The notes below the pieces were generated by a model that worked only from the letters and a program-made list of their open reading frames with translations, was not told where the DNA came from and searched no databases. This document shows positions 1 through 60,276 of a stretch of DNA of 60,276 nucleotides, piece by piece. The stretch covers positions 1 through 60,276 of the forward strand of contig JAVBPT010000007.1 of the NCBI GenBank assembly GCA_031549455.1, written 5' to 3'. The DNA comes from Eubacteriales bacterium (GTDB taxonomy: Bacteria; Bacillota; Clostridia; Lachnospirales; JAKSVV01). Both the position numbers and the translations under genes were made by a program. Numbering within the stretch: position 1 is the first letter of the stretch; each line of letters starts with the position of its first letter.

Positions 1-3000
1 GATATGATAAGAACATCAGACACAGTGTATTATTATGATTATACAGTAGTGGGAGGAAGCACAGGAACAGCAACAATTACAATTAGTGGAGGGCAAGATG
101 TTGCTGGGAATATAATGACAAATACCACCACCACTTTTGATACATTACTCACGGCGAGCATCTTTTTGGGGTATGAAGAAATGACCTATGGAGAGCAGAT
201 TGCGGTTGTGCAATTTTCTGGTCCTCCAACGGTTGAACCCAAGGTCAGCTTTAAGCAGGCAGGAACAAACCTTGGAAAGACATATGATTTTTCCGATGAA
301 GCAGTAAGGATGGGGACTGGAGATAATAGGAGTTATAGGACAACCATGCCAGGAGATGATAGTACCTATACTTGTATCTTCAATGTGATGAATGACAACA
401 ATGGAACTTATAAAGACGGAGTAGCCACAGTAACTGCTACAATTGGAAGCACCACGATGGCAATCTCTAACTTTAATGTAGTGACAGTGAAGCTCCCAAA
501 GATACCAGACGGATTTTATAAGAAGATCGAGGTAGGAACCAACACGGTAAGAGAAGGATATGTGATTACAGATAATCCAACAGGAGGAGATGGAGGCAAT
601 GAATTTGTCTTTATTCCGGCCAATGGATATGATAATGGAGGCTTTTGGATTGGACGTTTTGAGGCATCGGGAGAAGGAGAAGTAGGAAGCTATACTGGCA
701 AGGCACAAAGTAAGAGAGAAACTTGGGCATGGACAGGGGTCGGAGTGAATATGGCTGCGATAAGCCTTTATGCAACGGAGACTAGCGGTGAAGTAGAAGG
801 CAGACCTGTGACCGATATGGAATGGGATCTCATTTGTAAATTTTTATCGGAAGAAAAAGGGGACAACCTGATCTATACAGATAGTAGGAGTTGGAGTAAT
901 AACAGTTCTCAGGGGGTTAATTCGGCTGTTGTATCCGGAAGTAATGAGCAATGGAAAGCCAAAAACATATATGACCTGGCTGGAAATGCCGGAGAGTATA
1001 ACTATGCAGGGCTGAATTCATCTCCTTGGGGAAGAGGGGGTTCTTCGAGGTCCACCTCACTTTATGTTGCTTCAAGGAGCACAGGGAGTACTTATCAGAC
1101 AGGGTTTCGTATAGCATTATTTTATAAGCAGAACACTTCTAGCATTCCGGTGCCGAATGGTTACACACATATCGAGGGGGATATCAATACCGGATATGTG
1201 ATAAAGGACGATATGACTGGAGATGAGTTTATATGGATTCCCAATTCGGCGTATGAGAAAGGTGGCTTTTATATTGCAAGATATGAAGCCGGTTTGAGTG
1301 GTACCCGAAAAGGAACAAAGGCAGTCAGTAAGGCAGGTGCTCCGACATCTGGCATGAATTATTACGAAGCGATGATTTATGCCAATCGACTTGCGCGGGG
1401 GAAGGGGGATGTCTATAGTAGAATACCAAGTGATGCTGAATGGCAAAGCGTACTGAAATATATATTGAATGGGTATCCCGATGACGTACTCACATCTGGA
1501 ACGATGGGAAACAAAGTGTGGGCAAATAGTGTAACCCTAGGAAGATATAGTGTCGTTTATGGGACAGCTAACATAGGAGACACAGGAGACACGGGCTATG
1601 ATGTGAAGAATATTTATGACTTTTTTGGCAACTTAGCGGAATGGACACATGACTGGCAAAAAAGAGAAACCGGAGTCAATGTTTGGATGAGGGACGATAA
1701 TAAGGATACTTCATACAGGACACCGGCGTATAGAGGCAGTAAAGCCGCCGTCTCTAAAGAGGAGACGTATGGTTTTAGGCCGGTGCTTCTCTTTAAAGAA
1801 GAAGTGATGGCAGCTGAACCCCTAAGCATAGAAGCTATTTACATCGCATCCAGTAATAAAAATCCTGCTTATGCAAAACCGGGAGATACGGTGACGCTAA
1901 GCTTCAGGTTGAATAAAGAAATAGGGGGGACACCTTATGTAACAATGAATGAAACTCCTATTTCATTTGATAAAGAGGGGCTGACTTATACTGCCAGAAT
2001 CGTGATGGAAAGCGGTGACACGGATGGCGTAATACCATTTACAATAGAGGCGACGGATGGGGCGACGACAGTAAATAAAAGCGCAACGACCAATGGAAAA
2101 ACTGTGACCTTTGACAAGACATTACCATCGGTTACAAGTGTTGTGTATAGCCCTACAGGAACCTATACTGCGGGCACAAAAGTAACAATCACAGTGAATT
2201 TCAATAAAGAGATAGAGGAGGGTACGCCAAGAATTGAGTTTAGTGGCGCAGCATCCTTGAAAGCAAACTTGACGAAGCAAGATGCCAAGAAATATATTTA
2301 TGTATACACGATTCCAACAAAAGAGATTGTATCAGGGGTTGTAAGCGTAAAGGTTGCAAGTGCAAAAGATCTACTTGGCAATATTATAAATGATTATACT
2401 GCAAACTCTTTTACAATCACATCCACTGCAGAGTCCGCTTCTGGTATATTTTATCAGTATGATGAGATGACATTTGGGGACCAAAACATTTTGCTTCGAT
2501 TTGCAACTTCAAAGACAGCCCCTAATAAACCGGTGGTGTATATTACCCAACAAGGAACAGGGATGACTGAGGTGGTTAACTTTAATGACTCACCATTGCC
2601 AGATTTTGCGTATGCTGTGGATTCCAGCAATTATATGCTTAACTATAAGGTGAAGACCCATGGTTATGGGGGATATGAGGATGGGATTTGTACAGTGGTT
2701 GCGGTGGCAGGAACGGGAGGCGGAATAGAGGTTCTACGCTCAACCTTTACAATCAATACAAATACACTACCACCTTTACCAAGTGGGTATGTTGAGAGGA
2801 ATATACCTAACAATACGATTGTCAATGGGTATGTGATTACAGATCAACAAGATGGAGAGGGAGGAGGAAATGAGTTCGTTTGGGTTCCGGCGACGGAATA
2901 TAAAAACGGTGGCTTTTGGGCAGGCAGATATGAAGCATCCGGGACGGGGACTTACAGCACCTCAGGTAATCCAAGGTATACAGGAGAGGCGCAAAGCAAG

Positions 3001-4155
3001 CAAGGGTTTATGCCATGGGTTTGGCTAGTTACTGCAGACGCCAGAAAAAAAGTGGCAGAATTTAAAACGGATGATCCGGAGGTATACAGCCGGCTGATGA
3101 CGGATTATGAGTGGAAAAGAATTTGTAGGTTCATATCAGAAGAGAAGGGAGAATACAAAGTCTACGAGGATAGTAATACATGGGCGAACACAAGTAAAAC
3201 GGGGGGAGTAGTTACTGCTACTGGGAACAATGAGCACTGGAAAGCCAAAAATTTATACAACATTGGTGGAAATGTATCCGAATTAACGTATGCGGGCTAT
3301 AAAAGTAATACATTTTATACTGGCTCCACTGCAATCATGACGCTTAACTTACCAGCCGCTGCTAGTAACTCTTCTGTTAGTAGATCAGACACGGTGGGAT
3401 TTCGAATTGCTCTATTTTATAAGGAAGAAATGCAGAGTTCAAACTTACCAGACTTGTCAGGCACCGGACTGCACGCAAGGAGCATAACAGACAATGATCT
3501 GGAACACGGTTATGTGGTAACGGATAATGCAGCAGGTGGTGCAGGTGGTAATGAGTTTGTGTGGATACCCAATGAGACATATAAAGGAGGAGGATTCTTT
3601 ATCGGCCGATATGAGGGAATCGTTTCTGGGGAAGGGGCCATTACGAAACAGAATCAAACTCCGAGTACGTCTAATTATTATATCACTCAAAGGGGGTCAA
3701 TCGGTTATGCAAGGCAGCTATCTGGAAATGCAAAGCTAAAAGGATCCTTATTAACCGGAAAGATGTGGCAGGATGTATTAGTCTACTTGGCAGAGGGCTG
3801 GGTGGGAGACCCGAGTGACGGAAGTGCATTTAATAGTACAAAGTGGCCTGCCTCTGGAACGGGAAGTTTATCATATACGGTATGGCAGGACAGTACGTCC
3901 TGGGGGAACTATTCTGCTGCACGGGCGAATACAGGGTCAAATGAGGCTCGGAAGATAAAAAATATCTACGACTTTGCAGGAAACTTGGCTGAGTGGACCC
4001 ATGAAATAGGGTATGGCTTGACGGTATATGCAAGGGGAGGGAATTTTACGAGTTTATCATCCGGGATTTATCCGGCTTCGTATAGAGCAACCTCCCTGGG
4101 AGGGAAGAGTTCATATACCATTTCGGGTTTCCGCGTGGCGCTTACGTATAAATAA
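1..4155 (+). CDS. Large surface protein (5'-truncated at the window edge) with Ig-like domains and four FGE-sulfatase/C-type-lectin-like domains
   Basis: Frame is open from base 1. Four repeats of G(N/D)EF(V/I)(W/F)xP...GGF(W/Y/F)x(G/A)R(F/Y)E...NxY(D/N)xxGNxxE...GFR, separated by T/V-rich beta-strand Ig-like segments. Confidence 0.75.
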   Translation, partial: DMIRTSDTVYYYDYTVVGGSTGTATITISGGQDVAGNIMTNTTTTFDTLLTASIFLGYEEMTYGEQIAVVQFSGPPTVEPKVSFKQAGTNLGKTYDFSDEAVRMGTGDNRSYRTTMPGDDSTYTCIFNVMNDNNGTYKDGVATVTATIGSTTMAISNFNVVTVKLPKIPDGFYKKIEVGTNTVREGYVITDNPTGGDGGNEFVFIPANGYDNGGFWIGRFEASGEGEVGSYTGKAQSKRETWAWTGVGVNMAAISLYATETSGEVEGRPVTDMEWDLICKFLSEEKGDNLIYTDSRSWSNNSSQGVNSAVVSGSNEQWKAKNIYDLAGNAGEYNYAGLNSSPWGRGGSSRSTSLYVASRSTGSTYQTGFRIALFYKQNTSSIPVPNGYTHIEGDINTGYVIKDDMTGDEFIWIPNSAYEKGGFYIARYEAGLSGTRKGTKAVSKAGAPTSGMNYYEAMIYANRLARGKGDVYSRIPSDAEWQSVLKYILNGYPDDVLTSGTMGNKVWANSVTLGRYSVVYGTANIGDTGDTGYDVKNIYDFFGNLAEWTHDWQKRETGVNVWMRDDNKDTSYRTPAYRGSKAAVSKEETYGFRPVLLFKEEVMAAEPLSIEAIYIASSNKNPAYAKPGDTVTLSFRLNKEIGGTPYVTMNETPISFDKEGLTYTARIVMESGDTDGVIPFTIEATDGATTVNKSATTNGKTVTFDKTLPSVTSVVYSPTGTYTAGTKVTITVNFNKEIEEGTPRIEFSGAASLKANLTKQDAKKYIYVYTIPTKEIVSGVVSVKVASAKDLLGNIINDYTANSFTITSTAESASGIFYQYDEMTFGDQNILLRFATSKTAPNKPVVYITQQGTGMTEVVNFNDSPLPDFAYAVDSSNYMLNYKVKTHGYGGYEDGICTVVAVAGTGGGIEVLRSTFTINTNTLPPLPSGYVERNIPNNTIVNGYVITDQQDGEGGGNEFVWVPATEYKNGGFWAGRYEASGTGTYSTSGNPRYTGEAQSKQGFMPWVWLVTADARKKVAEFKTDDPEVYSRLMTDYEWKRICRFISEEKGEYKVYEDSNTWANTSKTGGVVTATGNNEHWKAKNLYNIGGNVSELTYAGYKSNTFYTGSTAIMTLNLPAAASNSSVSRSDTVGFRIALFYKEEMQSSNLPDLSGTGLHARSITDNDLEHGYVVTDNAAGGAGGNEFVWIPNETYKGGGFFIGRYEGIVSGEGAITKQNQTPSTSNYYITQRGSIGYARQLSGNAKLKGSLLTGKMWQDVLVYLAEGWVGDPSDGSAFNSTKWPASGTGSLSYTVWQDSTSWGNYSAARANTGSNEARKIKNIYDFAGNLAEWTHEIGYGLTVYARGGNFTSLSSGIYPASYRATSLGGKSSYTISGFRVALTYK

Positions 4156-4176
4156 TGTTATTTTTAAAATAAAGAC

Positions 4177-4204
4177 TTGAAAACTGGAAATCATAGATTA
4201 TAAT
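4177..4204 (+). promoter_or_regulatory. Putative sigma-A promoter for the lipoprotein gene
   Basis: TTGAAA (4177-4182), 16-nt spacer, TATAAT (4199-4204). Confidence 0.45.
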
Positions 4205-4229
4205 GCATTTAATAATATTGGAGGATTTC

Positions 4230-4895
4230 ATGAAATTTAGATTTTTCATTCTCTTTCTTTTACTTTGTATCGTATTGACAGGTTGCGGAAAAAAGGAAAC
4301 GTTTGTCTATACCAACAACTTTGATGAGGGACCGGGTCCAATGAGTTCTGGATTGATTGGCGTTCCGAAGGGTTCTCTAGCCAGTGACTATGCACTCACC
4401 TTTCGATATGAGAACACACCGGACATTTATAAAGAATCTCATATGGCGGTCTTTCTATCCATGGATAACATTACAGAGAATGCGTTTCAGTATCTCTCCA
4501 GCCATATCACGACCTCGGATGGTCTAGAAGCCAATACAGAGTATGACGTGGTGATGACATTTGATCTCATCACAAACATGGGTGAGGCAGGAAAAAATGT
4601 CTATCTAAAAGCCGGGATTGTGAATGGACAGGTGGTGGAAGATTATGAAGCCGACATCAAGGTTTTTAACCTTGATAAAGGGAATGGGAGAGAAGGAGGT
4701 TCTGACCTAAAACTGCTAGGAACGATTGAGGCGAAAGATCCAGGCAAGCATGAAATCAAGAAACAAAAGTATCAAACCACTTTGAAAACAGATGAGGGCG
4801 CCCGTTTAAGTTATCTAATCGGGGTGGATTCCACCTATAAAGGTGTGAGCTCTTTTTACATCAACAACATTGAAATCAAGTTTTATAAAAAATAG
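4230..4895 (+). CDS. Lipoprotein of unknown function
   Basis: GGAGG RBS before ATG 4230. MKFRFFILFLLLCIVLTGC has a lipobox (LTG-C) followed by a beta-rich domain. Confidence 0.7.
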   Translation: MKFRFFILFLLLCIVLTGCGKKETFVYTNNFDEGPGPMSSGLIGVPKGSLASDYALTFRYENTPDIYKESHMAVFLSMDNITENAFQYLSSHITTSDGLEANTEYDVVMTFDLITNMGEAGKNVYLKAGIVNGQVVEDYEADIKVFNLDKGNGREGGSDLKLLGTIEAKDPGKHEIKKQKYQTTLKTDEGARLSYLIGVDSTYKGVSSFYINNIEIKFYKK

Positions 4896-4897
4896 GC

Positions 4898-4926
4898 TTG
4901 ATCTTAGAGAAAATATAGTATACAAT
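4898..4926 (+). promoter_or_regulatory. Sigma-A promoter of the leuS T-box leader
   Basis: TTGATC (4898-4903), 17-nt spacer, TACAAT (4921-4926), just upstream of the T-box stem I. Confidence 0.6.
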
Positions 4927-4939
4927 AGGCACATAATGA

Positions 4940-5130
4940 GTAATGAAAAAAAGTAGTAAGTAGAATAAACTTTAAGAGAGTTGCTGTTTGGTGAAAAGCA
5001 ATAGGGAATATACCGAACTTGTTTTGGAGCTTTGTAGCAATACACGCGAGTAGCGTTAAAAGAATGAGTTTAAAGTAAGGTGGTAACACGATAAGTCGTC
5101 CTTTATGCAGCAATGCATGGGCGACTTTTT
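4940..5130 (+). ncRNA. T-box riboswitch (Leu specifier CUU) upstream of leuS
   Basis: AGTA, AGAGAG and GGTGAAA stem-I motifs; GAA-CTT specifier at 5015-5020; T-box AAGGTGGTAACACG at 5077-5090; terminator AAGTCGTCC...GGGCGACTTTTT at 5093-5130. Confidence 0.9.
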
Positions 5131-5153
5131 AAATCCAAAATTTGAGGTGAAAA

Positions 5154-7559
5154 ATGAAAGAGTATGATTTTAGACAGGCAGAAAAAAAGTGGCAGAAAGA
5201 ATGGGAAAGACAAAATGTTTTTCACGCGGAAGATTTTTCAAAAAAGGAAAAATTTTATGGTTTGATTGAGTTCCCTTACCCCTCCGGGTCCGGGCTTCAT
5301 ATCGGACACATCAGAGCATACACTCCGCTTGAAGTTATTTCAAGAAAAAAGAGGCTCGAAGGGAGGAATGTTCTCTTTCCAATCGGTTGGGATGCATTTG
5401 GCCTTCCAACAGAAAACTATGCGATTAAAACAGGCATCCATCCCAGAAAGGTGACGGATGAAAACATCAAGATTTTTACAGAACAACTGAGGTCGATTGG
5501 CTATTCATTCGACTGGTCTCGGGAGCTTGATACTTCTGGCGAAGAGTACTATAAATGGACGCAGTGGATCTTTCTAAAGCTGTATGAAAAAGGTCTTGCT
5601 TATAAAGACCACACCTATGTAAACTTTTGTCCGGAGTGTAGAGTGGTACTCTCCAATGAAGAGTCACAAGGGGGTAAGTGCGACCGATGTGACAGCGACG
5701 TGGTACAAAAGGAAAAAGAGGTCTGGATGCTAAAGATTACGGACTATGCGGAGAAATTATTAGAAGGACTGGATGAGGTAAATTATATTCCAATGGTTCG
5801 CGTGTCGCAGGAGAACTGGATTGGGAAAAGTGCTGGGGCGGAGGTGAACTTTAAGCTGGAAGGGGAAGACACTAACCTTCGGGTGTTTACCACCAGGCCT
5901 GATACGCTGTTTGGAGCCACCTTTATGGTTATTGCGCCAGAGCATCCCATGATTGAACAGTTTAAAAACAGAATTCAAAACCTGACTGAGGTGGAACAGT
6001 ATAGAGAGCAAGCTAAAAAGAAAACGGAGTTTGAAAGGGTGGAACTGGCCAAAGAGAAAACAGGAATCGAGATAAAAGGAATCAAAGCAATAAATCCTGT
6101 GACCCAAGGAGAGATGCCGATCTGGGTAGCGGACTATGTGATGATGGGCTATGGAACCGGAGCCATTATGGCAGTTCCGGCACACGATACACGTGACTTT
6201 GAGTTTGCAACCAAATTTGATATTCCCATTGTACAGGTGATTCAAAAGGCTGGAGAGGAAGAGACGACGCTTCCATTTACAGAAGACGGCATCATGATCC
6301 ATTCGGATTTTCTAAATGGGATGGATGTCAAAAAGTCAAAAGAGGAAATGATCCAATATCTTGAAAAACAAAAGATGGGCACCCGAAAGATCAACTATAA
6401 GATGAAGGACTGGGCGTTCGCACGACAACGATATTGGGGAGAACCCGTGCCGATTATTCACTGCCCAGTCTGTGGAATGGTCGCTGTACCAGAAAAGGAC
6501 TTGCCCGTTACCCTTCCGGATGTGAAAAATTTTAAGCCGGGTGTGGACGGAGAGTCACCCCTTGCAGATATCCATGAATGGGTCAATGTAAAATGCCCAA
6601 AGTGTGGAATGGATGCAAAACGAGAAACCGACACCATGCCGCAGTGGGCAGGCTCTTCATGGTATTTCTTAAGATACATCGATCCACATAATCACGAAGA
6701 GTTGGGAGATAAAAAGAAACTCGACTACTGGATGAATGTGGATTGGTATAGTGGAGGAATGGAGCATGTGACAAGACACTTGATTTATTCTAGATTTTGG
6801 CATCGCTTCCTATATGATATCGGAGTGGTCAGTACACGTGAGCCCTACGCCAAAAGAACCGCGCATGGTTTGCTTCTGGGATCCGATGGAGAAAAAATGA
6901 GTAAGTCAAGAGGCAATGTGGTGAATCCGAATGAAATGGTAGAGACCTACGGGGCGGATGCATTCAGGCTTGCGATGTTATTCGTGGGAGACTATGAGAA
7001 TGCCATTGTATGGTCGGAGGACACCATAAGGGGAGCAAAAAGATTTTTGGAGCGAACCTTTAAGCTACTTGATCTAGTTGCTGAGGGAAAGGGGTACTCA
7101 AAAGAGTTAGAGGCCCCTATTCATAAAACCATCAAGGGTGTGTCAGAAGATTTAGAAAATGCAAAGTTTAACACCGCGATTGCAAAATTGATGACACTTA
7201 TTAATACGTTCTATGATCATAAAAAGATAACAAGAGAAGATCTTCTTACTTTTATCACACTCTTAAATCCAATCGCACCTCATATCACAGAGGAGATGTG
7301 GCAGGAGATGAACGGGAAGGGACTACTCGCATTGGGCACATGGCCAAGCTATGACCCAGCGAAACTTATTGAAAAAGAGATTGAAATTCCCATTCAGGTG
7401 AATGGGAAAGTGAAGGCGAAGATTGTGATCGCTATAGATGAGACGGAAGAAAGTGTACTTGAAAAGGCAAGAGAAAGTTTAAAAGGGATGGTGGATGTAA
7501 AGGAGATCGTCAAGCAGATTTATGTTCAAGGAAAGATCGTCAATATTGTAGCCAAATAG
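5154..7559 (+). CDS. leuS: Leucine--tRNA ligase
   Basis: FPYPSGSGLHIGH (HIGH), GWDAFGLP, FTTRPDT editing domain, RQRYWG, KMSKS; Leu T-box upstream. Confidence 0.97.
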   Translation: MKEYDFRQAEKKWQKEWERQNVFHAEDFSKKEKFYGLIEFPYPSGSGLHIGHIRAYTPLEVISRKKRLEGRNVLFPIGWDAFGLPTENYAIKTGIHPRKVTDENIKIFTEQLRSIGYSFDWSRELDTSGEEYYKWTQWIFLKLYEKGLAYKDHTYVNFCPECRVVLSNEESQGGKCDRCDSDVVQKEKEVWMLKITDYAEKLLEGLDEVNYIPMVRVSQENWIGKSAGAEVNFKLEGEDTNLRVFTTRPDTLFGATFMVIAPEHPMIEQFKNRIQNLTEVEQYREQAKKKTEFERVELAKEKTGIEIKGIKAINPVTQGEMPIWVADYVMMGYGTGAIMAVPAHDTRDFEFATKFDIPIVQVIQKAGEEETTLPFTEDGIMIHSDFLNGMDVKKSKEEMIQYLEKQKMGTRKINYKMKDWAFARQRYWGEPVPIIHCPVCGMVAVPEKDLPVTLPDVKNFKPGVDGESPLADIHEWVNVKCPKCGMDAKRETDTMPQWAGSSWYFLRYIDPHNHEELGDKKKLDYWMNVDWYSGGMEHVTRHLIYSRFWHRFLYDIGVVSTREPYAKRTAHGLLLGSDGEKMSKSRGNVVNPNEMVETYGADAFRLAMLFVGDYENAIVWSEDTIRGAKRFLERTFKLLDLVAEGKGYSKELEAPIHKTIKGVSEDLENAKFNTAIAKLMTLINTFYDHKKITREDLLTFITLLNPIAPHITEEMWQEMNGKGLLALGTWPSYDPAKLIEKEIEIPIQVNGKVKAKIVIAIDETEESVLEKARESLKGMVDVKEIVKQIYVQGKIVNIVAK

Positions 7560-7567
7560 GAGGGGAA

Positions 7568-7966
7568 ATGACAAATCAAGCACTTTTTGAAATCGCCAAA
7601 GAGGCGAGAAATTATGCAAGGTCTGGATACTGCCATTACAAAGTTGGGACAGCTCTGCTTTGTAAAAATGGGAAAGTATATAAGGGATGTAACATCGAAG
7701 CAAGAGATATTCCGAGCAATTCAAGCTGTGCAGAGAGATCTGCTTTTATTAGTGCTATCTCAAATGGGGAGACGGAGTTTGAAAAAATTATGGTGATTGG
7801 GGGTCCGGAAGATGGTGACTTAATCATGACTACCCCATGTGGTGTTTGTAGACAATACATTCTGGAAATGAACCCGGAGATGTTGGTTGTGATAAGTGAC
7901 GGGAATGCATATCAAGAATACATTGCAAAAGAGCTTTTACCCAGTACATATTATTTAAAAAACTAG
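7568..7966 (+). CDS. cdd: Cytidine deaminase (tetrameric type)
   Basis: GCNIE, CAERSA and PCGVCRQ zinc motifs; 132 aa. Confidence 0.85.
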   Translation: MTNQALFEIAKEARNYARSGYCHYKVGTALLCKNGKVYKGCNIEARDIPSNSSCAERSAFISAISNGETEFEKIMVIGGPEDGDLIMTTPCGVCRQYILEMNPEMLVVISDGNAYQEYIAKELLPSTYYLKN

Positions 7967-8033
7967 AAAAATTTATTTTCCACAAAAGTATTCCATATAG
8001 TCATATCTTGTCTTAAAATACAAAGTGGAGATT

Positions 8034-8070
8034 AAAAAGCCTGTAAGCATAAGTATTGACGGGCTTTTTT
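8034..8070 (+). terminator. Intrinsic terminator after leuS-cdd
   Basis: AAAAAGCCTGT...ACGGGCTTTTTT stem with U-tract. Confidence 0.7.
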
Positions 8071-8217
8071 GATGTTTTTTTTTTGTCAAAAATGGTTGTA
8101 TTTGTGAGTTGTTATGCTAAACTGTAATCAAAATTAAAAAAACATTTTTGCTATATATAAAAAATAAATTGTGACGAATAAAACTAGGTAAACAAAATAT
8201 TTTATTTGGAGGAGTGA

Positions 8218-9036
8218 ATGCTTTTTAACATCGCTACTGTTGGATTCAGTAAATTAGAAGATTCGAATAAACGTTTTACAGTGATCAATGATGTCATTAA
8301 TAACTACACCAAGATGGAGTACTATGACACGGATACTGAAAAAAAATACGTTGAAAATAAAAAGCAATATGGCAAAAATATTGGAATTATTGTGAGAGGT
8401 TTGCAACAAAATGATAAGATGACGGTCACAAACATTGTGCCTTATGCGGAGACAGCGAAGAAGATCAACGTGAAGGATGTAAGAATAGAGAGGGCAGAGT
8501 TAGAACTCCTTGCCAAACCAGTTGTGGAGAATGAGTATCACGTGACCATCACGGATATTCTCACCAACATGAAAATTACTTTCTATCTTCAAAATGTAAT
8601 TGACTATTTAAAAAACAATCAAAGAGTGCGATCCACTTTTAATCAGGTCAGCATCTCTGCTCTTGCCTACTCGGGCAAGATTGTGCTTCCAATCGCTTCA
8701 GAAGAAGAGGAATACGAGGAGATGTCGGGTGAGTATTGTTCGGCGGATGATGAGGTTGTGGATCGGATTTTAAAAGAAGGAACGATTCTAGAGGATATGG
8801 AACAATATTTTATACAGTCTCAGAAGATTGACGCGATTTATCACATTTTGGGGAAAATAATAGATGTAAAGAAAACCAATAACATCGAAACCAAGGAGAA
8901 GATCTATCTACTAGAAGTGGATGTGATGGGCATGAGTCTTGAGGTGTATGTAAATGAAAAGGAACTTGTGGGGATGCCAATTAAGGGAATGAGATTTATG
9001 GGGACTTGTTGGTTACAGGGAAGCATTCAGTTTTAA
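8218..9036 (+). CDS. DUF3881-family protein
   Basis: N-terminal ATVGFS, internal FYLQNVIDY and SALAYSGKIVLP, C-terminal G.P..G.RF.G..WLQG match my recollection of this clostridial family; GGAGG RBS. Confidence 0.7.
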   Translation: MLFNIATVGFSKLEDSNKRFTVINDVINNYTKMEYYDTDTEKKYVENKKQYGKNIGIIVRGLQQNDKMTVTNIVPYAETAKKINVKDVRIERAELELLAKPVVENEYHVTITDILTNMKITFYLQNVIDYLKNNQRVRSTFNQVSISALAYSGKIVLPIASEEEEYEEMSGEYCSADDEVVDRILKEGTILEDMEQYFIQSQKIDAIYHILGKIIDVKKTNNIETKEKIYLLEVDVMGMSLEVYVNEKELVGMPIKGMRFMGTCWLQGSIQF

Positions 9037-9051
9037 AATAAGAAAAACGAG

Positions 9052-9094
9052 AATACTTTCAATATTGAGTAGATCAATGTCGAAAGTATTTTTT
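9052..9094 (+). terminator. Intrinsic terminator-like hairpin
   Basis: AATACTTTCAATATTGA / TCAATGTCGAAAGTATT arms followed by a T-tract. Confidence 0.6.
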
Positions 9095-9159
9095 GCGATG
9101 GATATTTACTTTTTTAAAAAAACCATTATAATTTTATCTAAGATGGTGGAGAAAAAAGA

Positions 9160-12100
9160 ATGAAAAAAATTTTAGCAATATTGACGTTTGGCGTCTTGTT
9201 TATATATATTTTAAGAATGAATGTGACAGCGAGTGAGAATAAGATTGTTCGAGTGAGGAATCTGCAAATCACAAACCCCGGAGTTGTATATATCCCGGGA
9301 GAAAAGGTCAAGATTGACCTCTCTTTTAGTGATGCGATACAGGTAGACAATTATACCTTATTAAAACTAACACTGGAGCTCGGACTCAATAAGGACAGAC
9401 AAGCCACTTGTAAAGGGGTGAGTGGGAACACGATCCGTTTTGAATATACGATTCAAGATGGGGATGATGCTTTAAGCATCAAACATAGAAGAGATGCACT
9501 GAAATTAAATGGTGCGGTTATTACGGCTGTGGATGGAACCGTAAACGGGGCAACCCCAGCCTGGTATGAGCCTGGAGCGATTGTGTCTCGAGAGATTCGG
9601 GATGGGGTAAAAATCATCAAGGTGGATGACGCACAGGTCACGACATCAGAAATCGAAGGAGAGAATCAAACACCTGTATTGATCCTTGGAAATCTAAAAA
9701 GAGGAGAAAAGGTAACCATCCGTGTCAACGATGAGGAACTAAGCGATCAAGTGATGCCTCATCCGACCGTTGAGACGAGTCTGCCAAGGGTGGAATGGGC
9801 AATCCCTTTCACAGAAGAGTTTTTGTTGGGGGACAATGAAATAACAGGCGCGGTGACAACAGTAGACGGGAAGACGTTTGCAATAGAACCATTTACATAT
9901 ACGTATATAGACGTGAATGCACCGGAGATTGTATCCGTTGTGATATCGGACTATCCGAATGAGGAAGAATTTATAGAGGGAGAAAAGGCAACCATCACGG
10001 TTACCTTTAATGAAAAAATCAAGGGAGGAACCCCTAAGATCAGTTTTGGGGGCGTATTAACGTTAGCCAAAACAACAATGGTCAAAGTGAGTGATACGGT
10101 ATATCAATACGAGTATACGATTCCAAACACGGTAAAAGGAGAGGTAAAGGTCACCATCACCGGTGCAGAGGATTTGGCGGGCAATGTGATGGAGGATGCG
10201 GAGGAGATTAAAACATTTAAGGTGGCACCACTTGAGATTGATATTTACCTTACCTGGGAGGAAGCCACAGTGGGTGAGCAACAAATCTATGTGGAATTTA
10301 ATCGACCCATGAGTGAAGAGGTCGTGATTTCGGTCAAACAACAAGGAAGCGCCTTGACGGATGCCGTCAATTTCAACAACACCCTTCCGGACTTCGCTTA
10401 TAAGACGGACAATAAGGATCAGTATTTTAGAATCTGCCGGATCTGCTCGGATGGTTATCAGGGAAATGAGGACGGTGATGCGACTGTAAGCGTTCTTTTA
10501 AATGGAGTAAAGGCAGCAGAGAAAAGCTTTTTGGTGACAACCGGGACGCTACCAACTATTCCGACAGGGTACTATTATAAAGGCGGGAATATGTCGGAAG
10601 GCTATATCATTAGTGATATAGAGAATGATCAAGAGGATAAAGGCAACCAATTTGTTTGGATTCCGGCAAACGGATATAAGAATGGCGGTTTTTGGATTGG
10701 ACGATATGAGGCCTCTGGAACAGGAGCCTATAATGATACAACAGGTGCCTATGCAGGGGATGCACAAAGTAAGAAGGGATATATGCCATGGGTGGGAATC
10801 ACGCCCAATAGTGCAAGGCAGAAGACATCCAACTTCATTCCCGGAAACAATCCAGAGGTATATAGCAGGTCGGTCACAGATGAAGAGTGGGTTTTGATAT
10901 TTAAATATATTGCGCAAGAGAAGAATCTTACGAAATTTAAAAATGCCTCTTTTTTACGAGAGGTGGGCAATTATCAAGATAGTGTCATTCCGGGTACAAG
11001 TACAGCGGCTCCGGGAAGAGGGGAGAGACAAGTATCAGGGTTTCATGACTATTGGCAGCTCATGAATATTTATGATCTGGTTGGGAATGTGAATGAACAG
11101 ATGTATTCAGGTTCCACAGATTACGTGCTTACGCGGGGAGGACATTTTAAGCAATCGGCAGCTGGATTTCCACCACTTGCTGGGACGAGTCCAAGCGCGA
11201 CCACATCGGCGGACTGGAGAGGTTTTCGAATAGCGATGTTCTATAAGGAAAGCGTACAAATGACTCCAAGTCTGGGGGGAGAACTATTTGAGCGAAGTGG
11301 AGTGGGATCGAATACTGTGGCAGAAGGATATGTGGTAACAGATGAACCAAGTGGACTAGCAGGAGGAAATGAGTTTGTTTGGGCGCCAAGCGAGGGCAGC
11401 CCAAATGGGGGATTCTTTGTGGGAAGGTTTGAGGCGAGTGCAGAGGGGGAAGGACATAAGAAGACAGCCACAAGTAAACATGGCGTGGATGTAGCGGTGA
11501 ATGTAAGCTATTATGATGCCTCCATGGTAAGTTTTAAGTATGCCAAGGAAAGTGACCTCTTCACAAGTAGATTACTCACGGAGAAAAACTGGCAGGATAT
11601 ATTAGAACTTATGGCTGGGAAAGATGGGGATAATAAGTGGTACAATGACGTCAATGTAAGAGGAAGTGAACGGTATACTGTGTGGCAGGATGGGACAACC
11701 TGGGGGAATTATACCAATAGTGTGGCGCCTGCGAACATTTTGGGAGTAGGCGTGGAACAAGTGACAGGATACAGTGGCCTGGAAGGAAGAGGAGATGTTT
11801 GGTCCAAGAAACACATTCATGATCTTGCAGGAAATATGTTTGAGTGGATCCATTCGACAAGGACAGACTTTTCAGCGGATGGAATGGCACTGAAGGGTGG
11901 TGTTGTTGCTATAGAACTAGAGGATGCAAGCTATGCATCTTCTTCCCGCTCTGTCACTGCTACCGCAAAAATACCGTTAATCGGTTTCCGGTATGGATTA
12001 TTTTATAAGCCCGAGAGGTCAACGGATGTAACAAAACCAACCGTGAGCAAGATAGAGCTTTCAAAGTCGATTGAGGAATTGGGGTATACGAAGGGAGAAG

Positions 12101-14463
12101 AGATCACCATTCTTGTAACCTTTAGTGAGCCACTCAAAAATGGCACACCAAGGATCTCTTTTGATGGAGACGTCGTCTTATCCAAAACAGACATGGTAAA
12201 AACAGCCACCAATCAATACAAGTTTACGTATACCGTTCCAAATTATGATGGGGGAACGGTGGAGATCAATATAACTGACGCGGAGGATCAGGCAGGAAAT
12301 GTGATGAACGATGCGAATGCAATTAAAACCTTCGAGATGCTTCCGCTAGAGACGGACATCTATTTTACCTGGGATGAGGCCACAGTAGGAGAACAACAAA
12401 TATTTGTGGAGTTTAATCAAGCAGTCTTAGATGAAGTGGTTATTTCTACAAAGCAACAAGGAAGTGTGCTAGAAGAAGCGATTAACTTTAATTATATTTC
12501 ATCACTCGGCTATACTTCCAAAGAGGATAACAATTATCAGTACTTTAGGAACTATAGAATTCGTTCGGATGGGTATCAGGGGAATGAAGATGGAGAGGCA
12601 AAGGTAAAAGTGGTCGTAGATGGGAAAGTGGTAGCAGAGAAAAGTTTTATGGTTATAACCGGAATCTTACCTCCGATCCCAACAGGATATTATTATAGAG
12701 AGGGAAGCATGTCAGAGGGGTATGTCATCAGTGACATAGAGGATGACAAAAATAACGAAGGTAACCAATTCGTTTGGGTTCCGGCAAATGGATATAAGAA
12801 TGGAGGTTTCTGGATTGGGCGGTATGAGGCCTCTGGAACAGGAGCCTATAATTCGGGCACGGGGACTTATGCAGGGGATGCACAAAGTAAGAAGGGATAT
12901 ATGCCATGGACCAAAATTAGCCCCAATTCGGCCATTCAAAAGGCTGATGCTTTTATTACGAATGGAGAAGTGTATAGCAGACTGGTTACTATGCAGGAAT
13001 GGTATTTAATTTACAAGTATATTGCACAGGAGAAGACGCTCAATTGGTTTAACTCATCTCTTTCGAAGACAATAGGAAATTATAAAGATAGCGTCATTCC
13101 GGGTACAAGTACGCCGGTTCCGGGAAGAGGCGTAAAGCAGGTAGCGGGCTTTAGTGACTACTGGAAACAGATGAATATTTATGATCTGACAGGCAGTGTG
13201 AATGAGATAACTTATTTTGGACATCAGCAGTACATTACAATTTATGGTGGAAATTATCAGGAAAATGCGGCAGATTTTTCACCACTTGGTTTTAATAATC
13301 TACTTGCCACCTCGGCACAAGACTGGACAGGATTTAGATTGGCCATGTTTTATAAAGAAGAGGCCACTGCTCCACCGTATTTGGCGGGGGTAGATCTAAG
13401 AGAAAGACAAGAAATTACATCAAATACGCCAACAGGTGGATATGTGGTAACAGATGAACCAAGTGGACTAGCAGGAGGAAATGAGTTTGTTTGGATTCCC
13501 AATGAGGGTTATTTAAATGGAGGCTTCTTTGTGGGAAGGTTTGAGGCGAGCACAGATGGCGCTGGGCGCAATATAGTGGCGGAAAGTAAACAGGGCGCAA
13601 ACCTTGTTACGGACATCAACTATTTTGGTTCAGCTATGTTAAGCTTTAAGGTTCTAAAAGATGAAGACCTCTTTACAAGTAGATTGCTTACGGAAAAGAA
13701 TTGGCAGGATGTACTAGAATTTATAGCAGGGAGAAGAGCGAATAACACATGGTATACAGATGTCACCGCCACGACTAGTGAACGCTATAAAGTCTGGCAG
13801 AATGGGACCACATGGGGAAACTATATAGGAAACGAGGTTCCGGCTAATATCGCTGGAAGCGGAGAGATGCAGGTGGCCGGATATAGCGGTCTAGAAGGAA
13901 GAGGGGATGTGTGGTCTAAAAAGCATATCCATGATCTTGCAGGAAACGGATCAGAATGGTTACACTTTCCGGCTTCAAACTATGTAAATGGTCCTTCCTA
14001 TATTGCGGGATATTATTTTTCTGGGTCATCGGAGTCAGGAAAAAAGGCAACTGCCACGGCGGCGGTGCCTGCGAAAACGGGAATAACGAACTATTTAACT
14101 TTCCGTTACGCCTTATTTTATAAACCGCGAGCAGTAATCGATACCACAAAACCGATCGTGACCAAAGTGGAACTCTCTAAGCCGGCTATTGGGCCAGAGT
14201 ATGCAGCGGGGGAAGAGATTACCATCTTGGTAACCTTTAGTGAGCCACTAAAGAATGATACGCCAAAGATCTCCCTTGACGGACCTATTAGTACGGTGAA
14301 AACGGATATGGTGAAGACGGCCACCAACCAGTACAAATATACCTTCCCTCTCCCAAACAGCAGCGGAGGTATGGTAAATGTAAGCATAACGGATGCAAGC
14401 GATTTTTCGGGAAACATTATGCTGGATGCAGAAAATGTAATAAGCTTTAGCGTTATATCGTAA
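9160..14463 (+). CDS. Secreted 1767-aa surface protein with Ig-like domains and four FGE-sulfatase/C-type-lectin-like domains; paralog of 1..4155
   Basis: Signal peptide MKKILAILTFGVLFIYIL. Two tandem ~700-aa modules [Ig-Ig-CLecA-CLecB] plus a terminal Ig, with the same GN(E/Q)FVW, GGFxxGRxE, DLxGxxxE and FR motifs. Confidence 0.78.
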   Translation: MKKILAILTFGVLFIYILRMNVTASENKIVRVRNLQITNPGVVYIPGEKVKIDLSFSDAIQVDNYTLLKLTLELGLNKDRQATCKGVSGNTIRFEYTIQDGDDALSIKHRRDALKLNGAVITAVDGTVNGATPAWYEPGAIVSREIRDGVKIIKVDDAQVTTSEIEGENQTPVLILGNLKRGEKVTIRVNDEELSDQVMPHPTVETSLPRVEWAIPFTEEFLLGDNEITGAVTTVDGKTFAIEPFTYTYIDVNAPEIVSVVISDYPNEEEFIEGEKATITVTFNEKIKGGTPKISFGGVLTLAKTTMVKVSDTVYQYEYTIPNTVKGEVKVTITGAEDLAGNVMEDAEEIKTFKVAPLEIDIYLTWEEATVGEQQIYVEFNRPMSEEVVISVKQQGSALTDAVNFNNTLPDFAYKTDNKDQYFRICRICSDGYQGNEDGDATVSVLLNGVKAAEKSFLVTTGTLPTIPTGYYYKGGNMSEGYIISDIENDQEDKGNQFVWIPANGYKNGGFWIGRYEASGTGAYNDTTGAYAGDAQSKKGYMPWVGITPNSARQKTSNFIPGNNPEVYSRSVTDEEWVLIFKYIAQEKNLTKFKNASFLREVGNYQDSVIPGTSTAAPGRGERQVSGFHDYWQLMNIYDLVGNVNEQMYSGSTDYVLTRGGHFKQSAAGFPPLAGTSPSATTSADWRGFRIAMFYKESVQMTPSLGGELFERSGVGSNTVAEGYVVTDEPSGLAGGNEFVWAPSEGSPNGGFFVGRFEASAEGEGHKKTATSKHGVDVAVNVSYYDASMVSFKYAKESDLFTSRLLTEKNWQDILELMAGKDGDNKWYNDVNVRGSERYTVWQDGTTWGNYTNSVAPANILGVGVEQVTGYSGLEGRGDVWSKKHIHDLAGNMFEWIHSTRTDFSADGMALKGGVVAIELEDASYASSSRSVTATAKIPLIGFRYGLFYKPERSTDVTKPTVSKIELSKSIEELGYTKGEEITILVTFSEPLKNGTPRISFDGDVVLSKTDMVKTATNQYKFTYTVPNYDGGTVEINITDAEDQAGNVMNDANAIKTFEMLPLETDIYFTWDEATVGEQQIFVEFNQAVLDEVVISTKQQGSVLEEAINFNYISSLGYTSKEDNNYQYFRNYRIRSDGYQGNEDGEAKVKVVVDGKVVAEKSFMVITGILPPIPTGYYYREGSMSEGYVISDIEDDKNNEGNQFVWVPANGYKNGGFWIGRYEASGTGAYNSGTGTYAGDAQSKKGYMPWTKISPNSAIQKADAFITNGEVYSRLVTMQEWYLIYKYIAQEKTLNWFNSSLSKTIGNYKDSVIPGTSTPVPGRGVKQVAGFSDYWKQMNIYDLTGSVNEITYFGHQQYITIYGGNYQENAADFSPLGFNNLLATSAQDWTGFRLAMFYKEEATAPPYLAGVDLRERQEITSNTPTGGYVVTDEPSGLAGGNEFVWIPNEGYLNGGFFVGRFEASTDGAGRNIVAESKQGANLVTDINYFGSAMLSFKVLKDEDLFTSRLLTEKNWQDVLEFIAGRRANNTWYTDVTATTSERYKVWQNGTTWGNYIGNEVPANIAGSGEMQVAGYSGLEGRGDVWSKKHIHDLAGNGSEWLHFPASNYVNGPSYIAGYYFSGSSESGKKATATAAVPAKTGITNYLTFRYALFYKPRAVIDTTKPIVTKVELSKPAIGPEYAAGEEITILVTFSEPLKNDTPKISLDGPISTVKTDMVKTATNQYKYTFPLPNSSGGMVNVSITDASDFSGNIMLDAENVISFSVIS
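9950..14450 (+). repeat. Internal tandem duplication of about 2.1 kb within the 9160 gene
   Basis: Identical tracts 11326-11382 = 13438-13494 (57 nt, offset 2112) and 10750-10791 = 12868-12909 (42 nt, offset 2118); repeated protein motifs. Boundaries are approximate. Confidence 0.85.
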
Positions 14464-14521
14464 TCAAATAAAGACATAAAAAATGCACCTTCGAGTGCAT
14501 TTTTTATGTCTTTATTTGATT
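14462..14521. terminator. Bidirectional terminator: perfect 27-bp inverted repeat with 6-nt loop
   Basis: AATCAAATAAAGACATAAAAAATGCAC-CTTCGA-GTGCATTTTTTATGTCTTTATTTGATT between convergent genes. Confidence 0.85.
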
Positions 14522-14525
14522 CTCT

Positions 14526-15869
14526 TTATATTTTTAAAATCCACTTTGCAATCGAAAAGTAGGCAAAGAGAGAAGCACCGTCCACAATAGTAGTGATGAG
14601 TGGGGCCGCCATGATGGCTGGGTCGATCTTAAGCTTTTTTGCAATAATCGGTAGGATACAACCCACACTCTTTGCCATGAGTACTGTGATAAATAGACTG
14701 CATGTGACCGTAAGAGAAAGGACTGCACTCCTTCCGTACATAAAATAGATACGGACAAAATTGATTAGACCTAAAGCGGCACCACACAGAATGCCTACCC
14801 GTAATTCTTTCCAGAATACTTTTAAAATATCACGCGTACGGATTTCGTCTAGCGCCATCCCACGAATGATCAGCGTGGAGGACTGTGAACCGGCATTCCC
14901 GCCGGTATCCATCAACATAGGGATAAACACAACAAGAGCGGGTAAAATCGCAAGAGAGTCTTCGAAACCCGCGATAATGCCTCCGGTGAGTGTGGCAGAA
15001 AGCATGAGGACAAGAAGCCAAATAATACGGTTGCCAGCCAGTTTTATAACACTTGTTTTCAGATAGGGCTCATCGGATGGATTCAGTGCGGCCATCTTTT
15101 CAAAGTCTTCTGTGTTTTCTTCTTCAATGATCTGCACGATATCATCCACAGTGACAATCCCAACAAGTCTTTCTTCTTTATCCACAATGGGAAGAGAGAG
15201 AAAGCCATACTTCTTAAAAGTATCTGCAATCATTTCTTGGTCATCTGTTGTATAGGCGAATACCAGGTTGGTGTCCATGATGTCCTCAATCTTATCATTG
15301 GGGTTTGAGAGTAGTAATGTTTTGGCGGTCACCACGCCTACCAGCTTTTTATCCCGTCTAATGACATAACAGGTATAAATGGTCTCTTTGTTGACACCCT
15401 TTTCTCGGATATGCTCAAAGGCCTCTTTCACTGTACTCGTTTCCTTTAGGTCCACATATTCTGTGGTCATAATGCTTCCGGCAGATTCTTCAGGATATTG
15501 TAAAATCTGATTAATGGTTTTTCTTTTTTCAGCATTAACATTCTCAAGGACCCGTTTTACCACGTTTGCCGGCATTTCCTCAATGAAGTCCACCGCATCA
15601 TCCACGAACAAGGTGTTCATGATCTTACTCACTTCATTATCCGTCAATGCCTCCACGATAATCTGTTGTTTTTCTGGGATAATGTAGGCAAAGACTTCAG
15701 CAGCAACATCCTTTGGAAGGAGTCTGAAAATTTTGACGGTTTTCTCATGATCAAGCTCTTCAAAGATATCTGCGATATCAACCTCATTCATATCAGATAG
15801 CAGCTCCTTCAATTTCCTTAGGTTGAGTTTTTCTTCATTGACTAATTCCAAAATATTTTCTTCCATCAC
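14526..15869 (-). CDS. mgtE: Magnesium transporter MgtE
   Basis: N domain, YPEESAGSIMTTEY, CBS pair, RIIWL, GGNAGSQS, DPA..AAPLITTIVD. Confidence 0.95.
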   Translation of the reverse strand: MMEENILELVNEEKLNLRKLKELLSDMNEVDIADIFEELDHEKTVKIFRLLPKDVAAEVFAYIIPEKQQIIVEALTDNEVSKIMNTLFVDDAVDFIEEMPANVVKRVLENVNAEKRKTINQILQYPEESAGSIMTTEYVDLKETSTVKEAFEHIREKGVNKETIYTCYVIRRDKKLVGVVTAKTLLLSNPNDKIEDIMDTNLVFAYTTDDQEMIADTFKKYGFLSLPIVDKEERLVGIVTVDDIVQIIEEENTEDFEKMAALNPSDEPYLKTSVIKLAGNRIIWLLVLMLSATLTGGIIAGFEDSLAILPALVVFIPMLMDTGGNAGSQSSTLIIRGMALDEIRTRDILKVFWKELRVGILCGAALGLINFVRIYFMYGRSAVLSLTVTCSLFITVLMAKSVGCILPIIAKKLKIDPAIMAAPLITTIVDGASLFAYFSIAKWILKI

Positions 15870-16060
15870 ACACCTCGCAATAAATCTTTATTCTTATTAT
15901 AAGAGTATTTTTTAATTATAAAAGTATTTTTGAAAATTTTTATGTCATTTCCCTTCTTTTTTTAAATAAAAATGGCATACGATTTTTGAATCCTGTGACA
16001 AGAAGAACTAAAAAATCTTATCTCTAAGTGATATAAATAGGATAAAAGAGGACGGACAAA

Positions 16061-17155
16061 ATGGTCAAGGAAAAGTTTAAAGTACCGAACCGTATCAAAC
16101 AGTATGGGAAAATTGATCCGGATATTAAAATATATGTTGAGAATAGTGTATGGATGTTCATTCGAATGATTAAAGAAAAAATGTACTTGGGTAATAAGTA
16201 TTTGGCACTGGTGGGGCGATACGAAAAAGCGCAGAACTTTACCAACCTAATTATAGAAGGTGTCATCAATTGTAATTGTAAAAGTTATGTTCGGTTAGAT
16301 GATTACTTTACGAAACAGGTACGCGGATATATTGATATGCAGGTTAAAAAGTATTTCGATGAGGGTACAATAGTGGGCTTAATCAATGTTTCGGCCTTTC
16401 CGGAGACGGACCTTGATAAGCAGGAGGCGTTAAAACAGATTTATCAAAAAATATTTAGAGAAGAGGCAAATGTGCTTTGCATTGCCAATACAAAGCAAAA
16501 CATAGAGGAGTTTTATTATTTAAAGGATGCGTCTTTAAAAAAGGCGAGTGGATATTATGTTTTTAATGCTCCAAATGAGAACATGAAAAGCTATATCGAG
16601 AACACAAAAGAGGAGCTAGAAAGAGAGCTCAATATTATGTTAAAGGATGGTGAGGATATGGGAAAAAGTGAAGAGGAAGAATTGGTAGTACCAAGCAAGA
16701 GGAAGAGAGAGGGAGGCGGAATGGTTGTGGGCATGACGGCCGTGCTCTTTATTCTCTGCATTATTCTAGGGCTGGGACTAATTCAGAACATGGATAAGGT
16801 TAGGATGCTGGAATCCAAGTATAACGATCTGCAGACCACCTTCTTGGGGTTTAGAGAGAACTTGGATGTCGGAGATACAACCGGGAACTATTTGGGAAAC
16901 ACACTGCAAAGTGGGTATATCGATCCCACAACGGTTGAAAAGCCAAATGATGAGCTGCAAGAAGTGAGTACAGTCATCTCGGGAGGCGATAAGAAGTACA
17001 CGAGTCATGTCGTAGAAAAGGGCGAAAATCTAAAACAGATTAGTATGAAATATTATGGCACCACAGAAAAATCAGAAGCCTTAAAGAATGCAAACGAAAT
17101 CGAAAATGAAAATTTGATTTATGTGGGACAAGAATTGATCATACCACTTGATTGA
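16061..17155 (+). CDS. Membrane-anchored LysM peptidoglycan-binding protein
   Basis: One TM helix (MTAVLFILCIILGLGLI) and C-terminal LysM HVVEKGENLKQISMKYYG...IYVGQELIIP. Confidence 0.8.
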   Translation: MVKEKFKVPNRIKQYGKIDPDIKIYVENSVWMFIRMIKEKMYLGNKYLALVGRYEKAQNFTNLIIEGVINCNCKSYVRLDDYFTKQVRGYIDMQVKKYFDEGTIVGLINVSAFPETDLDKQEALKQIYQKIFREEANVLCIANTKQNIEEFYYLKDASLKKASGYYVFNAPNENMKSYIENTKEELERELNIMLKDGEDMGKSEEEELVVPSKRKREGGGMVVGMTAVLFILCIILGLGLIQNMDKVRMLESKYNDLQTTFLGFRENLDVGDTTGNYLGNTLQSGYIDPTTVEKPNDELQEVSTVISGGDKKYTSHVVEKGENLKQISMKYYGTTEKSEALKNANEIENENLIYVGQELIIPLD

Positions 17156-17216
17156 CAACTCCTCTATTAGTTGTAATATATAGCATTTCTTATGCAGAAA
17201 GAGAGGTGAAAGAATT

Positions 17217-17254
17217 AAAAAAGGTGTTTAAACAAATGTTTAAGCACCTTTTTT
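17217..17254. terminator. Intrinsic terminator
   Basis: AAAAAAGGTGTTTAAACA / TGTTTAAGCACCTTTTTT arms. Confidence 0.8.
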
Positions 17255-17474
17255 AGGTATCAAATTATGCATGAAGATAGATTGACATAGCATTAGAATT
17301 GCAAATTCATTTCACGAATTTGTGTCTGCTATATTGGCAGAAGCCCGAAATAAGATTAGAATATTTTAAAGCAGGTATAGTAGGGATATCGTTTATTGGT
17401 ATATTAGAAACATTATGTTTTTAACAAGGCAGAAGCTATCTTTAAAAGTATTTTACAAAATTTCCCAATATATA

Positions 17475-17503
17475 TTGACTTCTGATGAAGAGTATATTAT
17501 AAT
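17475..17503 (+). promoter_or_regulatory. Sigma-A promoter
   Basis: TTGACT (17475-17480), 17-nt spacer, TATAAT (17498-17503). Confidence 0.7.
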
Positions 17504-17533
17504 AATAAAAATAGAATGAGAGGAGAATATATA

Positions 17534-18124
17534 GTGTTAAAGGACTTGTTTAAACGCAGAGAGAAAACGTCTGAGATCCCCCAAGTTATTTTTGAGAGCA
17601 AAGATTTAAAATTAAGAATCGGGATATGGCTAGGAGACGCTGTTTCGCAAAAAGTGGCTTCAAAGGACATTGCAGCTCGATTTGGTTCATTGTTAAAGAT
17701 GGTTGGAGTTGATGGTGCGAAAACTTGTACCGTTGGACAATGTAAAGTGCTGAATCCGTTCGGTAAAAGAAAATTAGATAACTTATTGTTTAACTGTGAT
17801 TTTGGTGGTGACAGAGAAAATGTTACAATCCAGTTGAATTTTGGAGATTGGATGGACCGTTCTCCTGAATTTATCATAGACTCACGTTCTAGGAAAGCCA
17901 GCGATGTATATAATTATTTTAAAGTGGATAGTGACAATTCAATACACTTTGAGCTAACACCTTTTAAGAGAGCAAAAATTGAAAATGATGAGACTGTTGA
18001 AGTGGCAAAAAGTGTAGAAGGTATTAGTGAAGGTAATGGCCCTATAGAAACTATTGACGAAGTGGATCATGAAATTCCGGAATTTTCTAATAATCTGCCC
18101 TTTTTAGAAAGTATTGTTGAATAA
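17534..18124 (+). CDS. Hypothetical protein
   Basis: AGGAG RBS (17521-17525) before in-frame GTG 17534; own promoter; acidic C-terminal tail; no recognised family. Confidence 0.6.
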   Translation: MLKDLFKRREKTSEIPQVIFESKDLKLRIGIWLGDAVSQKVASKDIAARFGSLLKMVGVDGAKTCTVGQCKVLNPFGKRKLDNLLFNCDFGGDRENVTIQLNFGDWMDRSPEFIIDSRSRKASDVYNYFKVDSDNSIHFELTPFKRAKIENDETVEVAKSVEGISEGNGPIETIDEVDHEIPEFSNNLPFLESIVE

Positions 18125-18271
18125 AAAGATTATCTTGTAACCATGACATTTTACCCTTAGATGATCTCTAATCCTTTTCTGGGTTCAATCCCCCGCCCTC
18201 TAGGGTGCAGCAATATGTTTTCCAACAGAAAAGCGTTATCTATACTTTTTATGGACTTTGGCGAGCCAAAA

Positions 18272-18320
18272 AGAAGAGGTTGTCTTCTGTTTTGTTTTAG
18301 GACAGCCTCTTCTAATTTTT
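18272..18320. terminator. Bidirectional terminator
   Basis: AGAAGAGGTTGTCTT / AGGACAGCCTCTTCT stem between convergent genes. Confidence 0.7.
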
Positions 18321-18796
18321 TAATATACGTTTACATCTGTGGCGCCATAATTGCTTATAACACTTTTTACAGCATCCACATTGTCTCCCTCAGTCTTTAC
18401 GGTTAGGATATACTTCCCTGTTTTAATGTGATCCTCATATCCCTTGCTTTCATTTTCGGGAATACCGAGATCAACAAGTGCCCCAACGACACCACCCGTT
18501 ACTGCCCCAGAAATGAGACCGGCAAGCGGTCCAGCTGCGGCGACCACACCCAGACCTGGGATGGCAAATGTTCCAGCACCAATCAAAAGACCAGCAACAC
18601 CACCCAAAATGGTTCCGGCGGTCACACCATTGGAGATGTTGTCGCTAGCGCCGGCATTGTCGGAACTTTCCGCGTCGTCGCTACTCCCGCCGACAATAGA
18701 TATATTCTCTGTGTTAAACCCCTCATTTCGAAGTTTATAAGTAGCATTTTCGGCGTCTTGTCTGGTATTGAAAACACCAATTACAGTATTTGTCAT
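18320..18796 (-). CDS. General stress protein 17M-like glycine-zipper membrane protein
   Basis: VIGVF...DAENA...GF...ISIV start; glycine zipper GLLIGAGTFAIPGLGVVAAAGPL; LVDLGIPE. AAGGAGG RBS before ATG 18796. Confidence 0.8.
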   Translation of the reverse strand: MTNTVIGVFNTRQDAENATYKLRNEGFNTENISIVGGSSDDAESSDNAGASDNISNGVTAGTILGGVAGLLIGAGTFAIPGLGVVAAAGPLAGLISGAVTGGVVGALVDLGIPENESKGYEDHIKTGKYILTVKTEGDNVDAVKSVISNYGATDVNVY

Positions 18797-18823
18797 ATGA
18801 ACCTCCTTCTTAAGTTTCATCCT

Positions 18824-18852
18824 TATTTTTACCAATAGATGTATAATTATAC
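18824..18852 (-). promoter_or_regulatory. Putative sigma-F/sigma-G-type (forespore) promoter
   Basis: Minus strand reads GTATA, 14-nt spacer, GGTAAAAATA, close to the sigma-F consensus GYATA-N~15-GGnnAnAnT. Confidence 0.5.
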
Positions 18853-18923
18853 ATTGGGGTTTTGTTTACATAATTCCTAGGGAAAACCTGTAGATAAATG
18901 GTGTTCAAAATGTGGAAAACCTC

Positions 18924-18952
18924 TTTACAAATCGATTTATTTGTGATATACT
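18924..18952 (+). promoter_or_regulatory. Sigma-A promoter of veg (extended -10)
   Basis: TTTACA (18924-18929), 17-nt spacer containing TG, TATACT (18947-18952). Confidence 0.65.
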
Positions 18953-18961
18953 GACTGTGTC

Positions 18962-19264
18962 ATGGAGGGGGAATTTATAGGAAAGACGGTGATAATAATG
19001 ATAATTAGTAATGATATCACGAAGGTGAGAGAAAATATTGAAGGATTCTTGGGTCAACCAGTTGTGATAAAATGTAACAGAGGAAAAAGAAGAACCACCA
19101 TATCACGTGGAGTCCTAGAAAGTACATATCCTAGCGTTTTCGTAGTCACTTTTAATAACGAAGAAGAAAATACATCACATAAAGCATCCTTTAGCTATAC
19201 GGATTTGTTAACAAAGAGAGTGGAATTTATGGTGGTAAGGAATAAGCAAGAAAGTTTTGAGTAA
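18962..19264 (+). CDS. veg: Veg family protein (true start probably a few codons downstream)
   Basis: G..V....NRGKRR....GVLESTYPSVFVV...SFSYTDLLT motif; lies upstream of a SPOCS gene as in Clostridia. Confidence 0.88.
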   Translation: MEGEFIGKTVIIMIISNDITKVRENIEGFLGQPVVIKCNRGKRRTTISRGVLESTYPSVFVVTFNNEEENTSHKASFSYTDLLTKRVEFMVVRNKQESFE

Positions 19265-19282
19265 TTCAAAACTTTCTTTTTT
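19248..19282 (+). terminator. veg terminator overlapping the stop codon
   Basis: AAGAAAGTTTTGA-GTAAT-TCAAAACTTTCTT followed by TTTT. Confidence 0.75.
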
Positions 19283-19472
19283 ATCAGAGCGGAAATAGAG
19301 AAAAAGAATGAAACCTCATGGGTCTAGTCAAGCAGAGGATGCATACAGATTGAGCATATAGCATAAATGTAAAGTATGGAATTTCAAAACTTTTTTAATA
19401 AATTAGTACTAAAACTTCTCCTTAAATTATATGTATGTATTAAACATATTTTAATTAGGGGGAAGTTTTTAT

Positions 19473-21002
19473 ATGAATGTTGAAAAGTCAAAGCTAAGAA
19501 TGTCCTTTTTTTCAAAAGAAGAGAATGTAAAGAGCATTGTTGAGGACGATGTTATTGTAAGAGATGTCAATCCGGATATTTTAAATATCATTGAAGTTTC
19601 GGGAGTACCTTACATACGGGACAAGAAGAAGGATGGGGAAAAAATTATCGTCTCTGGAAGCATAAGATATAACATTATATATATAGCAGATGAGGAAGAA
19701 AAAAATGTACATAGCATGCAAGGGGAAATTGGATTTATTGAAAAATTTGAATCCGAATCAAATGTGGATGAGATTGATACAGACATTAAATTAGAATATC
19801 TGCAAGGCACATTGTTAAATAGCAGGAAGGTGAATCTAAAAACTATTATCCATATTAGTGTGGATTCCAACGGCGAATATGATGAGGATGTGGTGACCAA
19901 TGTATTAAATGAGCCGAATATACAAAAGATAGAAAAGAGAATGAAAAACTGTATTCACGTTGAAAAGATTAAGGAAAGATTTCTGGAAAAAGAAAAATTT
20001 GTGGTTCCTGCTAACAAGCCATACATCAGTGAAATTTTAAAAACGGATGTAAGACTCAACAATGTGGATGTGAATAGCATGGGAGATGAACTCTTGGTAA
20101 CAGGAAACCTGGTGCTTATGATTCTATACAATTCCGATGAAACCGATGCCATTGACTTTATCGAGTTTAATATGCCGATTCGTGAATCCATTAAGGGGTC
20201 GTATGATGATGTGACTTATGACATCAAATTGGATATTGAGAACATCGATCTTCATGTTGAAGAGGACAATGAAAATGAAAATAGACTTGTCAATTTTGAA
20301 ACGGTTCTAAACTGTAAAATTGATGTGATTGGAAGTCAAGAGATGACAATTTTAGATGACATTTATTCACTCGACACCAAACTAGCTGTGGGCGAAAAGG
20401 ATATGGTTTACGATGTAATGGTTTGTCAAAATAAAAATTCTTATAATATTAGAGAGATGATCAAAATCGATAAGGCAAACATTATGCAAGTATATAATGT
20501 TTATGCAAAAATTGATATTGAGAACATTACAGTTAAAAACAATATCACAGAAATCAGCGGGGTGATTCAGGCCAAAACCATTTATGTGGTTGCGGATGAC
20601 AACATGCCTTTAAATAGTCATGAAATCGAAATTCCATTTACACAGCTTGTGGACACCAAATCTTCAAGGGAGGGAATGAAGTGTTTTGCCACTGCTAAGG
20701 TAGAGGATATCAACTTCAACATGTTAAATCCGACCGAAATTGAGGTGCGTTTTGAAATCACACTAAATGCAAAGGTGTTGGAAGAAAACAAGGAGAATAT
20801 GATTATCTCCATCGAGCGTGAGGATGCACCGATAGAAAGCAGAATGAGTATGGTGATCTGCGTAGCGGATGCGGAAAAAAGACTTTGGGATGTGGCCAAA
20901 AATTATAATGCAAGTTTAGAACACATCAAATTACAAAATGATCATATCGAGATCAAGCCAGACACCATCATTGCAAAAGGTGAAAAAATTCTTATTTTAT
21001 AA
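19473..21002 (+). CDS. sipL: SPOCS (DUF3794) x3 plus LysM spore coat morphogenetic protein, SipL-like
   Basis: Three repeated beta-rich domains (PDILNII.VSG; KPYISEIL; IMQVYNV) and a C-terminal LysM-like LWDVAKNYNAS; between veg and a SASP gene. Confidence 0.75.
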   Translation: MNVEKSKLRMSFFSKEENVKSIVEDDVIVRDVNPDILNIIEVSGVPYIRDKKKDGEKIIVSGSIRYNIIYIADEEEKNVHSMQGEIGFIEKFESESNVDEIDTDIKLEYLQGTLLNSRKVNLKTIIHISVDSNGEYDEDVVTNVLNEPNIQKIEKRMKNCIHVEKIKERFLEKEKFVVPANKPYISEILKTDVRLNNVDVNSMGDELLVTGNLVLMILYNSDETDAIDFIEFNMPIRESIKGSYDDVTYDIKLDIENIDLHVEEDNENENRLVNFETVLNCKIDVIGSQEMTILDDIYSLDTKLAVGEKDMVYDVMVCQNKNSYNIREMIKIDKANIMQVYNVYAKIDIENITVKNNITEISGVIQAKTIYVVADDNMPLNSHEIEIPFTQLVDTKSSREGMKCFATAKVEDINFNMLNPTEIEVRFEITLNAKVLEENKENMIISIEREDAPIESRMSMVICVADAEKRLWDVAKNYNASLEHIKLQNDHIEIKPDTIIAKGEKILIL

Positions 21003-21087
21003 AACTTTTATAACCAAACTTGGTAAATTTTAAATGTTATATTTATTGAATTGTGTTACATAATATATTTGACGGAGGTGAAATAAA

Positions 21088-21285
21088 ATGGACAATTCAA
21101 TAAAGAATCAAGCTAAAGCAGCTCTTGACAGCTTTAAATATGAAGTTGCAAACGAAATCGGCGTAAACCTAAAACAAGGTTACAACGGTGACTTAACTAC
21201 AAAGCAAGCCGGATCAGTTGGCGGATATATGGTTAAGAAAATGATCGAAAAACAAGAAGCTCAAATGTCAGGATCAGCTAGATAG
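21088..21285 (+). CDS. Alpha/beta-type small acid-soluble spore protein
   Basis: AKAALDSFKYEVANEIGV...NGDLTTKQAGSVGGYMVKKMI; GGAGGTG RBS; sigma-G-like CATAATA at 21059-21065. Confidence 0.95.
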   Translation: MDNSIKNQAKAALDSFKYEVANEIGVNLKQGYNGDLTTKQAGSVGGYMVKKMIEKQEAQMSGSAR

Positions 21286-21315
21286 TTTAGAATATAGTAA
21301 ACAAACTAGATCAGT

Positions 21316-21349
21316 AAAAATGCACACTCTATGAGTTGTGTGTTTTTTT
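21316..21349 (+). terminator. Intrinsic terminator after the SASP gene
   Basis: AAAAATGCACACTC-TAT-GAGTTGTGTGTTTTTTT. Confidence 0.65.
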
Positions 21350-21470
21350 GTTCATTTATCGTATATTCATCGAAAACGTGTTTTTATACGGTTAAATAGA
21401 AAAAATCAATACGATCTTTGAAGTGATGATTGGATCAGCAAAATCTCTCTTTTCCTGGGGAACAAAATAT

Positions 21471-21499
21471 TTGACAAACCCTTTCTGAAATGGTAATAT
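21471..21499 (+). promoter_or_regulatory. Sigma-A promoter of gyrA
   Basis: TTGACA (21471-21476), 17-nt spacer containing TG, TAATAT (21494-21499). Confidence 0.7.
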
Positions 21500-21532
21500 T
21501 ATAGCATAATTCGTATATAGAGGGAGAAGGTT

Positions 21533-24064
21533 ATGTTAACGAACAACGATACAAATAAAGTGGTGAATGTCAACATTGATGAAGAAATGAGAAGATCCTA
21601 TATAGATTATGCGATGAGTGTAATTGTGTCACGGGCACTGCCAGATGTCCGGGATGGATTAAAACCGGTACATAGACGAATCCTATACTCAATGTTTGAA
21701 AGCGGTTATACCAATGACAAACAATTCCGTAAATGTGCACGTGTGGTTGGGGATACCATGGGTAAATGTCACCCGCATGGTGACTCTGCAATCTATGATG
21801 CATTGGTGAATCTGGCACAAGATTTTAGTACGAGATATATGTTAATCGATTCCCACGGAAACTTTGGTTCGATTGATGGAGACAGTGCTGCGGCGATGCG
21901 TTATACAGAATGTAAACTCAGCAAAATCTCAGAGGAACTCCTTCGGGATCTCGGAAAAGACACGGTGGATATGGAACCAAACTTTGATGAAACCTTGAAA
22001 GAACCAGTAGTTTTGCCGGCTCGTTATCCAAACCTGCTTGCAAACGGCACAACCGGGATTGCGGTTGGAATGGCGACCAATATCCCACCTCATAATCTTC
22101 GGGAAATCATAGATGCGGTGTTAAAAATGATTGACAATTTCGTTGAAAATGATAAAGAAACGGATATAGAAGATTTAATTAAGATTGTGAAAGGACCGGA
22201 TTTCCCAACCGGGGCCACCATTTTGAGTACGCCAGAATTGAAGAAGGCTTATCGAACGGGAAGAGGCATTATTAAGATTCGTGGTGTGGCAGCGATCGAG
22301 GAACACAAGGGAAAGGATCGGATTATTATTACAGAAATCCCGTATCGTGTGAATAAGGCAAATCTGATTGAAAAGGTTGCAGAACTGGTTCGAGATAAGA
22401 AAATAGAAGGTATTTCAGACCTAAGGGATGAATCCAATCGTGAAGGAATTCGGATTGTGGTTGAATTAAAAAGGGATGCGAATGCCAACGTGGTATTGAA
22501 TAAACTATACAAGTTTACAGCATTACAGTCCTCTTTTGGAATCAACATGCTTGCGCTTGTAAACTCAGAGCCAAAGACTTTAAACCTAAAGCAAATGCTT
22601 TCCTACTACTTAAATCACCAAAGGGAAGTGGAAACAAGAAGAATTAAATATGACTTAAAGAAGGCAGAGGATCGTGCACATATTTTGGAAGGATTGCGCA
22701 TTGCTTTAAATAACATTGATGAGATCGTTCGAATTATTAAATCCTCAAAAGACGTCGATACGGCCAAACAGGAATTAATGAAGGCATTCGGTCTTACTGA
22801 AATACAGGCGCAAGCCATTGTGGACATGAGACTAAAAACGCTGACTGGACTCGAAAAGGAAAAGATTGAAGCAGAATATGCAGAGCTGATGAAGACAATT
22901 ACCGAATTAAAAGCTATCCTTGCGGATGAGAAAAAACTGTATGCAGTGATTAAAGAGTATCTATCTAAAATTCGAGAAAAATTTGGAGACAAAAGAAGAA
23001 CCACCTTCACACAGGATGAGGGTGACTTTGAAGAAGAAGATTTGATTAAAAATGATCGAAATGTTGTGACCATGACCTACCTGGGGTATATTAAACGTGT
23101 ACCGGTAGACACTTATACGGTGCAAAATCGTGGAGGCAGAGGTATTAAGGCGCTTGAAAAGAGGGAAGATGATTTCATACAAAACATCTTCATTTCCGAT
23201 GCACATAACCATCTCCTCTTCTTTACAAATAGAGGGATTGTATATAAATTAAAGACATATGAAATTCCGGAGGCAAGTAGAGTGGCAAGGGGAATGAACA
23301 TCAAGAGTTTACTACCACTTTCAGCGGATGAAAAGATCACCGCAGTGATCTCTATTAAAGACTTCGATGAGAGCAAATTCTTATTGATGGCAACCAAAAA
23401 TGGAATTGTGAAAAAGTCACAACTCTCCAATTATCAAAACATCAGAAAGACAGGAATTATTGGAATCAATTTAAGAGATGATGATGAACTCATCAGAGTA
23501 TGTATCACGAACGGAAACGAGGAAATCGTGCTTGCGACCCATGACGGCTTTGGCATTCGATTTAAAGAGGAAGATGTGAGAGTCATTGGACGATCTGGAA
23601 CGGGTGTAACCGGAATCAAGCTTCGTGAAAAAGACGTTGTGGTGGGGATGGAAGTACTGGCAGAAGATAAAAAGATTCTGGTGATCACAAAGAGAGGACT
23701 TGGAAAGGTATTTAAGCAAGACGGAATATCTCTTCAAAAGAGGGCCGGAAAAGGAGTCAAGATTCATAAAGTAACTGAGAAGACGGGCAGTATTGTAGGG
23801 ATGAGAACCGTTCACGATATAGACGAGATCATGATCATCAACTCCATTGGTGTCATCATTCGACTAAAGATTGAAAATATTTCTGAGATGGGCCGAGTAA
23901 CCCAAGGAGTAAAACTCATTAATCTTGAAAAAGACGTGGAAGTCTCTTCCGTTGCCAAGATCCAGCTGGATGAAAGTGCGTTAGAAGTGGGCATTGGTGC
24001 GGACGATGATGAGGAAGAAAATCCACAAACAGCACTTAATACGAATGGAGATGAGAATGTATAA
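21533..24064 (+). CDS. gyrA: DNA gyrase subunit A
   Basis: SYIDYAMSVIVSRALPDVRDGLKPVHRR; AAMRYTE catalytic Tyr; GyrA-box QNRGGRG; C-terminal pinwheel repeats and acidic tail. Confidence 0.96.
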   Translation: MLTNNDTNKVVNVNIDEEMRRSYIDYAMSVIVSRALPDVRDGLKPVHRRILYSMFESGYTNDKQFRKCARVVGDTMGKCHPHGDSAIYDALVNLAQDFSTRYMLIDSHGNFGSIDGDSAAAMRYTECKLSKISEELLRDLGKDTVDMEPNFDETLKEPVVLPARYPNLLANGTTGIAVGMATNIPPHNLREIIDAVLKMIDNFVENDKETDIEDLIKIVKGPDFPTGATILSTPELKKAYRTGRGIIKIRGVAAIEEHKGKDRIIITEIPYRVNKANLIEKVAELVRDKKIEGISDLRDESNREGIRIVVELKRDANANVVLNKLYKFTALQSSFGINMLALVNSEPKTLNLKQMLSYYLNHQREVETRRIKYDLKKAEDRAHILEGLRIALNNIDEIVRIIKSSKDVDTAKQELMKAFGLTEIQAQAIVDMRLKTLTGLEKEKIEAEYAELMKTITELKAILADEKKLYAVIKEYLSKIREKFGDKRRTTFTQDEGDFEEEDLIKNDRNVVTMTYLGYIKRVPVDTYTVQNRGGRGIKALEKREDDFIQNIFISDAHNHLLFFTNRGIVYKLKTYEIPEASRVARGMNIKSLLPLSADEKITAVISIKDFDESKFLLMATKNGIVKKSQLSNYQNIRKTGIIGINLRDDDELIRVCITNGNEEIVLATHDGFGIRFKEEDVRVIGRSGTGVTGIKLREKDVVVGMEVLAEDKKILVITKRGLGKVFKQDGISLQKRAGKGVKIHKVTEKTGSIVGMRTVHDIDEIMIINSIGVIIRLKIENISEMGRVTQGVKLINLEKDVEVSSVAKIQLDESALEVGIGADDDEEENPQTALNTNGDENV

Positions 24065-25031
24065 TTACAGATCCATTTTGGGAAATGAGGGGATGCTTTC
24101 AAATCTCAGCAAGCTGGTGGCCTCTCGCGAGACCTCCCATGCGTATATGTTTATTAGTAAGGACGAGGTGAGCGCTAGACAAATTGCGAGCACCTTTGCA
24201 AAGTCTATTCTATGCTCGGATTTTGGGCAAGATGTGTGTGAAGCGTGCGCCTCTTGTATCGCATTTGACAAAGGGAATCACCCGGATGTGATCTGGATTG
24301 ATCTTATGGAAGACAAAAAATCGATCTCTGTGAAAGAGATCCGGGAAGCTTTGTTAGACATCGATATGAAACCCTACTCAAGCCCTTATAAAATTTATCT
24401 AATTGGTCATGTGGACCAGATGACAGAGGAGGCACAAAACACCATTTTAAAATCATTGGAAGAGCCCAACCAATACGTAAAGCTCATTTTATTGGTATCG
24501 GATCTCGAAAACGTGCTTACGACCATTCAGTCTCGCTGCTTAAAAATCAATATTGGACCAATAGAGGAGTCTCATTTAAAAGCGTATCTGGCAAGTCATG
24601 GTGTGTCAGATCAGGATCTTATAGATTTTTATATTTACTACGCGGCGGGAAGTAGAACCAAAATTGATCAGCTCATAAATGATCCCGATTTTGTAAAGAC
24701 TAGGGATGAGGTTTTGGATATGACAGATAAATTGGTTGAGAGTGATATTCTAAAGATCTTAGAAGTAAATCGGTTTTTTGAGTCACATAAAGAGAACATA
24801 CAGGTGGTGCTTGACATTTTGGAAACTTGGTTTAGGGATCTTTTGATGACGAAGAGAGGATTTCAGAAACTAATTAACCAGGATCGAAAAAAAGAGGTGG
24901 TTCGTCAAGCGGGGGTAGTATCGGAGGAAAAAATTTTTTTGATTCTTGAAAACTTAGCCCAATTTAAAAATCATTTAGAATACAATATCAATATGAAACT
25001 TGCAACACTTTTGTTGCAGGCGAATAGTTAG
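24057..25031 (+). CDS. holB: DNA polymerase III subunit delta'
   Basis: HAYMF, C..C..C..C zinc motif, NHPD, AQNTILKSLEEP, TIQSRC. GGAG RBS and ATG 24057 overlap the gyrA stop; precedes ricT. Confidence 0.9.
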   Translation: MYNYRSILGNEGMLSNLSKLVASRETSHAYMFISKDEVSARQIASTFAKSILCSDFGQDVCEACASCIAFDKGNHPDVIWIDLMEDKKSISVKEIREALLDIDMKPYSSPYKIYLIGHVDQMTEEAQNTILKSLEEPNQYVKLILLVSDLENVLTTIQSRCLKINIGPIEESHLKAYLASHGVSDQDLIDFYIYYAAGSRTKIDQLINDPDFVKTRDEVLDMTDKLVESDILKILEVNRFFESHKENIQVVLDILETWFRDLLMTKRGFQKLINQDRKKEVVRQAGVVSEEKIFLILENLAQFKNHLEYNINMKLATLLLQANS

Positions 25032-25036
25032 GAGAA

Positions 25037-25921
25037 GTGATGAAGGTTATAGGAGTAAAGCCTAAAAAATATGATAACATACAATACTATTTATGCGAAG
25101 ATTACAGAGTGACCGTTGGGTACAATGTAATCGTGGAGACGCCACTCGGACTTGAGTTTGCCAAAGTCCTTGTGCTCTACCGAAATGGGGAGAAAAACAC
25201 AGAAGGGTTAAATGAGGTTGTGAGGGTGGCAAGCTTCGCAGATCTAACAAGGCACAATCAAAATCTAGAGAGGGAAGAAGAGGCCAAAAAGACATTCGTT
25301 GAAAATGCAAAGAAGTTTAAATTAGAGATGAAGCTAATCAATGTTCGTTTCTTGTTTGATGCAAGCAAAATTATTTTCTACTTTACCGCAGAGGGAAGGG
25401 TTGATTTTAGAGAGTTTGTAAAAGATTTGGCGATGAAATATAGAGTTCGGATAGAATTACGGCAGATTGGTGTAAGAGATGAAACCAAGATGGTTGGCGG
25501 AATCGGAATCTGTGGCAGAAAGCTCTGCTGCTGTTCTGTTTTGGATGATTTTAAGGGGTCCTCGATCAATATGGCCAAAGAGCAGAACTTATCCCTCAAT
25601 CCAACCAAGATATCGGGCTCTTGTGGCCGGTTGATGTGTTGTCTTGAGTACGAAAATGAGGGCTATGCGGAGATTAATAGAACCTTACCGAGGGTATATG
25701 ATATTGTTAAGACAGAGGATGGAGAAGGAACCGTTATTGGTATCAACAGTCTGAAGAAGTTGGTTAAGGTTTCCTTTATAAAGCATCAGAAAGATGATGA
25801 ACCCACAACACTTGTAAAAGAGTTTAAGGGGGATGAGGTAAAAGTGGTTAAAAAAGGAGCCGCACAAACAGAAGAAAACCTAGACGAGCTCAAAAAACTT
25901 GAGGATAAAAATGAGCAATAA
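25037..25921 (+). CDS. ricT: PSP1-domain regulatory Fe-S complex subunit RicT (YaaT)
   Basis: FYFTAEGRVDFRE, RIELRQIGVRDE, GGIGICGRKLCC, KISGSCGRLMCCL. Confidence 0.92.
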   Translation: MMKVIGVKPKKYDNIQYYLCEDYRVTVGYNVIVETPLGLEFAKVLVLYRNGEKNTEGLNEVVRVASFADLTRHNQNLEREEEAKKTFVENAKKFKLEMKLINVRFLFDASKIIFYFTAEGRVDFREFVKDLAMKYRVRIELRQIGVRDETKMVGGIGICGRKLCCCSVLDDFKGSSINMAKEQNLSLNPTKISGSCGRLMCCLEYENEGYAEINRTLPRVYDIVKTEDGEGTVIGINSLKKLVKVSFIKHQKDDEPTTLVKEFKGDEVKVVKKGAAQTEENLDELKKLEDKNEQ

Positions 25922-26606
25922 AATGCTTTGCGATCTAGGGATCAATGGATTAAAAATTGAACAAGAAGAGGGTCTATTCCTGGTTGGAACAGACTCTGTT
26001 TTATTATCAGACTTCGTTCGAGCCAAAAAGGGGGCGAGTATAATAGATCTCGGAACAGGGACGGGGGTGCTTCCCATTCTTTTATCAGCTAAGACGGAGG
26101 CCCGTATTATTTATGGGATTGATATTGTGCCGGAAGCAGTGGCACTGGCCAAACGAAACGTGGAGAAAAATCAGCTCGAAGATAGGATTCTGATTGAAAG
26201 GGTGGATATCAAAGAGGCCCACCGTCATTACACCTCTTTCTTTGATGTGGTGGTGACCAATCCACCGTATATGCTGCCGAGTGAGAATAGCAAAAATCAG
26301 AAGATGCAGTGTGTTAATCAGGAGGAAAATTTAAGAATTGCAAGACATGAGATCTTGTGCACGATTGAGGATATCTTAAAGACAAGCAGTAGGCTTCTCG
26401 GGACGAAAGGGAAGTTTTATATCGTTTATAGACCGGAACGCCTCGCCACTCTTTTTTATTTGATGAAAAAGCATAGTATTGAGCCCAAACGAATGAAAAT
26501 GGTGTACCCATTTAAAAGTAGGGAGGCCAACATGGTGTTAGTGGAGGGTGTAAAAGACGGGAAAGAGGGTCTTAAGGTAGAGCCTATTCTCTGTATCAAT
26601 GGATGA
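25911..26606 (+). CDS. tRNA1(Val) (adenine37-N6)-methyltransferase (YabB/TrmN6 family)
   Basis: DSVLLSDF, DLGTGTG, NPPY, IARHE; conserved position after ricT. Confidence 0.88.
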   Translation: MSNKMLCDLGINGLKIEQEEGLFLVGTDSVLLSDFVRAKKGASIIDLGTGTGVLPILLSAKTEARIIYGIDIVPEAVALAKRNVEKNQLEDRILIERVDIKEAHRHYTSFFDVVVTNPPYMLPSENSKNQKMQCVNQEENLRIARHEILCTIEDILKTSSRLLGTKGKFYIVYRPERLATLFYLMKKHSIEPKRMKMVYPFKSREANMVLVEGVKDGKEGLKVEPILCING

Positions 26607-26620
26607 ATCGGGATGAGTAT

Positions 26621-26652
26621 AAAAAGAGGGCACATATGAGTGCTCTCTTTTA
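26621..26652. terminator. Terminator-like hairpin
   Basis: AAAAAGAGGGCAC-ATATGA-GTGCTCTCTTTT. Confidence 0.6.
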
Positions 26653-26681
26653 CATATATATGTATCAAAAAGGATTTCTAA

Positions 26682-27224
26682 ATGAGCGTTTGGGTCTATG
26701 AAAAGAATGGAAAAGTGGTTTCTAGGGTGTCTGATGCATGGGAAGATACGATTCTTGATGGGATCGAGACCGCAGTCGGAGAAGAGGGGGTGGTTCCTGA
26801 GAGAGACAAAAGAGAAGGAGATAAAAAAACACCCCGTGGGGTATACTGGATTGATAAGACATTTGGATGGGGGGAGCTTCCGGAAGGGAGAGATTTCCTG
26901 ATTCAGGGGATAGAGCACCTTAAGGTATCCGGACCGGATGAGTATTTTTGGGTGGATGATTCGGAGAGTGCGCTCTATAACCAGATTTATACAGGAAAGG
27001 ACGCCCCCTTTTCTTCGGCAGAAGATTTGTATCAGCCTGGCTATCGGTATGCACTTGTTCTAAGCTATAATAAGGAGAGGGCCCCGTATAGAGGGTCCGC
27101 AATCTTCGTCCATGTGTTAGAGCCTGGGAAGACTAGCACTCTGGGGTGTATTGCCTATCCGGAGGATGTATTCCTATTGATTGTCGCATATCTAGATATT
27201 CAATCCGTATTTAAAATTATGTAA
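26682..27224 (+). CDS. L,D-transpeptidase (YkuD) family protein
   Basis: KREGDKKTP.G.Y, WVDD..S..YN, GSAIFVH...TLGCIA with catalytic His and Cys. Confidence 0.82.
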   Translation: MSVWVYEKNGKVVSRVSDAWEDTILDGIETAVGEEGVVPERDKREGDKKTPRGVYWIDKTFGWGELPEGRDFLIQGIEHLKVSGPDEYFWVDDSESALYNQIYTGKDAPFSSAEDLYQPGYRYALVLSYNKERAPYRGSAIFVHVLEPGKTSTLGCIAYPEDVFLLIVAYLDIQSVFKIM

Positions 27225-27269
27225 ACAAAAAGACCTTCTAGGGTTGGTAGAAAGCCTTTGACTTTTCTC

Positions 27270-27560
27270 TTATAAATTTGTTTTTACATTCCCATCATCA
27301 TCAACATGTAGTCCGGCAAGTTTTGCCATGTCCACAATTGCTTCTTTGGAAATCTTGCTTCCTTTATAGTTGATTAGATTGTCCATATTGTTTGTAAATA
27401 GACAGCCCGCATTATATTTTTGTAATACGATTCTACCTGTATCATCAACAAAGATCTCAAGTGAATCTTTGATGTCGATATTTAGGTTCCTTCTAAGTTC
27501 TATTGGCAAAACAATCCGTCCAAGTTCGTCTACCTTTCTAACAATTCCTGTTGATTTCAT
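27270..27560 (-). CDS. abrB: AbrB-family transition-state regulator
   Basis: MKSTGIVRKVDELGRIVLPIELRR; AGGAGGGG RBS before ATG 27560. Confidence 0.88.
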   Translation of the reverse strand: MKSTGIVRKVDELGRIVLPIELRRNLNIDIKDSLEIFVDDTGRIVLQKYNAGCLFTNNMDNLINYKGSKISKEAIVDMAKLAGLHVDDDGNVKTNL

Positions 27561-27913
27561 AATCAAACCCCTCCTAAATAAATTTTAAATTCTCTTATCG
27601 CTTAATACAAACCTATATTATCATAGTAATTTTTCAATGTCAACTAAATAGTAAAAATTCTTTAAATATTACAAATATAGTAAGAAACTTCTAGAATATG
27701 GGTAAAATGGCTGACATTACGGATTCAAATAAGTTTTAAAATAAGTGGATAAACTCATTTTTTTGTGCTATCATTTTTAAGTAGATTCAAAATTTGAATT
27801 TAGAAAAAAGAGAGAAGCGGTTCACGCTTTCGTAGACTTTTGTCATCTACTATAATTAGTAGGATACTTTACAAATTTTAAAAAAATGTTATCATAATAG
27901 AAAAGGAAAACAT

Positions 27914-28984
27914 ATGGGAAAGGTTTTAACATTCAATGAAATTTTTAATACAGTCTCTGAATTTGACGTCTCGGACATTCACCTGAACGTGGGATATAAA
28001 CCAGCTGTTCGGGTTTATGGGGACATTATTTTTCTAGACCAATTTCCGGTCATTGAGGATACGGATATGAGGGCCATGGCAGAAGAGCTTTTTATGGGAA
28101 GGATGTACCTGAAGCTTACGTATGACGCCAATGGTGAAATTGACTTCTCCTATTTTATAGGAAACCAAAGATTCAGGGTCAATCTATATAGAGTACAAAA
28201 TAAGGCGACGGTTGCAATCAGAATTGTGAAGCAACGGGTGAAAACCGCAAGTGAATTGGGCATTTTGCCGCTGGCTGAGAAGGTGGCAGAGTATACAAAG
28301 GGATTGATCTTGATTACTGGTCCAACGGGTAGTGGTAAGTCCACTACGCTTGCTGCTGTTGTGGAGCATATCAACACAGTCGAGTCCAGAAAGATCATCA
28401 CCATAGAGGATCCGGTGGAGTATAAGTTTACGCCTAATAAATGTATTATCAATCAAAGAGAACTGGGAATGGATACAAAGAGTTTTGCCAATGCACTTCG
28501 TGGTGCTTTACGGGAGGACCCGGATATCATCATGGTCGGGGAGCTTAGGGATGCGGAGACGATTAATATCGCCTTAACTGCGGTTGAGACGGGACACCTT
28601 GTGATCTCCACACTTCATACCCAAAGTGCAGCTCAGACCATTGATCGGATCATCGATGTGTTTCCGAACGAGGAACAGAATCGAATCACTAGTCAGCTTT
28701 CCTTGTCACTCAAACTGGCCGTGTCCCAAAAACTGATCAAGAATATTGACGGAGATGGCAGAGTTCTCTGTGAGGAAGTGTTAATCAACAACAGCAGAAT
28801 TATGGAACTTATTCGAAACAGGGAGACACATGAGATCATGAAGGAAATGCAAGAGGCAAATGATGGGTATACCAAAACGATGGATAAAACGCTGGCACAT
28901 CTTTTTAGAACGGGTAAAATCTCCATTGATGAGGTCAATATCAATGCGACGGATAAAGAATATATTCAAAGGTTGTTGGTATAG
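27914..28984 (+). CDS. pilT: PilT/PilU-family type IV pilus ATPase
   Basis: SDIHL, RFRVN, GPTGSGKSTT, TIEDPVEY, LREDPD, GELRD, ETGHLV.STLHT. Confidence 0.85.
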   Translation: MGKVLTFNEIFNTVSEFDVSDIHLNVGYKPAVRVYGDIIFLDQFPVIEDTDMRAMAEELFMGRMYLKLTYDANGEIDFSYFIGNQRFRVNLYRVQNKATVAIRIVKQRVKTASELGILPLAEKVAEYTKGLILITGPTGSGKSTTLAAVVEHINTVESRKIITIEDPVEYKFTPNKCIINQRELGMDTKSFANALRGALREDPDIIMVGELRDAETINIALTAVETGHLVISTLHTQSAAQTIDRIIDVFPNEEQNRITSQLSLSLKLAVSQKLIKNIDGDGRVLCEEVLINNSRIMELIRNRETHEIMKEMQEANDGYTKTMDKTLAHLFRTGKISIDEVNINATDKEYIQRLLV

Positions 28985-28986
28985 TT

Positions 28987-30426
28987 ATGAGTAAATATGA
29001 GAAAAGAAAACAGAAGAGGAATAGAAAAAGCTTTTTTGAAAGGCTTATTGTGATCACTTTTATGATGATTGTGACCTATCTTAGTTATTCTTTTTATATT
29101 TCCTATCAAAGCAGTAATACCATTGAAACCTTTGCACAGGTGGGAACGATGGAAAAGATTGTGGCAGGACGCGCCAAGATCATTAGGGACGAACAGATTC
29201 TTTATGCGCCCGCAAGCGGGGATATAGAGTACTACTATTTGGAAGGAGAAAAAGTAAAGAATAGCAGTAGGGTTATTAAGATTTACAAAAAGGATTTGAG
29301 TGTAGATATTGAAAAGAAGCTAGAGGAGATCGACCTTAACATTCTTAAGAAACAAGAAAAACGTGGGGATGTGTTGTATTACAATGATGAGATCAGAGAT
29401 ATTGATGCGTACATTTATGAACTTGTAAATGAATATATGAAATATAAGAACACCGACTATGTGTTTGACATTTATACATTAAAACGGGAGCTGCTCTCCA
29501 AAATATTGCAAAAGAGGGAATTGCTTGCAAGCGAAGAGACATCGTATACGAAGCAGGATACGGTGACACGAAATGATTACAACAACATGCTTGCCTCAAA
29601 TGTGAACTATATCACTGCGCCAGCTGGAGGGGTGATTTCTTATTATGTAGATGGATACGAGGAATATTTTACGGTGAGTAAGATCAAGATTTTAAATGAA
29701 AAATATTTACAGGTAGAACCCTCCAAATATATCATTACTTCTAAAAAGAATTATGTTAAGGAGAAAGAGGCGATTGCCAAAATCGTATCAACCGGAACCT
29801 GGTATATCACTGCGGTGCTTGATCAAAAACAAACAGAAGAATGGCAGGCCGGACAGGCGAAGAATATTCGAGTAAAAAATGTCAACGACGGAAATATTAA
29901 AGGGACCATTTATCATATTTTAGAGGATAAGAACAAGAACATTGTTACTTTTGTGGTGAGTCAGCAGCTCAATAAATATATGAGTTTTCGGGATATTGAG
30001 ATTGAGGTGATTGAAAGCAAGGTGGAGGGGATCAAAATACCCAAAGAGGCGATTATAAAAAAAGATTTACTGATTGTTCCAAATGAGTTTGTTAGCATCA
30101 ACCAAGGAAAGGAATATGTCATTCGATTGGAAGAAGGGCAAAAGAAAGCGGTCGGCGTTTCACTTCACTCCTCGGACGAGACATATGCTTATATAGAAGA
30201 AAGTGTTAAGGGAGTAAAACGCGGAGATGTGCTTGTGAGTTCAAAAGACAACAAGGAGACCACGCTAAGCGCGACAAAGGAGATTAGTGGAGTGAACATC
30301 TTAGTGGGCGATATTGTGATGTTTAAAAACATCAACATCATTGGCAGTAATCAGGAGGTTTGTATTGTGGATCAAAACGCGCCAAACAGCGTGAATGTTT
30401 ACGATAAAATAATTATAGAAAGTTGA
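28987..30426 (+). CDS. HlyD-like (barrel-sandwich hybrid/coiled-coil) membrane protein typically found upstream of yggS/sepF in Clostridia
   Basis: Basic N-terminus plus TM helix; APASG...EGEKV and APAGGVISYYVDGYE hybrid motifs flanking a helical region. Confidence 0.65.
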   Translation: MSKYEKRKQKRNRKSFFERLIVITFMMIVTYLSYSFYISYQSSNTIETFAQVGTMEKIVAGRAKIIRDEQILYAPASGDIEYYYLEGEKVKNSSRVIKIYKKDLSVDIEKKLEEIDLNILKKQEKRGDVLYYNDEIRDIDAYIYELVNEYMKYKNTDYVFDIYTLKRELLSKILQKRELLASEETSYTKQDTVTRNDYNNMLASNVNYITAPAGGVISYYVDGYEEYFTVSKIKILNEKYLQVEPSKYIITSKKNYVKEKEAIAKIVSTGTWYITAVLDQKQTEEWQAGQAKNIRVKNVNDGNIKGTIYHILEDKNKNIVTFVVSQQLNKYMSFRDIEIEVIESKVEGIKIPKEAIIKKDLLIVPNEFVSINQGKEYVIRLEEGQKKAVGVSLHSSDETYAYIEESVKGVKRGDVLVSSKDNKETTLSATKEISGVNILVGDIVMFKNINIIGSNQEVCIVDQNAPNSVNVYDKIIIES

Positions 30427-30433
30427 AAAACTA

Positions 30434-30461
30434 TTGACATGGAACTACGATATGATATAAT
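30434..30461 (+). promoter_or_regulatory. Sigma-A promoter of the sepF operon
   Basis: TTGACA (30434-30439), 16-nt spacer containing TG, TATAAT (30456-30461). Confidence 0.7.
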
Positions 30462-30520
30462 GTGGTAAACATTGATAGAGAAGTTGTTTTGAATTATATA
30501 TATTTTTTTGGAGGAAAAAA

Positions 30521-31114
30521 ATGGGGATATTTGGAAAATTAGGTGCGGCGCTTGGTTTATATGAGTATGAGGAGTATACTCCGGATGACGATGAAACCAC
30601 AACGGTTGGGTATGATAAAAGAGAATCAAAAGAAATGAGTATGAGCTATGCAAAACCTCAAACAAGTTTCACAACTCCTTTTCCACAACCTGAGCACTTG
30701 GGTTTTGATACAGACAAAAGCTTCGATTATAGTGGAACAAAACCATTTATGAAAGGATCTCCAAAGGTGATGAATTTTAATAGTGGTGATCAAATTAAGA
30801 TGATCGTGATTAATCCGGACAGTTATGATGAAGCAAGAGACATTTGCGACTACATACGTTCGAAGAGACCGGTTGTTGTCAATCTAGAAAATATGGATTA
30901 TGAAATTGCGCAAAGAGTGATGGACTTTTTGAGTGGCTCTTGTTATTCTCTAAATGGAAATATACAAAGAGTGGCAAAGAATATTTTTATTATTGCACCA
31001 GACAACATTGACGTGACTTCAGATTTTAAATCCGATATAAAGGGAAAAGGAACGCAACTTCCTTGGATGAATTTTTCAACCAAACAAAGTACAGGCACAA
31101 GTCTTAGAGGCTAA
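30521..31114 (+). CDS. sepF: Cell division protein SepF
   Basis: P.SYDEA..ICD....RPVVVNLE...AQRVMDFLSG..Y.LNG.IQRV...IFIIAP. Confidence 0.92.
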   Translation: MGIFGKLGAALGLYEYEEYTPDDDETTTVGYDKRESKEMSMSYAKPQTSFTTPFPQPEHLGFDTDKSFDYSGTKPFMKGSPKVMNFNSGDQIKMIVINPDSYDEARDICDYIRSKRPVVVNLENMDYEIAQRVMDFLSGSCYSLNGNIQRVAKNIFIIAPDNIDVTSDFKSDIKGKGTQLPWMNFSTKQSTGTSLRG

Positions 31115-31377
31115 TGATGCAAATAGAGGTGCTTAAGGTTGCGGTTCGGTATTTTATAGAGGTGCTGATGTATTTGATTTTCTTTAGAGCCTTACTTTCC
31201 TGGCTTCCGCTTGGACAGAATCGGCTAACAAACTTTTTGGATGCGGTGACAGAACCGGTGGTAAAACCCATTCGGAGCCTGCTTTCAAAATCCAGTTTTC
31301 TAAACAATATGTCAGTTGATTTCTCTCCGTTCTTTGCATTTTTGCTACTTAGTTTTTTGTCAAGTTTATTTATGTAA
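31114..31377 (+). CDS. YggT/YlmG family membrane protein
   Basis: RALLSW, VTEPVVKPIR, DFSP motifs; follows sepF. Confidence 0.88.
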   Translation: MMQIEVLKVAVRYFIEVLMYLIFFRALLSWLPLGQNRLTNFLDAVTEPVVKPIRSLLSKSSFLNNMSVDFSPFFAFLLLSFLSSLFM

Positions 31378-31385
31378 GAGGAAGT

Positions 31386-31835
31386 ATGATCATATTAAGT
31401 ATATTAGTAGCATTGGATCAGGTTGCAAAATACTTTTTTAAAAGGTTATTGCAACCTTATTATATTGAGTATGGGATAAAAGGGCTCATGAGTTTTTTGT
31501 ATGTGGAAAATCGTGGAGCCGCTTTTGGCATTTTTCAAGGCAAGGCTTTCTTTCTCATATTGGTTCCAATTCTTTCAATCTTTCTTTTGCAGTATATGAT
31601 GTACCTAAATCATAAAGAGGAGAAAAGTAGGCTATTACACTATGCACTGATCCTGATTATGGCAGGAGCAATTGGCAATCTGATCGATCGGATTGCCAGA
31701 GGATATGTGATCGACTTTATTCAGCTTGAATTTATAGATTTTCCGGTTTTTAACTTGGCAGATTGCTATGTAAACATCGGTTGTTTTCTTCTGGTTTTAT
31801 CGTGTTTTATAAAGAAGGATGAAGTAGATGGATGA
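31386..31835 (+). CDS. lspA: Lipoprotein signal peptidase II
   Basis: DQ..K, NRGAAFG, GAIGNLIDR, VIDFI, FNLAD. Confidence 0.93.
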   Translation: MIILSILVALDQVAKYFFKRLLQPYYIEYGIKGLMSFLYVENRGAAFGIFQGKAFFLILVPILSIFLLQYMMYLNHKEEKSRLLHYALILIMAGAIGNLIDRIARGYVIDFIQLEFIDFPVFNLADCYVNIGCFLLVLSCFIKKDEVDG

Positions 31836-32760
31836 GAAAATAGAGGCGTTTTCATATGTTGTGGAAGAGGCGGGGAGATTAGACTTATATCTAACCTCGA
31901 GTTTTGATGATTACTCCAGAACCTACATTCAGAAGCTCATTAAAGAGGACCATGTGCTTGTGAACGGGGTGAGTAGAAGAGCGAGTTATATTCTGAAAAA
32001 AGATGATGTGGTGACGTTGCAGGTTAAACCACCCCAAGAGACGGCTGTTTTGCCTGAGGACATTCAGCTGGATATTTTATATGATGATGATGATATTGTG
32101 ATTGTGAATAAAAAACAGGGGATGGTGGTCCATCCCGCGCCTGGAAATAATAGTGGTACACTTGTCAATGCGTTGGTCTACCATTATAAGGATAAACTCT
32201 CAGAGGTCAATGGCGTTTTAAGACCGGGGATTGTCCATCGGATTGATAAAGATACGGCGGGCATTCTTGTCGTTGCTAAAAACACCAAGGCACACATAGA
32301 CCTATCTGAGCAGTTTAAGGTACATAGCATTACTAGAGTATATCATGCAATTGTGGTTGGCAATATGAAAGAGGATAAGGGGACGATTGATAAACCCATT
32401 GGCAGATCAGAAAAAGACAGGAAAAAAATGGAGGTCACCACTAAAAACAGTAGAAGAGCGGTTACAAATTTTAGGGTTTTGGAACAATTAGACGGTTTTA
32501 CCCATGTGGCCTGTAGGCTTGAGACGGGCAGAACACATCAGATCAGAGTTCACCTATCCTATATCGGATATCCCATTTTGGGGGATCAAACGTATCAGAG
32601 AAATCAAAGTTTAAATGAGAAATATAGCCTCGAAGGTCAGCTTTTATTTGCAAAGAAATTGGGATTTATTCATCCCACCACGAGAGAATATATTGAGTTT
32701 GAGGTGGAGCTACCAGATTATTTTAAAGAGATGTTAGAAAGATTAAAGGCGAGGAATTAG
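31828..32760 (+). CDS. rluD: RluA/RluD-family pseudouridine synthase with S4 domain
   Basis: RLD...SR..IQKLI S4 domain, VNK..GMVVHP, HRIDKDT catalytic Asp, TGRTHQIRVH. Confidence 0.88.
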   Translation: MDEKIEAFSYVVEEAGRLDLYLTSSFDDYSRTYIQKLIKEDHVLVNGVSRRASYILKKDDVVTLQVKPPQETAVLPEDIQLDILYDDDDIVIVNKKQGMVVHPAPGNNSGTLVNALVYHYKDKLSEVNGVLRPGIVHRIDKDTAGILVVAKNTKAHIDLSEQFKVHSITRVYHAIVVGNMKEDKGTIDKPIGRSEKDRKKMEVTTKNSRRAVTNFRVLEQLDGFTHVACRLETGRTHQIRVHLSYIGYPILGDQTYQRNQSLNEKYSLEGQLLFAKKLGFIHPTTREYIEFEVELPDYFKEMLERLKARN

Positions 32761-33632
32761 GTCTCCACAGCCACTTCCTGAGGCTTTGCTACTGTATATA
32801 GAATGTCTATGTATGCATTTGTAGTCATGGCAAGAAGATCGTCCCCCTCTATTTGCATTCCTTGATTTAGGTGATCGCACACAAGTGATTTTAAGGAGAA
32901 AAGGGACTCTTCATCCGATAAATTCAAATCGCTTGCTACAAGCAAGGTAACCATTGCGGCATTTAAATCCGCGTCATAGGTAAGATTTTCTAGCTGATCA
33001 TCGGTTACATCATATTTAGAACAGAACTCACTATTTTTACTTGTGAAGTCTTGAATTCGGATGTCCCGACCTTCTATAAATAAAAGCTTGAGTCGGTTTA
33101 AAGAGGTTTTTAGACTCGGAATCAGAACACTAGGATTCTCTTCAACTTCTTCCGTTCCAAAAAGCGAGACAAATATTTTGAGTCGTGAGGCAAGTCCATC
33201 AAAGCTTTTTGACAGAAGGAATGGGCACTTATTGACCATCCGAATTGGATTCAATCCAAGACACTTTATGGACTCCAAAGAGGAAATCATATTTTCCTCA
33301 GAGCAGGTGAGCGACTTTGGGTTGGTTTCTAGGACCTTTTTCCAGTCGAGAGAAATGCCATTGCAGCTTAATTCTCTTAACTGTTCCGCTCTGGTATTGA
33401 TTGTCTCCATACGATGGTCTAATAGTTTTGTAGAAAAGCATAACTGTTCCCCTTTTAACTTAAGGGAGAGCATTTTTTTATAGTCAAGTCCAAGTTGTCG
33501 AATGTTTAAAACCTTCATAAAAGCGGTTTCGCACGTGGTGGCGGTGTCTCCCTGATAAGCGATTAAGATTTTTAGTAAGTATTCGGCTTCACTTTTGGTG
33601 AACCCTTTTTCCATAATCTCTTCTATTCTCAT
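32757..33632 (-). CDS. Hypothetical protein with mTERF-like helical repeats (~291 aa)
   Basis: AAAAGG RBS before ATG 33632. Repeats NPKSLTCSEENM...LGL, CPFLLSKSFDGL..RL and NPSVLIPSLKTSLNRL, with prolines 32 and 30 aa apart. Confidence 0.6.
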   Translation of the reverse strand: MRIEEIMEKGFTKSEAEYLLKILIAYQGDTATTCETAFMKVLNIRQLGLDYKKMLSLKLKGEQLCFSTKLLDHRMETINTRAEQLRELSCNGISLDWKKVLETNPKSLTCSEENMISSLESIKCLGLNPIRMVNKCPFLLSKSFDGLASRLKIFVSLFGTEEVEENPSVLIPSLKTSLNRLKLLFIEGRDIRIQDFTSKNSEFCSKYDVTDDQLENLTYDADLNAAMVTLLVASDLNLSDEESLFSLKSLVCDHLNQGMQIEGDDLLAMTTNAYIDILYTVAKPQEVAVET

Positions 33633-33650
33633 ATTCAACCTTTTTGGAAG

Positions 33651-33679
33651 ATTATACCATTTCCATGGAGCTCTGTCAA
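33651..33679 (-). promoter_or_regulatory. Perfect-consensus extended sigma-A promoter for the mTERF-like gene
   Basis: Minus strand: TTGACA (33679-33674), 17-nt spacer ending TGG, TATAAT (33656-33651). Confidence 0.85.
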
Positions 33680-33758
33680 TACCATTCAGAGATTTTATAT
33701 TGTAAAAACATTTTTTAGTTATATAATAAGTGTAAGAATCTTGTCGAAAGAGGTCCAT

Positions 33759-36305
33759 ATGAGAGGTAAAATAGTTTTATTGTTTTTCATTTGCATAACC
33801 AGTCTATTGTTTTCAATATCTGCATGGGCGGATTTTAGTGATCTAAAATCCACAAGCTGGGCATACCATCCGGTGAAGCAACTAGTGGGTAAAAATGTTT
33901 TAACAGGATATCCAGACGGGACATTTAGACCAGATGCCTTTGTGTCTCGCTATGAGTTCGCAAAGATTATGACGCTTGCCATCAATCTGTCGAATGCAAC
34001 CAATGTGGAAGAAACTTTTTTGGATGTCAAACAGGCCAGCTGGGCCTATCCTTATGTTGAAGCAAGCAAGTTTTATCTTTCGGGTTACAATATATCAGGC
34101 GATTCCTATTTTATGGGAAATGAAGAGGCCGTTCGAGAAGACATGGCGGTTGCACTTGTAAAGGCCCTAAGTATTGAGGTTGGAAACGATGATACAGAGG
34201 CGTTAAAAACCATCTTTAAAGACCATCAGGAGATTGCTTCAAACCTCAAAAAGTATGTTTTGGCCGCCTATAAGAATGGACTCATTAGCGGATATCCGGA
34301 TGGCACGTTTCGTCCCCAAGGAAAGATCACAAGAGCAGAAACGGCCAGCCTGCTCATTAAGGTGATGGGCTCAGAGGCGATTAAGAAGGTGAGCTACGAC
34401 GAATTTGGAAAGATTAAACACACTGTGAACGTGACGTCCACCTATCCGGAGAGAGACCAAAAGGACGTTCTATCAGGAAAACAAGTGATTAAGGTATGGT
34501 TTAGCAACGTGCTGGGAAGGCCTTTACATGGTGAGTACTGGGGCGCACGAGTGATGAATAAAAACGGAGAGATCATTGCGAATAAGATCAATTTTGCGGA
34601 TGAGAATCTCATCACCATTGATGCCGATCTACTTGCCGAGGAAACCTATACTGTGACCCTAAAGGGGTTAGTGGATCGGTATCAAAATCGAATAGAAGAG
34701 AATAGCTTTACTTTTAACACAAAAGAAAATGATAAGAGCGGAGTGGGCTCGACAGTGCCAGCAAGCGGGGTGACCATTCAAACCGTAAAAGAGATCCGGG
34801 TAATCTATTTAAAAGATGTGAATCTTACTCTTGACCAGTTTTACATCGAGGATGAGATGGGTGTGAGCAAAAAGCATCTGTTCTCTGAATGTGTTATGGA
34901 ATCAGAAAGAGTAGCAGTATTTAAAATGGCAGAGGGAGCACTTACTGGTGGGAAATATACTATCACACTACTTGGGGTAAGAGAGATAGGCAAAGAAGTC
35001 TTGCCAACGTATCAGTTTTCCTTTACTGTAACCCAGGAAAAGGCAAGCTTTAATTTCCTGGGTTCGGTGCCGTCCAACGGCTCGCGGATCGATGTTTCGG
35101 GAACCAATCTGCTGCTTAGTTTTGACAAAGAAATCACAAAAGAGAACGTGAAGGTTACCATTACACCCAATCGCGATGGGAAGGCCACGTATGATGTGGG
35201 GATGGATAAACTAGAACCAAGAAAATTGATGATTACGTTAAATCATTTAGAAGAGAATACCGATTATCATATTTTGATAGAAGGCATTTGGGATGCGGAC
35301 AAGACCTCCGCACTGAGGGTTAATTTATACCACATGACAAAAACCACCACCAAGTTCTTGAGTATTAGCCCCAAAGACAACAGCTCCATTCTTGCATCAG
35401 ACAGCTATGCAACCTTATACTTCAGTGATAAGGTGGATATTTCAAAGGCAAAGGCCACCATTGATCCCAATCACAATGGAGAGACGAAACTAGAATTAAA
35501 GTATAGTGAAGGAGCCCTCCCAAAGGAGACCTTGCTGTTATACTTTAAAAATTTGGAGGCCAATAAAAAGTATGATATTTTGATTGATGGTTTGAGAACC
35601 ACCTCAGGTGCTCTGATGGTTCCGATTCAACTGGTTTATACCACCATCGAAACAAGTAAGGTCTCGATCATCAAAACAAATGTCAGTCAGGGTCAAAAAA
35701 ATGTGAAACGAAACCAAGTCTTTTCAATCGAGTTTAGTCAGGGGGGAATTGATTCAAAGTATGTTGCGGGAAGAAGCCTAAGGCTTGAGATGTGGAGGGA
35801 CGGAAAGTATGAGTACTCCTATGAACATTTGTTTAAGAATGAAAAAGGGGATCAGGTTTTCATCTATTTTGATAAACCACTAAAAGCACAATCGAATTAT
35901 ACGATCAAGGTGAAGGATATTTTGGATCAACAGGGGAACCAAATACACGATGTATATGAGTTGAACTTTACAACGGGGGATGTACTAGAAGAGAATAAGG
36001 AAAAACTCGTTCTGGGAGATTATAGTGAAGCCGCTAAAAAGGGCGAGGTGTATATAGTAGATCAGAATCATACAAAGATATTGAAGATAGAGATTGATGA
36101 AGCGGCTAAAAAGATACTCGATAAACTCTTTAAAGCAGACGGGACATACAACACGGATCTTGTAACGATTCATGTTGGCACAACGGGTTCGGGATTGGGT
36201 AAGCAGGAGCTGAGAATTTATAATCTAAACGGGTGGTCGGCATTGTTTGACGGCACCTGCAGTGATGAGGATTTTGAGAAATATATGGAACAAAAAGCAA
36301 GGTGA
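33759..36305 (+). CDS. S-layer homology (SLH) protein with multiple Ig-like (SbsA/Big_5-type) domains
   Basis: Signal peptide ending AWA; SLH motifs FSD...WA, GYPDGTFRP..(VS/IT)R.E; repeated 'S.P......V.....I...F' Ig-like units. Confidence 0.85.
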   Translation: MRGKIVLLFFICITSLLFSISAWADFSDLKSTSWAYHPVKQLVGKNVLTGYPDGTFRPDAFVSRYEFAKIMTLAINLSNATNVEETFLDVKQASWAYPYVEASKFYLSGYNISGDSYFMGNEEAVREDMAVALVKALSIEVGNDDTEALKTIFKDHQEIASNLKKYVLAAYKNGLISGYPDGTFRPQGKITRAETASLLIKVMGSEAIKKVSYDEFGKIKHTVNVTSTYPERDQKDVLSGKQVIKVWFSNVLGRPLHGEYWGARVMNKNGEIIANKINFADENLITIDADLLAEETYTVTLKGLVDRYQNRIEENSFTFNTKENDKSGVGSTVPASGVTIQTVKEIRVIYLKDVNLTLDQFYIEDEMGVSKKHLFSECVMESERVAVFKMAEGALTGGKYTITLLGVREIGKEVLPTYQFSFTVTQEKASFNFLGSVPSNGSRIDVSGTNLLLSFDKEITKENVKVTITPNRDGKATYDVGMDKLEPRKLMITLNHLEENTDYHILIEGIWDADKTSALRVNLYHMTKTTTKFLSISPKDNSSILASDSYATLYFSDKVDISKAKATIDPNHNGETKLELKYSEGALPKETLLLYFKNLEANKKYDILIDGLRTTSGALMVPIQLVYTTIETSKVSIIKTNVSQGQKNVKRNQVFSIEFSQGGIDSKYVAGRSLRLEMWRDGKYEYSYEHLFKNEKGDQVFIYFDKPLKAQSNYTIKVKDILDQQGNQIHDVYELNFTTGDVLEENKEKLVLGDYSEAAKKGEVYIVDQNHTKILKIEIDEAAKKILDKLFKADGTYNTDLVTIHVGTTGSGLGKQELRIYNLNGWSALFDGTCSDEDFEKYMEQKAR

Positions 36306-36421
36306 TTTTTCATCTTGCTTTTTGTTAGGATGCTCCTCATGACACAAATTTTTTCAAAAGGCTGAGCCATATACTTTTTACTTTTTTTATGATACAATCT
36401 AGACAAAACAAGGAGAAAATC

Positions 36422-37657
36422 ATGATACCACTAGCGGAAAGGATCCGTGCAGAGAAAATTGAAAATGTGGTGGGGCAAAAGCATTTGCTTGCACCCGGGA
36501 AAGTACTACGCAAGCTTATTGAGCAGAATGAGTGTGTCAATATGATCTTTTATGGGCCCTCTGGGGTGGGAAAGACAACCGTTGCCAACATTCTAGCAAA
36601 CGGTGTGAAGAAGACTTTATATAAGCTCAATGCAACCAATGCTTCCGTAAAAGACATTCATGCGATTATTGCGGATCTTAATCGACTGGACACCCAAAAT
36701 GGGGTGGTTCTCTATCTGGATGAGATCCAAAACTTTAATAAAAAGCAGCAACAATCTCTTCTTGAATATGTGGAAAGAGGGGATATTACACTCATTGCAA
36801 GCACCACGGAAAATCCATATTTTTACGTCTATGGGGCACTTTTAAGCCGGTGCCTGGTTTTTGAGTTTAAAAAGATTGAACCGAGCGAGATTAAAGAATT
36901 CCTGGAGCGGGTTTGTGAAGAGGAGAAGATTGAGCTGGAAGAATCAGCCATTTTCCATATCTCGAACTTTGCAAACGGGGATATTCGGAGGGCTTTAAAT
37001 GTGATCGATATTCTAATGATCGATCACCCAAAAGGGAAAAAAATTACTTTGTCTGAGGTTGAGGATACAATCGGACTTAAATATATGGATTATGATAAAT
37101 ATGGAAACAACCATTACGATATTCTAAGTGCTTTTCAGAAGTCTATTCGGGGAAGTGACCCAGATGCGGCACTTCATTACTTGGCAAGGCTAATCGAGGC
37201 CGGAGACCTTTTCTCAATTATAAGAAGATTACTTGTGATTGCGGCAGAGGATGTGGGACTTGCCTACCCAAGCGCGATCACGGTTGTAAAATCTTGCACC
37301 GATGCGGCCAAAGAGGTGGGCTTTCCCGAGGCAAAGATTCCTCTTGCGGAGGCGGTCATCCTTCTTGCAATCTTACCAAAGTCAAACTCAGCCGTAGAGG
37401 GGATTGATGCTGCTCTTAGAGATCTCGAAACAAAGGATGTGGGAGCGATCCCGCTTCACATCCGTGACGTGAATAGCGCGATGAAGAAAAATAAAGGGAT
37501 GTATGTGTATCCTCATGATTATCCAAACCATTATGTGGATCAGGCTTATCTGCCAGAGAAGATTAAAAATCAGGTTTATTATGACTTTGGAAATAATAAG
37601 TTTGAGGATGGCTTGAAAAAATATTGGGAAGAAATAAAGAAAAGTGGTCAAAAATAA
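36422..37657 (+). CDS. rarA: Replication-associated recombination protein A (MgsA/RarA AAA+ ATPase)
   Basis: PLAERIR, VGQKHL, GPSGVGKTT, STTENPYF, SAFQKSIRGSDPDAA, PKSNS; AAGGAG RBS. Confidence 0.92.
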   Translation: MIPLAERIRAEKIENVVGQKHLLAPGKVLRKLIEQNECVNMIFYGPSGVGKTTVANILANGVKKTLYKLNATNASVKDIHAIIADLNRLDTQNGVVLYLDEIQNFNKKQQQSLLEYVERGDITLIASTTENPYFYVYGALLSRCLVFEFKKIEPSEIKEFLERVCEEEKIELEESAIFHISNFANGDIRRALNVIDILMIDHPKGKKITLSEVEDTIGLKYMDYDKYGNNHYDILSAFQKSIRGSDPDAALHYLARLIEAGDLFSIIRRLLVIAAEDVGLAYPSAITVVKSCTDAAKEVGFPEAKIPLAEAVILLAILPKSNSAVEGIDAALRDLETKDVGAIPLHIRDVNSAMKKNKGMYVYPHDYPNHYVDQAYLPEKIKNQVYYDFGNNKFEDGLKKYWEEIKKSGQK

Positions 37658-37697
37658 AAATATATGTTATGATGATTTTAATACTGGAGGGAAATAA

Positions 37698-37982
37698 ATG
37701 ATAACAGAAAAAGAGATTGAAAAAATAGCAACGCTTTCAAGGTTAAAGCTAACGGAGGAAGAACTTAAAAAATTTCAGAAAGACATCAGCAATATTCTGG
37801 ATTATGCCAACAAGATTAATGAGATTAATACGGATAGTGTGGATGATACCATTCTGGAAAGAAACGATTTGTATACATTAAGAGCGGATGAAGTAAAAGA
37901 GTCGATGGAACGAGACAAGATGTTAAAGAATGCAAAAGAAACCCAGTACGGCTGTTTTTATGTCAGTAAAAGTGTGGATTAG
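37698..37982 (+). CDS. gatC: Asp/Glu-tRNA amidotransferase subunit C
   Basis: IT..EI.KIA.LSRL, LRAD, NA.E..G.F.V; first gene of gatCAB. Confidence 0.9.
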   Translation: MITEKEIEKIATLSRLKLTEEELKKFQKDISNILDYANKINEINTDSVDDTILERNDLYTLRADEVKESMERDKMLKNAKETQYGCFYVSKSVD

Positions 37983-37990
37983 GGGTAAAC

Positions 37991-39454
37991 ATGGAATTAG
38001 ATCAATTGACTGTAAAAGAATTAGTGGAAAGGTTAAAGAATAAAGAGGTGTCGGCGGTAGAACTCACAGAAGGGTACCTAGACCGTATTCATAAATTGGA
38101 TGATGTGCTGGGTGCATTCATTACGGTGAGCGAGGAAGAAGCGCTTCAAGCAGCCAAGGCTTCGGATGAAAAAAGGGCAAGTCAAAAAGAGGTTGGAGCA
38201 TTAGAAGGGGTTCCGGTGGCGATCAAAGATTGCATCTGTACGAACGGCATTCGAACGACCTGTGCCTCACGCATGCTTTCGGACTTTATCCCGCCATATG
38301 ATGCCACAGTGGTGTCAAAGTTAAAGGAGGCGGGGGCCATCCTTCTTGGAAAAACAAATATGGATGAGTTTGCGATGGGCGTTTCCACCGAGAACTCCTC
38401 TTTTAAGAAAACAAAAAATCCTTGGAATATACAAAAGGTACCAGGGGGATCATCCGGAGGCAGCGTGGTAGCGGTTGCGAGCGGAATGAGTCCTTTTAGT
38501 CTTGGATCCGATACGGGTGGATCAATCAGACAACCTGCTTCTTACTGCGGACTGGTGGGTTTAAAGCCAACCTATGGAGCAGTATCAAGATACGGTTTGG
38601 TGGCCTATGCCTCCTCTTTTGACCAGATTGGTCCATGTACCAAAACGGTATATGATAGCGCATTGGTGATGAATACCATTGCGGGAAGAGACGAAAAAGA
38701 CGCCACTTCGAAAGAAAGAAATTGCTTGGATTATACAAAGAACCTGGGTGAAGAGATTAGGGGGATGAAGGTTGCGATTCCGACTGACTTCTTTGGTCAA
38801 GGCGTGGATGCTGAGGTAAAAGAAAAGGTACTTGCGAGCGCAAAAAAATTAGAAAAACTAGGGGCGATTGTTTCTGAAATTTCGATGCCGATCGCTTCTG
38901 ATCTGATTCCGGTTTATTATACGATTACCTGCGCAGAGGCTTCTTCAAACCTTGCGCGGTATGACGGGATACGCTATGGGTATAAGGCAGAAAAATATAA
39001 GGATCTTGAGGAACTCTATAGCATTACACGGGCAGAGGGGTTTGGACGTGAGGTGAAAAGGAGAATCATCCTGGGTACCTATGTGCTGTCTTCCGGGTAC
39101 TATGACGCGTACTACAAGAAAGCACAAAAAGTACGAGCGCTCATTAAAGAAGAGTATAAAAAGGTGTTTGGCATGCACGACATTATTCTGACACCGGTGG
39201 CACCGACGGTTGCATTTGACTTTGGAAAGACCGATACAAACCCACTTGAGGCTTATCTAAATGACATTTGTACCGTACCGGTTAACGTGTCCGGAATTCC
39301 TGCAATGAGTTTGAATTGTGGGTTTAATGAGGAGGGTCTTCCAATCGGTGTACAACTCTGTGGAAACCACTTCATGGAGCAAGACCTCTTAAGGGTGGGT
39401 TATGCACTTGAGGCAGAACTGCATCTTAATAATGTACCGAAGTTGGAGGTGTGA
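37991..39454 (+). CDS. gatA: Asp/Glu-tRNA amidotransferase subunit A
   Basis: KTNMDEFAMG, PGGSSGGS, GSDTGGSIRQPAS, SSNLARYDG, EVKRRIILG. Confidence 0.96.
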   Translation: MELDQLTVKELVERLKNKEVSAVELTEGYLDRIHKLDDVLGAFITVSEEEALQAAKASDEKRASQKEVGALEGVPVAIKDCICTNGIRTTCASRMLSDFIPPYDATVVSKLKEAGAILLGKTNMDEFAMGVSTENSSFKKTKNPWNIQKVPGGSSGGSVVAVASGMSPFSLGSDTGGSIRQPASYCGLVGLKPTYGAVSRYGLVAYASSFDQIGPCTKTVYDSALVMNTIAGRDEKDATSKERNCLDYTKNLGEEIRGMKVAIPTDFFGQGVDAEVKEKVLASAKKLEKLGAIVSEISMPIASDLIPVYYTITCAEASSNLARYDGIRYGYKAEKYKDLEELYSITRAEGFGREVKRRIILGTYVLSSGYYDAYYKKAQKVRALIKEEYKKVFGMHDIILTPVAPTVAFDFGKTDTNPLEAYLNDICTVPVNVSGIPAMSLNCGFNEEGLPIGVQLCGNHFMEQDLLRVGYALEAELHLNNVPKLEV

Positions 39455-39455
39455 G

Positions 39456-40898
39456 ATGGCAAGAAGTGATTATGAAATGGTGGCAGGGCTTGAGATCCAT
39501 GCCGAGCTAAAAACGAAAACAAAGATGTATTGCGCTTGTAAGACAGACTTTGGGGCGGAACCCAATACACAAATCTGCCCAGTCTGTCTTGGCCTTCCTG
39601 GAACACTTCCAGTACTCAATGAGAAAGCGATTGACTTTGCTGTGGCAGCGGGGCTAGCCATGGATTGTTCGATTCGAGAAATTTCAAAACAAGACCGAAA
39701 GAATTATTATTATCCAGATCTTCCGAAGGCCTATCAAATCTCTCAATATGATCTTCCACTTTGTTATGATGGAGTGGTTTTGATCGAAACACCAGAGGGT
39801 GAAAAAAAGATCGGGATCACCAGAATACACATCGAAGAGGATGCGGGCAAGCTTTTAAATGAGGGGATTACAGGAACGCTGATTGATTACAATCGTGGAG
39901 GAGTACCACTGATTGAGATTGTATCCGAGCCTGACTTACGAAGCATTGAAGAGACCAAAATCTATTTTGAAACTGTAAAGACCATTTTAAGATATATTGG
40001 TGTTTCAGATTGTAAGATGGAAGAAGGTTCTTTGCGTTGTGATATCAATGTCTCTGTCCGACGAAAGGGCGATCCCAAGTTGGGGACAAGGTGTGAGCTT
40101 AAAAATATGAATTCCTTCACTCAGGCAGTCCGCGCAATGGAGTATGAGATGAATCGGCAAATTGACCTGATCGAGAGTGGTGAGAAAGTCATTCAAGAAA
40201 CCAGGCGGTTCATTCCGGAAAAAAATAGGACAGAAAGCATGAGAACAAAAGAGGAATCTCAAGATTACAGATACTTTCCGGAACCGGACATTATGCCGAT
40301 TGTGGTGCCACGTGACAAGATAGAGAAGATTCGAAATACCCTTCCGGAGCTGCCAAAAGCAAAAAAAGAAAAATATATAAAAGAGTACCAGCTAACGGAA
40401 TACGATGCAAATTTACTCACAGAGTATATCAAAGTGGCCACCTATTTCGAAAGGGCTATTCAAAAAGTAAAAACACCAAAAACGGTTGCAAACATGATAA
40501 TCTCGGATTTTTATTCTCGTTTTACAAAGGAAGAGGAAAAAGAGACCTTCTGCGTTCCAATCGAGGCAGAGGATTTAGGAGAACTTGTGAGCCTCATTGA
40601 AGCGGGCGAGATTAGTAAAAATATTGCCAAAAATGTGCTAACAAAAATGTGGGATACAGGCAAAAAGGCAAAAGAAGTGATTGCCAATGAGGGCTTAAAG
40701 TCTATGGATTCAGACGATGAGCTCATGCAGGTGGTTACAAAAATATTGGATGAACAGCCTCAATCAGTGGCAGATTATAAAGCGGGACGAGAAAGAGCCA
40801 TCAAAGCGCTGATGGGCGGGATCATGAAAGAGACACGTGGAAGTGCAAATCCTGAAAAGGTAAATAAACTTCTACTGGATGCGCTTAGTAAGAGGTAA
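39456..40898 (+). CDS. gatB: Asp/Glu-tRNA amidotransferase subunit B
   Basis: GLEIHAEL, RKNYYYPDLPK.YQISQ, IEEDAGK, DYRYFPEPD; GGAGG RBS before ATG 39456. Confidence 0.96.
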   Translation: MARSDYEMVAGLEIHAELKTKTKMYCACKTDFGAEPNTQICPVCLGLPGTLPVLNEKAIDFAVAAGLAMDCSIREISKQDRKNYYYPDLPKAYQISQYDLPLCYDGVVLIETPEGEKKIGITRIHIEEDAGKLLNEGITGTLIDYNRGGVPLIEIVSEPDLRSIEETKIYFETVKTILRYIGVSDCKMEEGSLRCDINVSVRRKGDPKLGTRCELKNMNSFTQAVRAMEYEMNRQIDLIESGEKVIQETRRFIPEKNRTESMRTKEESQDYRYFPEPDIMPIVVPRDKIEKIRNTLPELPKAKKEKYIKEYQLTEYDANLLTEYIKVATYFERAIQKVKTPKTVANMIISDFYSRFTKEEEKETFCVPIEAEDLGELVSLIEAGEISKNIAKNVLTKMWDTGKKAKEVIANEGLKSMDSDDELMQVVTKILDEQPQSVADYKAGRERAIKALMGGIMKETRGSANPEKVNKLLLDALSKR

Positions 40899-40900
40899 GT

Positions 40901-43900
40901 ATGAAGTGGTCTCATAAACAAGAATTAGCCATTTCGGCGAAAGATAAAAACATTTTGGTATCGGCCAACGCGGGCTCTGGCAAAACGGCGGTTCTTGCAG
41001 AAAGAGTGCTCCGTATTGTTCTAGAAGAGAAGGTTGGTATCGACCAATTTCTGATTGTGACTTTTACAAGTCTTGCAGCAGATGAGATGAGACAAAGAAT
41101 TCATGAAAAGTTTATGGATATTTTAAAGACAAAGGATGAAGAGTTTATCAAAATGCAGACACTTCTTGTGAATCTTGCAAACATTTCGACTCTTCATTCT
41201 TTTGGCTTGTCACTCATTCGGGACTATTTCTATCTCCTCTCATTAGACCCCACTTTTAAAATCGCGGATGAGATCGAGATGAGGGTGTTAAAGTCGGAAA
41301 TAGTGAATCAACTGTTTGAGCGCTATTATAAAGAAGGGGATAAACAGTTTTTTGATGCGATGAGCACCTTCTCAACAATTCGAAATGATGATGGATTGAA
41401 AAAAGAGATTTTTAAAATCGTGGATTTTGTATCAAGTCTTCCCGATCCGGAGGCATTTCTGAAACAGAATCAAGAAAAAAGAATGGAGACCGTGACAAAT
41501 ACGACGGCCTACGATATGATTCTTCAAGAGACCAAAAAGAGCATTGAAGAGGCGGTCAATGTTTTATGGGAGAATCAGGATCTATCCCTTACATTTGAAG
41601 AGGATAGGACGCTTTTAAAAGAGCTATTGAACCGGATGGAGCAAGGATACAAAGCGGCTTATCCGTATATCCATGCAATGGCGTTTTCAAGGATCAAATA
41701 TCCGAAAGAGAGTACGGAGGAGAATAAGGAAAAAGCCAAGAAGATACGGGAGGTTTACTGCAAAGGGATCGTTTCAGAGATAAAGCAAAAATACTTTGCG
41801 AAAGAGGAGGAGGCGATTTTAAAAGAGGAAGAGACTGTTTCCCGCAGCAGGTCCTTTCTGGTTTCACTGGTTTTGCAGTTTATGAAAGCGTTTAGTGAGG
41901 AAAAGAGGAGGCGAAATGTATTGGAGTTTAATGACATTGAGCACTTTACACTCGAGCTACTTTTAAACCCACAAATTCAAAGCGCTATGCGTCAAAAATT
42001 TAGATATGTGATTGTGGATGAATATCAAGACATCAGTCCGCTGCAGGAGGAAATCTTAAAGCGTGTGAGCATATATGAAGGCAGAATCCCAAACCTATTT
42101 ATGGTGGGGGATATCAAACAGAGCATTTATAAGTTCAGAAAAGCGGAACCGGAAATCTTTGCGCAAAAGTATAACCATTTCAAGACAGAAGGAGAAGGAG
42201 AAAACCAGCGAATTGATCTGAATCAAAATTATAGGAGTAGACAGGAAGTTTTAAGTAGCATAAATTGTATATTTAAAAGAATTATGATAAAAGAGATTGG
42301 GGAGATTGCGTATGATGAGAATATGGAACTGACCTATGGCGATCTCTATGATTTGAATTCCTCATGTGATTATCAAACAGAAATGATGCTCATTCCCTCT
42401 CCCGAGAACCCGAATGAGGCGGAGGAGCCTGTAAAAAATATTGAACTAGAAGCAGAGTCGGTCTCCTTTAAAATCAAAGAGCTGGTTGATCAAGGGTTTA
42501 GAATATACGACATGAAGGCGGGTGGTTACCGAACGGTTTCTTATAAGGACTTTGCCATTTTATTCAGATCCATGAAAAACGTTGGCAATGTTTTTTATGA
42601 GACACTGGTTCGAAATAACATCCCGGTGGTGATGAACGAGAGTACTCTCTTTATACAGACCCAGGAGGTGCAGACCATCTTGTGCATTTTAAAGGCGTTA
42701 GACAATCCATATGATGAGATCTCGATGCTCACCATCCTTTATTCACCCATTTTTAAATTCACACCGGATGAACTCACATTGATTCGGACTGACCGAATTC
42801 ATGGTTTTTTCGAGAGTCTACATAAGCATAGAAAGGATGAGCGGTTGCAAGCAAAGATCCAAAGATTTTTTGTCCTTTATGAGAAGTGGAGCACAGTCGT
42901 GCAAGAAGAGTCTATTAGTAGCCTGGTGCAGCTGATTTATGAGGACACGGAATATAGAAATCAGATGATGAATTATAAAAATAGTGATGAACGGGTGAAC
43001 AACCTAAATTATTTGTTGGAAGTAATTTATGATTTTGAAAAAGGTAGAAACGCGGGGTTGTATGATTTTATCCGTTATGTTAAAAGTATTGAGGGGGAAG
43101 AAGCTGATATTAAGCTTGTAAAAGAGGTGGACTACGGGGACAGCGTAAAGATCATGAGTGTACACAAAAGCAAGGGTCTTGAGTTTCCAATTGTTTTTTT
43201 ACCAGCTCTTTCAAGAAAATTTAATGTGAGCGATACAAGAGAAGGTGTGCTCATTGACAAAGAATTGGGAATTGAAATCGGACATGTTGATCTTGACACA
43301 TCCACTTCTGGCAAAACACTTTTTCTCAATGCGGCGCAGCAAAAAACAAGGATGGAGGCTTTGGCTGAAGAGATCCGGATTTTATATGTTGCAATGACTA
43401 GAGCTAGAGAAAAATTATTTTTAGTATCGGCGGTGGATGATTTAGAGAAAAAATTTGAGAGCTGGTCAGACCATAAAAGAGAGGGAAGAATAAATTATAA
43501 CTATTTGAAAAATGCATACAGTTTCCTGGAGTTAATGGGACCTGTTTTAGTAGAAGAGAGAACCGAACAAAAAAACATTCGAATTACGGAATGGCTAGAA
43601 CAAAAGATGGCGCCGTGGGAAGAACAGAAAACATGGTTTGATGTTTCAGAGTTCTTTCATCTATCAGAGGAGACAGAGGATTTTGTGTACCCATATCAGG
43701 CGCTTAGCCGGATCAAACAAAAAATGTCGGTTACCGAATTAAAACAAAAGCAAAATCAAGAGTTACATATAGAAAGGTCATTCCAAAAATATGTAAGAGC
43801 CGGAGGGCAGGAGGATCTTCTTCAGGGAGCGAAGCTCGGAACAGTTGTTCACAATGTTCTGAAGATGATTGATGCCGAGAACTTAGCGGTGCTTAAGGAA

Positions 43901-44317
43901 AAACTAGATGGGTTGCTGCAAGAGGGAAAGCTCACCAAGCTTGAGAGGGAGAGTATAGACTCAAATCAGCTGATGCTCTATTTTAACTCACCTCTTGCAA
44001 GGCGAATTAGGGAGGCGAAAGAGGTGAGGCGTGAGATGCCTTTCATGATGAAGAAGGATGTAAGGGCGATTTATCCAGAGGTTTCATCAAAGGATGACTT
44101 TGTGATTATACAGGGGATCATGGATTGTTTGTTTTTTGAGGAAGACGGATGTGTGATCTTAGATTATAAAACGGACAAGGGAAATCCCAGAGAGCTTGCA
44201 AAAGAATACAAAGCACAGTTGGATCTTTATGAGGAAGCGATTCAAAATATTTTTGGCTGGAGAGTGAAACAGAAAATTCTATATTTTGTACGTACTGGAG
44301 AGGAGATCGAGGTGTAG
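40901..44317 (+). CDS. addA: ATP-dependent helicase/nuclease subunit A
   Basis: AGSGKTAVL.ER, VDEYQD, VGDIKQSIY.FR, NYRS, HKSKGLEF, YVAMTRA; C-terminal G.MD...DYKTD nuclease. Confidence 0.93.
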   Translation: MKWSHKQELAISAKDKNILVSANAGSGKTAVLAERVLRIVLEEKVGIDQFLIVTFTSLAADEMRQRIHEKFMDILKTKDEEFIKMQTLLVNLANISTLHSFGLSLIRDYFYLLSLDPTFKIADEIEMRVLKSEIVNQLFERYYKEGDKQFFDAMSTFSTIRNDDGLKKEIFKIVDFVSSLPDPEAFLKQNQEKRMETVTNTTAYDMILQETKKSIEEAVNVLWENQDLSLTFEEDRTLLKELLNRMEQGYKAAYPYIHAMAFSRIKYPKESTEENKEKAKKIREVYCKGIVSEIKQKYFAKEEEAILKEEETVSRSRSFLVSLVLQFMKAFSEEKRRRNVLEFNDIEHFTLELLLNPQIQSAMRQKFRYVIVDEYQDISPLQEEILKRVSIYEGRIPNLFMVGDIKQSIYKFRKAEPEIFAQKYNHFKTEGEGENQRIDLNQNYRSRQEVLSSINCIFKRIMIKEIGEIAYDENMELTYGDLYDLNSSCDYQTEMMLIPSPENPNEAEEPVKNIELEAESVSFKIKELVDQGFRIYDMKAGGYRTVSYKDFAILFRSMKNVGNVFYETLVRNNIPVVMNESTLFIQTQEVQTILCILKALDNPYDEISMLTILYSPIFKFTPDELTLIRTDRIHGFFESLHKHRKDERLQAKIQRFFVLYEKWSTVVQEESISSLVQLIYEDTEYRNQMMNYKNSDERVNNLNYLLEVIYDFEKGRNAGLYDFIRYVKSIEGEEADIKLVKEVDYGDSVKIMSVHKSKGLEFPIVFLPALSRKFNVSDTREGVLIDKELGIEIGHVDLDTSTSGKTLFLNAAQQKTRMEALAEEIRILYVAMTRAREKLFLVSAVDDLEKKFESWSDHKREGRINYNYLKNAYSFLELMGPVLVEERTEQKNIRITEWLEQKMAPWEEQKTWFDVSEFFHLSEETEDFVYPYQALSRIKQKMSVTELKQKQNQELHIERSFQKYVRAGGQEDLLQGAKLGTVVHNVLKMIDAENLAVLKEKLDGLLQEGKLTKLERESIDSNQLMLYFNSPLARRIREAKEVRREMPFMMKKDVRAIYPEVSSKDDFVIIQGIMDCLFFEEDGCVILDYKTDKGNPRELAKEYKAQLDLYEEAIQNIFGWRVKQKILYFVRTGEEIEV

Positions 44318-44365
44318 AAATCATTTAAGTTGATTAAAATTGAAATAGGAAAGGGGGCCTTAAAG

Positions 44366-46195
44366 ATGATTAGACATACTGCTCCATACAATGTTTCGCA
44401 GATATTTTCAAATGAGAAAAGTATCTTATATAAGATACCAAAGTATCAAAGGGAGTATACCTGGGGAACAAAAGAGTGGAATTTATTGTTCGATGATATC
44501 GTGGAAAACGGAAACGGGTATTTTTTGGGATCGATCATTTGTGTTGATTCAAGCAACAATGCAATGGGAGATACTATTTTAGAAGTAATTGATGGACAAC
44601 AGAGAGTGACATCCTTATCACTTTTATTGTTGGCATTATACGAAAAAATAAGCAAGTTTAAGGAGAGTTTTAATGAGGAGGAGGTTACCAATCTCGTGAA
44701 TATTAAAAGGGAATTGGTGACGCAAAAGGACGACTTTCATAGGCCGAGGCTTGTCCCCCAAATCCAAAACAACAACATGGATGACTATTTGAGTTTGCTG
44801 ACAGAGAAGGGACTTCTAAAAGACTATGAAAAGAAACCAAATGCCGGCAATAGGAGAATATATCGTGCATATTATCACTTTTCAAATTTGATTGAAAAAG
44901 AGGTGGTGGAAGAGTTAAAGGAAGATGATAGTTTAACAGAAGTAAAAATCCTATTTGATCTGGTGAACAAATTTAATTCGGCGGTCATTGTGACAATAGA
45001 GGTGGAGACGCATAAAGATGCGTACATGCTTTTTGAGTCGCTGAATAATAGAGGAGTTCCCTTATCTGCAATTGACTTGCTGAAGAATTTGCTGATTAGC
45101 ATATCGGACAATCAAGGGAAGGCAGAAGAATGTTATTCGAGATGGAAAAAGATACTTAGATATTTGGGAGATGACTACGCTGTGCAAGAACGTTTTTTTA
45201 GACAGTATTATAACGCATACCGTGAACATCTAAATAAGCCTTTCCCCAATGAGGGGAAAACAAAATACTATCTTGGATATTTGGCGACGAAAACGACGCT
45301 TCTGGATATCTATGAAAAGATAATTAAATTGAACTATGAAGAGTTTTTAGATAATGTAGAAATAGAGGCCAGGAATTATTCTATTCTTATCAATAATGCC
45401 AGCGAGGAAGATGCAATTTGTGACCTGGAAAGACCATTGTTAAACCTTGAGAAAATTCAGGGATCACCATCCTATCTGCTTCTACTATATTTATTAACGA
45501 ACAGGGATGACTTGGGAATGGACAACCAAATATTGATAGAGGTAATCAATTACCTGACCAAATTTTTTGTTCGAAGGAATATAACAGACTTTCCGAACAC
45601 AAGGAATCTAAATAAAATATTTATGGACATCGTGGCGGGCATATCTACAAAGAAGGGGAAAGAAGCATTGGCATTCATCAAATCAGAACTCAAAGAAAAT
45701 GCATCTGGTGATCCGATATTTGAAGAAAAGTTGCGGGGCCCATTGTACTATGCAAATGTTGATAGCACACGATTTTTGCTTTGCTATTACGAAGAAAAAT
45801 GCAAGACAAATGAGATTTATACGGATCTTTGGGAAAAGGATAAAAATAGTAAGTATATATGGACAATTGAACATATTTTTCCGGAAGGAGAAAACATTCC
45901 AAACAGCTGGGTTGATATGATTGCGGATGGGGATAAGGATCTAGCCTATGAATATTTGAACAATTATGTTCATACACTAGGAAATCTTACGATTACTGGA
46001 TACAATCAAAACCTTAGCAATTTAGCCTTTAGAGAGAAAAAGGACAGGACAAACAAAGAAGGAAATTATATAGGATATAAAAACGGACTCAAACTGAATG
46101 AGGATGTTGTGAATCAAGAAAGTTGGAAGATAGAGAATATAAAATCGAGAACGGATAAACTGGTCAAAGATTTTATAGAAGACTTCAAACTATAA
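44366..46195 (+). CDS. GmrSD-family type IV modification-dependent restriction endonuclease (DUF262 + DUF1524)
   Basis: IPKYQREYTW, DGQQR and FESLNNRG (DUF262); IEHIFP...LGNLT...N HNH-like (DUF1524). Confidence 0.85.
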   Translation: MIRHTAPYNVSQIFSNEKSILYKIPKYQREYTWGTKEWNLLFDDIVENGNGYFLGSIICVDSSNNAMGDTILEVIDGQQRVTSLSLLLLALYEKISKFKESFNEEEVTNLVNIKRELVTQKDDFHRPRLVPQIQNNNMDDYLSLLTEKGLLKDYEKKPNAGNRRIYRAYYHFSNLIEKEVVEELKEDDSLTEVKILFDLVNKFNSAVIVTIEVETHKDAYMLFESLNNRGVPLSAIDLLKNLLISISDNQGKAEECYSRWKKILRYLGDDYAVQERFFRQYYNAYREHLNKPFPNEGKTKYYLGYLATKTTLLDIYEKIIKLNYEEFLDNVEIEARNYSILINNASEEDAICDLERPLLNLEKIQGSPSYLLLLYLLTNRDDLGMDNQILIEVINYLTKFFVRRNITDFPNTRNLNKIFMDIVAGISTKKGKEALAFIKSELKENASGDPIFEEKLRGPLYYANVDSTRFLLCYYEEKCKTNEIYTDLWEKDKNSKYIWTIEHIFPEGENIPNSWVDMIADGDKDLAYEYLNNYVHTLGNLTITGYNQNLSNLAFREKKDRTNKEGNYIGYKNGLKLNEDVVNQESWKIENIKSRTDKLVKDFIEDFKL

Positions 46196-46249
46196 AACAA
46201 GGAACGCGCAAAAAGTAATGAGGACTTTCATATAAGAGGAGGGGATTTA

Positions 46250-46795
46250 ATGGAAGAGCTTATAGATGTTTTGGATGAAAATGGGATAAAAACAGGGGAA
46301 ATACTACCAAGAAAAGAAGTGCATAAAAGAGGTCTCTGGCATAGGATTATTGTTGTTGCGATTATAAACGAAAAAAATCAAATTTTAATGCAACAACGCT
46401 CAGAGAAAAAAGACAAAAATCCCAATATGTGGGACATTTCTGTTACGGGGCATTTATCTACTGGCCAAGATTCATTAACAGCAGCAGCCAGAGAGATTAG
46501 CGAAGAGGTAACGGTGAGTCTCGGTTATAATGTTGAAGTAAAAGATTTTAGATTTATGTTTTCATACAGGAAAGAAGAACAGGTGAGTGGAGAACACTAT
46601 GATAGGCAATATTATGATTTTTTTATTTTAAGGCAAAATGGACTTGTTACAGATAATCTAAAGTTTCAGCTTAGTGAAGTTAAAGCAATAAAATTTGTTA
46701 GTATAACAGAACTAAACGAGATGAGAGAAAACGATCAAGTTGTTAAAAGAGACGAATGTTATAATGAATTAGCAAATTACTTATTTAGATTATAG
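46250..46795 (+). CDS. NUDIX hydrolase (IPP-isomerase-like subfamily)
   Basis: H..GLWHR, QQRS..K...P..WD..V.GH, AAAREISEE Nudix box; GAGGAGG RBS. Confidence 0.85.
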   Translation: MEELIDVLDENGIKTGEILPRKEVHKRGLWHRIIVVAIINEKNQILMQQRSEKKDKNPNMWDISVTGHLSTGQDSLTAAAREISEEVTVSLGYNVEVKDFRFMFSYRKEEQVSGEHYDRQYYDFFILRQNGLVTDNLKFQLSEVKAIKFVSITELNEMRENDQVVKRDECYNELANYLFRL

Positions 46796-46915
46796 GTAAC
46801 GCCGGGTGAAAATAAAGGGTGATAGGGTTTAAGGTCTATCGGACGAATTGTAATAAGTGGCGAGGTATCTTTTAAAAATTATTGGAACCTATAAAAAAGA
46901 GGAGGAAGCATACTA

Positions 46916-47023
46916 ATGAAAGATAAAACAGATATCGCAATCGAAGCCTATGACAATATAGTGGATGAATATATTGAATACTTTAAATCAAAAGATTTGA
47001 AAGGTAATGTTCAGTTTCAATAA
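46916..47023 (+). pseudogene. 35-codon gene remnant, possibly the N-terminus of a class I SAM methyltransferase
   Basis: AGAGGAGG RBS then MKDKTDIAIEAYDNIVDEYIEYFKSKDLKGNVQFQ*. The 'YD.i..eY' pattern resembles methyltransferase N-termini; no continuation seen. Confidence 0.45.
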
Positions 47024-47257
47024 GAGAAATTATAAAATTTTAAATTTTTATGACAATCCAATATTTAATTCTGAAAAGGCAGGGGTTTTAAGCACAGAAA
47101 ATCAGTTTTCAATAATAGTAGAGAAGGGGTAAAGGGGCGCCTAACATCATTTTAAGCAGAAGGTTCTTTACCTTACAGTTTTAGAATTTGAATTTATTAT
47201 GGACATATGTTTTAAATTTACGAACAAGTACACAAAATAAATGAGCGTTCTGGACGG

Positions 47258-47287
47258 GTATGAAATCCCCAAGTTTATCTCATACTA
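47258..47287 (+). promoter_or_regulatory. Sigma-G consensus promoter
   Basis: GTATG (47258-47262), 18-nt spacer, CATACTA (47281-47287), matching GNATR-N18-CATNNTA. Confidence 0.65.
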
Positions 47288-47310
47288 TTCCTAAAGAAGG
47301 GGGGATGGAT

Positions 47311-47532
47311 ATGAGCCCGGCACAAGAAGAGTTTCAAAGTTTTATTCTGGCACGTGTTGCTACAGGAAAAGAAAACGAGGCTAAGAGTTTACTCGATGAA
47401 AGCTTTAAAAAGAAGGAACAAAATGCATTTGATCTAACCTATATGAAAAATTTTGCTCCAAAGATGGCAGCCCTGTTAAAACCAGAATATGTGGATGAAG
47501 TAACCACCATTATGAATCAGTACAATACCTAA
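47311..47532 (+). CDS. Small hypothetical protein (~73 aa)
   Basis: AAGGGGGG RBS; MSPAQEEFQSFILARV...; has its own promoter and terminator. Confidence 0.7.
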   Translation: MSPAQEEFQSFILARVATGKENEAKSLLDESFKKKEQNAFDLTYMKNFAPKMAALLKPEYVDEVTTIMNQYNT

Positions 47533-47566
47533 CAAAATAAGACCACTTTTAGTGGTTTTATTGTTT
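47531..47566. terminator. Terminator-like hairpin
   Basis: AACAAAATAAGACCACT-TTT-AGTGGTTTTATTGTTT. Confidence 0.6.
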
Positions 47567-47624
47567 GTAAATTTTTTTATATATGCTAGGATAGAATTAT
47601 ACCAAAGATGAAAAGGAGTTTTAA

Positions 47625-50234
47625 ATGGATTTTTATAATAAAGAGATAAAGGATGTTCTTCTGGAGTTGGATACAAAAATGGAGGGACTCACTGGAGTAG
47701 AGGCAGGGGAACGATTATTAAAGTATGGACGAAATGAACTATCGGAGGGAAAGAAGAAAAATATTTTTCAAAAAACTTGGGACCAGGTAAACGATCCAAT
47801 GATCCTGGTTCTGATTGGGGCGGCGGTGGTTTCTGGTTTTATGGGGGAAAGCGTTGACGCCGCTATTATTCTGATCGTTGTGGTTTTAAATACCGTCATT
47901 GGCCTTATACAAGAGATCAAAGCAGAGGCGGCGGTAGAGGCTTTAAAGAAGATGAGTGCACAGAGCGCCAAGGTGATACGAGATGGTAAGGTAAGCTATA
48001 TAGACTCTACACTTTTAGTGCCCGGAGACCTGGTTGTGTTAGATGCAGGAGATGTGGTGCCAAGCGATCTACGTCTGATTGAGTCTTCCAATCTAAAAAT
48101 AGAAGAGGCTTCCCTAACAGGGGAGTCGGTCCCATCTGAGAAGGATAGTAACCGCACGATAGCCGGAGATGCTCAGGTAGGAGATCGGGTGAACATGGCC
48201 TATTATGGAACAGGCGTAACCTATGGGAGAGGACGAGGGCTGGTTTGCTCAACAGGGATGAACACAGAAATGGGGAAGATCGCCAACCTGATTAATCAAA
48301 CAGAAGAGGACGAGACACCTTTGCAAAAAAAGCTTGCGGAGATTGGGAAGATTTTGACCATCGGCGTGCTTGGGATTTGCTTGGTGATCTTTGCCACCAT
48401 CATTTGGAAGGGCGGAAGTTTTGATGCCCAACACATTTTGGATGCTTTCATGGTTTCGGTGAGTCTCGCGGTGGCGGCGATTCCAGAGAGTCTTCCGGCA
48501 GTTGTCACCATCGTAATGGCGATCGGGGTAACGGTGATGGCCAAAAAAAAGGCCATTATTAGAAAGTTACCAGCGGTAGAAACACTCGGATGTGCTGAGG
48601 TGATCTGTTCTGATAAAACCGGAACCCTCACACAGAACAAGATGAGCATCCGAGAGATTTATACAGATCATAAACAATATTCAGATGAAGCCTTTTTGAA
48701 AACAGAAGGGTATGAATCCTTATATTATAATATGGTTCTTTGCAATGATTCTGAGATCGATGAGGAAGGAAATGAGGTAGGAGACCCTACAGAAACCTGT
48801 CTAAAGCGATTTAGTTTCTTGAAGTATAATCAAGAAATGTTTAGGGATAAGAAGAGAATCAGAGACTTGCCGTTTGATTCGGAAAGAAAGATGATGTCGA
48901 CTGTGAATCAGATACAGGACAAAACCAAGGTTTATACGAAGGGAGCACCGGACGAAATCTTAAAAAGGTGCACTGCCATTCTAGAAAACGGGCAGGTCCA
49001 TTCAATCACGGAGGAGCAGAAAAATCAGATTTTATCCGCTAATAAAGAAATGGCAGATAAAGCCCTTAGAGTGCTTGGACTGGCTGAAAAGGAATATGTA
49101 GCGGATTCTGAATTAGAACAAGAGCTCACCTTTATTGGGCTGGTCGGCATGATTGACCCACCAAGACCAGAGGCAAAAGAGGCGATTGAAAAGTGTAAGC
49201 ATGCGGGCATTCGAACCGTCATGATTACGGGAGATCATAGAGATACCGCGGTGGCCATTGCAAGTGAACTAGGAATGATAGAGGATGCAGGAGAGGCTGT
49301 GTTTGGAAGCGAGATGGATGCTTGGCCGGATGAAGAACTTATGGAAAAAGTCGATCATATAAAAGTATTTGCGAGGGTTTCACCTGAGCATAAGGTTCGC
49401 ATTGTGGAGGCTTGGAAGAAGAAAGGAAAGATTATTGCGATGACGGGAGACGGTGTGAATGATGCGCCGGCACTCAAGATCGCGGATATTGGAGTTGGGA
49501 TGGGGATTACCGGGACCGATGTGTCCAAAAGCGTATCCGACATGCTCCTCCAAGATGACAATTTTGCGACCATCGTATCAGCGGTGGAAGAGGGAAGGAA
49601 GATTTACACCAATATTCGAAAATCGGTTCACTTTCTTTTATCCTCCAACTTAAGTGAGGTGTTATCACTCTTTTTTGCAACACTTTTCCTACCAGCTGGC
49701 GTTATTTTCTTGAGTCCAGTGCATATTTTATGGATCAATCTTGTAACCGATAGCATTCCAGCTATTGGACTTGGGTTGAATAAGGGAGAAGAGGGCGTAA
49801 TGAATGAACCGCCAAGAGATGCCAAACAGAGTATCTTTGCAGGAGGGGTGGGGGTGAGCATTCTTTATCAAGGAGTGACACTTATGATCTTGACCTGTGC
49901 CGCTTTTATGATTGGTTATCAGGATTCGCCACTTGCAGCAACCACTATGGCGTTTGTCACACTTTCAATCGCACAGATTTTTCACAGTTTTAACATTAAA
50001 AATGGAAACGGGACGATTTTCTCAAAGAAAACACTGGATAATAAAACCATGCTTATCGGTCTAGTGGTTCCAATTCTTTTAGCGATATTGATTGTGCACT
50101 GTGCACCGCTTGCAAACCTATTTAATGTGCAAGCGCTTACACTTTATGAGTGGGGCACTGCGATTGGACTTGCATTCTGTATAAATATTGTGGATGAGAT
50201 TGTAAAGATTTTTAAAAGAAGAAACAAGAGATAA
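47625..50234 (+). CDS. Cation (Ca2+-type, P2A) translocating P-type ATPase
   Basis: LTGES, AIPESL, DKTGTLT, KGAP, MITGD, GDGVNDAPAL, LWINLVTD. Confidence 0.92.
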   Translation: MDFYNKEIKDVLLELDTKMEGLTGVEAGERLLKYGRNELSEGKKKNIFQKTWDQVNDPMILVLIGAAVVSGFMGESVDAAIILIVVVLNTVIGLIQEIKAEAAVEALKKMSAQSAKVIRDGKVSYIDSTLLVPGDLVVLDAGDVVPSDLRLIESSNLKIEEASLTGESVPSEKDSNRTIAGDAQVGDRVNMAYYGTGVTYGRGRGLVCSTGMNTEMGKIANLINQTEEDETPLQKKLAEIGKILTIGVLGICLVIFATIIWKGGSFDAQHILDAFMVSVSLAVAAIPESLPAVVTIVMAIGVTVMAKKKAIIRKLPAVETLGCAEVICSDKTGTLTQNKMSIREIYTDHKQYSDEAFLKTEGYESLYYNMVLCNDSEIDEEGNEVGDPTETCLKRFSFLKYNQEMFRDKKRIRDLPFDSERKMMSTVNQIQDKTKVYTKGAPDEILKRCTAILENGQVHSITEEQKNQILSANKEMADKALRVLGLAEKEYVADSELEQELTFIGLVGMIDPPRPEAKEAIEKCKHAGIRTVMITGDHRDTAVAIASELGMIEDAGEAVFGSEMDAWPDEELMEKVDHIKVFARVSPEHKVRIVEAWKKKGKIIAMTGDGVNDAPALKIADIGVGMGITGTDVSKSVSDMLLQDDNFATIVSAVEEGRKIYTNIRKSVHFLLSSNLSEVLSLFFATLFLPAGVIFLSPVHILWINLVTDSIPAIGLGLNKGEEGVMNEPPRDAKQSIFAGGVGVSILYQGVTLMILTCAAFMIGYQDSPLAATTMAFVTLSIAQIFHSFNIKNGNGTIFSKKTLDNKTMLIGLVVPILLAILIVHCAPLANLFNVQALTLYEWGTAIGLAFCINIVDEIVKIFKRRNKR

Positions 50235-50251
50235 AATAAAAAGAAACAAGG

Positions 50252-50458
50252 TTAAAGTACATGATAACCTTGTTCTTTTATTATGCGAATAACATCTTGT
50301 TCTGTTACATTTTCCTGATCCCATTCGGCCACAACCGTTTTTGAGAGAAGGTTTATGCTGACTCTTTTCATGCTTGGAATACGCATGATGGCCTGTTTAA
50401 TCTCTGTCTCACAGTCGGGATAAGATAGATCTTCTACTTTGAGTGTTACTTTTTTCAT
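50252..50458 (-). CDS. Heavy-metal-associated (CopZ-like) domain protein with variant YxxC motif
   Basis: KVTLKVEDLSYPDCETEI...V...IIKEQGY HMA pattern; AGGAGGTG RBS. Confidence 0.7.
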   Translation of the reverse strand: MKKVTLKVEDLSYPDCETEIKQAIMRIPSMKRVSINLLSKTVVAEWDQENVTEQDVIRIIKEQGYHVL

Positions 50459-50565
50459 CTTCACCTCCTAAAAGATAGTATGTCCATTTTGGGGAAATAA
50501 ATTTTATTGGCATTCTTGTTTAATGCCTCCTTTTCTGTTATAATAGAGCAAGTTTAGGAGAATTC

Positions 50566-52464
50566 ATGGATTTTATAGCAGGGTCGGCAGACGTTATTGT
50601 GATTGGAGCGGGGCATGCAGGGTGCGAGGCTTCTTTAGCATGTGCGAGGTTGGGGCTCAAAACGCTTCTTTTTGCCATCTCGCTTGAAAGCATTGCCCAA
50701 ATGTCTTGCAACCCAAACATTGGTGGAACGGCTAAAGGGCACTTGGTGCGTGAGATTGATGCGTTGGGCGGTGAAATGGGCAAAAATATTGATAAGACCT
50801 ACATACAATCCAAAATGCTAAATGAGAGCAAGGGGCCGGCGGTTCATTCGCTGAGAGCGCAAGCGGATAAAAAAAAATATGCGATTGAGATGAAACGGAC
50901 ACTTGAACACACCCCCAATCTGACGCTAAAGCAGGCAGAGATTAAAGAAATTTTGGTGGAGTCTGGTAAGGTGAAAGGCGTTCGAACCACGGGAGATACC
51001 GTTTATCATGCCAAAGCAGTGATATTGGCTTCGGGAACCTACTTGGATGCGAGGTGCATTACAGGGGATCATGTGAGTGTGAGCGGTCCATCCGGTCTTC
51101 TTCCGGCAAGCGATCTATCCTCTTGCCTACTCAAACTTGGATTTAAGTTGAAGCGATATAAAACGGGAACGCCGAGTAGGATTGATGGGAGGACCGTTGA
51201 TTATGCGAAGGTAGAGCCTCAGTATGGAGATGAACACATCGTCCCCTTTTCTTTTACCAATACGGAGGAAGAGATCAAAAGAGAACAGGTGAAATGCTTT
51301 TTAACGTATACCAATGAAAGGACACATCAGATCATCTTGGAAAACATCGATCGCTCTCCTTTATATAATGGATCGATTACGGGTGTGGGTCCGAGATACT
51401 GTCCTTCTATTGAGACCAAAGTGCTAAACTTTCGAGACAAAGAAAGACATCAGATTTTTCTAGAGCCGGAGGGAGAAGATACCAATGAGATTTATGTACA
51501 GGGGATGTCCTCCTCTTTACATGAGGATGTTCAGATCGCGATGTTAAGAACGGTTTCAGGTCTTGAGCACTGTGAGATCACAAGGGTGGGGTATGCGATT
51601 GAGTATGATGCACTGGAGTCTAATGAACTAACCGCCACATTAGAGACCAAAAAGGTTGCCGGTCTATTTAGTGCAGGGCAGGTAAATGGATCCTCTGGGT
51701 ATGAGGAGGCGGCGGCGCAAGGGCTCATGGCTGGGGTGAATGCCAGCATGAAGGTTCTCGGAAGAAAACCGGTGATTTTAGATCGCTCAGAGGCCTATAT
51801 TGGGGTGTTGATTGACGATCTCGTGACCAAGGAATCCCATGAGCCTTATCGAATGATGACGTCAAGAGCAGAGTACAGATTGGTGCTTAGGCAAGATAAT
51901 GCAGATTTGAGGCTGACAGAGCTGGGCCATACGATTGGGCTGATTGACGAAGAACGGTATAAAGTTTTTTTGAAAAAGAGGGAACAAATCGTAGCTGAAA
52001 TTTTGAGATTAAAACAAACCAATATCGGCACAAAAGAAAAGGTACAAGAATTTTTAAAAAAATATAATAGCACCGAACTTTTAAGCGGTGTGACACTGGA
52101 AAATCTAATCAAGAGACCGGAGCTGGACTATGAGAAGACCGGCGAGATCGACGAGGAGAGGCCTGGTGAGCTCTCAGATGCAGTGCGTCTAGAGGTCAAT
52201 ATACTCATCAAGTATGAGGGGTATATCAAAAATCAGGAGGAGCAGATTGCTCAGTTTAAGAAGCTTGAGAAAAGGCTTTTACCAGACGATATCGTATATA
52301 AGGATGTGTCGAGTATCCGAATTGAAGCGGTGCAAAAACTTGGTGAGATTAGGCCCCTTTCAATTGGTCAGGCTTCTAGAATATCAGGGGTATCTCCTAG
52401 TGACATTACAGCTTTGTTGGTGCATTTAGAGAAAAGGAAGAGAAGTGTGGGGAAAGATGTTTAA
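50566..52464 (+). CDS. mnmG: tRNA uridine-5-carboxymethylaminomethyl(34) synthesis enzyme MnmG (GidA)
   Basis: [51 protein letters not shown]. Confidence 0.97.
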
Positions 52465-53485
52465 AGAGTATGTGGATGAGAAGATAGAGAAGATTGAGCA
52501 GGAGATGGAGAAATGGATTCATAAAGAGTTCTCTGGTTATGCGGGACAACACCCAAAGACGGATCAGCTACTTGAGATGTTAAAAGAGACGAACAGGGGC
52601 GGAAAGAGGATACGTGGTTTATTGGTTCTATTAGGATATGAGCTCGTATCTGGTGAGAGTTCAGACTTGATTCTTTCGGCGAGCGTTGCATACGAACTTT
52701 TTCAGACGGGCATTCTGATTCATGATGATGTGATTGACCAAAGTGATCTTAGGAGGGGAAAAGAAACCATTCATAAACGACTTTCCGGGGATCATCTTGC
52801 CATTTCAAATGCGATTTGTTTGGGCGATTTTGCCATCTTTTCATCGTATAAAGCCTTATCCTCTTTGGAAATCAGAGAAGAATTGCTGGTGCCGGCGATC
52901 AGGCACTTTAGCCAGACGTTAGAGCATACAGCATTTGGGGAACTGCTCGATGTCAATCTACCCCAGGAGGAAAAGGTGAGTGAACAGGACATCCTAAACA
53001 TCTGCTATTATAAAACCGCTTGGTATACTGTAATAGGACCACTTACACTGGGTTGTCTACTGGCGGGAGCAAGTGAAAATACCCTTTCAGCCATCAATGA
53101 GTTTGGAAAAAATATTGGAATTGCCTTTCAATTAAAGGATGATATTTTAGGGCTTTATTCCGAAAAAAAGACATTGGGAAAGTCGGTTATATCTGATATT
53201 TCCGAGAAGAAAATGACTCTCTTGTATGCGTATACGAGAGAGCACGCAGAAGCCAATCTTCTTTCCCAATTTGAAAAAATCTATGGAAAACCAAAGATTA
53301 GTCAGGAAGAATATGAGAAGATTAAAGAAGTGTGTAGTACGTCCGGGGCGTTAAGTTATACAGAAGGGGTGATGGAAGCGTACTTAAACAAAGCCCTTCA
53401 AAATATTGATCAGATCACAAATGAGTCAAAATTTAAAACACTTCTAACCGAATTTTCATATTATTTAGTGAAGAGAGAAAAATAG
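52457..53485 (+). CDS. Polyprenyl diphosphate synthase
   Basis: [14 protein letters not shown]...RRG (FARM), KT, AFQLKDD (SARM). Confidence 0.9.
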
Positions 53486-53494
53486 GAGAGACAT

Positions 53495-54235
53495 ATGTAC
53501 CAGAAACTAGCGTATTATTATGATTTATTGGGCTGGCGTGATCAGGCGTTTTCAAGCCTTGCGGTTATAAACACCCTATTATGCAGGTTCAACTTTATTC
53601 CGGACAGTTTGTGCGATGTGGCGTGTGGGACGGGAGAGTTTATCAAACAGTTTAAGACCATGCATCATTTAAAAAGAGTTTTTGGGGTGGATCAATCGGA
53701 AGACATGCTGCATGTGGCGCGAAAAAAGAATAGAAGGGTTGAGTTTATACAAGAGGATATGAGGCAGTTTGAGCTGAGTGAAAAGGTAGACCTCATCACC
53801 TGCTTATATGACTCGATCAACCATTTACTAAAAAGAGAGGATTGGGAGAAAACCTTTACCAGGATCAAGGCCAATTTAAAAGAGGGCGGTCTTTTTGTAA
53901 TGGATTTGGTCCCACAGGATGCGCTCAAGAAATGGGCAGGGAATTATATCCGTAGCAAAAAGGATTGCACGCTTGTTCGGAATCTAAAATATGACGCAAA
54001 GAAGAATACATTGACCAGTGAAATTACGGGATTCATTCGAAAAAAGCCTCTCGAGTTTTATAGTGTGGTCCGGGAAACGCATATTGAGACCTCATTTCGA
54101 ATCGGTGAAATCAAAAAAATGTTGAAAAAATCAGGTTTTAGAAAGATTTATCTGTGTGATGAAGAGGGGGAGTTTTATGGATATCTATGGCCTCATCTGA
54201 ATCAAAAGAGTAGACTTTATTTTGTCTGTAGATAG
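53495..54235 (+). CDS. Class I SAM-dependent methyltransferase
   Basis: Y..LA.YYD, DVACGTG, GVDQSEDML, DM, DSINHL, LKEGGLFV.D. Confidence 0.88.
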   Translation: MYQKLAYYYDLLGWRDQAFSSLAVINTLLCRFNFIPDSLCDVACGTGEFIKQFKTMHHLKRVFGVDQSEDMLHVARKKNRRVEFIQEDMRQFELSEKVDLITCLYDSINHLLKREDWEKTFTRIKANLKEGGLFVMDLVPQDALKKWAGNYIRSKKDCTLVRNLKYDAKKNTLTSEITGFIRKKPLEFYSVVRETHIETSFRIGEIKKMLKKSGFRKIYLCDEEGEFYGYLWPHLNQKSRLYFVCR

Positions 54236-54247
54236 AAGGGAGATCTT

Positions 54248-54757
54248 ATGCACATCGCGGCACAGATTGTTGGGTTTATTGCCTCTGTCATTATGATTGT
54301 GGCGGTACAATCGGATCAGAAAAAATACTTTTTGAGCTATCTTATTCTTTGCAACTTTCTTTTTGCATTAACTTTTGTTTTACTCATTCAGTATGCGGGA
54401 GCGACTGCGAGTCTTCTTTCCGCCATTCAGTCTGTGGTGGTTTACGAGCACGAAAAGAGAGGAAAAAACGCACCCAAGTGGCTGGTGGTTATTCTAATTA
54501 TCGCCATCCTAGTTGCGGGTCTTTTTACCTATACAGATCCTTATAGCATTCTTCCGATTCTATGCACCCTCCTATTTGCCAGTCTCGTTCTAACCAAAGA
54601 CATGAGGCTTGTGAGGATAGAAACGCTCATTGCCATGCTTTTATGGAGTATCTATGATTTTGTTTCGGGCGCCTATACCATTATTCTTTCAGATGGTTTT
54701 ACCATTGCCTCCACTTTGATTGCCATGATTCGGTATGGCGACTTTAAAAAGAAGTGA
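54248..54757 (+). CDS. YgjV-family inner membrane protein
   Basis: AQIVGFIA start, Q-containing first helix, several TM segments, W.IYD motif. Confidence 0.65.
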   Translation: MHIAAQIVGFIASVIMIVAVQSDQKKYFLSYLILCNFLFALTFVLLIQYAGATASLLSAIQSVVVYEHEKRGKNAPKWLVVILIIAILVAGLFTYTDPYSILPILCTLLFASLVLTKDMRLVRIETLIAMLLWSIYDFVSGAYTIILSDGFTIASTLIAMIRYGDFKKK

Positions 54758-54854
54758 GAGAAAGCGTAAAATCTGCATTATGTAAAGTTAATACTTGACT
54801 ATAAAAATATTCCTAGTATTATTATAATCAGATTATCTTTATTAGAAGAGGTGA

Positions 54855-55676
54855 ATGATGGAAGAAGCAATCAATCGTTTCTTGACCTATTTAAAAGAGG
54901 AGAAGAGCGCAACCGGCAACACACTGGAATCCTATGAAAGGGATTTGAGGAAGTTTAGTGATTATGCAGAGAAAAGTTATATTAGTATTGAAAGGATCGA
55001 ACCGATCAACGTGATCGTGTTTTTAAACAACCTAAAAAAAGAGGGAAAATCCATTTCAACACTCAATAGAACCTTGTCCGCCATTAATACATTTATCAAG
55101 TTTGCTTATGAAAAAGGATATTCAAAAAAGATGGTGACGCTTTCTAAAATCGCGGTGCCAAGACAGCGGATTGCAGAGAAACACATTCTAACCAAAAAAG
55201 AGATTGGGTCATTGAGAAAAACTTTTGCTGAGGAGGAGAAAAAACCGGCAGGGCTTAGAGACAAGGTAATTTTTGAAATGATGTATACCACTGGCCTAAA
55301 GCCAACGGATATCATTAACCTGCGAGCTGAAAATATCAATACTGGTCTTGGATATGTGGTGGTTCCAAAGGAAAATGGAAAAGAAGAGATCAAAAATTTG
55401 GATACAAACACGTTAAAGCTTGTGAAAGATTATATGCAAACGGCAAGAATAGATTTATTGAATAAAGCAAATTCTAGTATTAAAGAGAGCGTGGAAAACA
55501 TTTACTCAAAGAACAACGGAACCGTCTTTTTGAACAAATCTGGCGAAAAATTGACCAGACAGTCGGTGTGGAAATCATTAAAAAAATATGCTGATAAAGC
55601 GAACATTGAAAAAGACTTGGCTTCTAATGTTTTATATGATTCTTACCTGTACCATAAAACGGAAGAGGGAGAGTAA
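54855..55676 (+). CDS. XerD-like tyrosine recombinase homolog lacking catalytic motifs
   Basis: SAM-like N-domain (NTLESYERDL, STLNRTLSAI), RDKVIFEMMYTTGLK, LTRQSVWK..KKYA..A.I; upstream of deoB. HxLRHS is replaced by NVLYDS and the protein ends before the LGH...Y segment. Confidence 0.78.
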   Translation: MMEEAINRFLTYLKEEKSATGNTLESYERDLRKFSDYAEKSYISIERIEPINVIVFLNNLKKEGKSISTLNRTLSAINTFIKFAYEKGYSKKMVTLSKIAVPRQRIAEKHILTKKEIGSLRKTFAEEEKKPAGLRDKVIFEMMYTTGLKPTDIINLRAENINTGLGYVVVPKENGKEEIKNLDTNTLKLVKDYMQTARIDLLNKANSSIKESVENIYSKNNGTVFLNKSGEKLTRQSVWKSLKKYADKANIEKDLASNVLYDSYLYHKTEEGE

Positions 55677-55697
55677 TGTTTTAAAGAGTGAGGGGAT

Positions 55698-56903
55698 ATG
55701 GGTTTTGAAAAAATAAATAGAGTGATTATGATCGTGTTGGACAGTTTTGGAATTGGTGCACTGCCCGATGCTGCAAAATATGGAGATGTGGGATCGAGTA
55801 CTTTTGGTCACATTGCGATGAATTGTCGTGGGATACGTCTTCCAAATATGCAAAAGTTGGGATTGTGTAACATAGATGTGCTGGATGCGGTGGCAGAAGG
55901 CGGGTTTATAGAAAAACAAGATCATGTGGTGGGGTGTTTTGGCGCTTGTAATGAGGCGTCCGCCTCCAAGGAGACGATGGTAGGACACTGGGAGATGATG
56001 GGCGTTTATGTCAAAGAACCTTTTCCAACCTATCCCAATGGATTTCCAAAAGAGGTGATAGAGGAACTGGAGCAAAAGACAGGAACAAAATTTCTGTGCA
56101 ATCGCCCGGCATCCGGTACCGAGATTATAAAAGAGTTGGGTAAAGAGCATATGCAAACGGGTCATCCCATTTTGTATACATCGGCTGATAGCACGATGCA
56201 GATTGCGGCGCATGAGGAGATCATCACCATTGAAAAGCTATACGAGATTTGCAAGACGGCGCGAGAGGTGATGAGAGGCAAGCATGAGGTATGCAAAATT
56301 ATTGCGAGACCTTTTGTAGGGGAGGAAGGCAACTTTACTAGGACCACAGGAAGGCATGACTATGCGATTGACCCCATTTCTGAGACAGCACTCGAGAAGA
56401 TGGTAAAGAAGGGATATAGCGTGTCGGGCGTTGGGAAAATAAGAGATATTTTCAATGGTAAGGGCATATCAGAATACGTATACACATATGATAATATGGA
56501 CGGAGTTGATAAAACCATCGATTATATGAACCAGAGCAAGAGCAGCATGGTATTTACAAATTTGGTGGAATATGATATGCTATGGGGGCATAGGCGAGAT
56601 GTGCTTGGTTATGCAAAAGGACTTGAGGCGTTTGATAAGAGATTACCAGAGATCATGGCGCTTTTGAAAGACACAGATATGTTGATTATTACAGCAGACC
56701 ATGGGTGCGACCCCACTTTTCGTGGAACGGACCATACAAGAGAATATGTACCACTTTTGGTTTACGGAAAAAGCTTAAAGCAGAATGTAAACCTGGGTAT
56801 TCGCAAAACCTTTGCGGATACGGCGGCAACGCTCGCTGAGATTTATGATTTATCTGGATTTGAAATAGGAGACTCATATCTTTCGCAAATTAAGAGGAGT
56901 TAG
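55698..56903 (+). CDS. deoB: Phosphopentomutase
   Basis: IVLDSFGIG.LPDA, GHWEMMG, YTSADS, IARPF, GHRRD, TADHGCDP, DHTREYVP. Confidence 0.95.
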   Translation: MGFEKINRVIMIVLDSFGIGALPDAAKYGDVGSSTFGHIAMNCRGIRLPNMQKLGLCNIDVLDAVAEGGFIEKQDHVVGCFGACNEASASKETMVGHWEMMGVYVKEPFPTYPNGFPKEVIEELEQKTGTKFLCNRPASGTEIIKELGKEHMQTGHPILYTSADSTMQIAAHEEIITIEKLYEICKTAREVMRGKHEVCKIIARPFVGEEGNFTRTTGRHDYAIDPISETALEKMVKKGYSVSGVGKIRDIFNGKGISEYVYTYDNMDGVDKTIDYMNQSKSSMVFTNLVEYDMLWGHRRDVLGYAKGLEAFDKRLPEIMALLKDTDMLIITADHGCDPTFRGTDHTREYVPLLVYGKSLKQNVNLGIRKTFADTAATLAEIYDLSGFEIGDSYLSQIKRS

Positions 56904-56905
56904 TA

Positions 56906-57682
56906 ATGAAGATAGAGATAAAAGGTGTAAAAGTAAATTATAAGGTAGAAGGAGAGGGGGAACCCCTGGTCCTTTTACACGGCTGGGGATCTGAAATTTC
57001 TACTGTGGCCTCCGTGGCACAGATTTTTATAAGGAACGGATACAAGGTTTATTCATTGGATTTGCCTGGTTTTGGGTATTCGGAAAAACCGGAAACCGCC
57101 TGGGAGATTTATGATTATGATGATTGTGTAACCAAATTTATTAATGCGCTCAAACTGGACTATGTGACGCTTGCCGGGCATTCTTTTGGAGGAGCGATCT
57201 GCCTTTCCATGGCACATACGAGGATCTTAAACATCAAAGCCATGTTTTTGATTGACTCTGCCGGGGTGAGAAGACCACTTACAGCAAAGAGAAGGGCAAA
57301 AGTGATTCTATTTAAGGTTTTAAAATATGCGGTAAAAGTTTTACCGCTTGTGAAAAGAAAAAAACAAAAACTATTGAACCGAGTTCGAAACAAAGTGGGT
57401 TCGGCAGATTATAATGCAGCCACAGGCGTGATGAAAGAGACATTGGTTAGGGTGGTGAATTGTGATCTTTCGAATACATTTGAGAAGATCCTGGTGAAAA
57501 CCAGCATCATCTGGGGAGCAGAGGATATGGACGCGCCCGTTAGCTCGGGCCAGTTGATGAATTCTTTGATTAGAGGGTCCAGTTTTAGGACGATTGAGCG
57601 AACGGGGCACTTTCCATTTTTGGAGAATTATGCAGAATTTAAGAGGGTGCTTGAAGATGAAATAAGGGGGATGAGATCATGA
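56906..57682 (+). CDS. Alpha/beta fold hydrolase
   Basis: LHGWG, DLPGFG, GHSFG nucleophile elbow, WG..D, GHF. Confidence 0.9.
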   Translation: MKIEIKGVKVNYKVEGEGEPLVLLHGWGSEISTVASVAQIFIRNGYKVYSLDLPGFGYSEKPETAWEIYDYDDCVTKFINALKLDYVTLAGHSFGGAICLSMAHTRILNIKAMFLIDSAGVRRPLTAKRRAKVILFKVLKYAVKVLPLVKRKKQKLLNRVRNKVGSADYNAATGVMKETLVRVVNCDLSNTFEKILVKTSIIWGAEDMDAPVSSGQLMNSLIRGSSFRTIERTGHFPFLENYAEFKRVLEDEIRGMRS

Positions 57683-59364
57683 TATTGTTTGGAATCCTTT
57701 TATCGCTTTTTGTTTTCGTTTTATATTTTAATAAAAAGCTGGGTGTTGAATTAAATATATTGCAGATACATTCCTATGAGAATCGAAAGATGATTGAGTG
57801 GATGAATGACCGAAGAACCATCAAAACATTTTTTAAAGAGTTTCTTTTGTTTTTAGCACTTATTCCGATGTTGGCGGTGGGGTCACTCATGCTATCTGAA
57901 CTGGTTCTTGTAATCATCTTTCTCTTCTTTTTATTTAAGGTGAATAATGGAAATTATAAGAAGCCACTCGTGAAAACGGATCGGGTAAAAAGGCTTAGAG
58001 GGACCACGTGGATGCTTGGAACAATTCTATTTGCTCTGCTCTTTTTGAGTCTGCTCTGGATTCCAGAAAGCTATGTATTTTTTACGATTCCAACCACACT
58101 CGAGCTTTTATGTAACGACCTATTTCAAACGTTAAATATTAACTTTCTTCTGTTTTTGAGTTTACAAATTTTAATCTGTTTTGTTTTGAGTAAATTTTCA
58201 CACTGGTTTTTGGCCTTCTCAAATATTCTTTTGGGGCCGGTTGAAAAAAAGATCAATCGAAAATATTATGATGAAGCCAGAGTGAAGCTTATGGGGATGA
58301 GAAACCTAAAGATCATCGGCATTACAGGAAGTTATGGGAAAACCAGTACAAAATTTATAGTGCATGATATCCTTTCAGATAAATTTCGGGTTTGTAAAAC
58401 GCCAAGCAGTTTTAATACGCTACTCGGAGTGGTTCGTACCATTAGAGAAGAGCTAAAAAGCACGGATGAAGTTTTTGTGGTGGAGATGGGTGCCAGAAAG
58501 CGGAATGATATAAAAGAGATATGTGATCTTGTAAGACCAAACTTTGGGATTTTAACTGCAATCGGGAACCAACATCTTGAAAGCTTTAAAAATATTGATG
58601 TGATTAAGGAAACAAAATATGAACTGATTAAGTCTCTAGAAGGAGATAAAGTAGCGATTTTAAACGTAGATAATGAGCATGTAAAAGATATCGTCGAAAA
58701 AGAAAAGCTGAATGAAATGCAGCACGAAACCGTTTGTTACAGTCTAAAATATGATGAGGCAGACTATTATGCCGAAAATGTGCGCTATACCGGAACGGGT
58801 GCGGTGTTTGATCTAAAACTGCACGATGGTTCCAAAACAGAGATTAGCACACGGCTACTTGGACTCTACAACGTCTATAACGTGCTTGCAGGAATTGCGG
58901 TGGCTCATAAGTTAGGCATGAGTCTTCCGGAGATTCAAAAGGCAGTTTTAAAGGTAAAACCGGTGGAGCATAGACTGGAAATCATTAAGACCCATCAGAA
59001 TATTACCGTGATTGATGATTCGTTCAATGCAAACCCAGAGGGGACCAAAGAGGCCCTGGAGGTGCTGGTGAGAATGGAAGGGAATAAAAAGATCATCGTG
59101 ACGCCGGGAATGATTGAATTGGGTGAAAAACAATATCAATTCAACCTTGAGTTTGGGGAACGATGCGCAAGGATGTGTGACTATACAATTATGGTGGGGC
59201 ATATCCAAACCAAGCCAATGTATGATGCCTTTAAAAATATTGGTATCCCAGAGGATAAATATTTTGTGGCGAAGGATTTAAACGAGGCGACAGAAAAGCT
59301 AAAAGGTATTTTGGCACCAGGAGATGTCGTGCTTTATGAAAATGATCTTCCGGAAGATTTTTAA
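57679..59364 (+). CDS. MurF-like Mur ligase with N-terminal transmembrane region
   Basis: About 185-aa hydrophobic N-terminus; GITGSYGKTSTK, SFNT, VEMGA, HRL, DDSFNANP, GMIELG. Confidence 0.85.
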   Translation: MILFGILLSLFVFVLYFNKKLGVELNILQIHSYENRKMIEWMNDRRTIKTFFKEFLLFLALIPMLAVGSLMLSELVLVIIFLFFLFKVNNGNYKKPLVKTDRVKRLRGTTWMLGTILFALLFLSLLWIPESYVFFTIPTTLELLCNDLFQTLNINFLLFLSLQILICFVLSKFSHWFLAFSNILLGPVEKKINRKYYDEARVKLMGMRNLKIIGITGSYGKTSTKFIVHDILSDKFRVCKTPSSFNTLLGVVRTIREELKSTDEVFVVEMGARKRNDIKEICDLVRPNFGILTAIGNQHLESFKNIDVIKETKYELIKSLEGDKVAILNVDNEHVKDIVEKEKLNEMQHETVCYSLKYDEADYYAENVRYTGTGAVFDLKLHDGSKTEISTRLLGLYNVYNVLAGIAVAHKLGMSLPEIQKAVLKVKPVEHRLEIIKTHQNITVIDDSFNANPEGTKEALEVLVRMEGNKKIIVTPGMIELGEKQYQFNLEFGERCARMCDYTIMVGHIQTKPMYDAFKNIGIPEDKYFVAKDLNEATEKLKGILAPGDVVLYENDLPEDF

Positions 59365-59380
59365 AATATAGAGGTGTAAA

Positions 59381-60276
59381 ATGAAGACAAATGTAGGTGT
59401 TTTTTTCGGCGGTAAGTCAGTAGAACATGAGGTTTCTATTATTACGGCCAATGAGGTGATGTGTGTAATGGATAAGGATAAGTACAATATTATCCCGATT
59501 TATATTACAAAAGAGGGGGAAATGTATACCAGCAAGTATATGTTTGATATTCAAAGCTTTAAGAACATACCGGATCTATTAGACAAATCCACAAATGTAA
59601 ATTTGTCTTTAAATGAAAAAGAGCATTATGTGCTCAACAACGAGTCGGGTCTTTTCTTCAAACGAGTGGTTGCAAAACTTGATATTGCTTTTCCGATTAT
59701 GCATGGAACGAATGGAGAGGATGGAACGCTTCAGGGAGTGTTTGAATTTATGAACATTCCATACGTTGGTAGCAATGTGATTGCTTCAGCCAATGGGATG
59801 GATAAGATCATGCAAAAAATGATTCTAAAAGAAAGCGGACTACCGGTTGTGGACTACTTATGGTTCTATTCCAAAAAATATTTTGATGATAAGAAAAAGA
59901 TTTTTGGCGCCATAGAAGAGAACCTAAGCTTTCCGGTTGTGGTAAAACCGTGTAATCTGGGTTCAAGTATTGGTATCTCTGTTGTGAAGACAAAGGATGA
60001 TCTAGAGGAAGCGATTGATAACGCAAGCAGTTTTTCAACCAAGATTATTGTTGAGAAGTGTGTAGAAAATCTAAAAGAGATCAACTGTGCGGTGCTTGGA
60101 GATTATGAACAGGTATATGCGTCGGTGTGCGAGGAACCACTTAAAAAAGGAGACATCTTAAGTTATGAGGATAAGTATGTGGTAGAAGGCAGTAAGACTG
60201 GTGGCAAGATGGGTGGCATGTCTTCGAGCTTTCATAAGATGCCGGCTGAGATTTCAGATGAAAATACAGATGCAGT
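59381..60276 (+). CDS. ddl: D-alanine--D-alanine ligase family protein (3'-truncated at the window edge; absent from the ORF track)
   Basis: GAGGTG RBS; MKTNVGVFFGGKSVEHEVS, HGTNGEDG..QG, MDK, VKP.NLGSSIGI, LSYEDKY. Confidence 0.9.
   Translation, partial: MKTNVGVFFGGKSVEHEVSIITANEVMCVMDKDKYNIIPIYITKEGEMYTSKYMFDIQSFKNIPDLLDKSTNVNLSLNEKEHYVLNNESGLFFKRVVAKLDIAFPIMHGTNGEDGTLQGVFEFMNIPYVGSNVIASANGMDKIMQKMILKESGLPVVDYLWFYSKKYFDDKKKIFGAIEENLSFPVVVKPCNLGSSIGISVVKTKDDLEEAIDNASSFSTKIIVEKCVENLKEINCAVLGDYEQVYASVCEEPLKKGDILSYEDKYVVEGSKTGGKMGGMSSSFHKMPAEISDENTDA

Follow-up and report, generated by a model that had tools for sequence, protein, structure and literature searches.

Two giant paralogous proteins with eight FGE-type lectin-fold domains in a Clostridia genome without a detectable diversity-generating retroelement

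Two paralogous genes built from a repeated module

The window, that is, the whole stretch of 60,276 nucleotides that we analysed, is an entire contig, and the first gene described here is cut on its 5' side by the end of that contig. A preliminary description of this DNA had proposed two giant paralogous proteins with eight domains of one kind. Both open reading frames (ORFs) were found at the coordinates given beforehand, they are paralogues, and the order of their domains and the counts of their motifs are as claimed. Each protein, as read, contains four A or B domains, and a module consisting of a Big_12-like Ig domain, a domain of ~105 amino acids (aa) termed X, an A domain and a B domain occurs twice per protein. 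The motif (Y/W)(E/D)E(M/A)TxG(E/D)Q is also present twice per protein, directly upstream of each A domain. The possibility of more domains in gene 1 had been raised, and the four counted there are a lower bound, the 5' end being cut. As read, gene 1 opens with the last part of an Ig-like domain; X, A1 and B1 follow, and after two Ig-like spacers come the second X, A2 and B2. The features of the two genes are as follows.

1..4155, + strand: gene 1 (P0001), 1384 aa readable, 5' end cut off by the contig end, stop codon at 4153-4155
139..492, + strand: gene 1 X copy 1, aa 47-164, motif YEEMTYGEQ
493..1134, + strand: gene 1 A1, FGE-type lectin-fold domain, aa 165-378
1135..1803, + strand: gene 1 B1, aa 379-601
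1804..2424, + strand: gene 1 spacer, aa 602-808, roughly two Ig-like domains long, weak sub-threshold family matches
2425..2772, + strand: gene 1 X copy 2, aa 809-924, motif YDEMTFGDQ
2773..3429, + strand: gene 1 A2, aa 925-1143
3430..4152, + strand: gene 1 B2, aa 1144-1384, runs up to the stop codon
9105..9132, + strand: promoter-like site TTTACT-16-TATAAT, 28 nt 5' of the gene 2 start, consensus match only
9160..14463, + strand: gene 2 (P0002), 1767 aa, complete
9160..9231, + strand: gene 2 aa 1-24, hydrophobic N-terminus resembling a signal peptide, ending ...NVTA/SE, as read from the sequence
9232..9921, + strand: gene 2 N-terminal region, aa 25-254
9922..10221, + strand: gene 2 Ig-like domain, aa 255-354, Big_12-like, under the cut-off
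10222..10536, + strand: gene 2 X copy 1, aa 355-459, motif WEEATVGEQ
10537..11253, + strand: gene 2 A1, aa 460-698, the domain chosen for the AlphaFold model
11254..12015, + strand: gene 2 B1, aa 699-952, abuts A1 without a linker
12016..12339, + strand: gene 2 Ig-like spacer, aa 953-1060, Big_5 at E = 0.039 only
12340..12654, + strand: gene 2 X copy 2, aa 1061-1165, motif WDEATVGEQ
12655..13362, + strand: gene 2 A2, aa 1166-1401
13363..14130, + strand: gene 2 B2, aa 1402-1657
14131..14460, + strand: gene 2 C-terminal Ig-like domain, aa 1658-1767, resembles the first Ig domain of the modules
14469..14514, no strand assigned: hairpin with a 20-bp stem, terminator-like on both strands, separating gene 2 from the convergent mgtE

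Pfam places leuS and cdd between gene 1 and gene 2, and rplQ, recognised from its C-terminal residues, lies upstream of a paralogue fragment on another contig (C50) of the same genome. This fragment may be either the missing 5' part of gene 1 or a piece of a further paralogue. The N-terminal region of gene 2 (aa 25-254) is 61-64% identical to the fragment and 27-29% identical to a protein on contig C68; it is a candidate for the cell-proximal or anchoring part of the protein. The genome comprises 1.48 Mb in 74 contigs and is 98.3% complete. About 12 kb of it are taken up by these genes; this share suggests that the organism's life in an invertebrate gut depends centrally on attachment or on the capture of ligands.

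Among the sequencing runs listed as matches, X1, from which the assembly may derive, is the only DNA run that contains the locus, and no RNA run is listed. Contigs of X1, in which rare variants are dropped and which leave positions 11689-12662 uncovered, list no differences within any domain. Contigs of an RNA library from the same study (X2), in which carry-over of DNA is possible, are identical to the window over 4288-4540, 8223-8609 and 9373-9571.

Two consecutive Ig domains had been assigned to each module, and for the first of them this has some sub-threshold support. It matches Big_12 or Big_5 in Pfam below the threshold, its homologues carry PF19078, and the Atlas gives a lead of 0.90 to Big_12 clusters for the stalk Ig. 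The NCBIfam model 'tandem large repeat' matches at E = 1.3e-12, yet far under its cut-off. The second, motif-bearing domain is X, for which no support for the assignment was found: it has no Pfam match and no usable Atlas match, and an X-domain HMM found nothing outside its own genome, either among 171 proteins or in the ORFs from 77 loci. Likewise, when residues 255-462 of gene 2 were compared with a set of 5.8 billion proteins, only the Ig half was matched (in proteins of 971-3093 aa). Both N-termini, as read from the sequence, are hydrophobic and signal-peptide-like. Searches with Pfam and NCBIfam detected no wall anchor (LPXTG, SLH, CWB or LysM) in either protein, which counts against the surface display proposed below.

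Sequence and fold of the A and B domains

The eight domains (~215-255 aa) align with 22 invariant columns and with pairwise identities of 26-67%. The A types form one cluster (42-67% identity) and the B types another (26-56%); within gene 2, A2 is 67% identical to A1, and B2 is 56% identical to B1. A and B domains match each other across their full length with a BLASTP E value of 2e-21, and their likeness is therefore due to homology rather than to chance. Each of the four domain motifs is found four times per protein, in the expected order, and the scaffold motifs GNEFVWIP, GGFxxGRxE, NIYDxxGNxxE and GFR are kept in every domain. Beyond these motifs the alignment contains no residue that is common to all eight.

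PF03781 (FGE-sulfatase) is matched above the cut-off by one of the eight domains, gene 1 B1 (29 bits; 32.2 bits in the genome search), and below it by gene 2 B1 (19.1 bits); when the domains are scanned singly, two of the eight match the family at E<=1. Sequence searches of the PDB, using a profile of all eight domains and one of the four B domains, gave weak matches: TvpA at E = 0.055 and 0.06, and SUMF2 at E = 0.15. For the Sulfatase family, the genome yields a single match; it is an 824-aa frame, which we suspect to be LtaS-like.

The fold was addressed with an AlphaFold model of gene 2 A1 (pLDDT 95.1, pTM 0.92). Every match listed by Foldseek at E<=1e-3 is an FGE-fold protein, and the VIA Z values range overall from 13 to 17 over 155-190 aa. 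TvpA is the best VIA match (Z 16.9, rmsd 3.2, 184 aa), followed by TaqVP (16.8), PvdO (15.8), CalU17 (15.1), PorK (14.4), pFGE (14.0), FGE (13.8) and Mtd (13.6). As modelled, the A-type domains have the FGE-subtype C-type-lectin fold, in agreement with the preliminary description, and the variable proteins of diversity-generating retroelements (DGRs), TvpA and TaqVP, rank on top. A model of an A-B tandem (pTM 0.83) gives the same VIA ranking. Among the structural matches listed for it, all fall on the A half, and residues 363-414, which belong to the B domain, have a pLDDT below 50. Homology to A (the BLASTP match above) and the Pfam matches suggest that the B type shares the same fold.

Cysteines are absent from six of the eight domains, and the remaining two contain a single one in the central helix. 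Consequently, no C-terminal half contains a cysteine and the C-terminal Cys pair of FGE is found in none of the eight domains. The position at which we take this pair to lie agrees with the C336S and C341S entries among the structural matches. The catalytic Cys motif is missing, as had been noted, which argues that the eight domains are not catalytic FGE enzymes.

Relatives, search for a retroelement and divergence of the tips

Lectin heads of the FGE type have become known chiefly as a scaffold that DGRs rewrite. The sequence family to which the A and B domains belong conforms to this picture, which had been put forward for the fold: it is a DGR target at two of 77 related loci. At these two loci, which served as positive control, the method that we applied to the genome gave true TR/VR pairs together with bAvd and a reverse transcriptase (RT). 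Mismatches in the pairs are biased towards adenine (18 of 20 at A in L024, 11 of 13 in L025), and the DGR targets match the profile of the window domains with E values of 1.4e-31 and 1.5e-18, respectively.

In the source genome, in contrast to the control loci, RVT_1 and bAvd have no match, a whole-genome self-comparison revealed no adenine-biased template repeat (TR) at any FGE-like domain, and a blastn search of positions 1-14463 against the genome gave no TR-type match. These results refer to an assembly of 74 contigs and 98.3% completeness, in which a phage- or plasmid-borne DGR could have remained unassembled. Two A-biased matches were discarded. One, the only such pair in the genome, is a 62-bp pair between contigs C52 and C68 that lies 27 kb from the FGE-like gene of C68 and was taken as chance; the other, at related locus L065, is a 52-bp palindromic self-match and was regarded as noise.

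Related loci differ from the window in how the domain is placed. It is present as a single copy in 98 of 100 related ORFs and forms the ORF end in 85 of 100, whereas seven of the eight domains described here are internal. Of the 18 best matches, which were scanned for domains, 11 contain FGE-sulfatase; Flg_new, fn3, dockerin, GBS_Bsp-like and Laminin_G_3 domains also occur among them, which marks these relatives as surface proteins. A cluster look-up left the 10 top homologues unnamed. Among 41 genomes searched, the genes are found in the source genome only. Two of the other 40 have any match, neither of them orthologous: G001, a genome of the same family that is 69% complete, and G017 contain one weak domain match each.

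Comparison of modules 1 and 2 of gene 2 shows where the copies have changed. Divergence peaks at the tips equivalent to the VR, while the scaffold blocks are 70-93% identical, and the B tip contains 12 gap columns, i.e. indels. This fits the duplication and divergence that had been suggested as the origin of the array. At the DNA level, the eight tips are 46-60% identical to each other. Real VRs have a GC content of 0.50-0.51 versus 0.33-0.34 elsewhere in the ORF; the tips here range from 0.37 to 0.53 versus 0.43-0.47 in the remainder, and the shift is absent from six of the eight tips and from the C68 tip. The tip of gene 2 A1 displays a faint VR-ward trend relative to the rest of its domain (GC +0.10, A -0.09), and that of gene 1 A1 is likewise somewhat richer in GC and poorer in A.

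The preliminary description had left a choice between domains that are independent of a DGR and domains that are served by one in trans. We favour the former. The latter is opposed by the lack, in this assembly, of an RT, Avd, an A-biased repeat, shared tip DNA and a composition imprint, and by the indels in the tips.

Proposed function, alternatives and comparison with known systems

We consider it rather probable that the two genes encode DGR-independent multivalent surface binders, in which non-catalytic lectin-fold heads on an Ig stalk have been diversified by duplication. They would be large, Sec-exported proteins, either displayed at the surface or secreted, whose Ig-like stalk bears A-B tandem pairs, two per protein as read. 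Variation among the domains is highest in the C-terminal stretch, which would correspond to the ligand-binding, retroelement-diversified surface of TvpA, TaqVP and Mtd. As this most variable stretch sits on a conserved scaffold, a multivalent and multi-specific binder, an adhesin or lectin, is most likely. The adhesion or glycan recognition originally envisaged would be the form that such binding takes, and its ligands would be those of the invertebrate gut. The variety itself would be fixed in the genome through duplication of domains, modules and genes followed by divergence, not by a retroelement.

More tentatively, a Clostridia lineage of the gut with a reduced genome (1.48 Mb) might possess a hard-wired repertoire in place of the retroelement-driven hypermutation of a DGR-type lectin head. 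Its A-B hetero-tandems might act as rigid two-headed units, each following a lineage-specific X domain, with at least nine heads distributed over three or four genes. If this is true, the repertoire would be a natural example of 'germline' versus 'somatic' diversification of one binding fold, and, should the A-B pairs make up composite binding sites, the architecture would be new among adhesins.

Four other readings were weighed. The strongest, which we nevertheless regard as unlikely, is that the domains are fossil DGR targets: heads that were once hypermutated, whose DGR was lost and whose tips froze and then drifted. Such heads would still bind, so that this reading partly overlaps with the favoured one. 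It is consistent with the live DGR targets of the same family in L024 and L025, with the DGR variable proteins at the top of the structural matches, with tips that are the most diverged part, and with the slightly GC-richer, A-poorer tips of the two A1 domains. It does not agree with the unshifted composition of the other six tips and of the C68 tip, the unequal lengths of duplicate tips, the lack of DNA similarity among tips, or the internal position of seven domains in a family that mostly ends its ORF.

Slightly less probable still is a structural role, in which FGE-fold domains, instead of binding ligands, would be the units from which protein-protein contacts assemble a surface layer or scaffold, like PorK and GldK in the type IX secretion ring. 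The PorK match (Z 14.2-14.4 over 182-189 aa, ~2.5 Z under the top), the housekeeping neighbours (rplQ on C50; leuS and cdd between the genes) and the tandem model, whose pTM suggests a rigid A-B unit, point in this direction. However, the proteins are lineage-specific, with no orthologue in the other 40 genomes, and the fast divergence of the tips between paralogues is unlike that of conserved envelope machinery.

Live diversification in trans, from a phage, a plasmid or a contig gap that escaped assembly and supplies RT, Avd and TR, appears very improbable. DGRs can have remote targets, one published target contains three tandem FGE domains that are all apparently diversified (in the part of Wu et al., 2018, PMC5758913, consulted), and the assembly is fragmented, gene 1 itself being broken at a contig end. 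Against this, RT, Avd and TR are all unfound in a 98.3% complete genome, the targets of a single TR must share their non-adenine positions whereas the identity among the tips is near random for coding DNA, duplicate tips differ by indels, and the tips lack a VR-like shift in composition as large as that of the positive control. A further reading, in which the FGE fold serves extracellular enzymes with a chemistry other than formylglycine formation (as in PvdO, CalU17, ToxD or the EgtB/OvoA sulfoxide synthases), is just as improbable: PvdO and CalU17 lie less than 2 Z from the top match and NCBIfam ovoA_Nterm matches weakly (E = 6e-4, 18.8 bits versus a cut-off of 400), but the Cys pair is missing, only scaffold motifs are conserved in all eight domains, Pfam found no DinB-type iron domain, which sulfoxide synthases need, and eight diverged copies on an Ig stalk are a layout that resembles an adhesin more than an enzyme.

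The favoured reading, multivalent binders fixed by duplication, can be set against several known systems. FGE/SUMF1 and pFGE/SUMF2 have the same fold (Z 13.8-14.0), and their family, PF03781, is matched by one or two of the domains. FGE/SUMF1 contains a copper-binding Cys pair; here the pair is missing from all eight domains, and the layout is extracellular, as predicted, and multi-copy.

The fibrillar adhesins described by Monzon and Bateman (PMC8286594, PMC9210967) are long multidomain extracellular proteins with a stalk of Ig-like repeats and with adhesive domains, and the proteins here, whose stalk and adhesive domains are putative, would resemble them in all of this. They differ in that the putative adhesive domains here are spread along the stalk rather than at one tip, and in that no anchor domain was found. 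The term 'FGE-sulfatase' does not occur in the main text of the six fibrillar-adhesin papers listed.

The single-domain pilin-leader/FGE-sulfatase proteins of uncultured gut Clostridia, a group without annotation that was retrieved with the profile of the window domains, belong to the same domain family and have the common motifs IPxGF, GNEFVWIP, GGFYIxRYEAG, NIYDLAGNVxEW and GFRxALY. They are ~400 aa long and begin with a pilin-like helix, the one domain lying at the C-terminus, whereas here four domains are combined with an Ig stalk and a predicted Sec-type leader. Many of them also have an insert of 40-60 aa between the N-terminal hairpin and the core, which is absent here.

Multiple copies of the same domain, some of them directly adjoining, are common in unannotated, very large metagenome proteins, including P0016 (6477 aa, 10 FGE-type domains), P0018 (5309 aa, 10) and P0017 (3424 aa, 9). 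In this respect, the rarity implied by the preliminary description was overstated, the more so as the three-domain DGR target mentioned above is already in print (PMC5758913, as far as consulted). Main texts in the openly accessible literature contained no multi-FGE-domain surface protein besides that target. Top matches with fewer copies join the domain to Gram-positive surface modules. The giants are only ~25% identical to the domains here; X occurs in none of the proteins searched, and the strict alternation of A and B in an [Ig-X-A-B] module was seen only here. The recurrence of this architecture, with up to 10 heads, in numerous metagenome proteins that lack annotation suggests that Gram-positive bacteria have a large class of surface binders yet to be described.

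The closest comparison is with the DGR variable proteins TvpA (Treponema denticola, 2Y3C) and TaqVP (Thermus aquaticus, 5VF4). Their fold is that of the A type, of which they are the best matches, and the C-terminal tip is variable both there and here. TvpA is reported to lack FGE activity in the part of PMC5758913 consulted. In contrast to these proteins and to the 'category b / CLec1' targets (Wu et al., 2018, PMC5758913), the domains here are accompanied by no RT, Avd or TR in the assembly, their tips are unequal in length and share no DNA, and seven of eight are internal. Diversity is made at one site there, while here the same head forms a fixed, multiplied array of eight or nine copies on giant, predicted surface proteins. 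Together they allow two ways of reaching diversity in binding to be compared in nature: duplication with divergence, and targeted hypermutation.

Module layout of the two genes and their paralogues

The window spans the full length of contig C38 (60,276 bp) of the source genome, G000 (1.48 Mb in 74 contigs, 98.3% complete), and contains the two plus-strand open reading frames that a preliminary description had taken for giant paralogous surface proteins. They are separated by a lipoprotein-like ORF, leuS, a cytidine deaminase gene and a DUF3881 gene, and mgtE is convergent with gene 2 on its 3' side. Among DNA runs, the locus is present in one alone, a metagenome from an invertebrate gut.

1-4155, plus strand: gene 1, 1384 aa as read, open at the contig 5' end
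4177-4204: strong promoter-like site ahead of the lipoprotein-like ORF
4203-4895, plus strand: lipoprotein-like ORF, 230 aa, with a lipoprotein signal (...LTGC), starting 48 nt past gene 1
9105-9132: promoter-like site upstream of gene 2 (consensus match only)
9160-14463, plus strand: gene 2, 1767 aa, complete
14469-14514: two-way terminator hairpin downstream of gene 2 (consensus match only)
139-492, 2425-2772, 10222-10536 and 12340-12654: copies of a domain of about 105 aa (X), which is also found at the end of contig C50
C68:32659-34404, minus strand: frame of 582 aa on contig C68, with a membrane helix in its N-terminal part and a single distant FGE-like domain reaching the stop codon

Pfam and NCBIfam scans of the lipoprotein-like ORF gave no match. 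A contig of an RNA library is identical to its stretch 4288-4540, possibly through DNA carry-over.

Each protein contains four copies, in register, of every one of the four domain motifs that had been described. The eight heads (A1, B1, A2 and B2 of each gene) are 214-256 aa long, and their alignment has 22 invariant columns and pairwise identities of 26-67% (A-A 42-67%, B-B 26-56%, A-B 26-39%). Moreover, one BLASTP comparison of A with B extends over the full length with E = 2e-21. Thus, alignment and BLASTP together show that the repeat structure reflects real homology. The module is Ig-like-X-A-B, in which A abuts B without a linker and the motif (Y/W)(E/D)E(M/A)TxG(E/D)Q, carried by X, is found twice per protein, directly upstream of every A domain. 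Of the two Ig domains originally proposed per module, the first is retained on weak matches, namely Big_12 (22.8 bits, cut-off 27) and Big_5 in Pfam and 'tandem large repeat' in NCBIfam (E = 1.3e-12), together with PF19078 in homologues of that stretch and an Atlas lead (0.90). The second, the motif-bearing X, has neither a Pfam match nor an Atlas lead, and no relatives of X were found beyond G000 in any of the sets searched.

When the six-frame ORFs of G000 with 60 aa or more (6154 in all) were searched with the eight-domain profile, the eight heads and one more distant copy were recovered. This ninth head (E = 4.7e-10) is at the C-terminus of the C68 frame, whose N-terminal region shares 27-29% identity with the beginning of gene 2. 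A further paralogue starts at the end of C50 with a signal-peptide-like N-terminus, matches gene 2 residues 2-259 at 61-64% and lies downstream of a putative rplQ, named from its C-terminal residues. It leaves the contig while C50:1-297 overlaps window 1-297 at 89% DNA identity. The 33 mismatches are spread, 25 of them at third codon positions, and 9 of 99 amino acids are changed. Judged from this pattern, the overlap represents a diverged paralogue or strain allele and no simple join. Therefore, gene 1 is left open at its 5' end, and its four heads hold as a minimum. The break at the overlap is common to the assembly and the Logan contigs. On its minus strand, at about 27.5-38 kb, C50 also contains an open frame of 3504 aa (locus L088 spans 26161-29520), whose Ig-like repeats share 27-34% identity with the stalk of the two window genes and which appears to encode another giant surface protein of G000.

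Fold of the heads and the FGE cysteine pair

In Pfam, FGE-sulfatase is above cut-off in gene 1 B1 only (29 bits), and two of the eight heads match at E<=1. The AlphaFold2 model of gene 2 A1 (40-sequence alignment) has a mean pLDDT of 95.1 and a pTM of 0.92. A Foldseek search with it against the PDB gives 44 matches at E<=0.001, and those listed are all of the FGE fold, as had been anticipated.

Table. Structural neighbours of the gene 2 A1 model after VIA re-alignment; rows within 1 Z are tied.
TvpA: Z 16.9, rmsd 3.2, 184 aa
TaqVP: Z 16.8, rmsd 2.9, 190 aa
PvdO: Z 15.8
CalU17: Z 15.1
CarF: Z 14.9
PorK: Z 14.4
pFGE: Z 14.0
FGE: Z about 13.8
Mtd: Z 13.6

On this model, the A1 domain can be securely assigned to the FGE-type CLec fold, and variable proteins of diversity-generating retroelements (DGRs) rank first by a small margin. 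A rival explanation is that the fold serves a non-binding role, either structural, as in PorK, or enzymatic, as in PvdO and CalU17, and these three proteins score just 1-2.5 Z below the top match. As for FGE-type catalysis, six of the eight heads are free of Cys and two have a single Cys in the central helix, in agreement with the reported absence of the FGE Cys motif. None of the eight has a Cys in its C-terminal half, where FGE has its copper-binding Cys pair. Going by these residues, the heads are not FGE-type enzymes.

The A1-B1 tandem model (16-sequence alignment) has a pLDDT of 79.6 and a pTM of 0.83, with an insert in B of low confidence. The structural matches listed for it are all on the A half, and the proposed fold of B therefore rests on homology to A, Pfam matches and a weak sequence match to TvpA (E = 0.06).

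Searches for a diversity-generating retroelement

The heads had been proposed to be either independent of a DGR or served in trans by a reverse transcriptase and template repeat (TR) elsewhere in the genome. Family searches of the 98.3%-complete G000 found no match to RVT_1 (reverse transcriptase, RT) and none to the accessory protein family bAvd. We also screened G000 against itself by blastn (816 HSPs), keeping pairs in which A or T of one member accounts for at least 75% of the mismatches. No A-biased pair was found at any FGE-like domain, and the single survivor is a 62-bp pair between contigs C52 and C68 (12 of 15 mismatches at A), far from such domains. Finally, blastn of window 1-14463 against G000 returned paralogous coding matches and the C50 overlap, and nothing else.

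Applied to 77 related loci, the repeat screen flagged three (L024, L025 and L065). The L065 hit, a 52-bp palindrome, was judged to be noise. The other two are as follows.

L024: repeat of 124 bp, 18 of 20 mismatches at A; the variable region (VR) is the last codons of an FGE-like ORF
L025: repeat of 120 bp, 11 of 13 mismatches at A; the VR is at the ORF end

Pfam identifies a target (N_methyl and FGE-sulfatase), bAvd, RVT_1, SSB and an integrase alongside the TR at L025, and a target, a MutS_I-like ORF and an RVT_1 split over two ORFs alongside the TR at L024. The window-domain profile matches the targets with E = 1.5e-18 (L025) and E = 1.4e-31 (L024). Recovery of both loci shows that the screen works and that true DGR targets occur in the family, at 2 of 77 loci. 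Their VRs have a GC of 0.50-0.51 and an A content of 0.18-0.20, the rest of the ORFs having 0.33-0.34 and 0.43-0.44. The L025 element (L025:751-5240, on a rabbit-gut Clostridia MAG contig) is a compact DGR in which a pilin-leader FGE-type target, bAvd, an RVT_1 ORF of just 219 aa and the TR at 3582-3701 come before the SSB-like ORF and an integrase of the phage type; the RT looks truncated. The second DGR lies on a short contig (L024:1-2721), with RT ORFs at 1549-2157 and 2132-2563 and the MutS_I-like ORF between target and RT.

In the window, the final 180 nt of the heads share 46-60% pairwise DNA identity across all eight, so that one common template is impossible. The tips, the VR-equivalent C-terminal stretches, have a GC of 0.37-0.53 (0.43-0.47 in the rest) and an A content of 0.24-0.33 (0.30-0.34 in the rest). 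Only the gene 2 A1 tip shifts, modestly (+0.10 GC, -0.09 A), and the C68 tip has no VR-like composition shift. That the heads are fossil DGR targets is a minor possibility. The two modules of gene 2 are 58% identical overall, with scaffold blocks at 70-93% and tips at 43-47% (A) and 23-48% (B), and the B tip contains 12 gap columns. Length is constant under DGR homing, and not under ordinary divergence. The lack of an RT, bAvd and template repeat in the assembly, the unlike tips and the B-tip gaps favour DGR independence of the eight heads; service in trans was not borne out, and a trans-acting DGR on DNA missing from the assembly is unlikely.

Relatives, proposed working and known systems

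A search of 1.84 billion representative proteins with the eight-domain profile yielded 4627 matches with E up to 1e-3, of which 2078 reach 1e-10 and 40 reach 1e-30. Among the best are three unannotated metagenome giants, P0016 (6477 aa, 10 domains), P0018 (5309 aa, 10 domains) and P0017 (3424 aa, 9 domains). At least two domains are found in 70 of 169 profile-positive proteins, a pooled set in which both window proteins and duplicates from clusters are counted. Pfam detects FGE-sulfatase in 11 of the 18 top matches, and the extracellular modules Flg_new, fn3, dockerin, GBS_Bsp-like, Laminin_G_3 or DUF285 turn up among the same 18. None of the 10 top homologues looked up has a name, and relatives are about 25% identical to the window proteins.

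Of 636 candidate stretches from species-representative genomes, 365 code for a relative, and the 77 loci kept are nearly all from MAGs of uncultured gut Clostridia. There, the usual relative measures about 400 aa and has a lone domain at the C-terminus (single in 98 of 100 related ORFs, at the ORF end in 85), and a pilin-like helix opens many of these relatives. In an alignment of short homologues (P0063, P0077, P0079, P0110, P0122, P0131 and others), most single-domain relatives have a pilin-like hydrophobic N-terminus (...KGITLIALVITIIVLLILAG...) in which the usual Glu at +5 is apparently missing. In 41 genomes (G000, one of the same family, 69% complete, and 39 of the same order), the giant genes were found in G000 only, and two other genomes have a single weak domain-level match each. 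By this survey, the giant genes appear lineage-specific.

We propose that both proteins are exported via a Sec-type leader, as judged from the residues themselves, that the conserved N-terminal region (61-64% between paralogues, recognisable in the C68 protein) probably lies near the cell, and that a stalk made up of Ig-like and X domains presents the A-B pairs. In neither protein does Pfam detect an anchor domain. Each head would keep the CLec scaffold and have a tip of its own; the tip surface is the ligand-binding surface in TvpA, TaqVP and Mtd. A cell would thereby display at least nine distinct putative binding surfaces, combining avidity and breadth without hypermutation. Binding to polysaccharide, host surfaces or other cells is plausible because of the dockerin in one homologue and the gut habitat. 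The pairwise identity matrix suggests that A and B split first, that duplications of the module and of the gene followed, and that the internal duplication of gene 2 (A1/A2 67%, B1/B2 56%) is the most recent event.

According to Wu et al. 2018 (PMC5758913), FGE-sulfatase/CLec1 is the largest DGR target class (71 of 372), and one target has three tandem FGE domains; remote targets are also noted. Therefore, fold, non-catalytic use and tandem arrangement are already known. In the open literature searched, we found no account of multi-FGE-domain surface proteins as adhesins, and 'FGE-sulfatase' has no occurrence in the main text of six fibrillar-adhesin papers. Unlike published FGE-type DGR targets, the window proteins carry their eight heads as strict A-B hetero-tandems, with all but one of the heads internal, place the lineage-specific X ahead of each pair, and come from a genome with no detectable DGR. 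They involve no new mechanism and stand as a clear and well-supported case of an architecture that is so far undescribed and apparently widespread.

Follow-up and report, generated by a model that had tools for sequence, protein, structure and literature searches.

Prokaryotic mTERF-like tandem-repeat proteins that bind DNA, named pTERF, first appeared in print in 2024 (Nucleic Acids Res 2024;52:10464, PMC11417379). There, pTERF1 binds ACTNNNAGTC with a Kd of 1.87 nM, pTERF2 binds a different motif, and the canonical P8/L11/18/25 features are given as absent from pTERF1. The canonical unit, as the same text quotes it from Roberti et al. (2009), carries a proline at position 8 and hydrophobic residues at positions 11, 18 and 25. 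Organellar members act on DNA or RNA: MTERF4, whose concave face binds double-helical RNA, dimerizes with NSUN4 and brings it to the immature large subunit of the mitoribosome (PMC8208988). In chloroplasts, plant mTERF9 promotes ribosome assembly, and mTERF6 has been proposed to prevent collision between the rpoA cluster and petD, which converge, as a roadblock or as a terminator working in both directions (PMC7909791). In the literature on plants and animals the mTERF family is still stated to be absent from prokaryotes (PMC12977773, 2026). A preliminary description of the locus analysed here placed these repeats mainly in mitochondria and plastids, a fair statement, yet the prokaryotic pTERF has been in print since 2024. 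A further arrangement is a two-gene bacterial cassette, in which one or more basic mTERF-like proteins are encoded with a small acidic mini-mTERF partner; an acidic partner gene was present in all seven of the other bacterial mTERF loci that we read, in small-genome Bacilli and in one Clostridia-type genome.

The gene described here lies in a stretch of 60,276 nucleotides, analysed whole and called the window below, which holds Clostridia-type genes such as those for SipL and SLH proteins. The features of the locus are the following.

31828..32760, plus strand: RluA-family (RluD-like) pseudouridine synthase with an S4 domain, convergent (Pfam PseudoU_synth_2 123.9 bits, S4 34.1 bits)
32119..32136, minus strand: most terminator-like hairpin after the mTERF-like gene, some 620 nt beyond its stop codon and antisense inside rluD
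32757..33632, minus strand: coding sequence of the mTERF-like protein (P0001, 291 residues), from the open reading frame and its translation, stop codon included
32760..33014, minus strand: acidic C-terminal tail, residues 207-291, computed net charge -15, pI 4.05
33012..33158, minus strand: residues 159-207, comprising the last partial unit (NPSVLI...) and the C-terminal cap, which ends in FTSKNSEFCSKY and aligns with its counterparts in P0003 and the P0039 family
33063..33629, minus strand: repeat region of about five mTERF units (residues 2-190 by hhalign against six mTERF proteins); Pfam PF02536 covers residues 73-189
33159..33257, minus strand: canonical mTERF unit, residues 126-158 (P137, L140, L147, F154), unit model 19.1 bits, exact motif
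33258..33359, minus strand: canonical mTERF unit, residues 92-125 (P105, L108, M115, I122), unit model 10.2 bits, exact P8-h11-h18-h25
33639..33643, minus strand: ribosome-binding site AAAGG, read from the sequence, 6 nt upstream of the ATG at 33632
33651..33679, minus strand: sigma-70/sigma-A type consensus promoter TTGACA-17-TATAAT with a TG extension, promoter score 12/12
33700..36305, plus strand: SLH / Big_5 cell-surface protein gene with a promoter-like site (33700-33727, 10/12), divergent, likely ATG at 33759, after GAAAGAGG

The mTERF-like gene is a real gene, with 291 intact codons, a ribosome-binding site and a promoter that, as had been stated, is a perfect extended TTGACA-17-TATAAT (12/12: TTGACA at 33679-33674, a 17-nt spacer with TG, TATAAT at 33656-33651). 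This exact TTGACA-N17-TATAAT occurs once in the window, where 0.03 would be expected, and at least once in 3 of 100 shuffles. Another promoter scoring 12/12, its spacer 16 nt long, precedes sepF (30434-30461), so perfect promoters are not peculiar to the mTERF-like gene. Its -35 box and that of the SLH gene stand back to back, 20 bp apart. The gene caller proposed a longer version of 333 amino acids starting at 33758; this form is unlikely, because it would enclose the gene's own promoter, lacks a ribosome site, overlaps the start region of the divergent SLH gene and adds 42 residues for which no matches were obtained. Nearly all the other genes of the window lie on the opposite strand. The codon fit of the mTERF-like gene is the lowest among the 28 genes of the window, by a small margin, and is compatible with foreign origin and with weak selection alike.

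Sequence and profile evidence support the assignment of the protein to the mTERF repeat superfamily, as a very divergent bacterial member, in agreement with what had been proposed from its repeats. By Pfam alone the result is borderline, since PF02536 gives the 291-residue form 23.0 bits for a cut-off of 23.1 (24.9 bits for the 333-residue form), and an M3 peptidase of another genome, which is unrelated, reaches 21.4 bits. Against 1.84 billion representative proteins, phmmer returned 42 other matches at E up to 1e-3 (best 2.3e-13), every one of which exceeds the Pfam mTERF cut-off (35.8-144 bits). The profile comparison came out positive by hhalign, in which P0001 and P0003, its closest relative, matched six classical Pfam mTERF proteins taken from these 42 with a probability of 99.4% (E 6.2e-22, 193 columns, residues 2-190). 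Against the PDB, a profile of P0001, P0003 and the P0039 family matched human MTERF1 (5.1e-10) and MTERF3/MTERFD1 (2e-8), all nine matches being mTERF proteins, while the profile of P0001 and P0003 gave weak matches (E 0.025-0.17), seven of eight to mTERF; the single sequence used as phmmer query found no mTERF in the PDB and two chance matches (E 0.63). No family of NCBIfam, PHROGs or PADLOC matched the protein.

The repeat region consists of about five units of 30-44 residues, two canonical and three degenerate. The peptides quoted in the preliminary description, WKKVLETNPKSLTCSEENMISSLESIKCLGLN, PIRMVNKCPFLLSKSFDGLASRLKIFVSLFG and EVEENPSVLIPSLKTSLNRLKLL, the degenerate IRQLGLDYKKML...KLLDHRMETINTRAEQL and the closing FTSKNSEFCSKY, are all present in the minus-strand translation of 32757-33632. 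A model of the unit, 32 residues long and derived from 158 units in 40 other proteins, gives this protein 34.2 bits (maximum of 200 shuffles, 4.0); it recognizes clear units at residues 96-121 (10.2 bits) and 126-151 (19.1 bits), as well as two that are weak and partial. Two units, at P105 and, 32 residues on, at P137, match the P8/h11/h18/h25 motif exactly, and 36 of 2000 shuffles also reached two or more matches; the motif is partial at P167 and lost in units 1 and 2, where Q27 replaces the unit proline and unit 2 has an insertion. As a caveat on the repeats, none of the 10 pairwise comparisons among the five units was significant (best z 2.0, equalled in 15 of 300 shuffles).

Downstream, the array is closed by the C-terminal cap usual in the family, a Firmicutes-type cap that aligns with those of relatives; the cap model scores it weakly here, with 5.8 bits over residues 165-214 (maximum of 300 shuffles, 3.4) as against 21.5 bits in P0003. 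The tail (residues 207-291) matched nothing in Pfam at E up to 10, found itself alone in a word search of 5.8 billion proteins, and does not align with the P0003 tail (z 0.1; 435 of 1000 shuffles equal or better). The idea that it is a fused acidic partner or an extra mTERF unit was rejected, with hhalign giving 0.2% to acidic partners and 0.06% to mTERF. The repeat region, at pI 8.4 and net +3, is slightly basic (compared with +10 for P0039 and +13 for the P0003 repeats), and the whole protein is acidic (pI 4.84). A short array, far less basic than those of the relatives, in an acidic protein weakens the case for nucleic-acid binding.

The mTERF-like gene stands alone in its genome and lineage, that of a small-genome gut bacterium. 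A word search with the protein found only itself, and the only close relative, P0003, is a metagenomic protein of 330 residues from an uncultured organism (73-kb contig; sources NCBI, ENA and Logan), 24% identical over 215 residues (BLASTP E 4e-17); the two repeat regions align with a z of 24, and 0 of 1000 shuffles did as well. These two singletons make up the subfamily, and the 43-row alignment with the mTERF-like protein has no conserved stretch. The gene was found in none of 60 relatives of the order and none of 398 genomes of the class. The search of 400 genomes of the phylum gave one true holder, itself alone among the 31 genomes of its own order; two Pfam matches were discarded there, one (G371) a false positive that is an M3 oligoendopeptidase and the other (G228) presumably the same peptidase, because it comes from the same genus with equal frame length and score. 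By comparison, 20 of 150 genomes in one order of small-genome Bacilli carry mTERF-like genes. No match was found by tblastn in phage and plasmid records, and no pattern match was confirmed among 86 in IMG/VR (profile of P0001, P0003 and the P0039 family), 186 in GTDB contigs and 303 in JGI metagenomes (both with the P0001 and P0003 profile). One DNA sample with the full gene is labelled invertebrate gut metagenome, a label that is not independent, because the sample may be the source of the assembly.

The reading that we favour, with somewhat better than even confidence, is that this bacterial mTERF protein is a solenoid nucleic-acid binder, likely a regulator or roadblock acting on double-stranded DNA, which was acquired horizontally and has strongly diverged. 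The gene would most likely have come by horizontal transfer from a Firmicutes pool of mTERF-like genes, and most likely the repeat array folds into a helical solenoid that binds nucleic acid, as judged from the relatives. By analogy, the protein probably binds nucleic acid; our best guess for the ligand is sequence-specific double-stranded DNA, as for pTERF1 and pTERF2, and for the role that of a local transcription regulator or roadblock, with an acidic tail that may tune binding or bring in a partner. Binding to RNA would be the second possibility.

The alternative that survives best, although we regard it as rather unlikely, is that the protein does not bind nucleic acid and is a protein-binding scaffold, or that the gene is the fast-evolving remainder of an mTERF cassette acquired by transfer, with its function reduced or lost. 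The charge points that way, with a pI of 4.84 for the whole protein and just +3 on the repeats, as do the degeneration of three of the five or so units, the absence of the small acidic partner gene that accompanies all seven other bacterial loci read, its isolation as a singleton whose one relative is 24% identical, and the lowest codon fit among the 28 genes. A decayed or repurposed gene is less easily reconciled with an intact frame of 291 codons behind a 12/12 promoter and a ribosome site, with the full canonical motif retained in two units, or with the cap, which is kept.

The convergent junction has suggested more specific roles. The 4-nt overlap with the end of rluD was correctly described, as the plus-strand frame ends at 32760 and the minus-strand frame at 32757. 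The RluD-like neighbour (TIGR00005 311.8 bits, above cut-off; RluD equivalog 254.3 bits, below its cut-off of 351) is the final gene of a sepF-yggT-lspA-rluD row, and since it converges with the mTERF-like gene the two are separate transcription units. In a polar roadblock, the protein would bind DNA at or near the junction and stop both transcripts from running through each other. We consider this improbable. In its favour, no intrinsic-terminator-like site was detected on the plus strand from the rluD stop (32760) to 36691, or on the minus strand in the 80 nt past the stop of the mTERF-like gene, and the best minus-strand candidate is the hairpin some 620 nt inside rluD (-14.9 kcal/mol, z -2.3; 6 of 200 shuffles fold at least as well); directly past the two stops, folding does not exceed that of shuffled sequence (z 0.08 and -0.52). 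Both convergent units have strong consensus promoters, and mTERF6 (PMC7909791) offers an analogy in a chloroplast system with bacterial-type polymerase. However, Rho, which is encoded in the genome (587.5 bits, above cut-off), can end such transcripts; convergent genes often lack hairpin terminators, and relatives handle rluD without an mTERF-like gene. RNA-library contigs from run X2 span sepF and, at the gene junction, only 32641-32808, as one 158-nt contig with a strand switch at 32726/32808, and those of run X3 cover nothing; being metatranscriptome contigs and not reads, they can show neither transcription nor its absence. A more elaborate version is less credible still: the protein would be the two-gene cassette in a single chain, its tail taking the place of the separate acidic partner as a built-in nucleic-acid mimic or autoinhibitor, and would act as a polar DNA roadblock that prevents collision of the terminator-less sepF-rluD operon with the antisense transcript from its own strong promoter. 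If true, it would be a bacterial counterpart of mTERF6, for which such a role is proposed, and of MTERF1, for which it is known.

The preliminary description also suggested an rRNA-modification helper, which would guide or assist the neighbouring RluD-type synthase on large-subunit rRNA as MTERF4 delivers NSUN4. We regard this suggestion as very improbable, and the preliminary description itself conceded that the adjacency to rluD might be a coincidence. All that speaks for it at this locus is the contact of the two genes, with their 4-nt end overlap, which resembles the MTERF4-NSUN4 module in that an mTERF-type gene adjoins the gene of an rRNA-modifying enzyme; elsewhere there are the MTERF4-NSUN4 dimer and the role of mTERF9 in ribosome assembly (PMC8208988, PMC7909791). 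Against it, the genes are convergent, with separate promoters, and not co-transcribed; an S4 RNA-binding domain is part of this RluD, whereas NSUN4 lacks one (PMC8208988); and the adjacency is not conserved, as in each of the three relatives read, whose RluD proteins are 60%, 54% and 53% identical, the genes after rluD are unrelated and run in its direction. The mTERF-like gene is missing from all 60 relatives of the order, although rluD is present in all five of those searched, and the other bacterial mTERF-like loci read adjoin varied housekeeping genes. The flanks of the mTERF-like gene showed no meaningful repeats as insertion scars, the window no tRNA, and 30000-37000 no Rfam family.

Finally, a spurious frame, or a chance Pfam match on an unrelated helical protein, might be suspected from a score at threshold that the peptidase about equals and from a strand opposite to nearly all the window genes, but is hardly conceivable given 42 of 42 independent mTERF matches, 99.4% by hhalign, the likeness to P0003 (E 4e-17; z 24, no shuffle of 1000 as good) and the promoter and ribosome site.

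The mTERF-like gene is a rare further member of a group of which one 2024 paper describes DNA-binding prokaryotic versions. On its own it raises no question beyond those of other bacterial mTERF loci; its ligand, if found, would help to separate transcription regulator, roadblock and RNA factor for bacterial mTERFs, and to tell whether an acidic module belongs to the mechanism. The pTERF proteins (PMC11417379) resemble this one in occurring rarely, in uncultured Bacillota-type gut bacteria known only from metagenome assemblies, in having tandem mTERF-annotated units (about five here, within a pTERF range of 3 to 11), and in their distant identity to eukaryotic mTERFs; the 46 homologs in Supplementary Table S11 of that paper might include P0003 or the mTERF-like protein itself. 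They differ in that two units here keep the canonical motif exactly whereas pTERF1 is described without it, and in that DNA binding was measured for pTERF1 and pTERF2 and is proposed here by analogy; the acidic 85-residue tail and the array of about five units with three degenerate also set the mTERF-like protein apart from pTERF. With human MTERF1 and MTERF3/MTERFD1 (PDB 3MVA, 3N6S, 5CRJ, 3M66; PF02536) it shares homology at the profile level, the canonical motif of the units and an s...F..ky type of C-terminal cap, although it is encoded by a bacterial chromosomal gene and not by a nuclear gene for an organelle protein, and has fewer and more degenerate units, an acidic tail and a threshold Pfam score. 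P0003 has an equal unit order, the shared cap and an acidic C-terminal extension of similar length (net -8), but one additional N-terminal unit and much more basic repeats (+13). The two-gene cassette has in common with this locus the superfamily, the Firmicutes-type cap and an acidic module that accompanies the repeat array, whereas here there is a single gene and not a tandem cluster: no same-strand acidic mini-mTERF frame of 127-154 residues adjoins it, the partner profile has no match in its own genome (98.3% complete), and the acidity lies in a fused tail unlike the partners (hhalign 0.2%). The locus adds to the known systems a bacterial protein with the canonical eukaryote-type motif, found a single time in its whole lineage, which has an acidic tail where other loci have an acidic partner gene.

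P0001 (291 residues, window 32757-33632, minus strand) sits at the threshold of the Pfam mTERF model PF02536, scoring 23.0 bits (residues 73-189) where the cut-off is 23.1. This score by itself cannot decide its identity; an M3 oligoendopeptidase of another genome reaches 21.4 bits. A single-sequence search of the PDB gave nothing relevant, and a word search of 5.8 billion clusters recovered P0001 alone. At the sequence level, mTERF membership is settled by a full HMMER scan of 1.84 billion representatives, in which 42 other proteins came up at E <=1e-3 (best 2.3e-13), all 42 being Pfam mTERF proteins above cut-off. Profile-profile comparison of P0001 and its nearest relative, the 330-residue metagenomic protein P0003, with six of them gave 99.4% probability (E 6.2e-22, residues 2-190). 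With the family of P0039, a 237-residue bacterial mTERF-like protein, added to the profile, nine of nine PDB matches were mTERF proteins, all of them human MTERF1 (5.1e-10) or MTERF3/MTERFD1 (2e-8); from P0001 and P0003 alone, the same proteins still lead (7/8 matches), but more weakly (E 0.025-0.17). The bacterial mTERF-type identity proposed in the preliminary description thus appears sound, the family profiles supporting it where the Pfam model falls just short.

Cutting at the 'lG' turns divides P0001 into five units:
Residues 1-47: unit 1, degenerate, with Q27 where relatives carry the unit proline
Residues 48-91: unit 2, degenerate, containing an insertion
Residues 92-125: unit 3, canonical
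Residues 126-158: unit 4, canonical
Residues 159-about 190: unit 5, partial, continuing into a cap that ends FTSKNSEFCSKY

The repeats are visible only via the family, because pairwise comparison shows no significant likeness among the units (best z 2.0). A 32-residue unit model, derived from 158 units in 40 other proteins, reaches 34.2 bits on P0001 (maximum 4.0 in 200 shuffles), locating units at 96-121 and 126-151, and the textbook pattern as quoted in PMC11417379 (proline 8; hydrophobic 11, 18 and 25) fits exactly at P105 and P137, spaced 32 residues. The cap is alignable with those of P0003 and Firmicutes mTERF-like proteins; a cap model (19 copies) gives P0003 21.5 bits and P0001 a weak 5.8 bits, in the correct place and exceeding all 300 shuffles. 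Over the repeats the protein is mildly basic (net +3, pI 8.4), and residues 207-291 form an acidic tail (net -15, pI 4.05) rich in leucine and aspartate. This tail had zero matches in Pfam and resembled neither mTERF profiles (0.06%), nor the also acidic tail of P0003 (z 0.1), nor any other protein of the word-indexed collection.

The gene occupies a minus-strand open frame from 33758 to 32757, 333 codons at longest, in the following setting:
30434-30461: promoter of the sepF-yggT-lspA-rluD row, 12/12 consensus with TG extension and a spacer of 16 nt, 60 nt upstream of sepF
Plus strand, end overlapping the P0001 gene end by 4 nt: RluA-family, RluD-like pseudouridine synthase gene with S4 domain, last of that row
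33679-33651, minus strand: promoter TTGACA-N17-TATAAT with TG extension, score 12/12
33700-33727, plus strand: promoter-like site (promoter scan) of a divergent SLH/Big_5 surface-protein gene (Pfam), likely start 33759

Translation most likely begins with the ATG at 33632, giving 291 residues, with an AAAGG ribosome site 6 nt 5' of it. The ATG at 33758 shows no ribosome site on inspection, lies upstream of the promoter and would run into the start region of the SLH gene, and the 42 additional residues gave zero family matches. The promoter, the window's single exact TTGACA-N17-TATAAT (chance expectation 0.03; present in 3/100 shuffles), is as perfect as first described, and the frame coordinates bear out the 4-nt overlap. 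An exact 8-nt direct repeat, AATGGTAT (minus strand, 33654-33661 and 33679-33686, 25 nt apart), adjoins both promoter hexamers and may well be chance, given the AT-rich 241-nt stretch. The rest of the window is ordinary Clostridia-type chromosome (LeuRS, SipL, GyrA, HolB, PilT, RarA, GatA/B, AddA, MnmG), from a 1.48-Mb assembly of 98.3% completeness. It also holds, immediately 3' of addA (44330-46195), a gene for a restriction endonuclease of GmrSD type (type IV, modification-dependent), and two very large ORFs, one of 1767 residues with no Pfam family (9160-14463) and one of 1383 residues whose sole match is an FGE-sulfatase-like stretch (4-4155); a relative's genome has a 1746-residue ORF near rluD.

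Among relatives, pTERF1 and pTERF2 recognise defined motifs in double-stranded DNA with nanomolar Kd (PMC11417379), the concave face of MTERF4 binds double-helical RNA (PMC8208988), and plant mTERFs bind DNA or RNA, mTERF6 being a proposed roadblock between convergent chloroplast genes (PMC7909791). By analogy with these activities, the repeats of P0001 most likely form a nucleic-acid-binding solenoid, with DNA as the likelier ligand. A role as roadblock or regulator fits the local facts, which do not show it: the promoters of P0001 and the SLH gene are back-to-back, 20 bp apart, a plus-strand scan from the rluD stop to 36691 found no terminator-like site, and the best minus-strand hairpin sits 620 nt inside rluD; however, the genome encodes Rho. 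Against nucleic-acid binding of any kind stand the short array of P0001, its three degenerate units and its repeat region's low charge. It is very improbable that P0001 helps RluD in rRNA modification, as had been suggested: RluD orthologues are present in 5/5 searched relatives (50-60% identity), but in the loci of the three of them that were read, the genes after rluD are unrelated and co-directional, never mTERF-like, the two genes converge here, and this RluD has its own S4 domain. The preliminary description had already allowed for coincidence in this adjacency. At the convergent junction, a 158-nt RNA-library contig (32641-32808) changes strand at 32726/32808. Overlapping sense and antisense RNA may have produced this switch as a cDNA artefact, or it may simply stem from assembly.

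The other bacterial mTERF-like loci that were read carry a small partner gene. An adjacent same-strand acidic ORF was found in 7/7 loci read (L011, L029-L033 and L008), among them:
L011, 8001-12053: mTERF-like locus of a Bacilli MAG

The mTERF-like proteins of these loci are basic (net +2 to +20) and the ORFs acidic (127-154 residues, net -10 to -20); the latter are mutually alignable, and the three scanned with Pfam are mTERF (28.9-54 bits). In the genome of P0001, in contrast, a search with the profile of these partners found none, and an acidic tail is fused instead, which might take the partner's part; the two have no sequence likeness (0.2%). The L011 cluster is preceded (5887-7936) by a 126-residue sigma-70 region-4 gene piece. 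A large serine recombinase of 561 residues adjoins this piece, an arrangement resembling a skin-type element that interrupts a sporulation sigma gene. At L029, a 497-residue ORF (5887-7380, minus strand) combines a complete cytidylate kinase domain (240.6 bits) with an mTERF-like region (86 bits), through fusion or because a stop or start was missed.

P0001 and P0003 share 24% identity across 215 residues (E 4e-17); both are singletons, and a joint search gave no third subfamily member. A search of 60 genomes of the order, among them the sole same-family genome (69% complete), did not recover the gene, nor did a search of 398 scored genomes of the class (two more unscored) with the profile of P0001, P0003 and the P0039 family. 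In a 400-genome phylum sample, three genomes had Pfam mTERF matches. One match was rejected as an M3 oligoendopeptidase, and a second, from the same genus, presumably as the same peptidase. The third is genuine, a 441-residue protein (144.5 bits) with a 154-residue acidic protein (54 bits), in the one genome, out of 31 from its order, that has such genes. By comparison, mTERF-like genes occur in 20/150 other genomes of the order to which an uncultured small-genome Bacilli MAG belongs, often in tandem clusters. All 20 HMMER matches looked up are metagenomic, on contigs <=877 kb, 19 in singleton clusters and none meaningfully named. Searches of phage and plasmid records and defence families found no association of P0001. 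Its gene has GC and GC3 typical for the window and, by a small margin, the lowest codon fit among 28 window genes. The patchy distribution suggests an old horizontal acquisition from the Firmicutes pool. In-frame stops abound (<=17 per match) in a related cluster carried by the chromosome of a 'Clostridium sp.' MAG of 1.5 Mb (L012, G845:C1 207000-210450), from assembly error or decay.

Plant papers such as PMC12977773 still describe the mTERF family as absent from prokaryotes, and the literature searches turned up a single paper, from 2024, on prokaryotic mTERF-like proteins (PMC11417379); P0001 therefore extends a known group and is, judged by its sequence, a very divergent new bacterial mTERF. 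The pTERF section of that paper makes no mention of a small acidic partner. NSUN4 depends on MTERF4 because it has no RNA-recognition domain (PMC8208988), in contrast to the S4-bearing RluD here. In the strict sense P0001 is a candidate pTERF, and it is distinguished by its canonical motif, its lone occurrence, its acidic tail and its missing partner.
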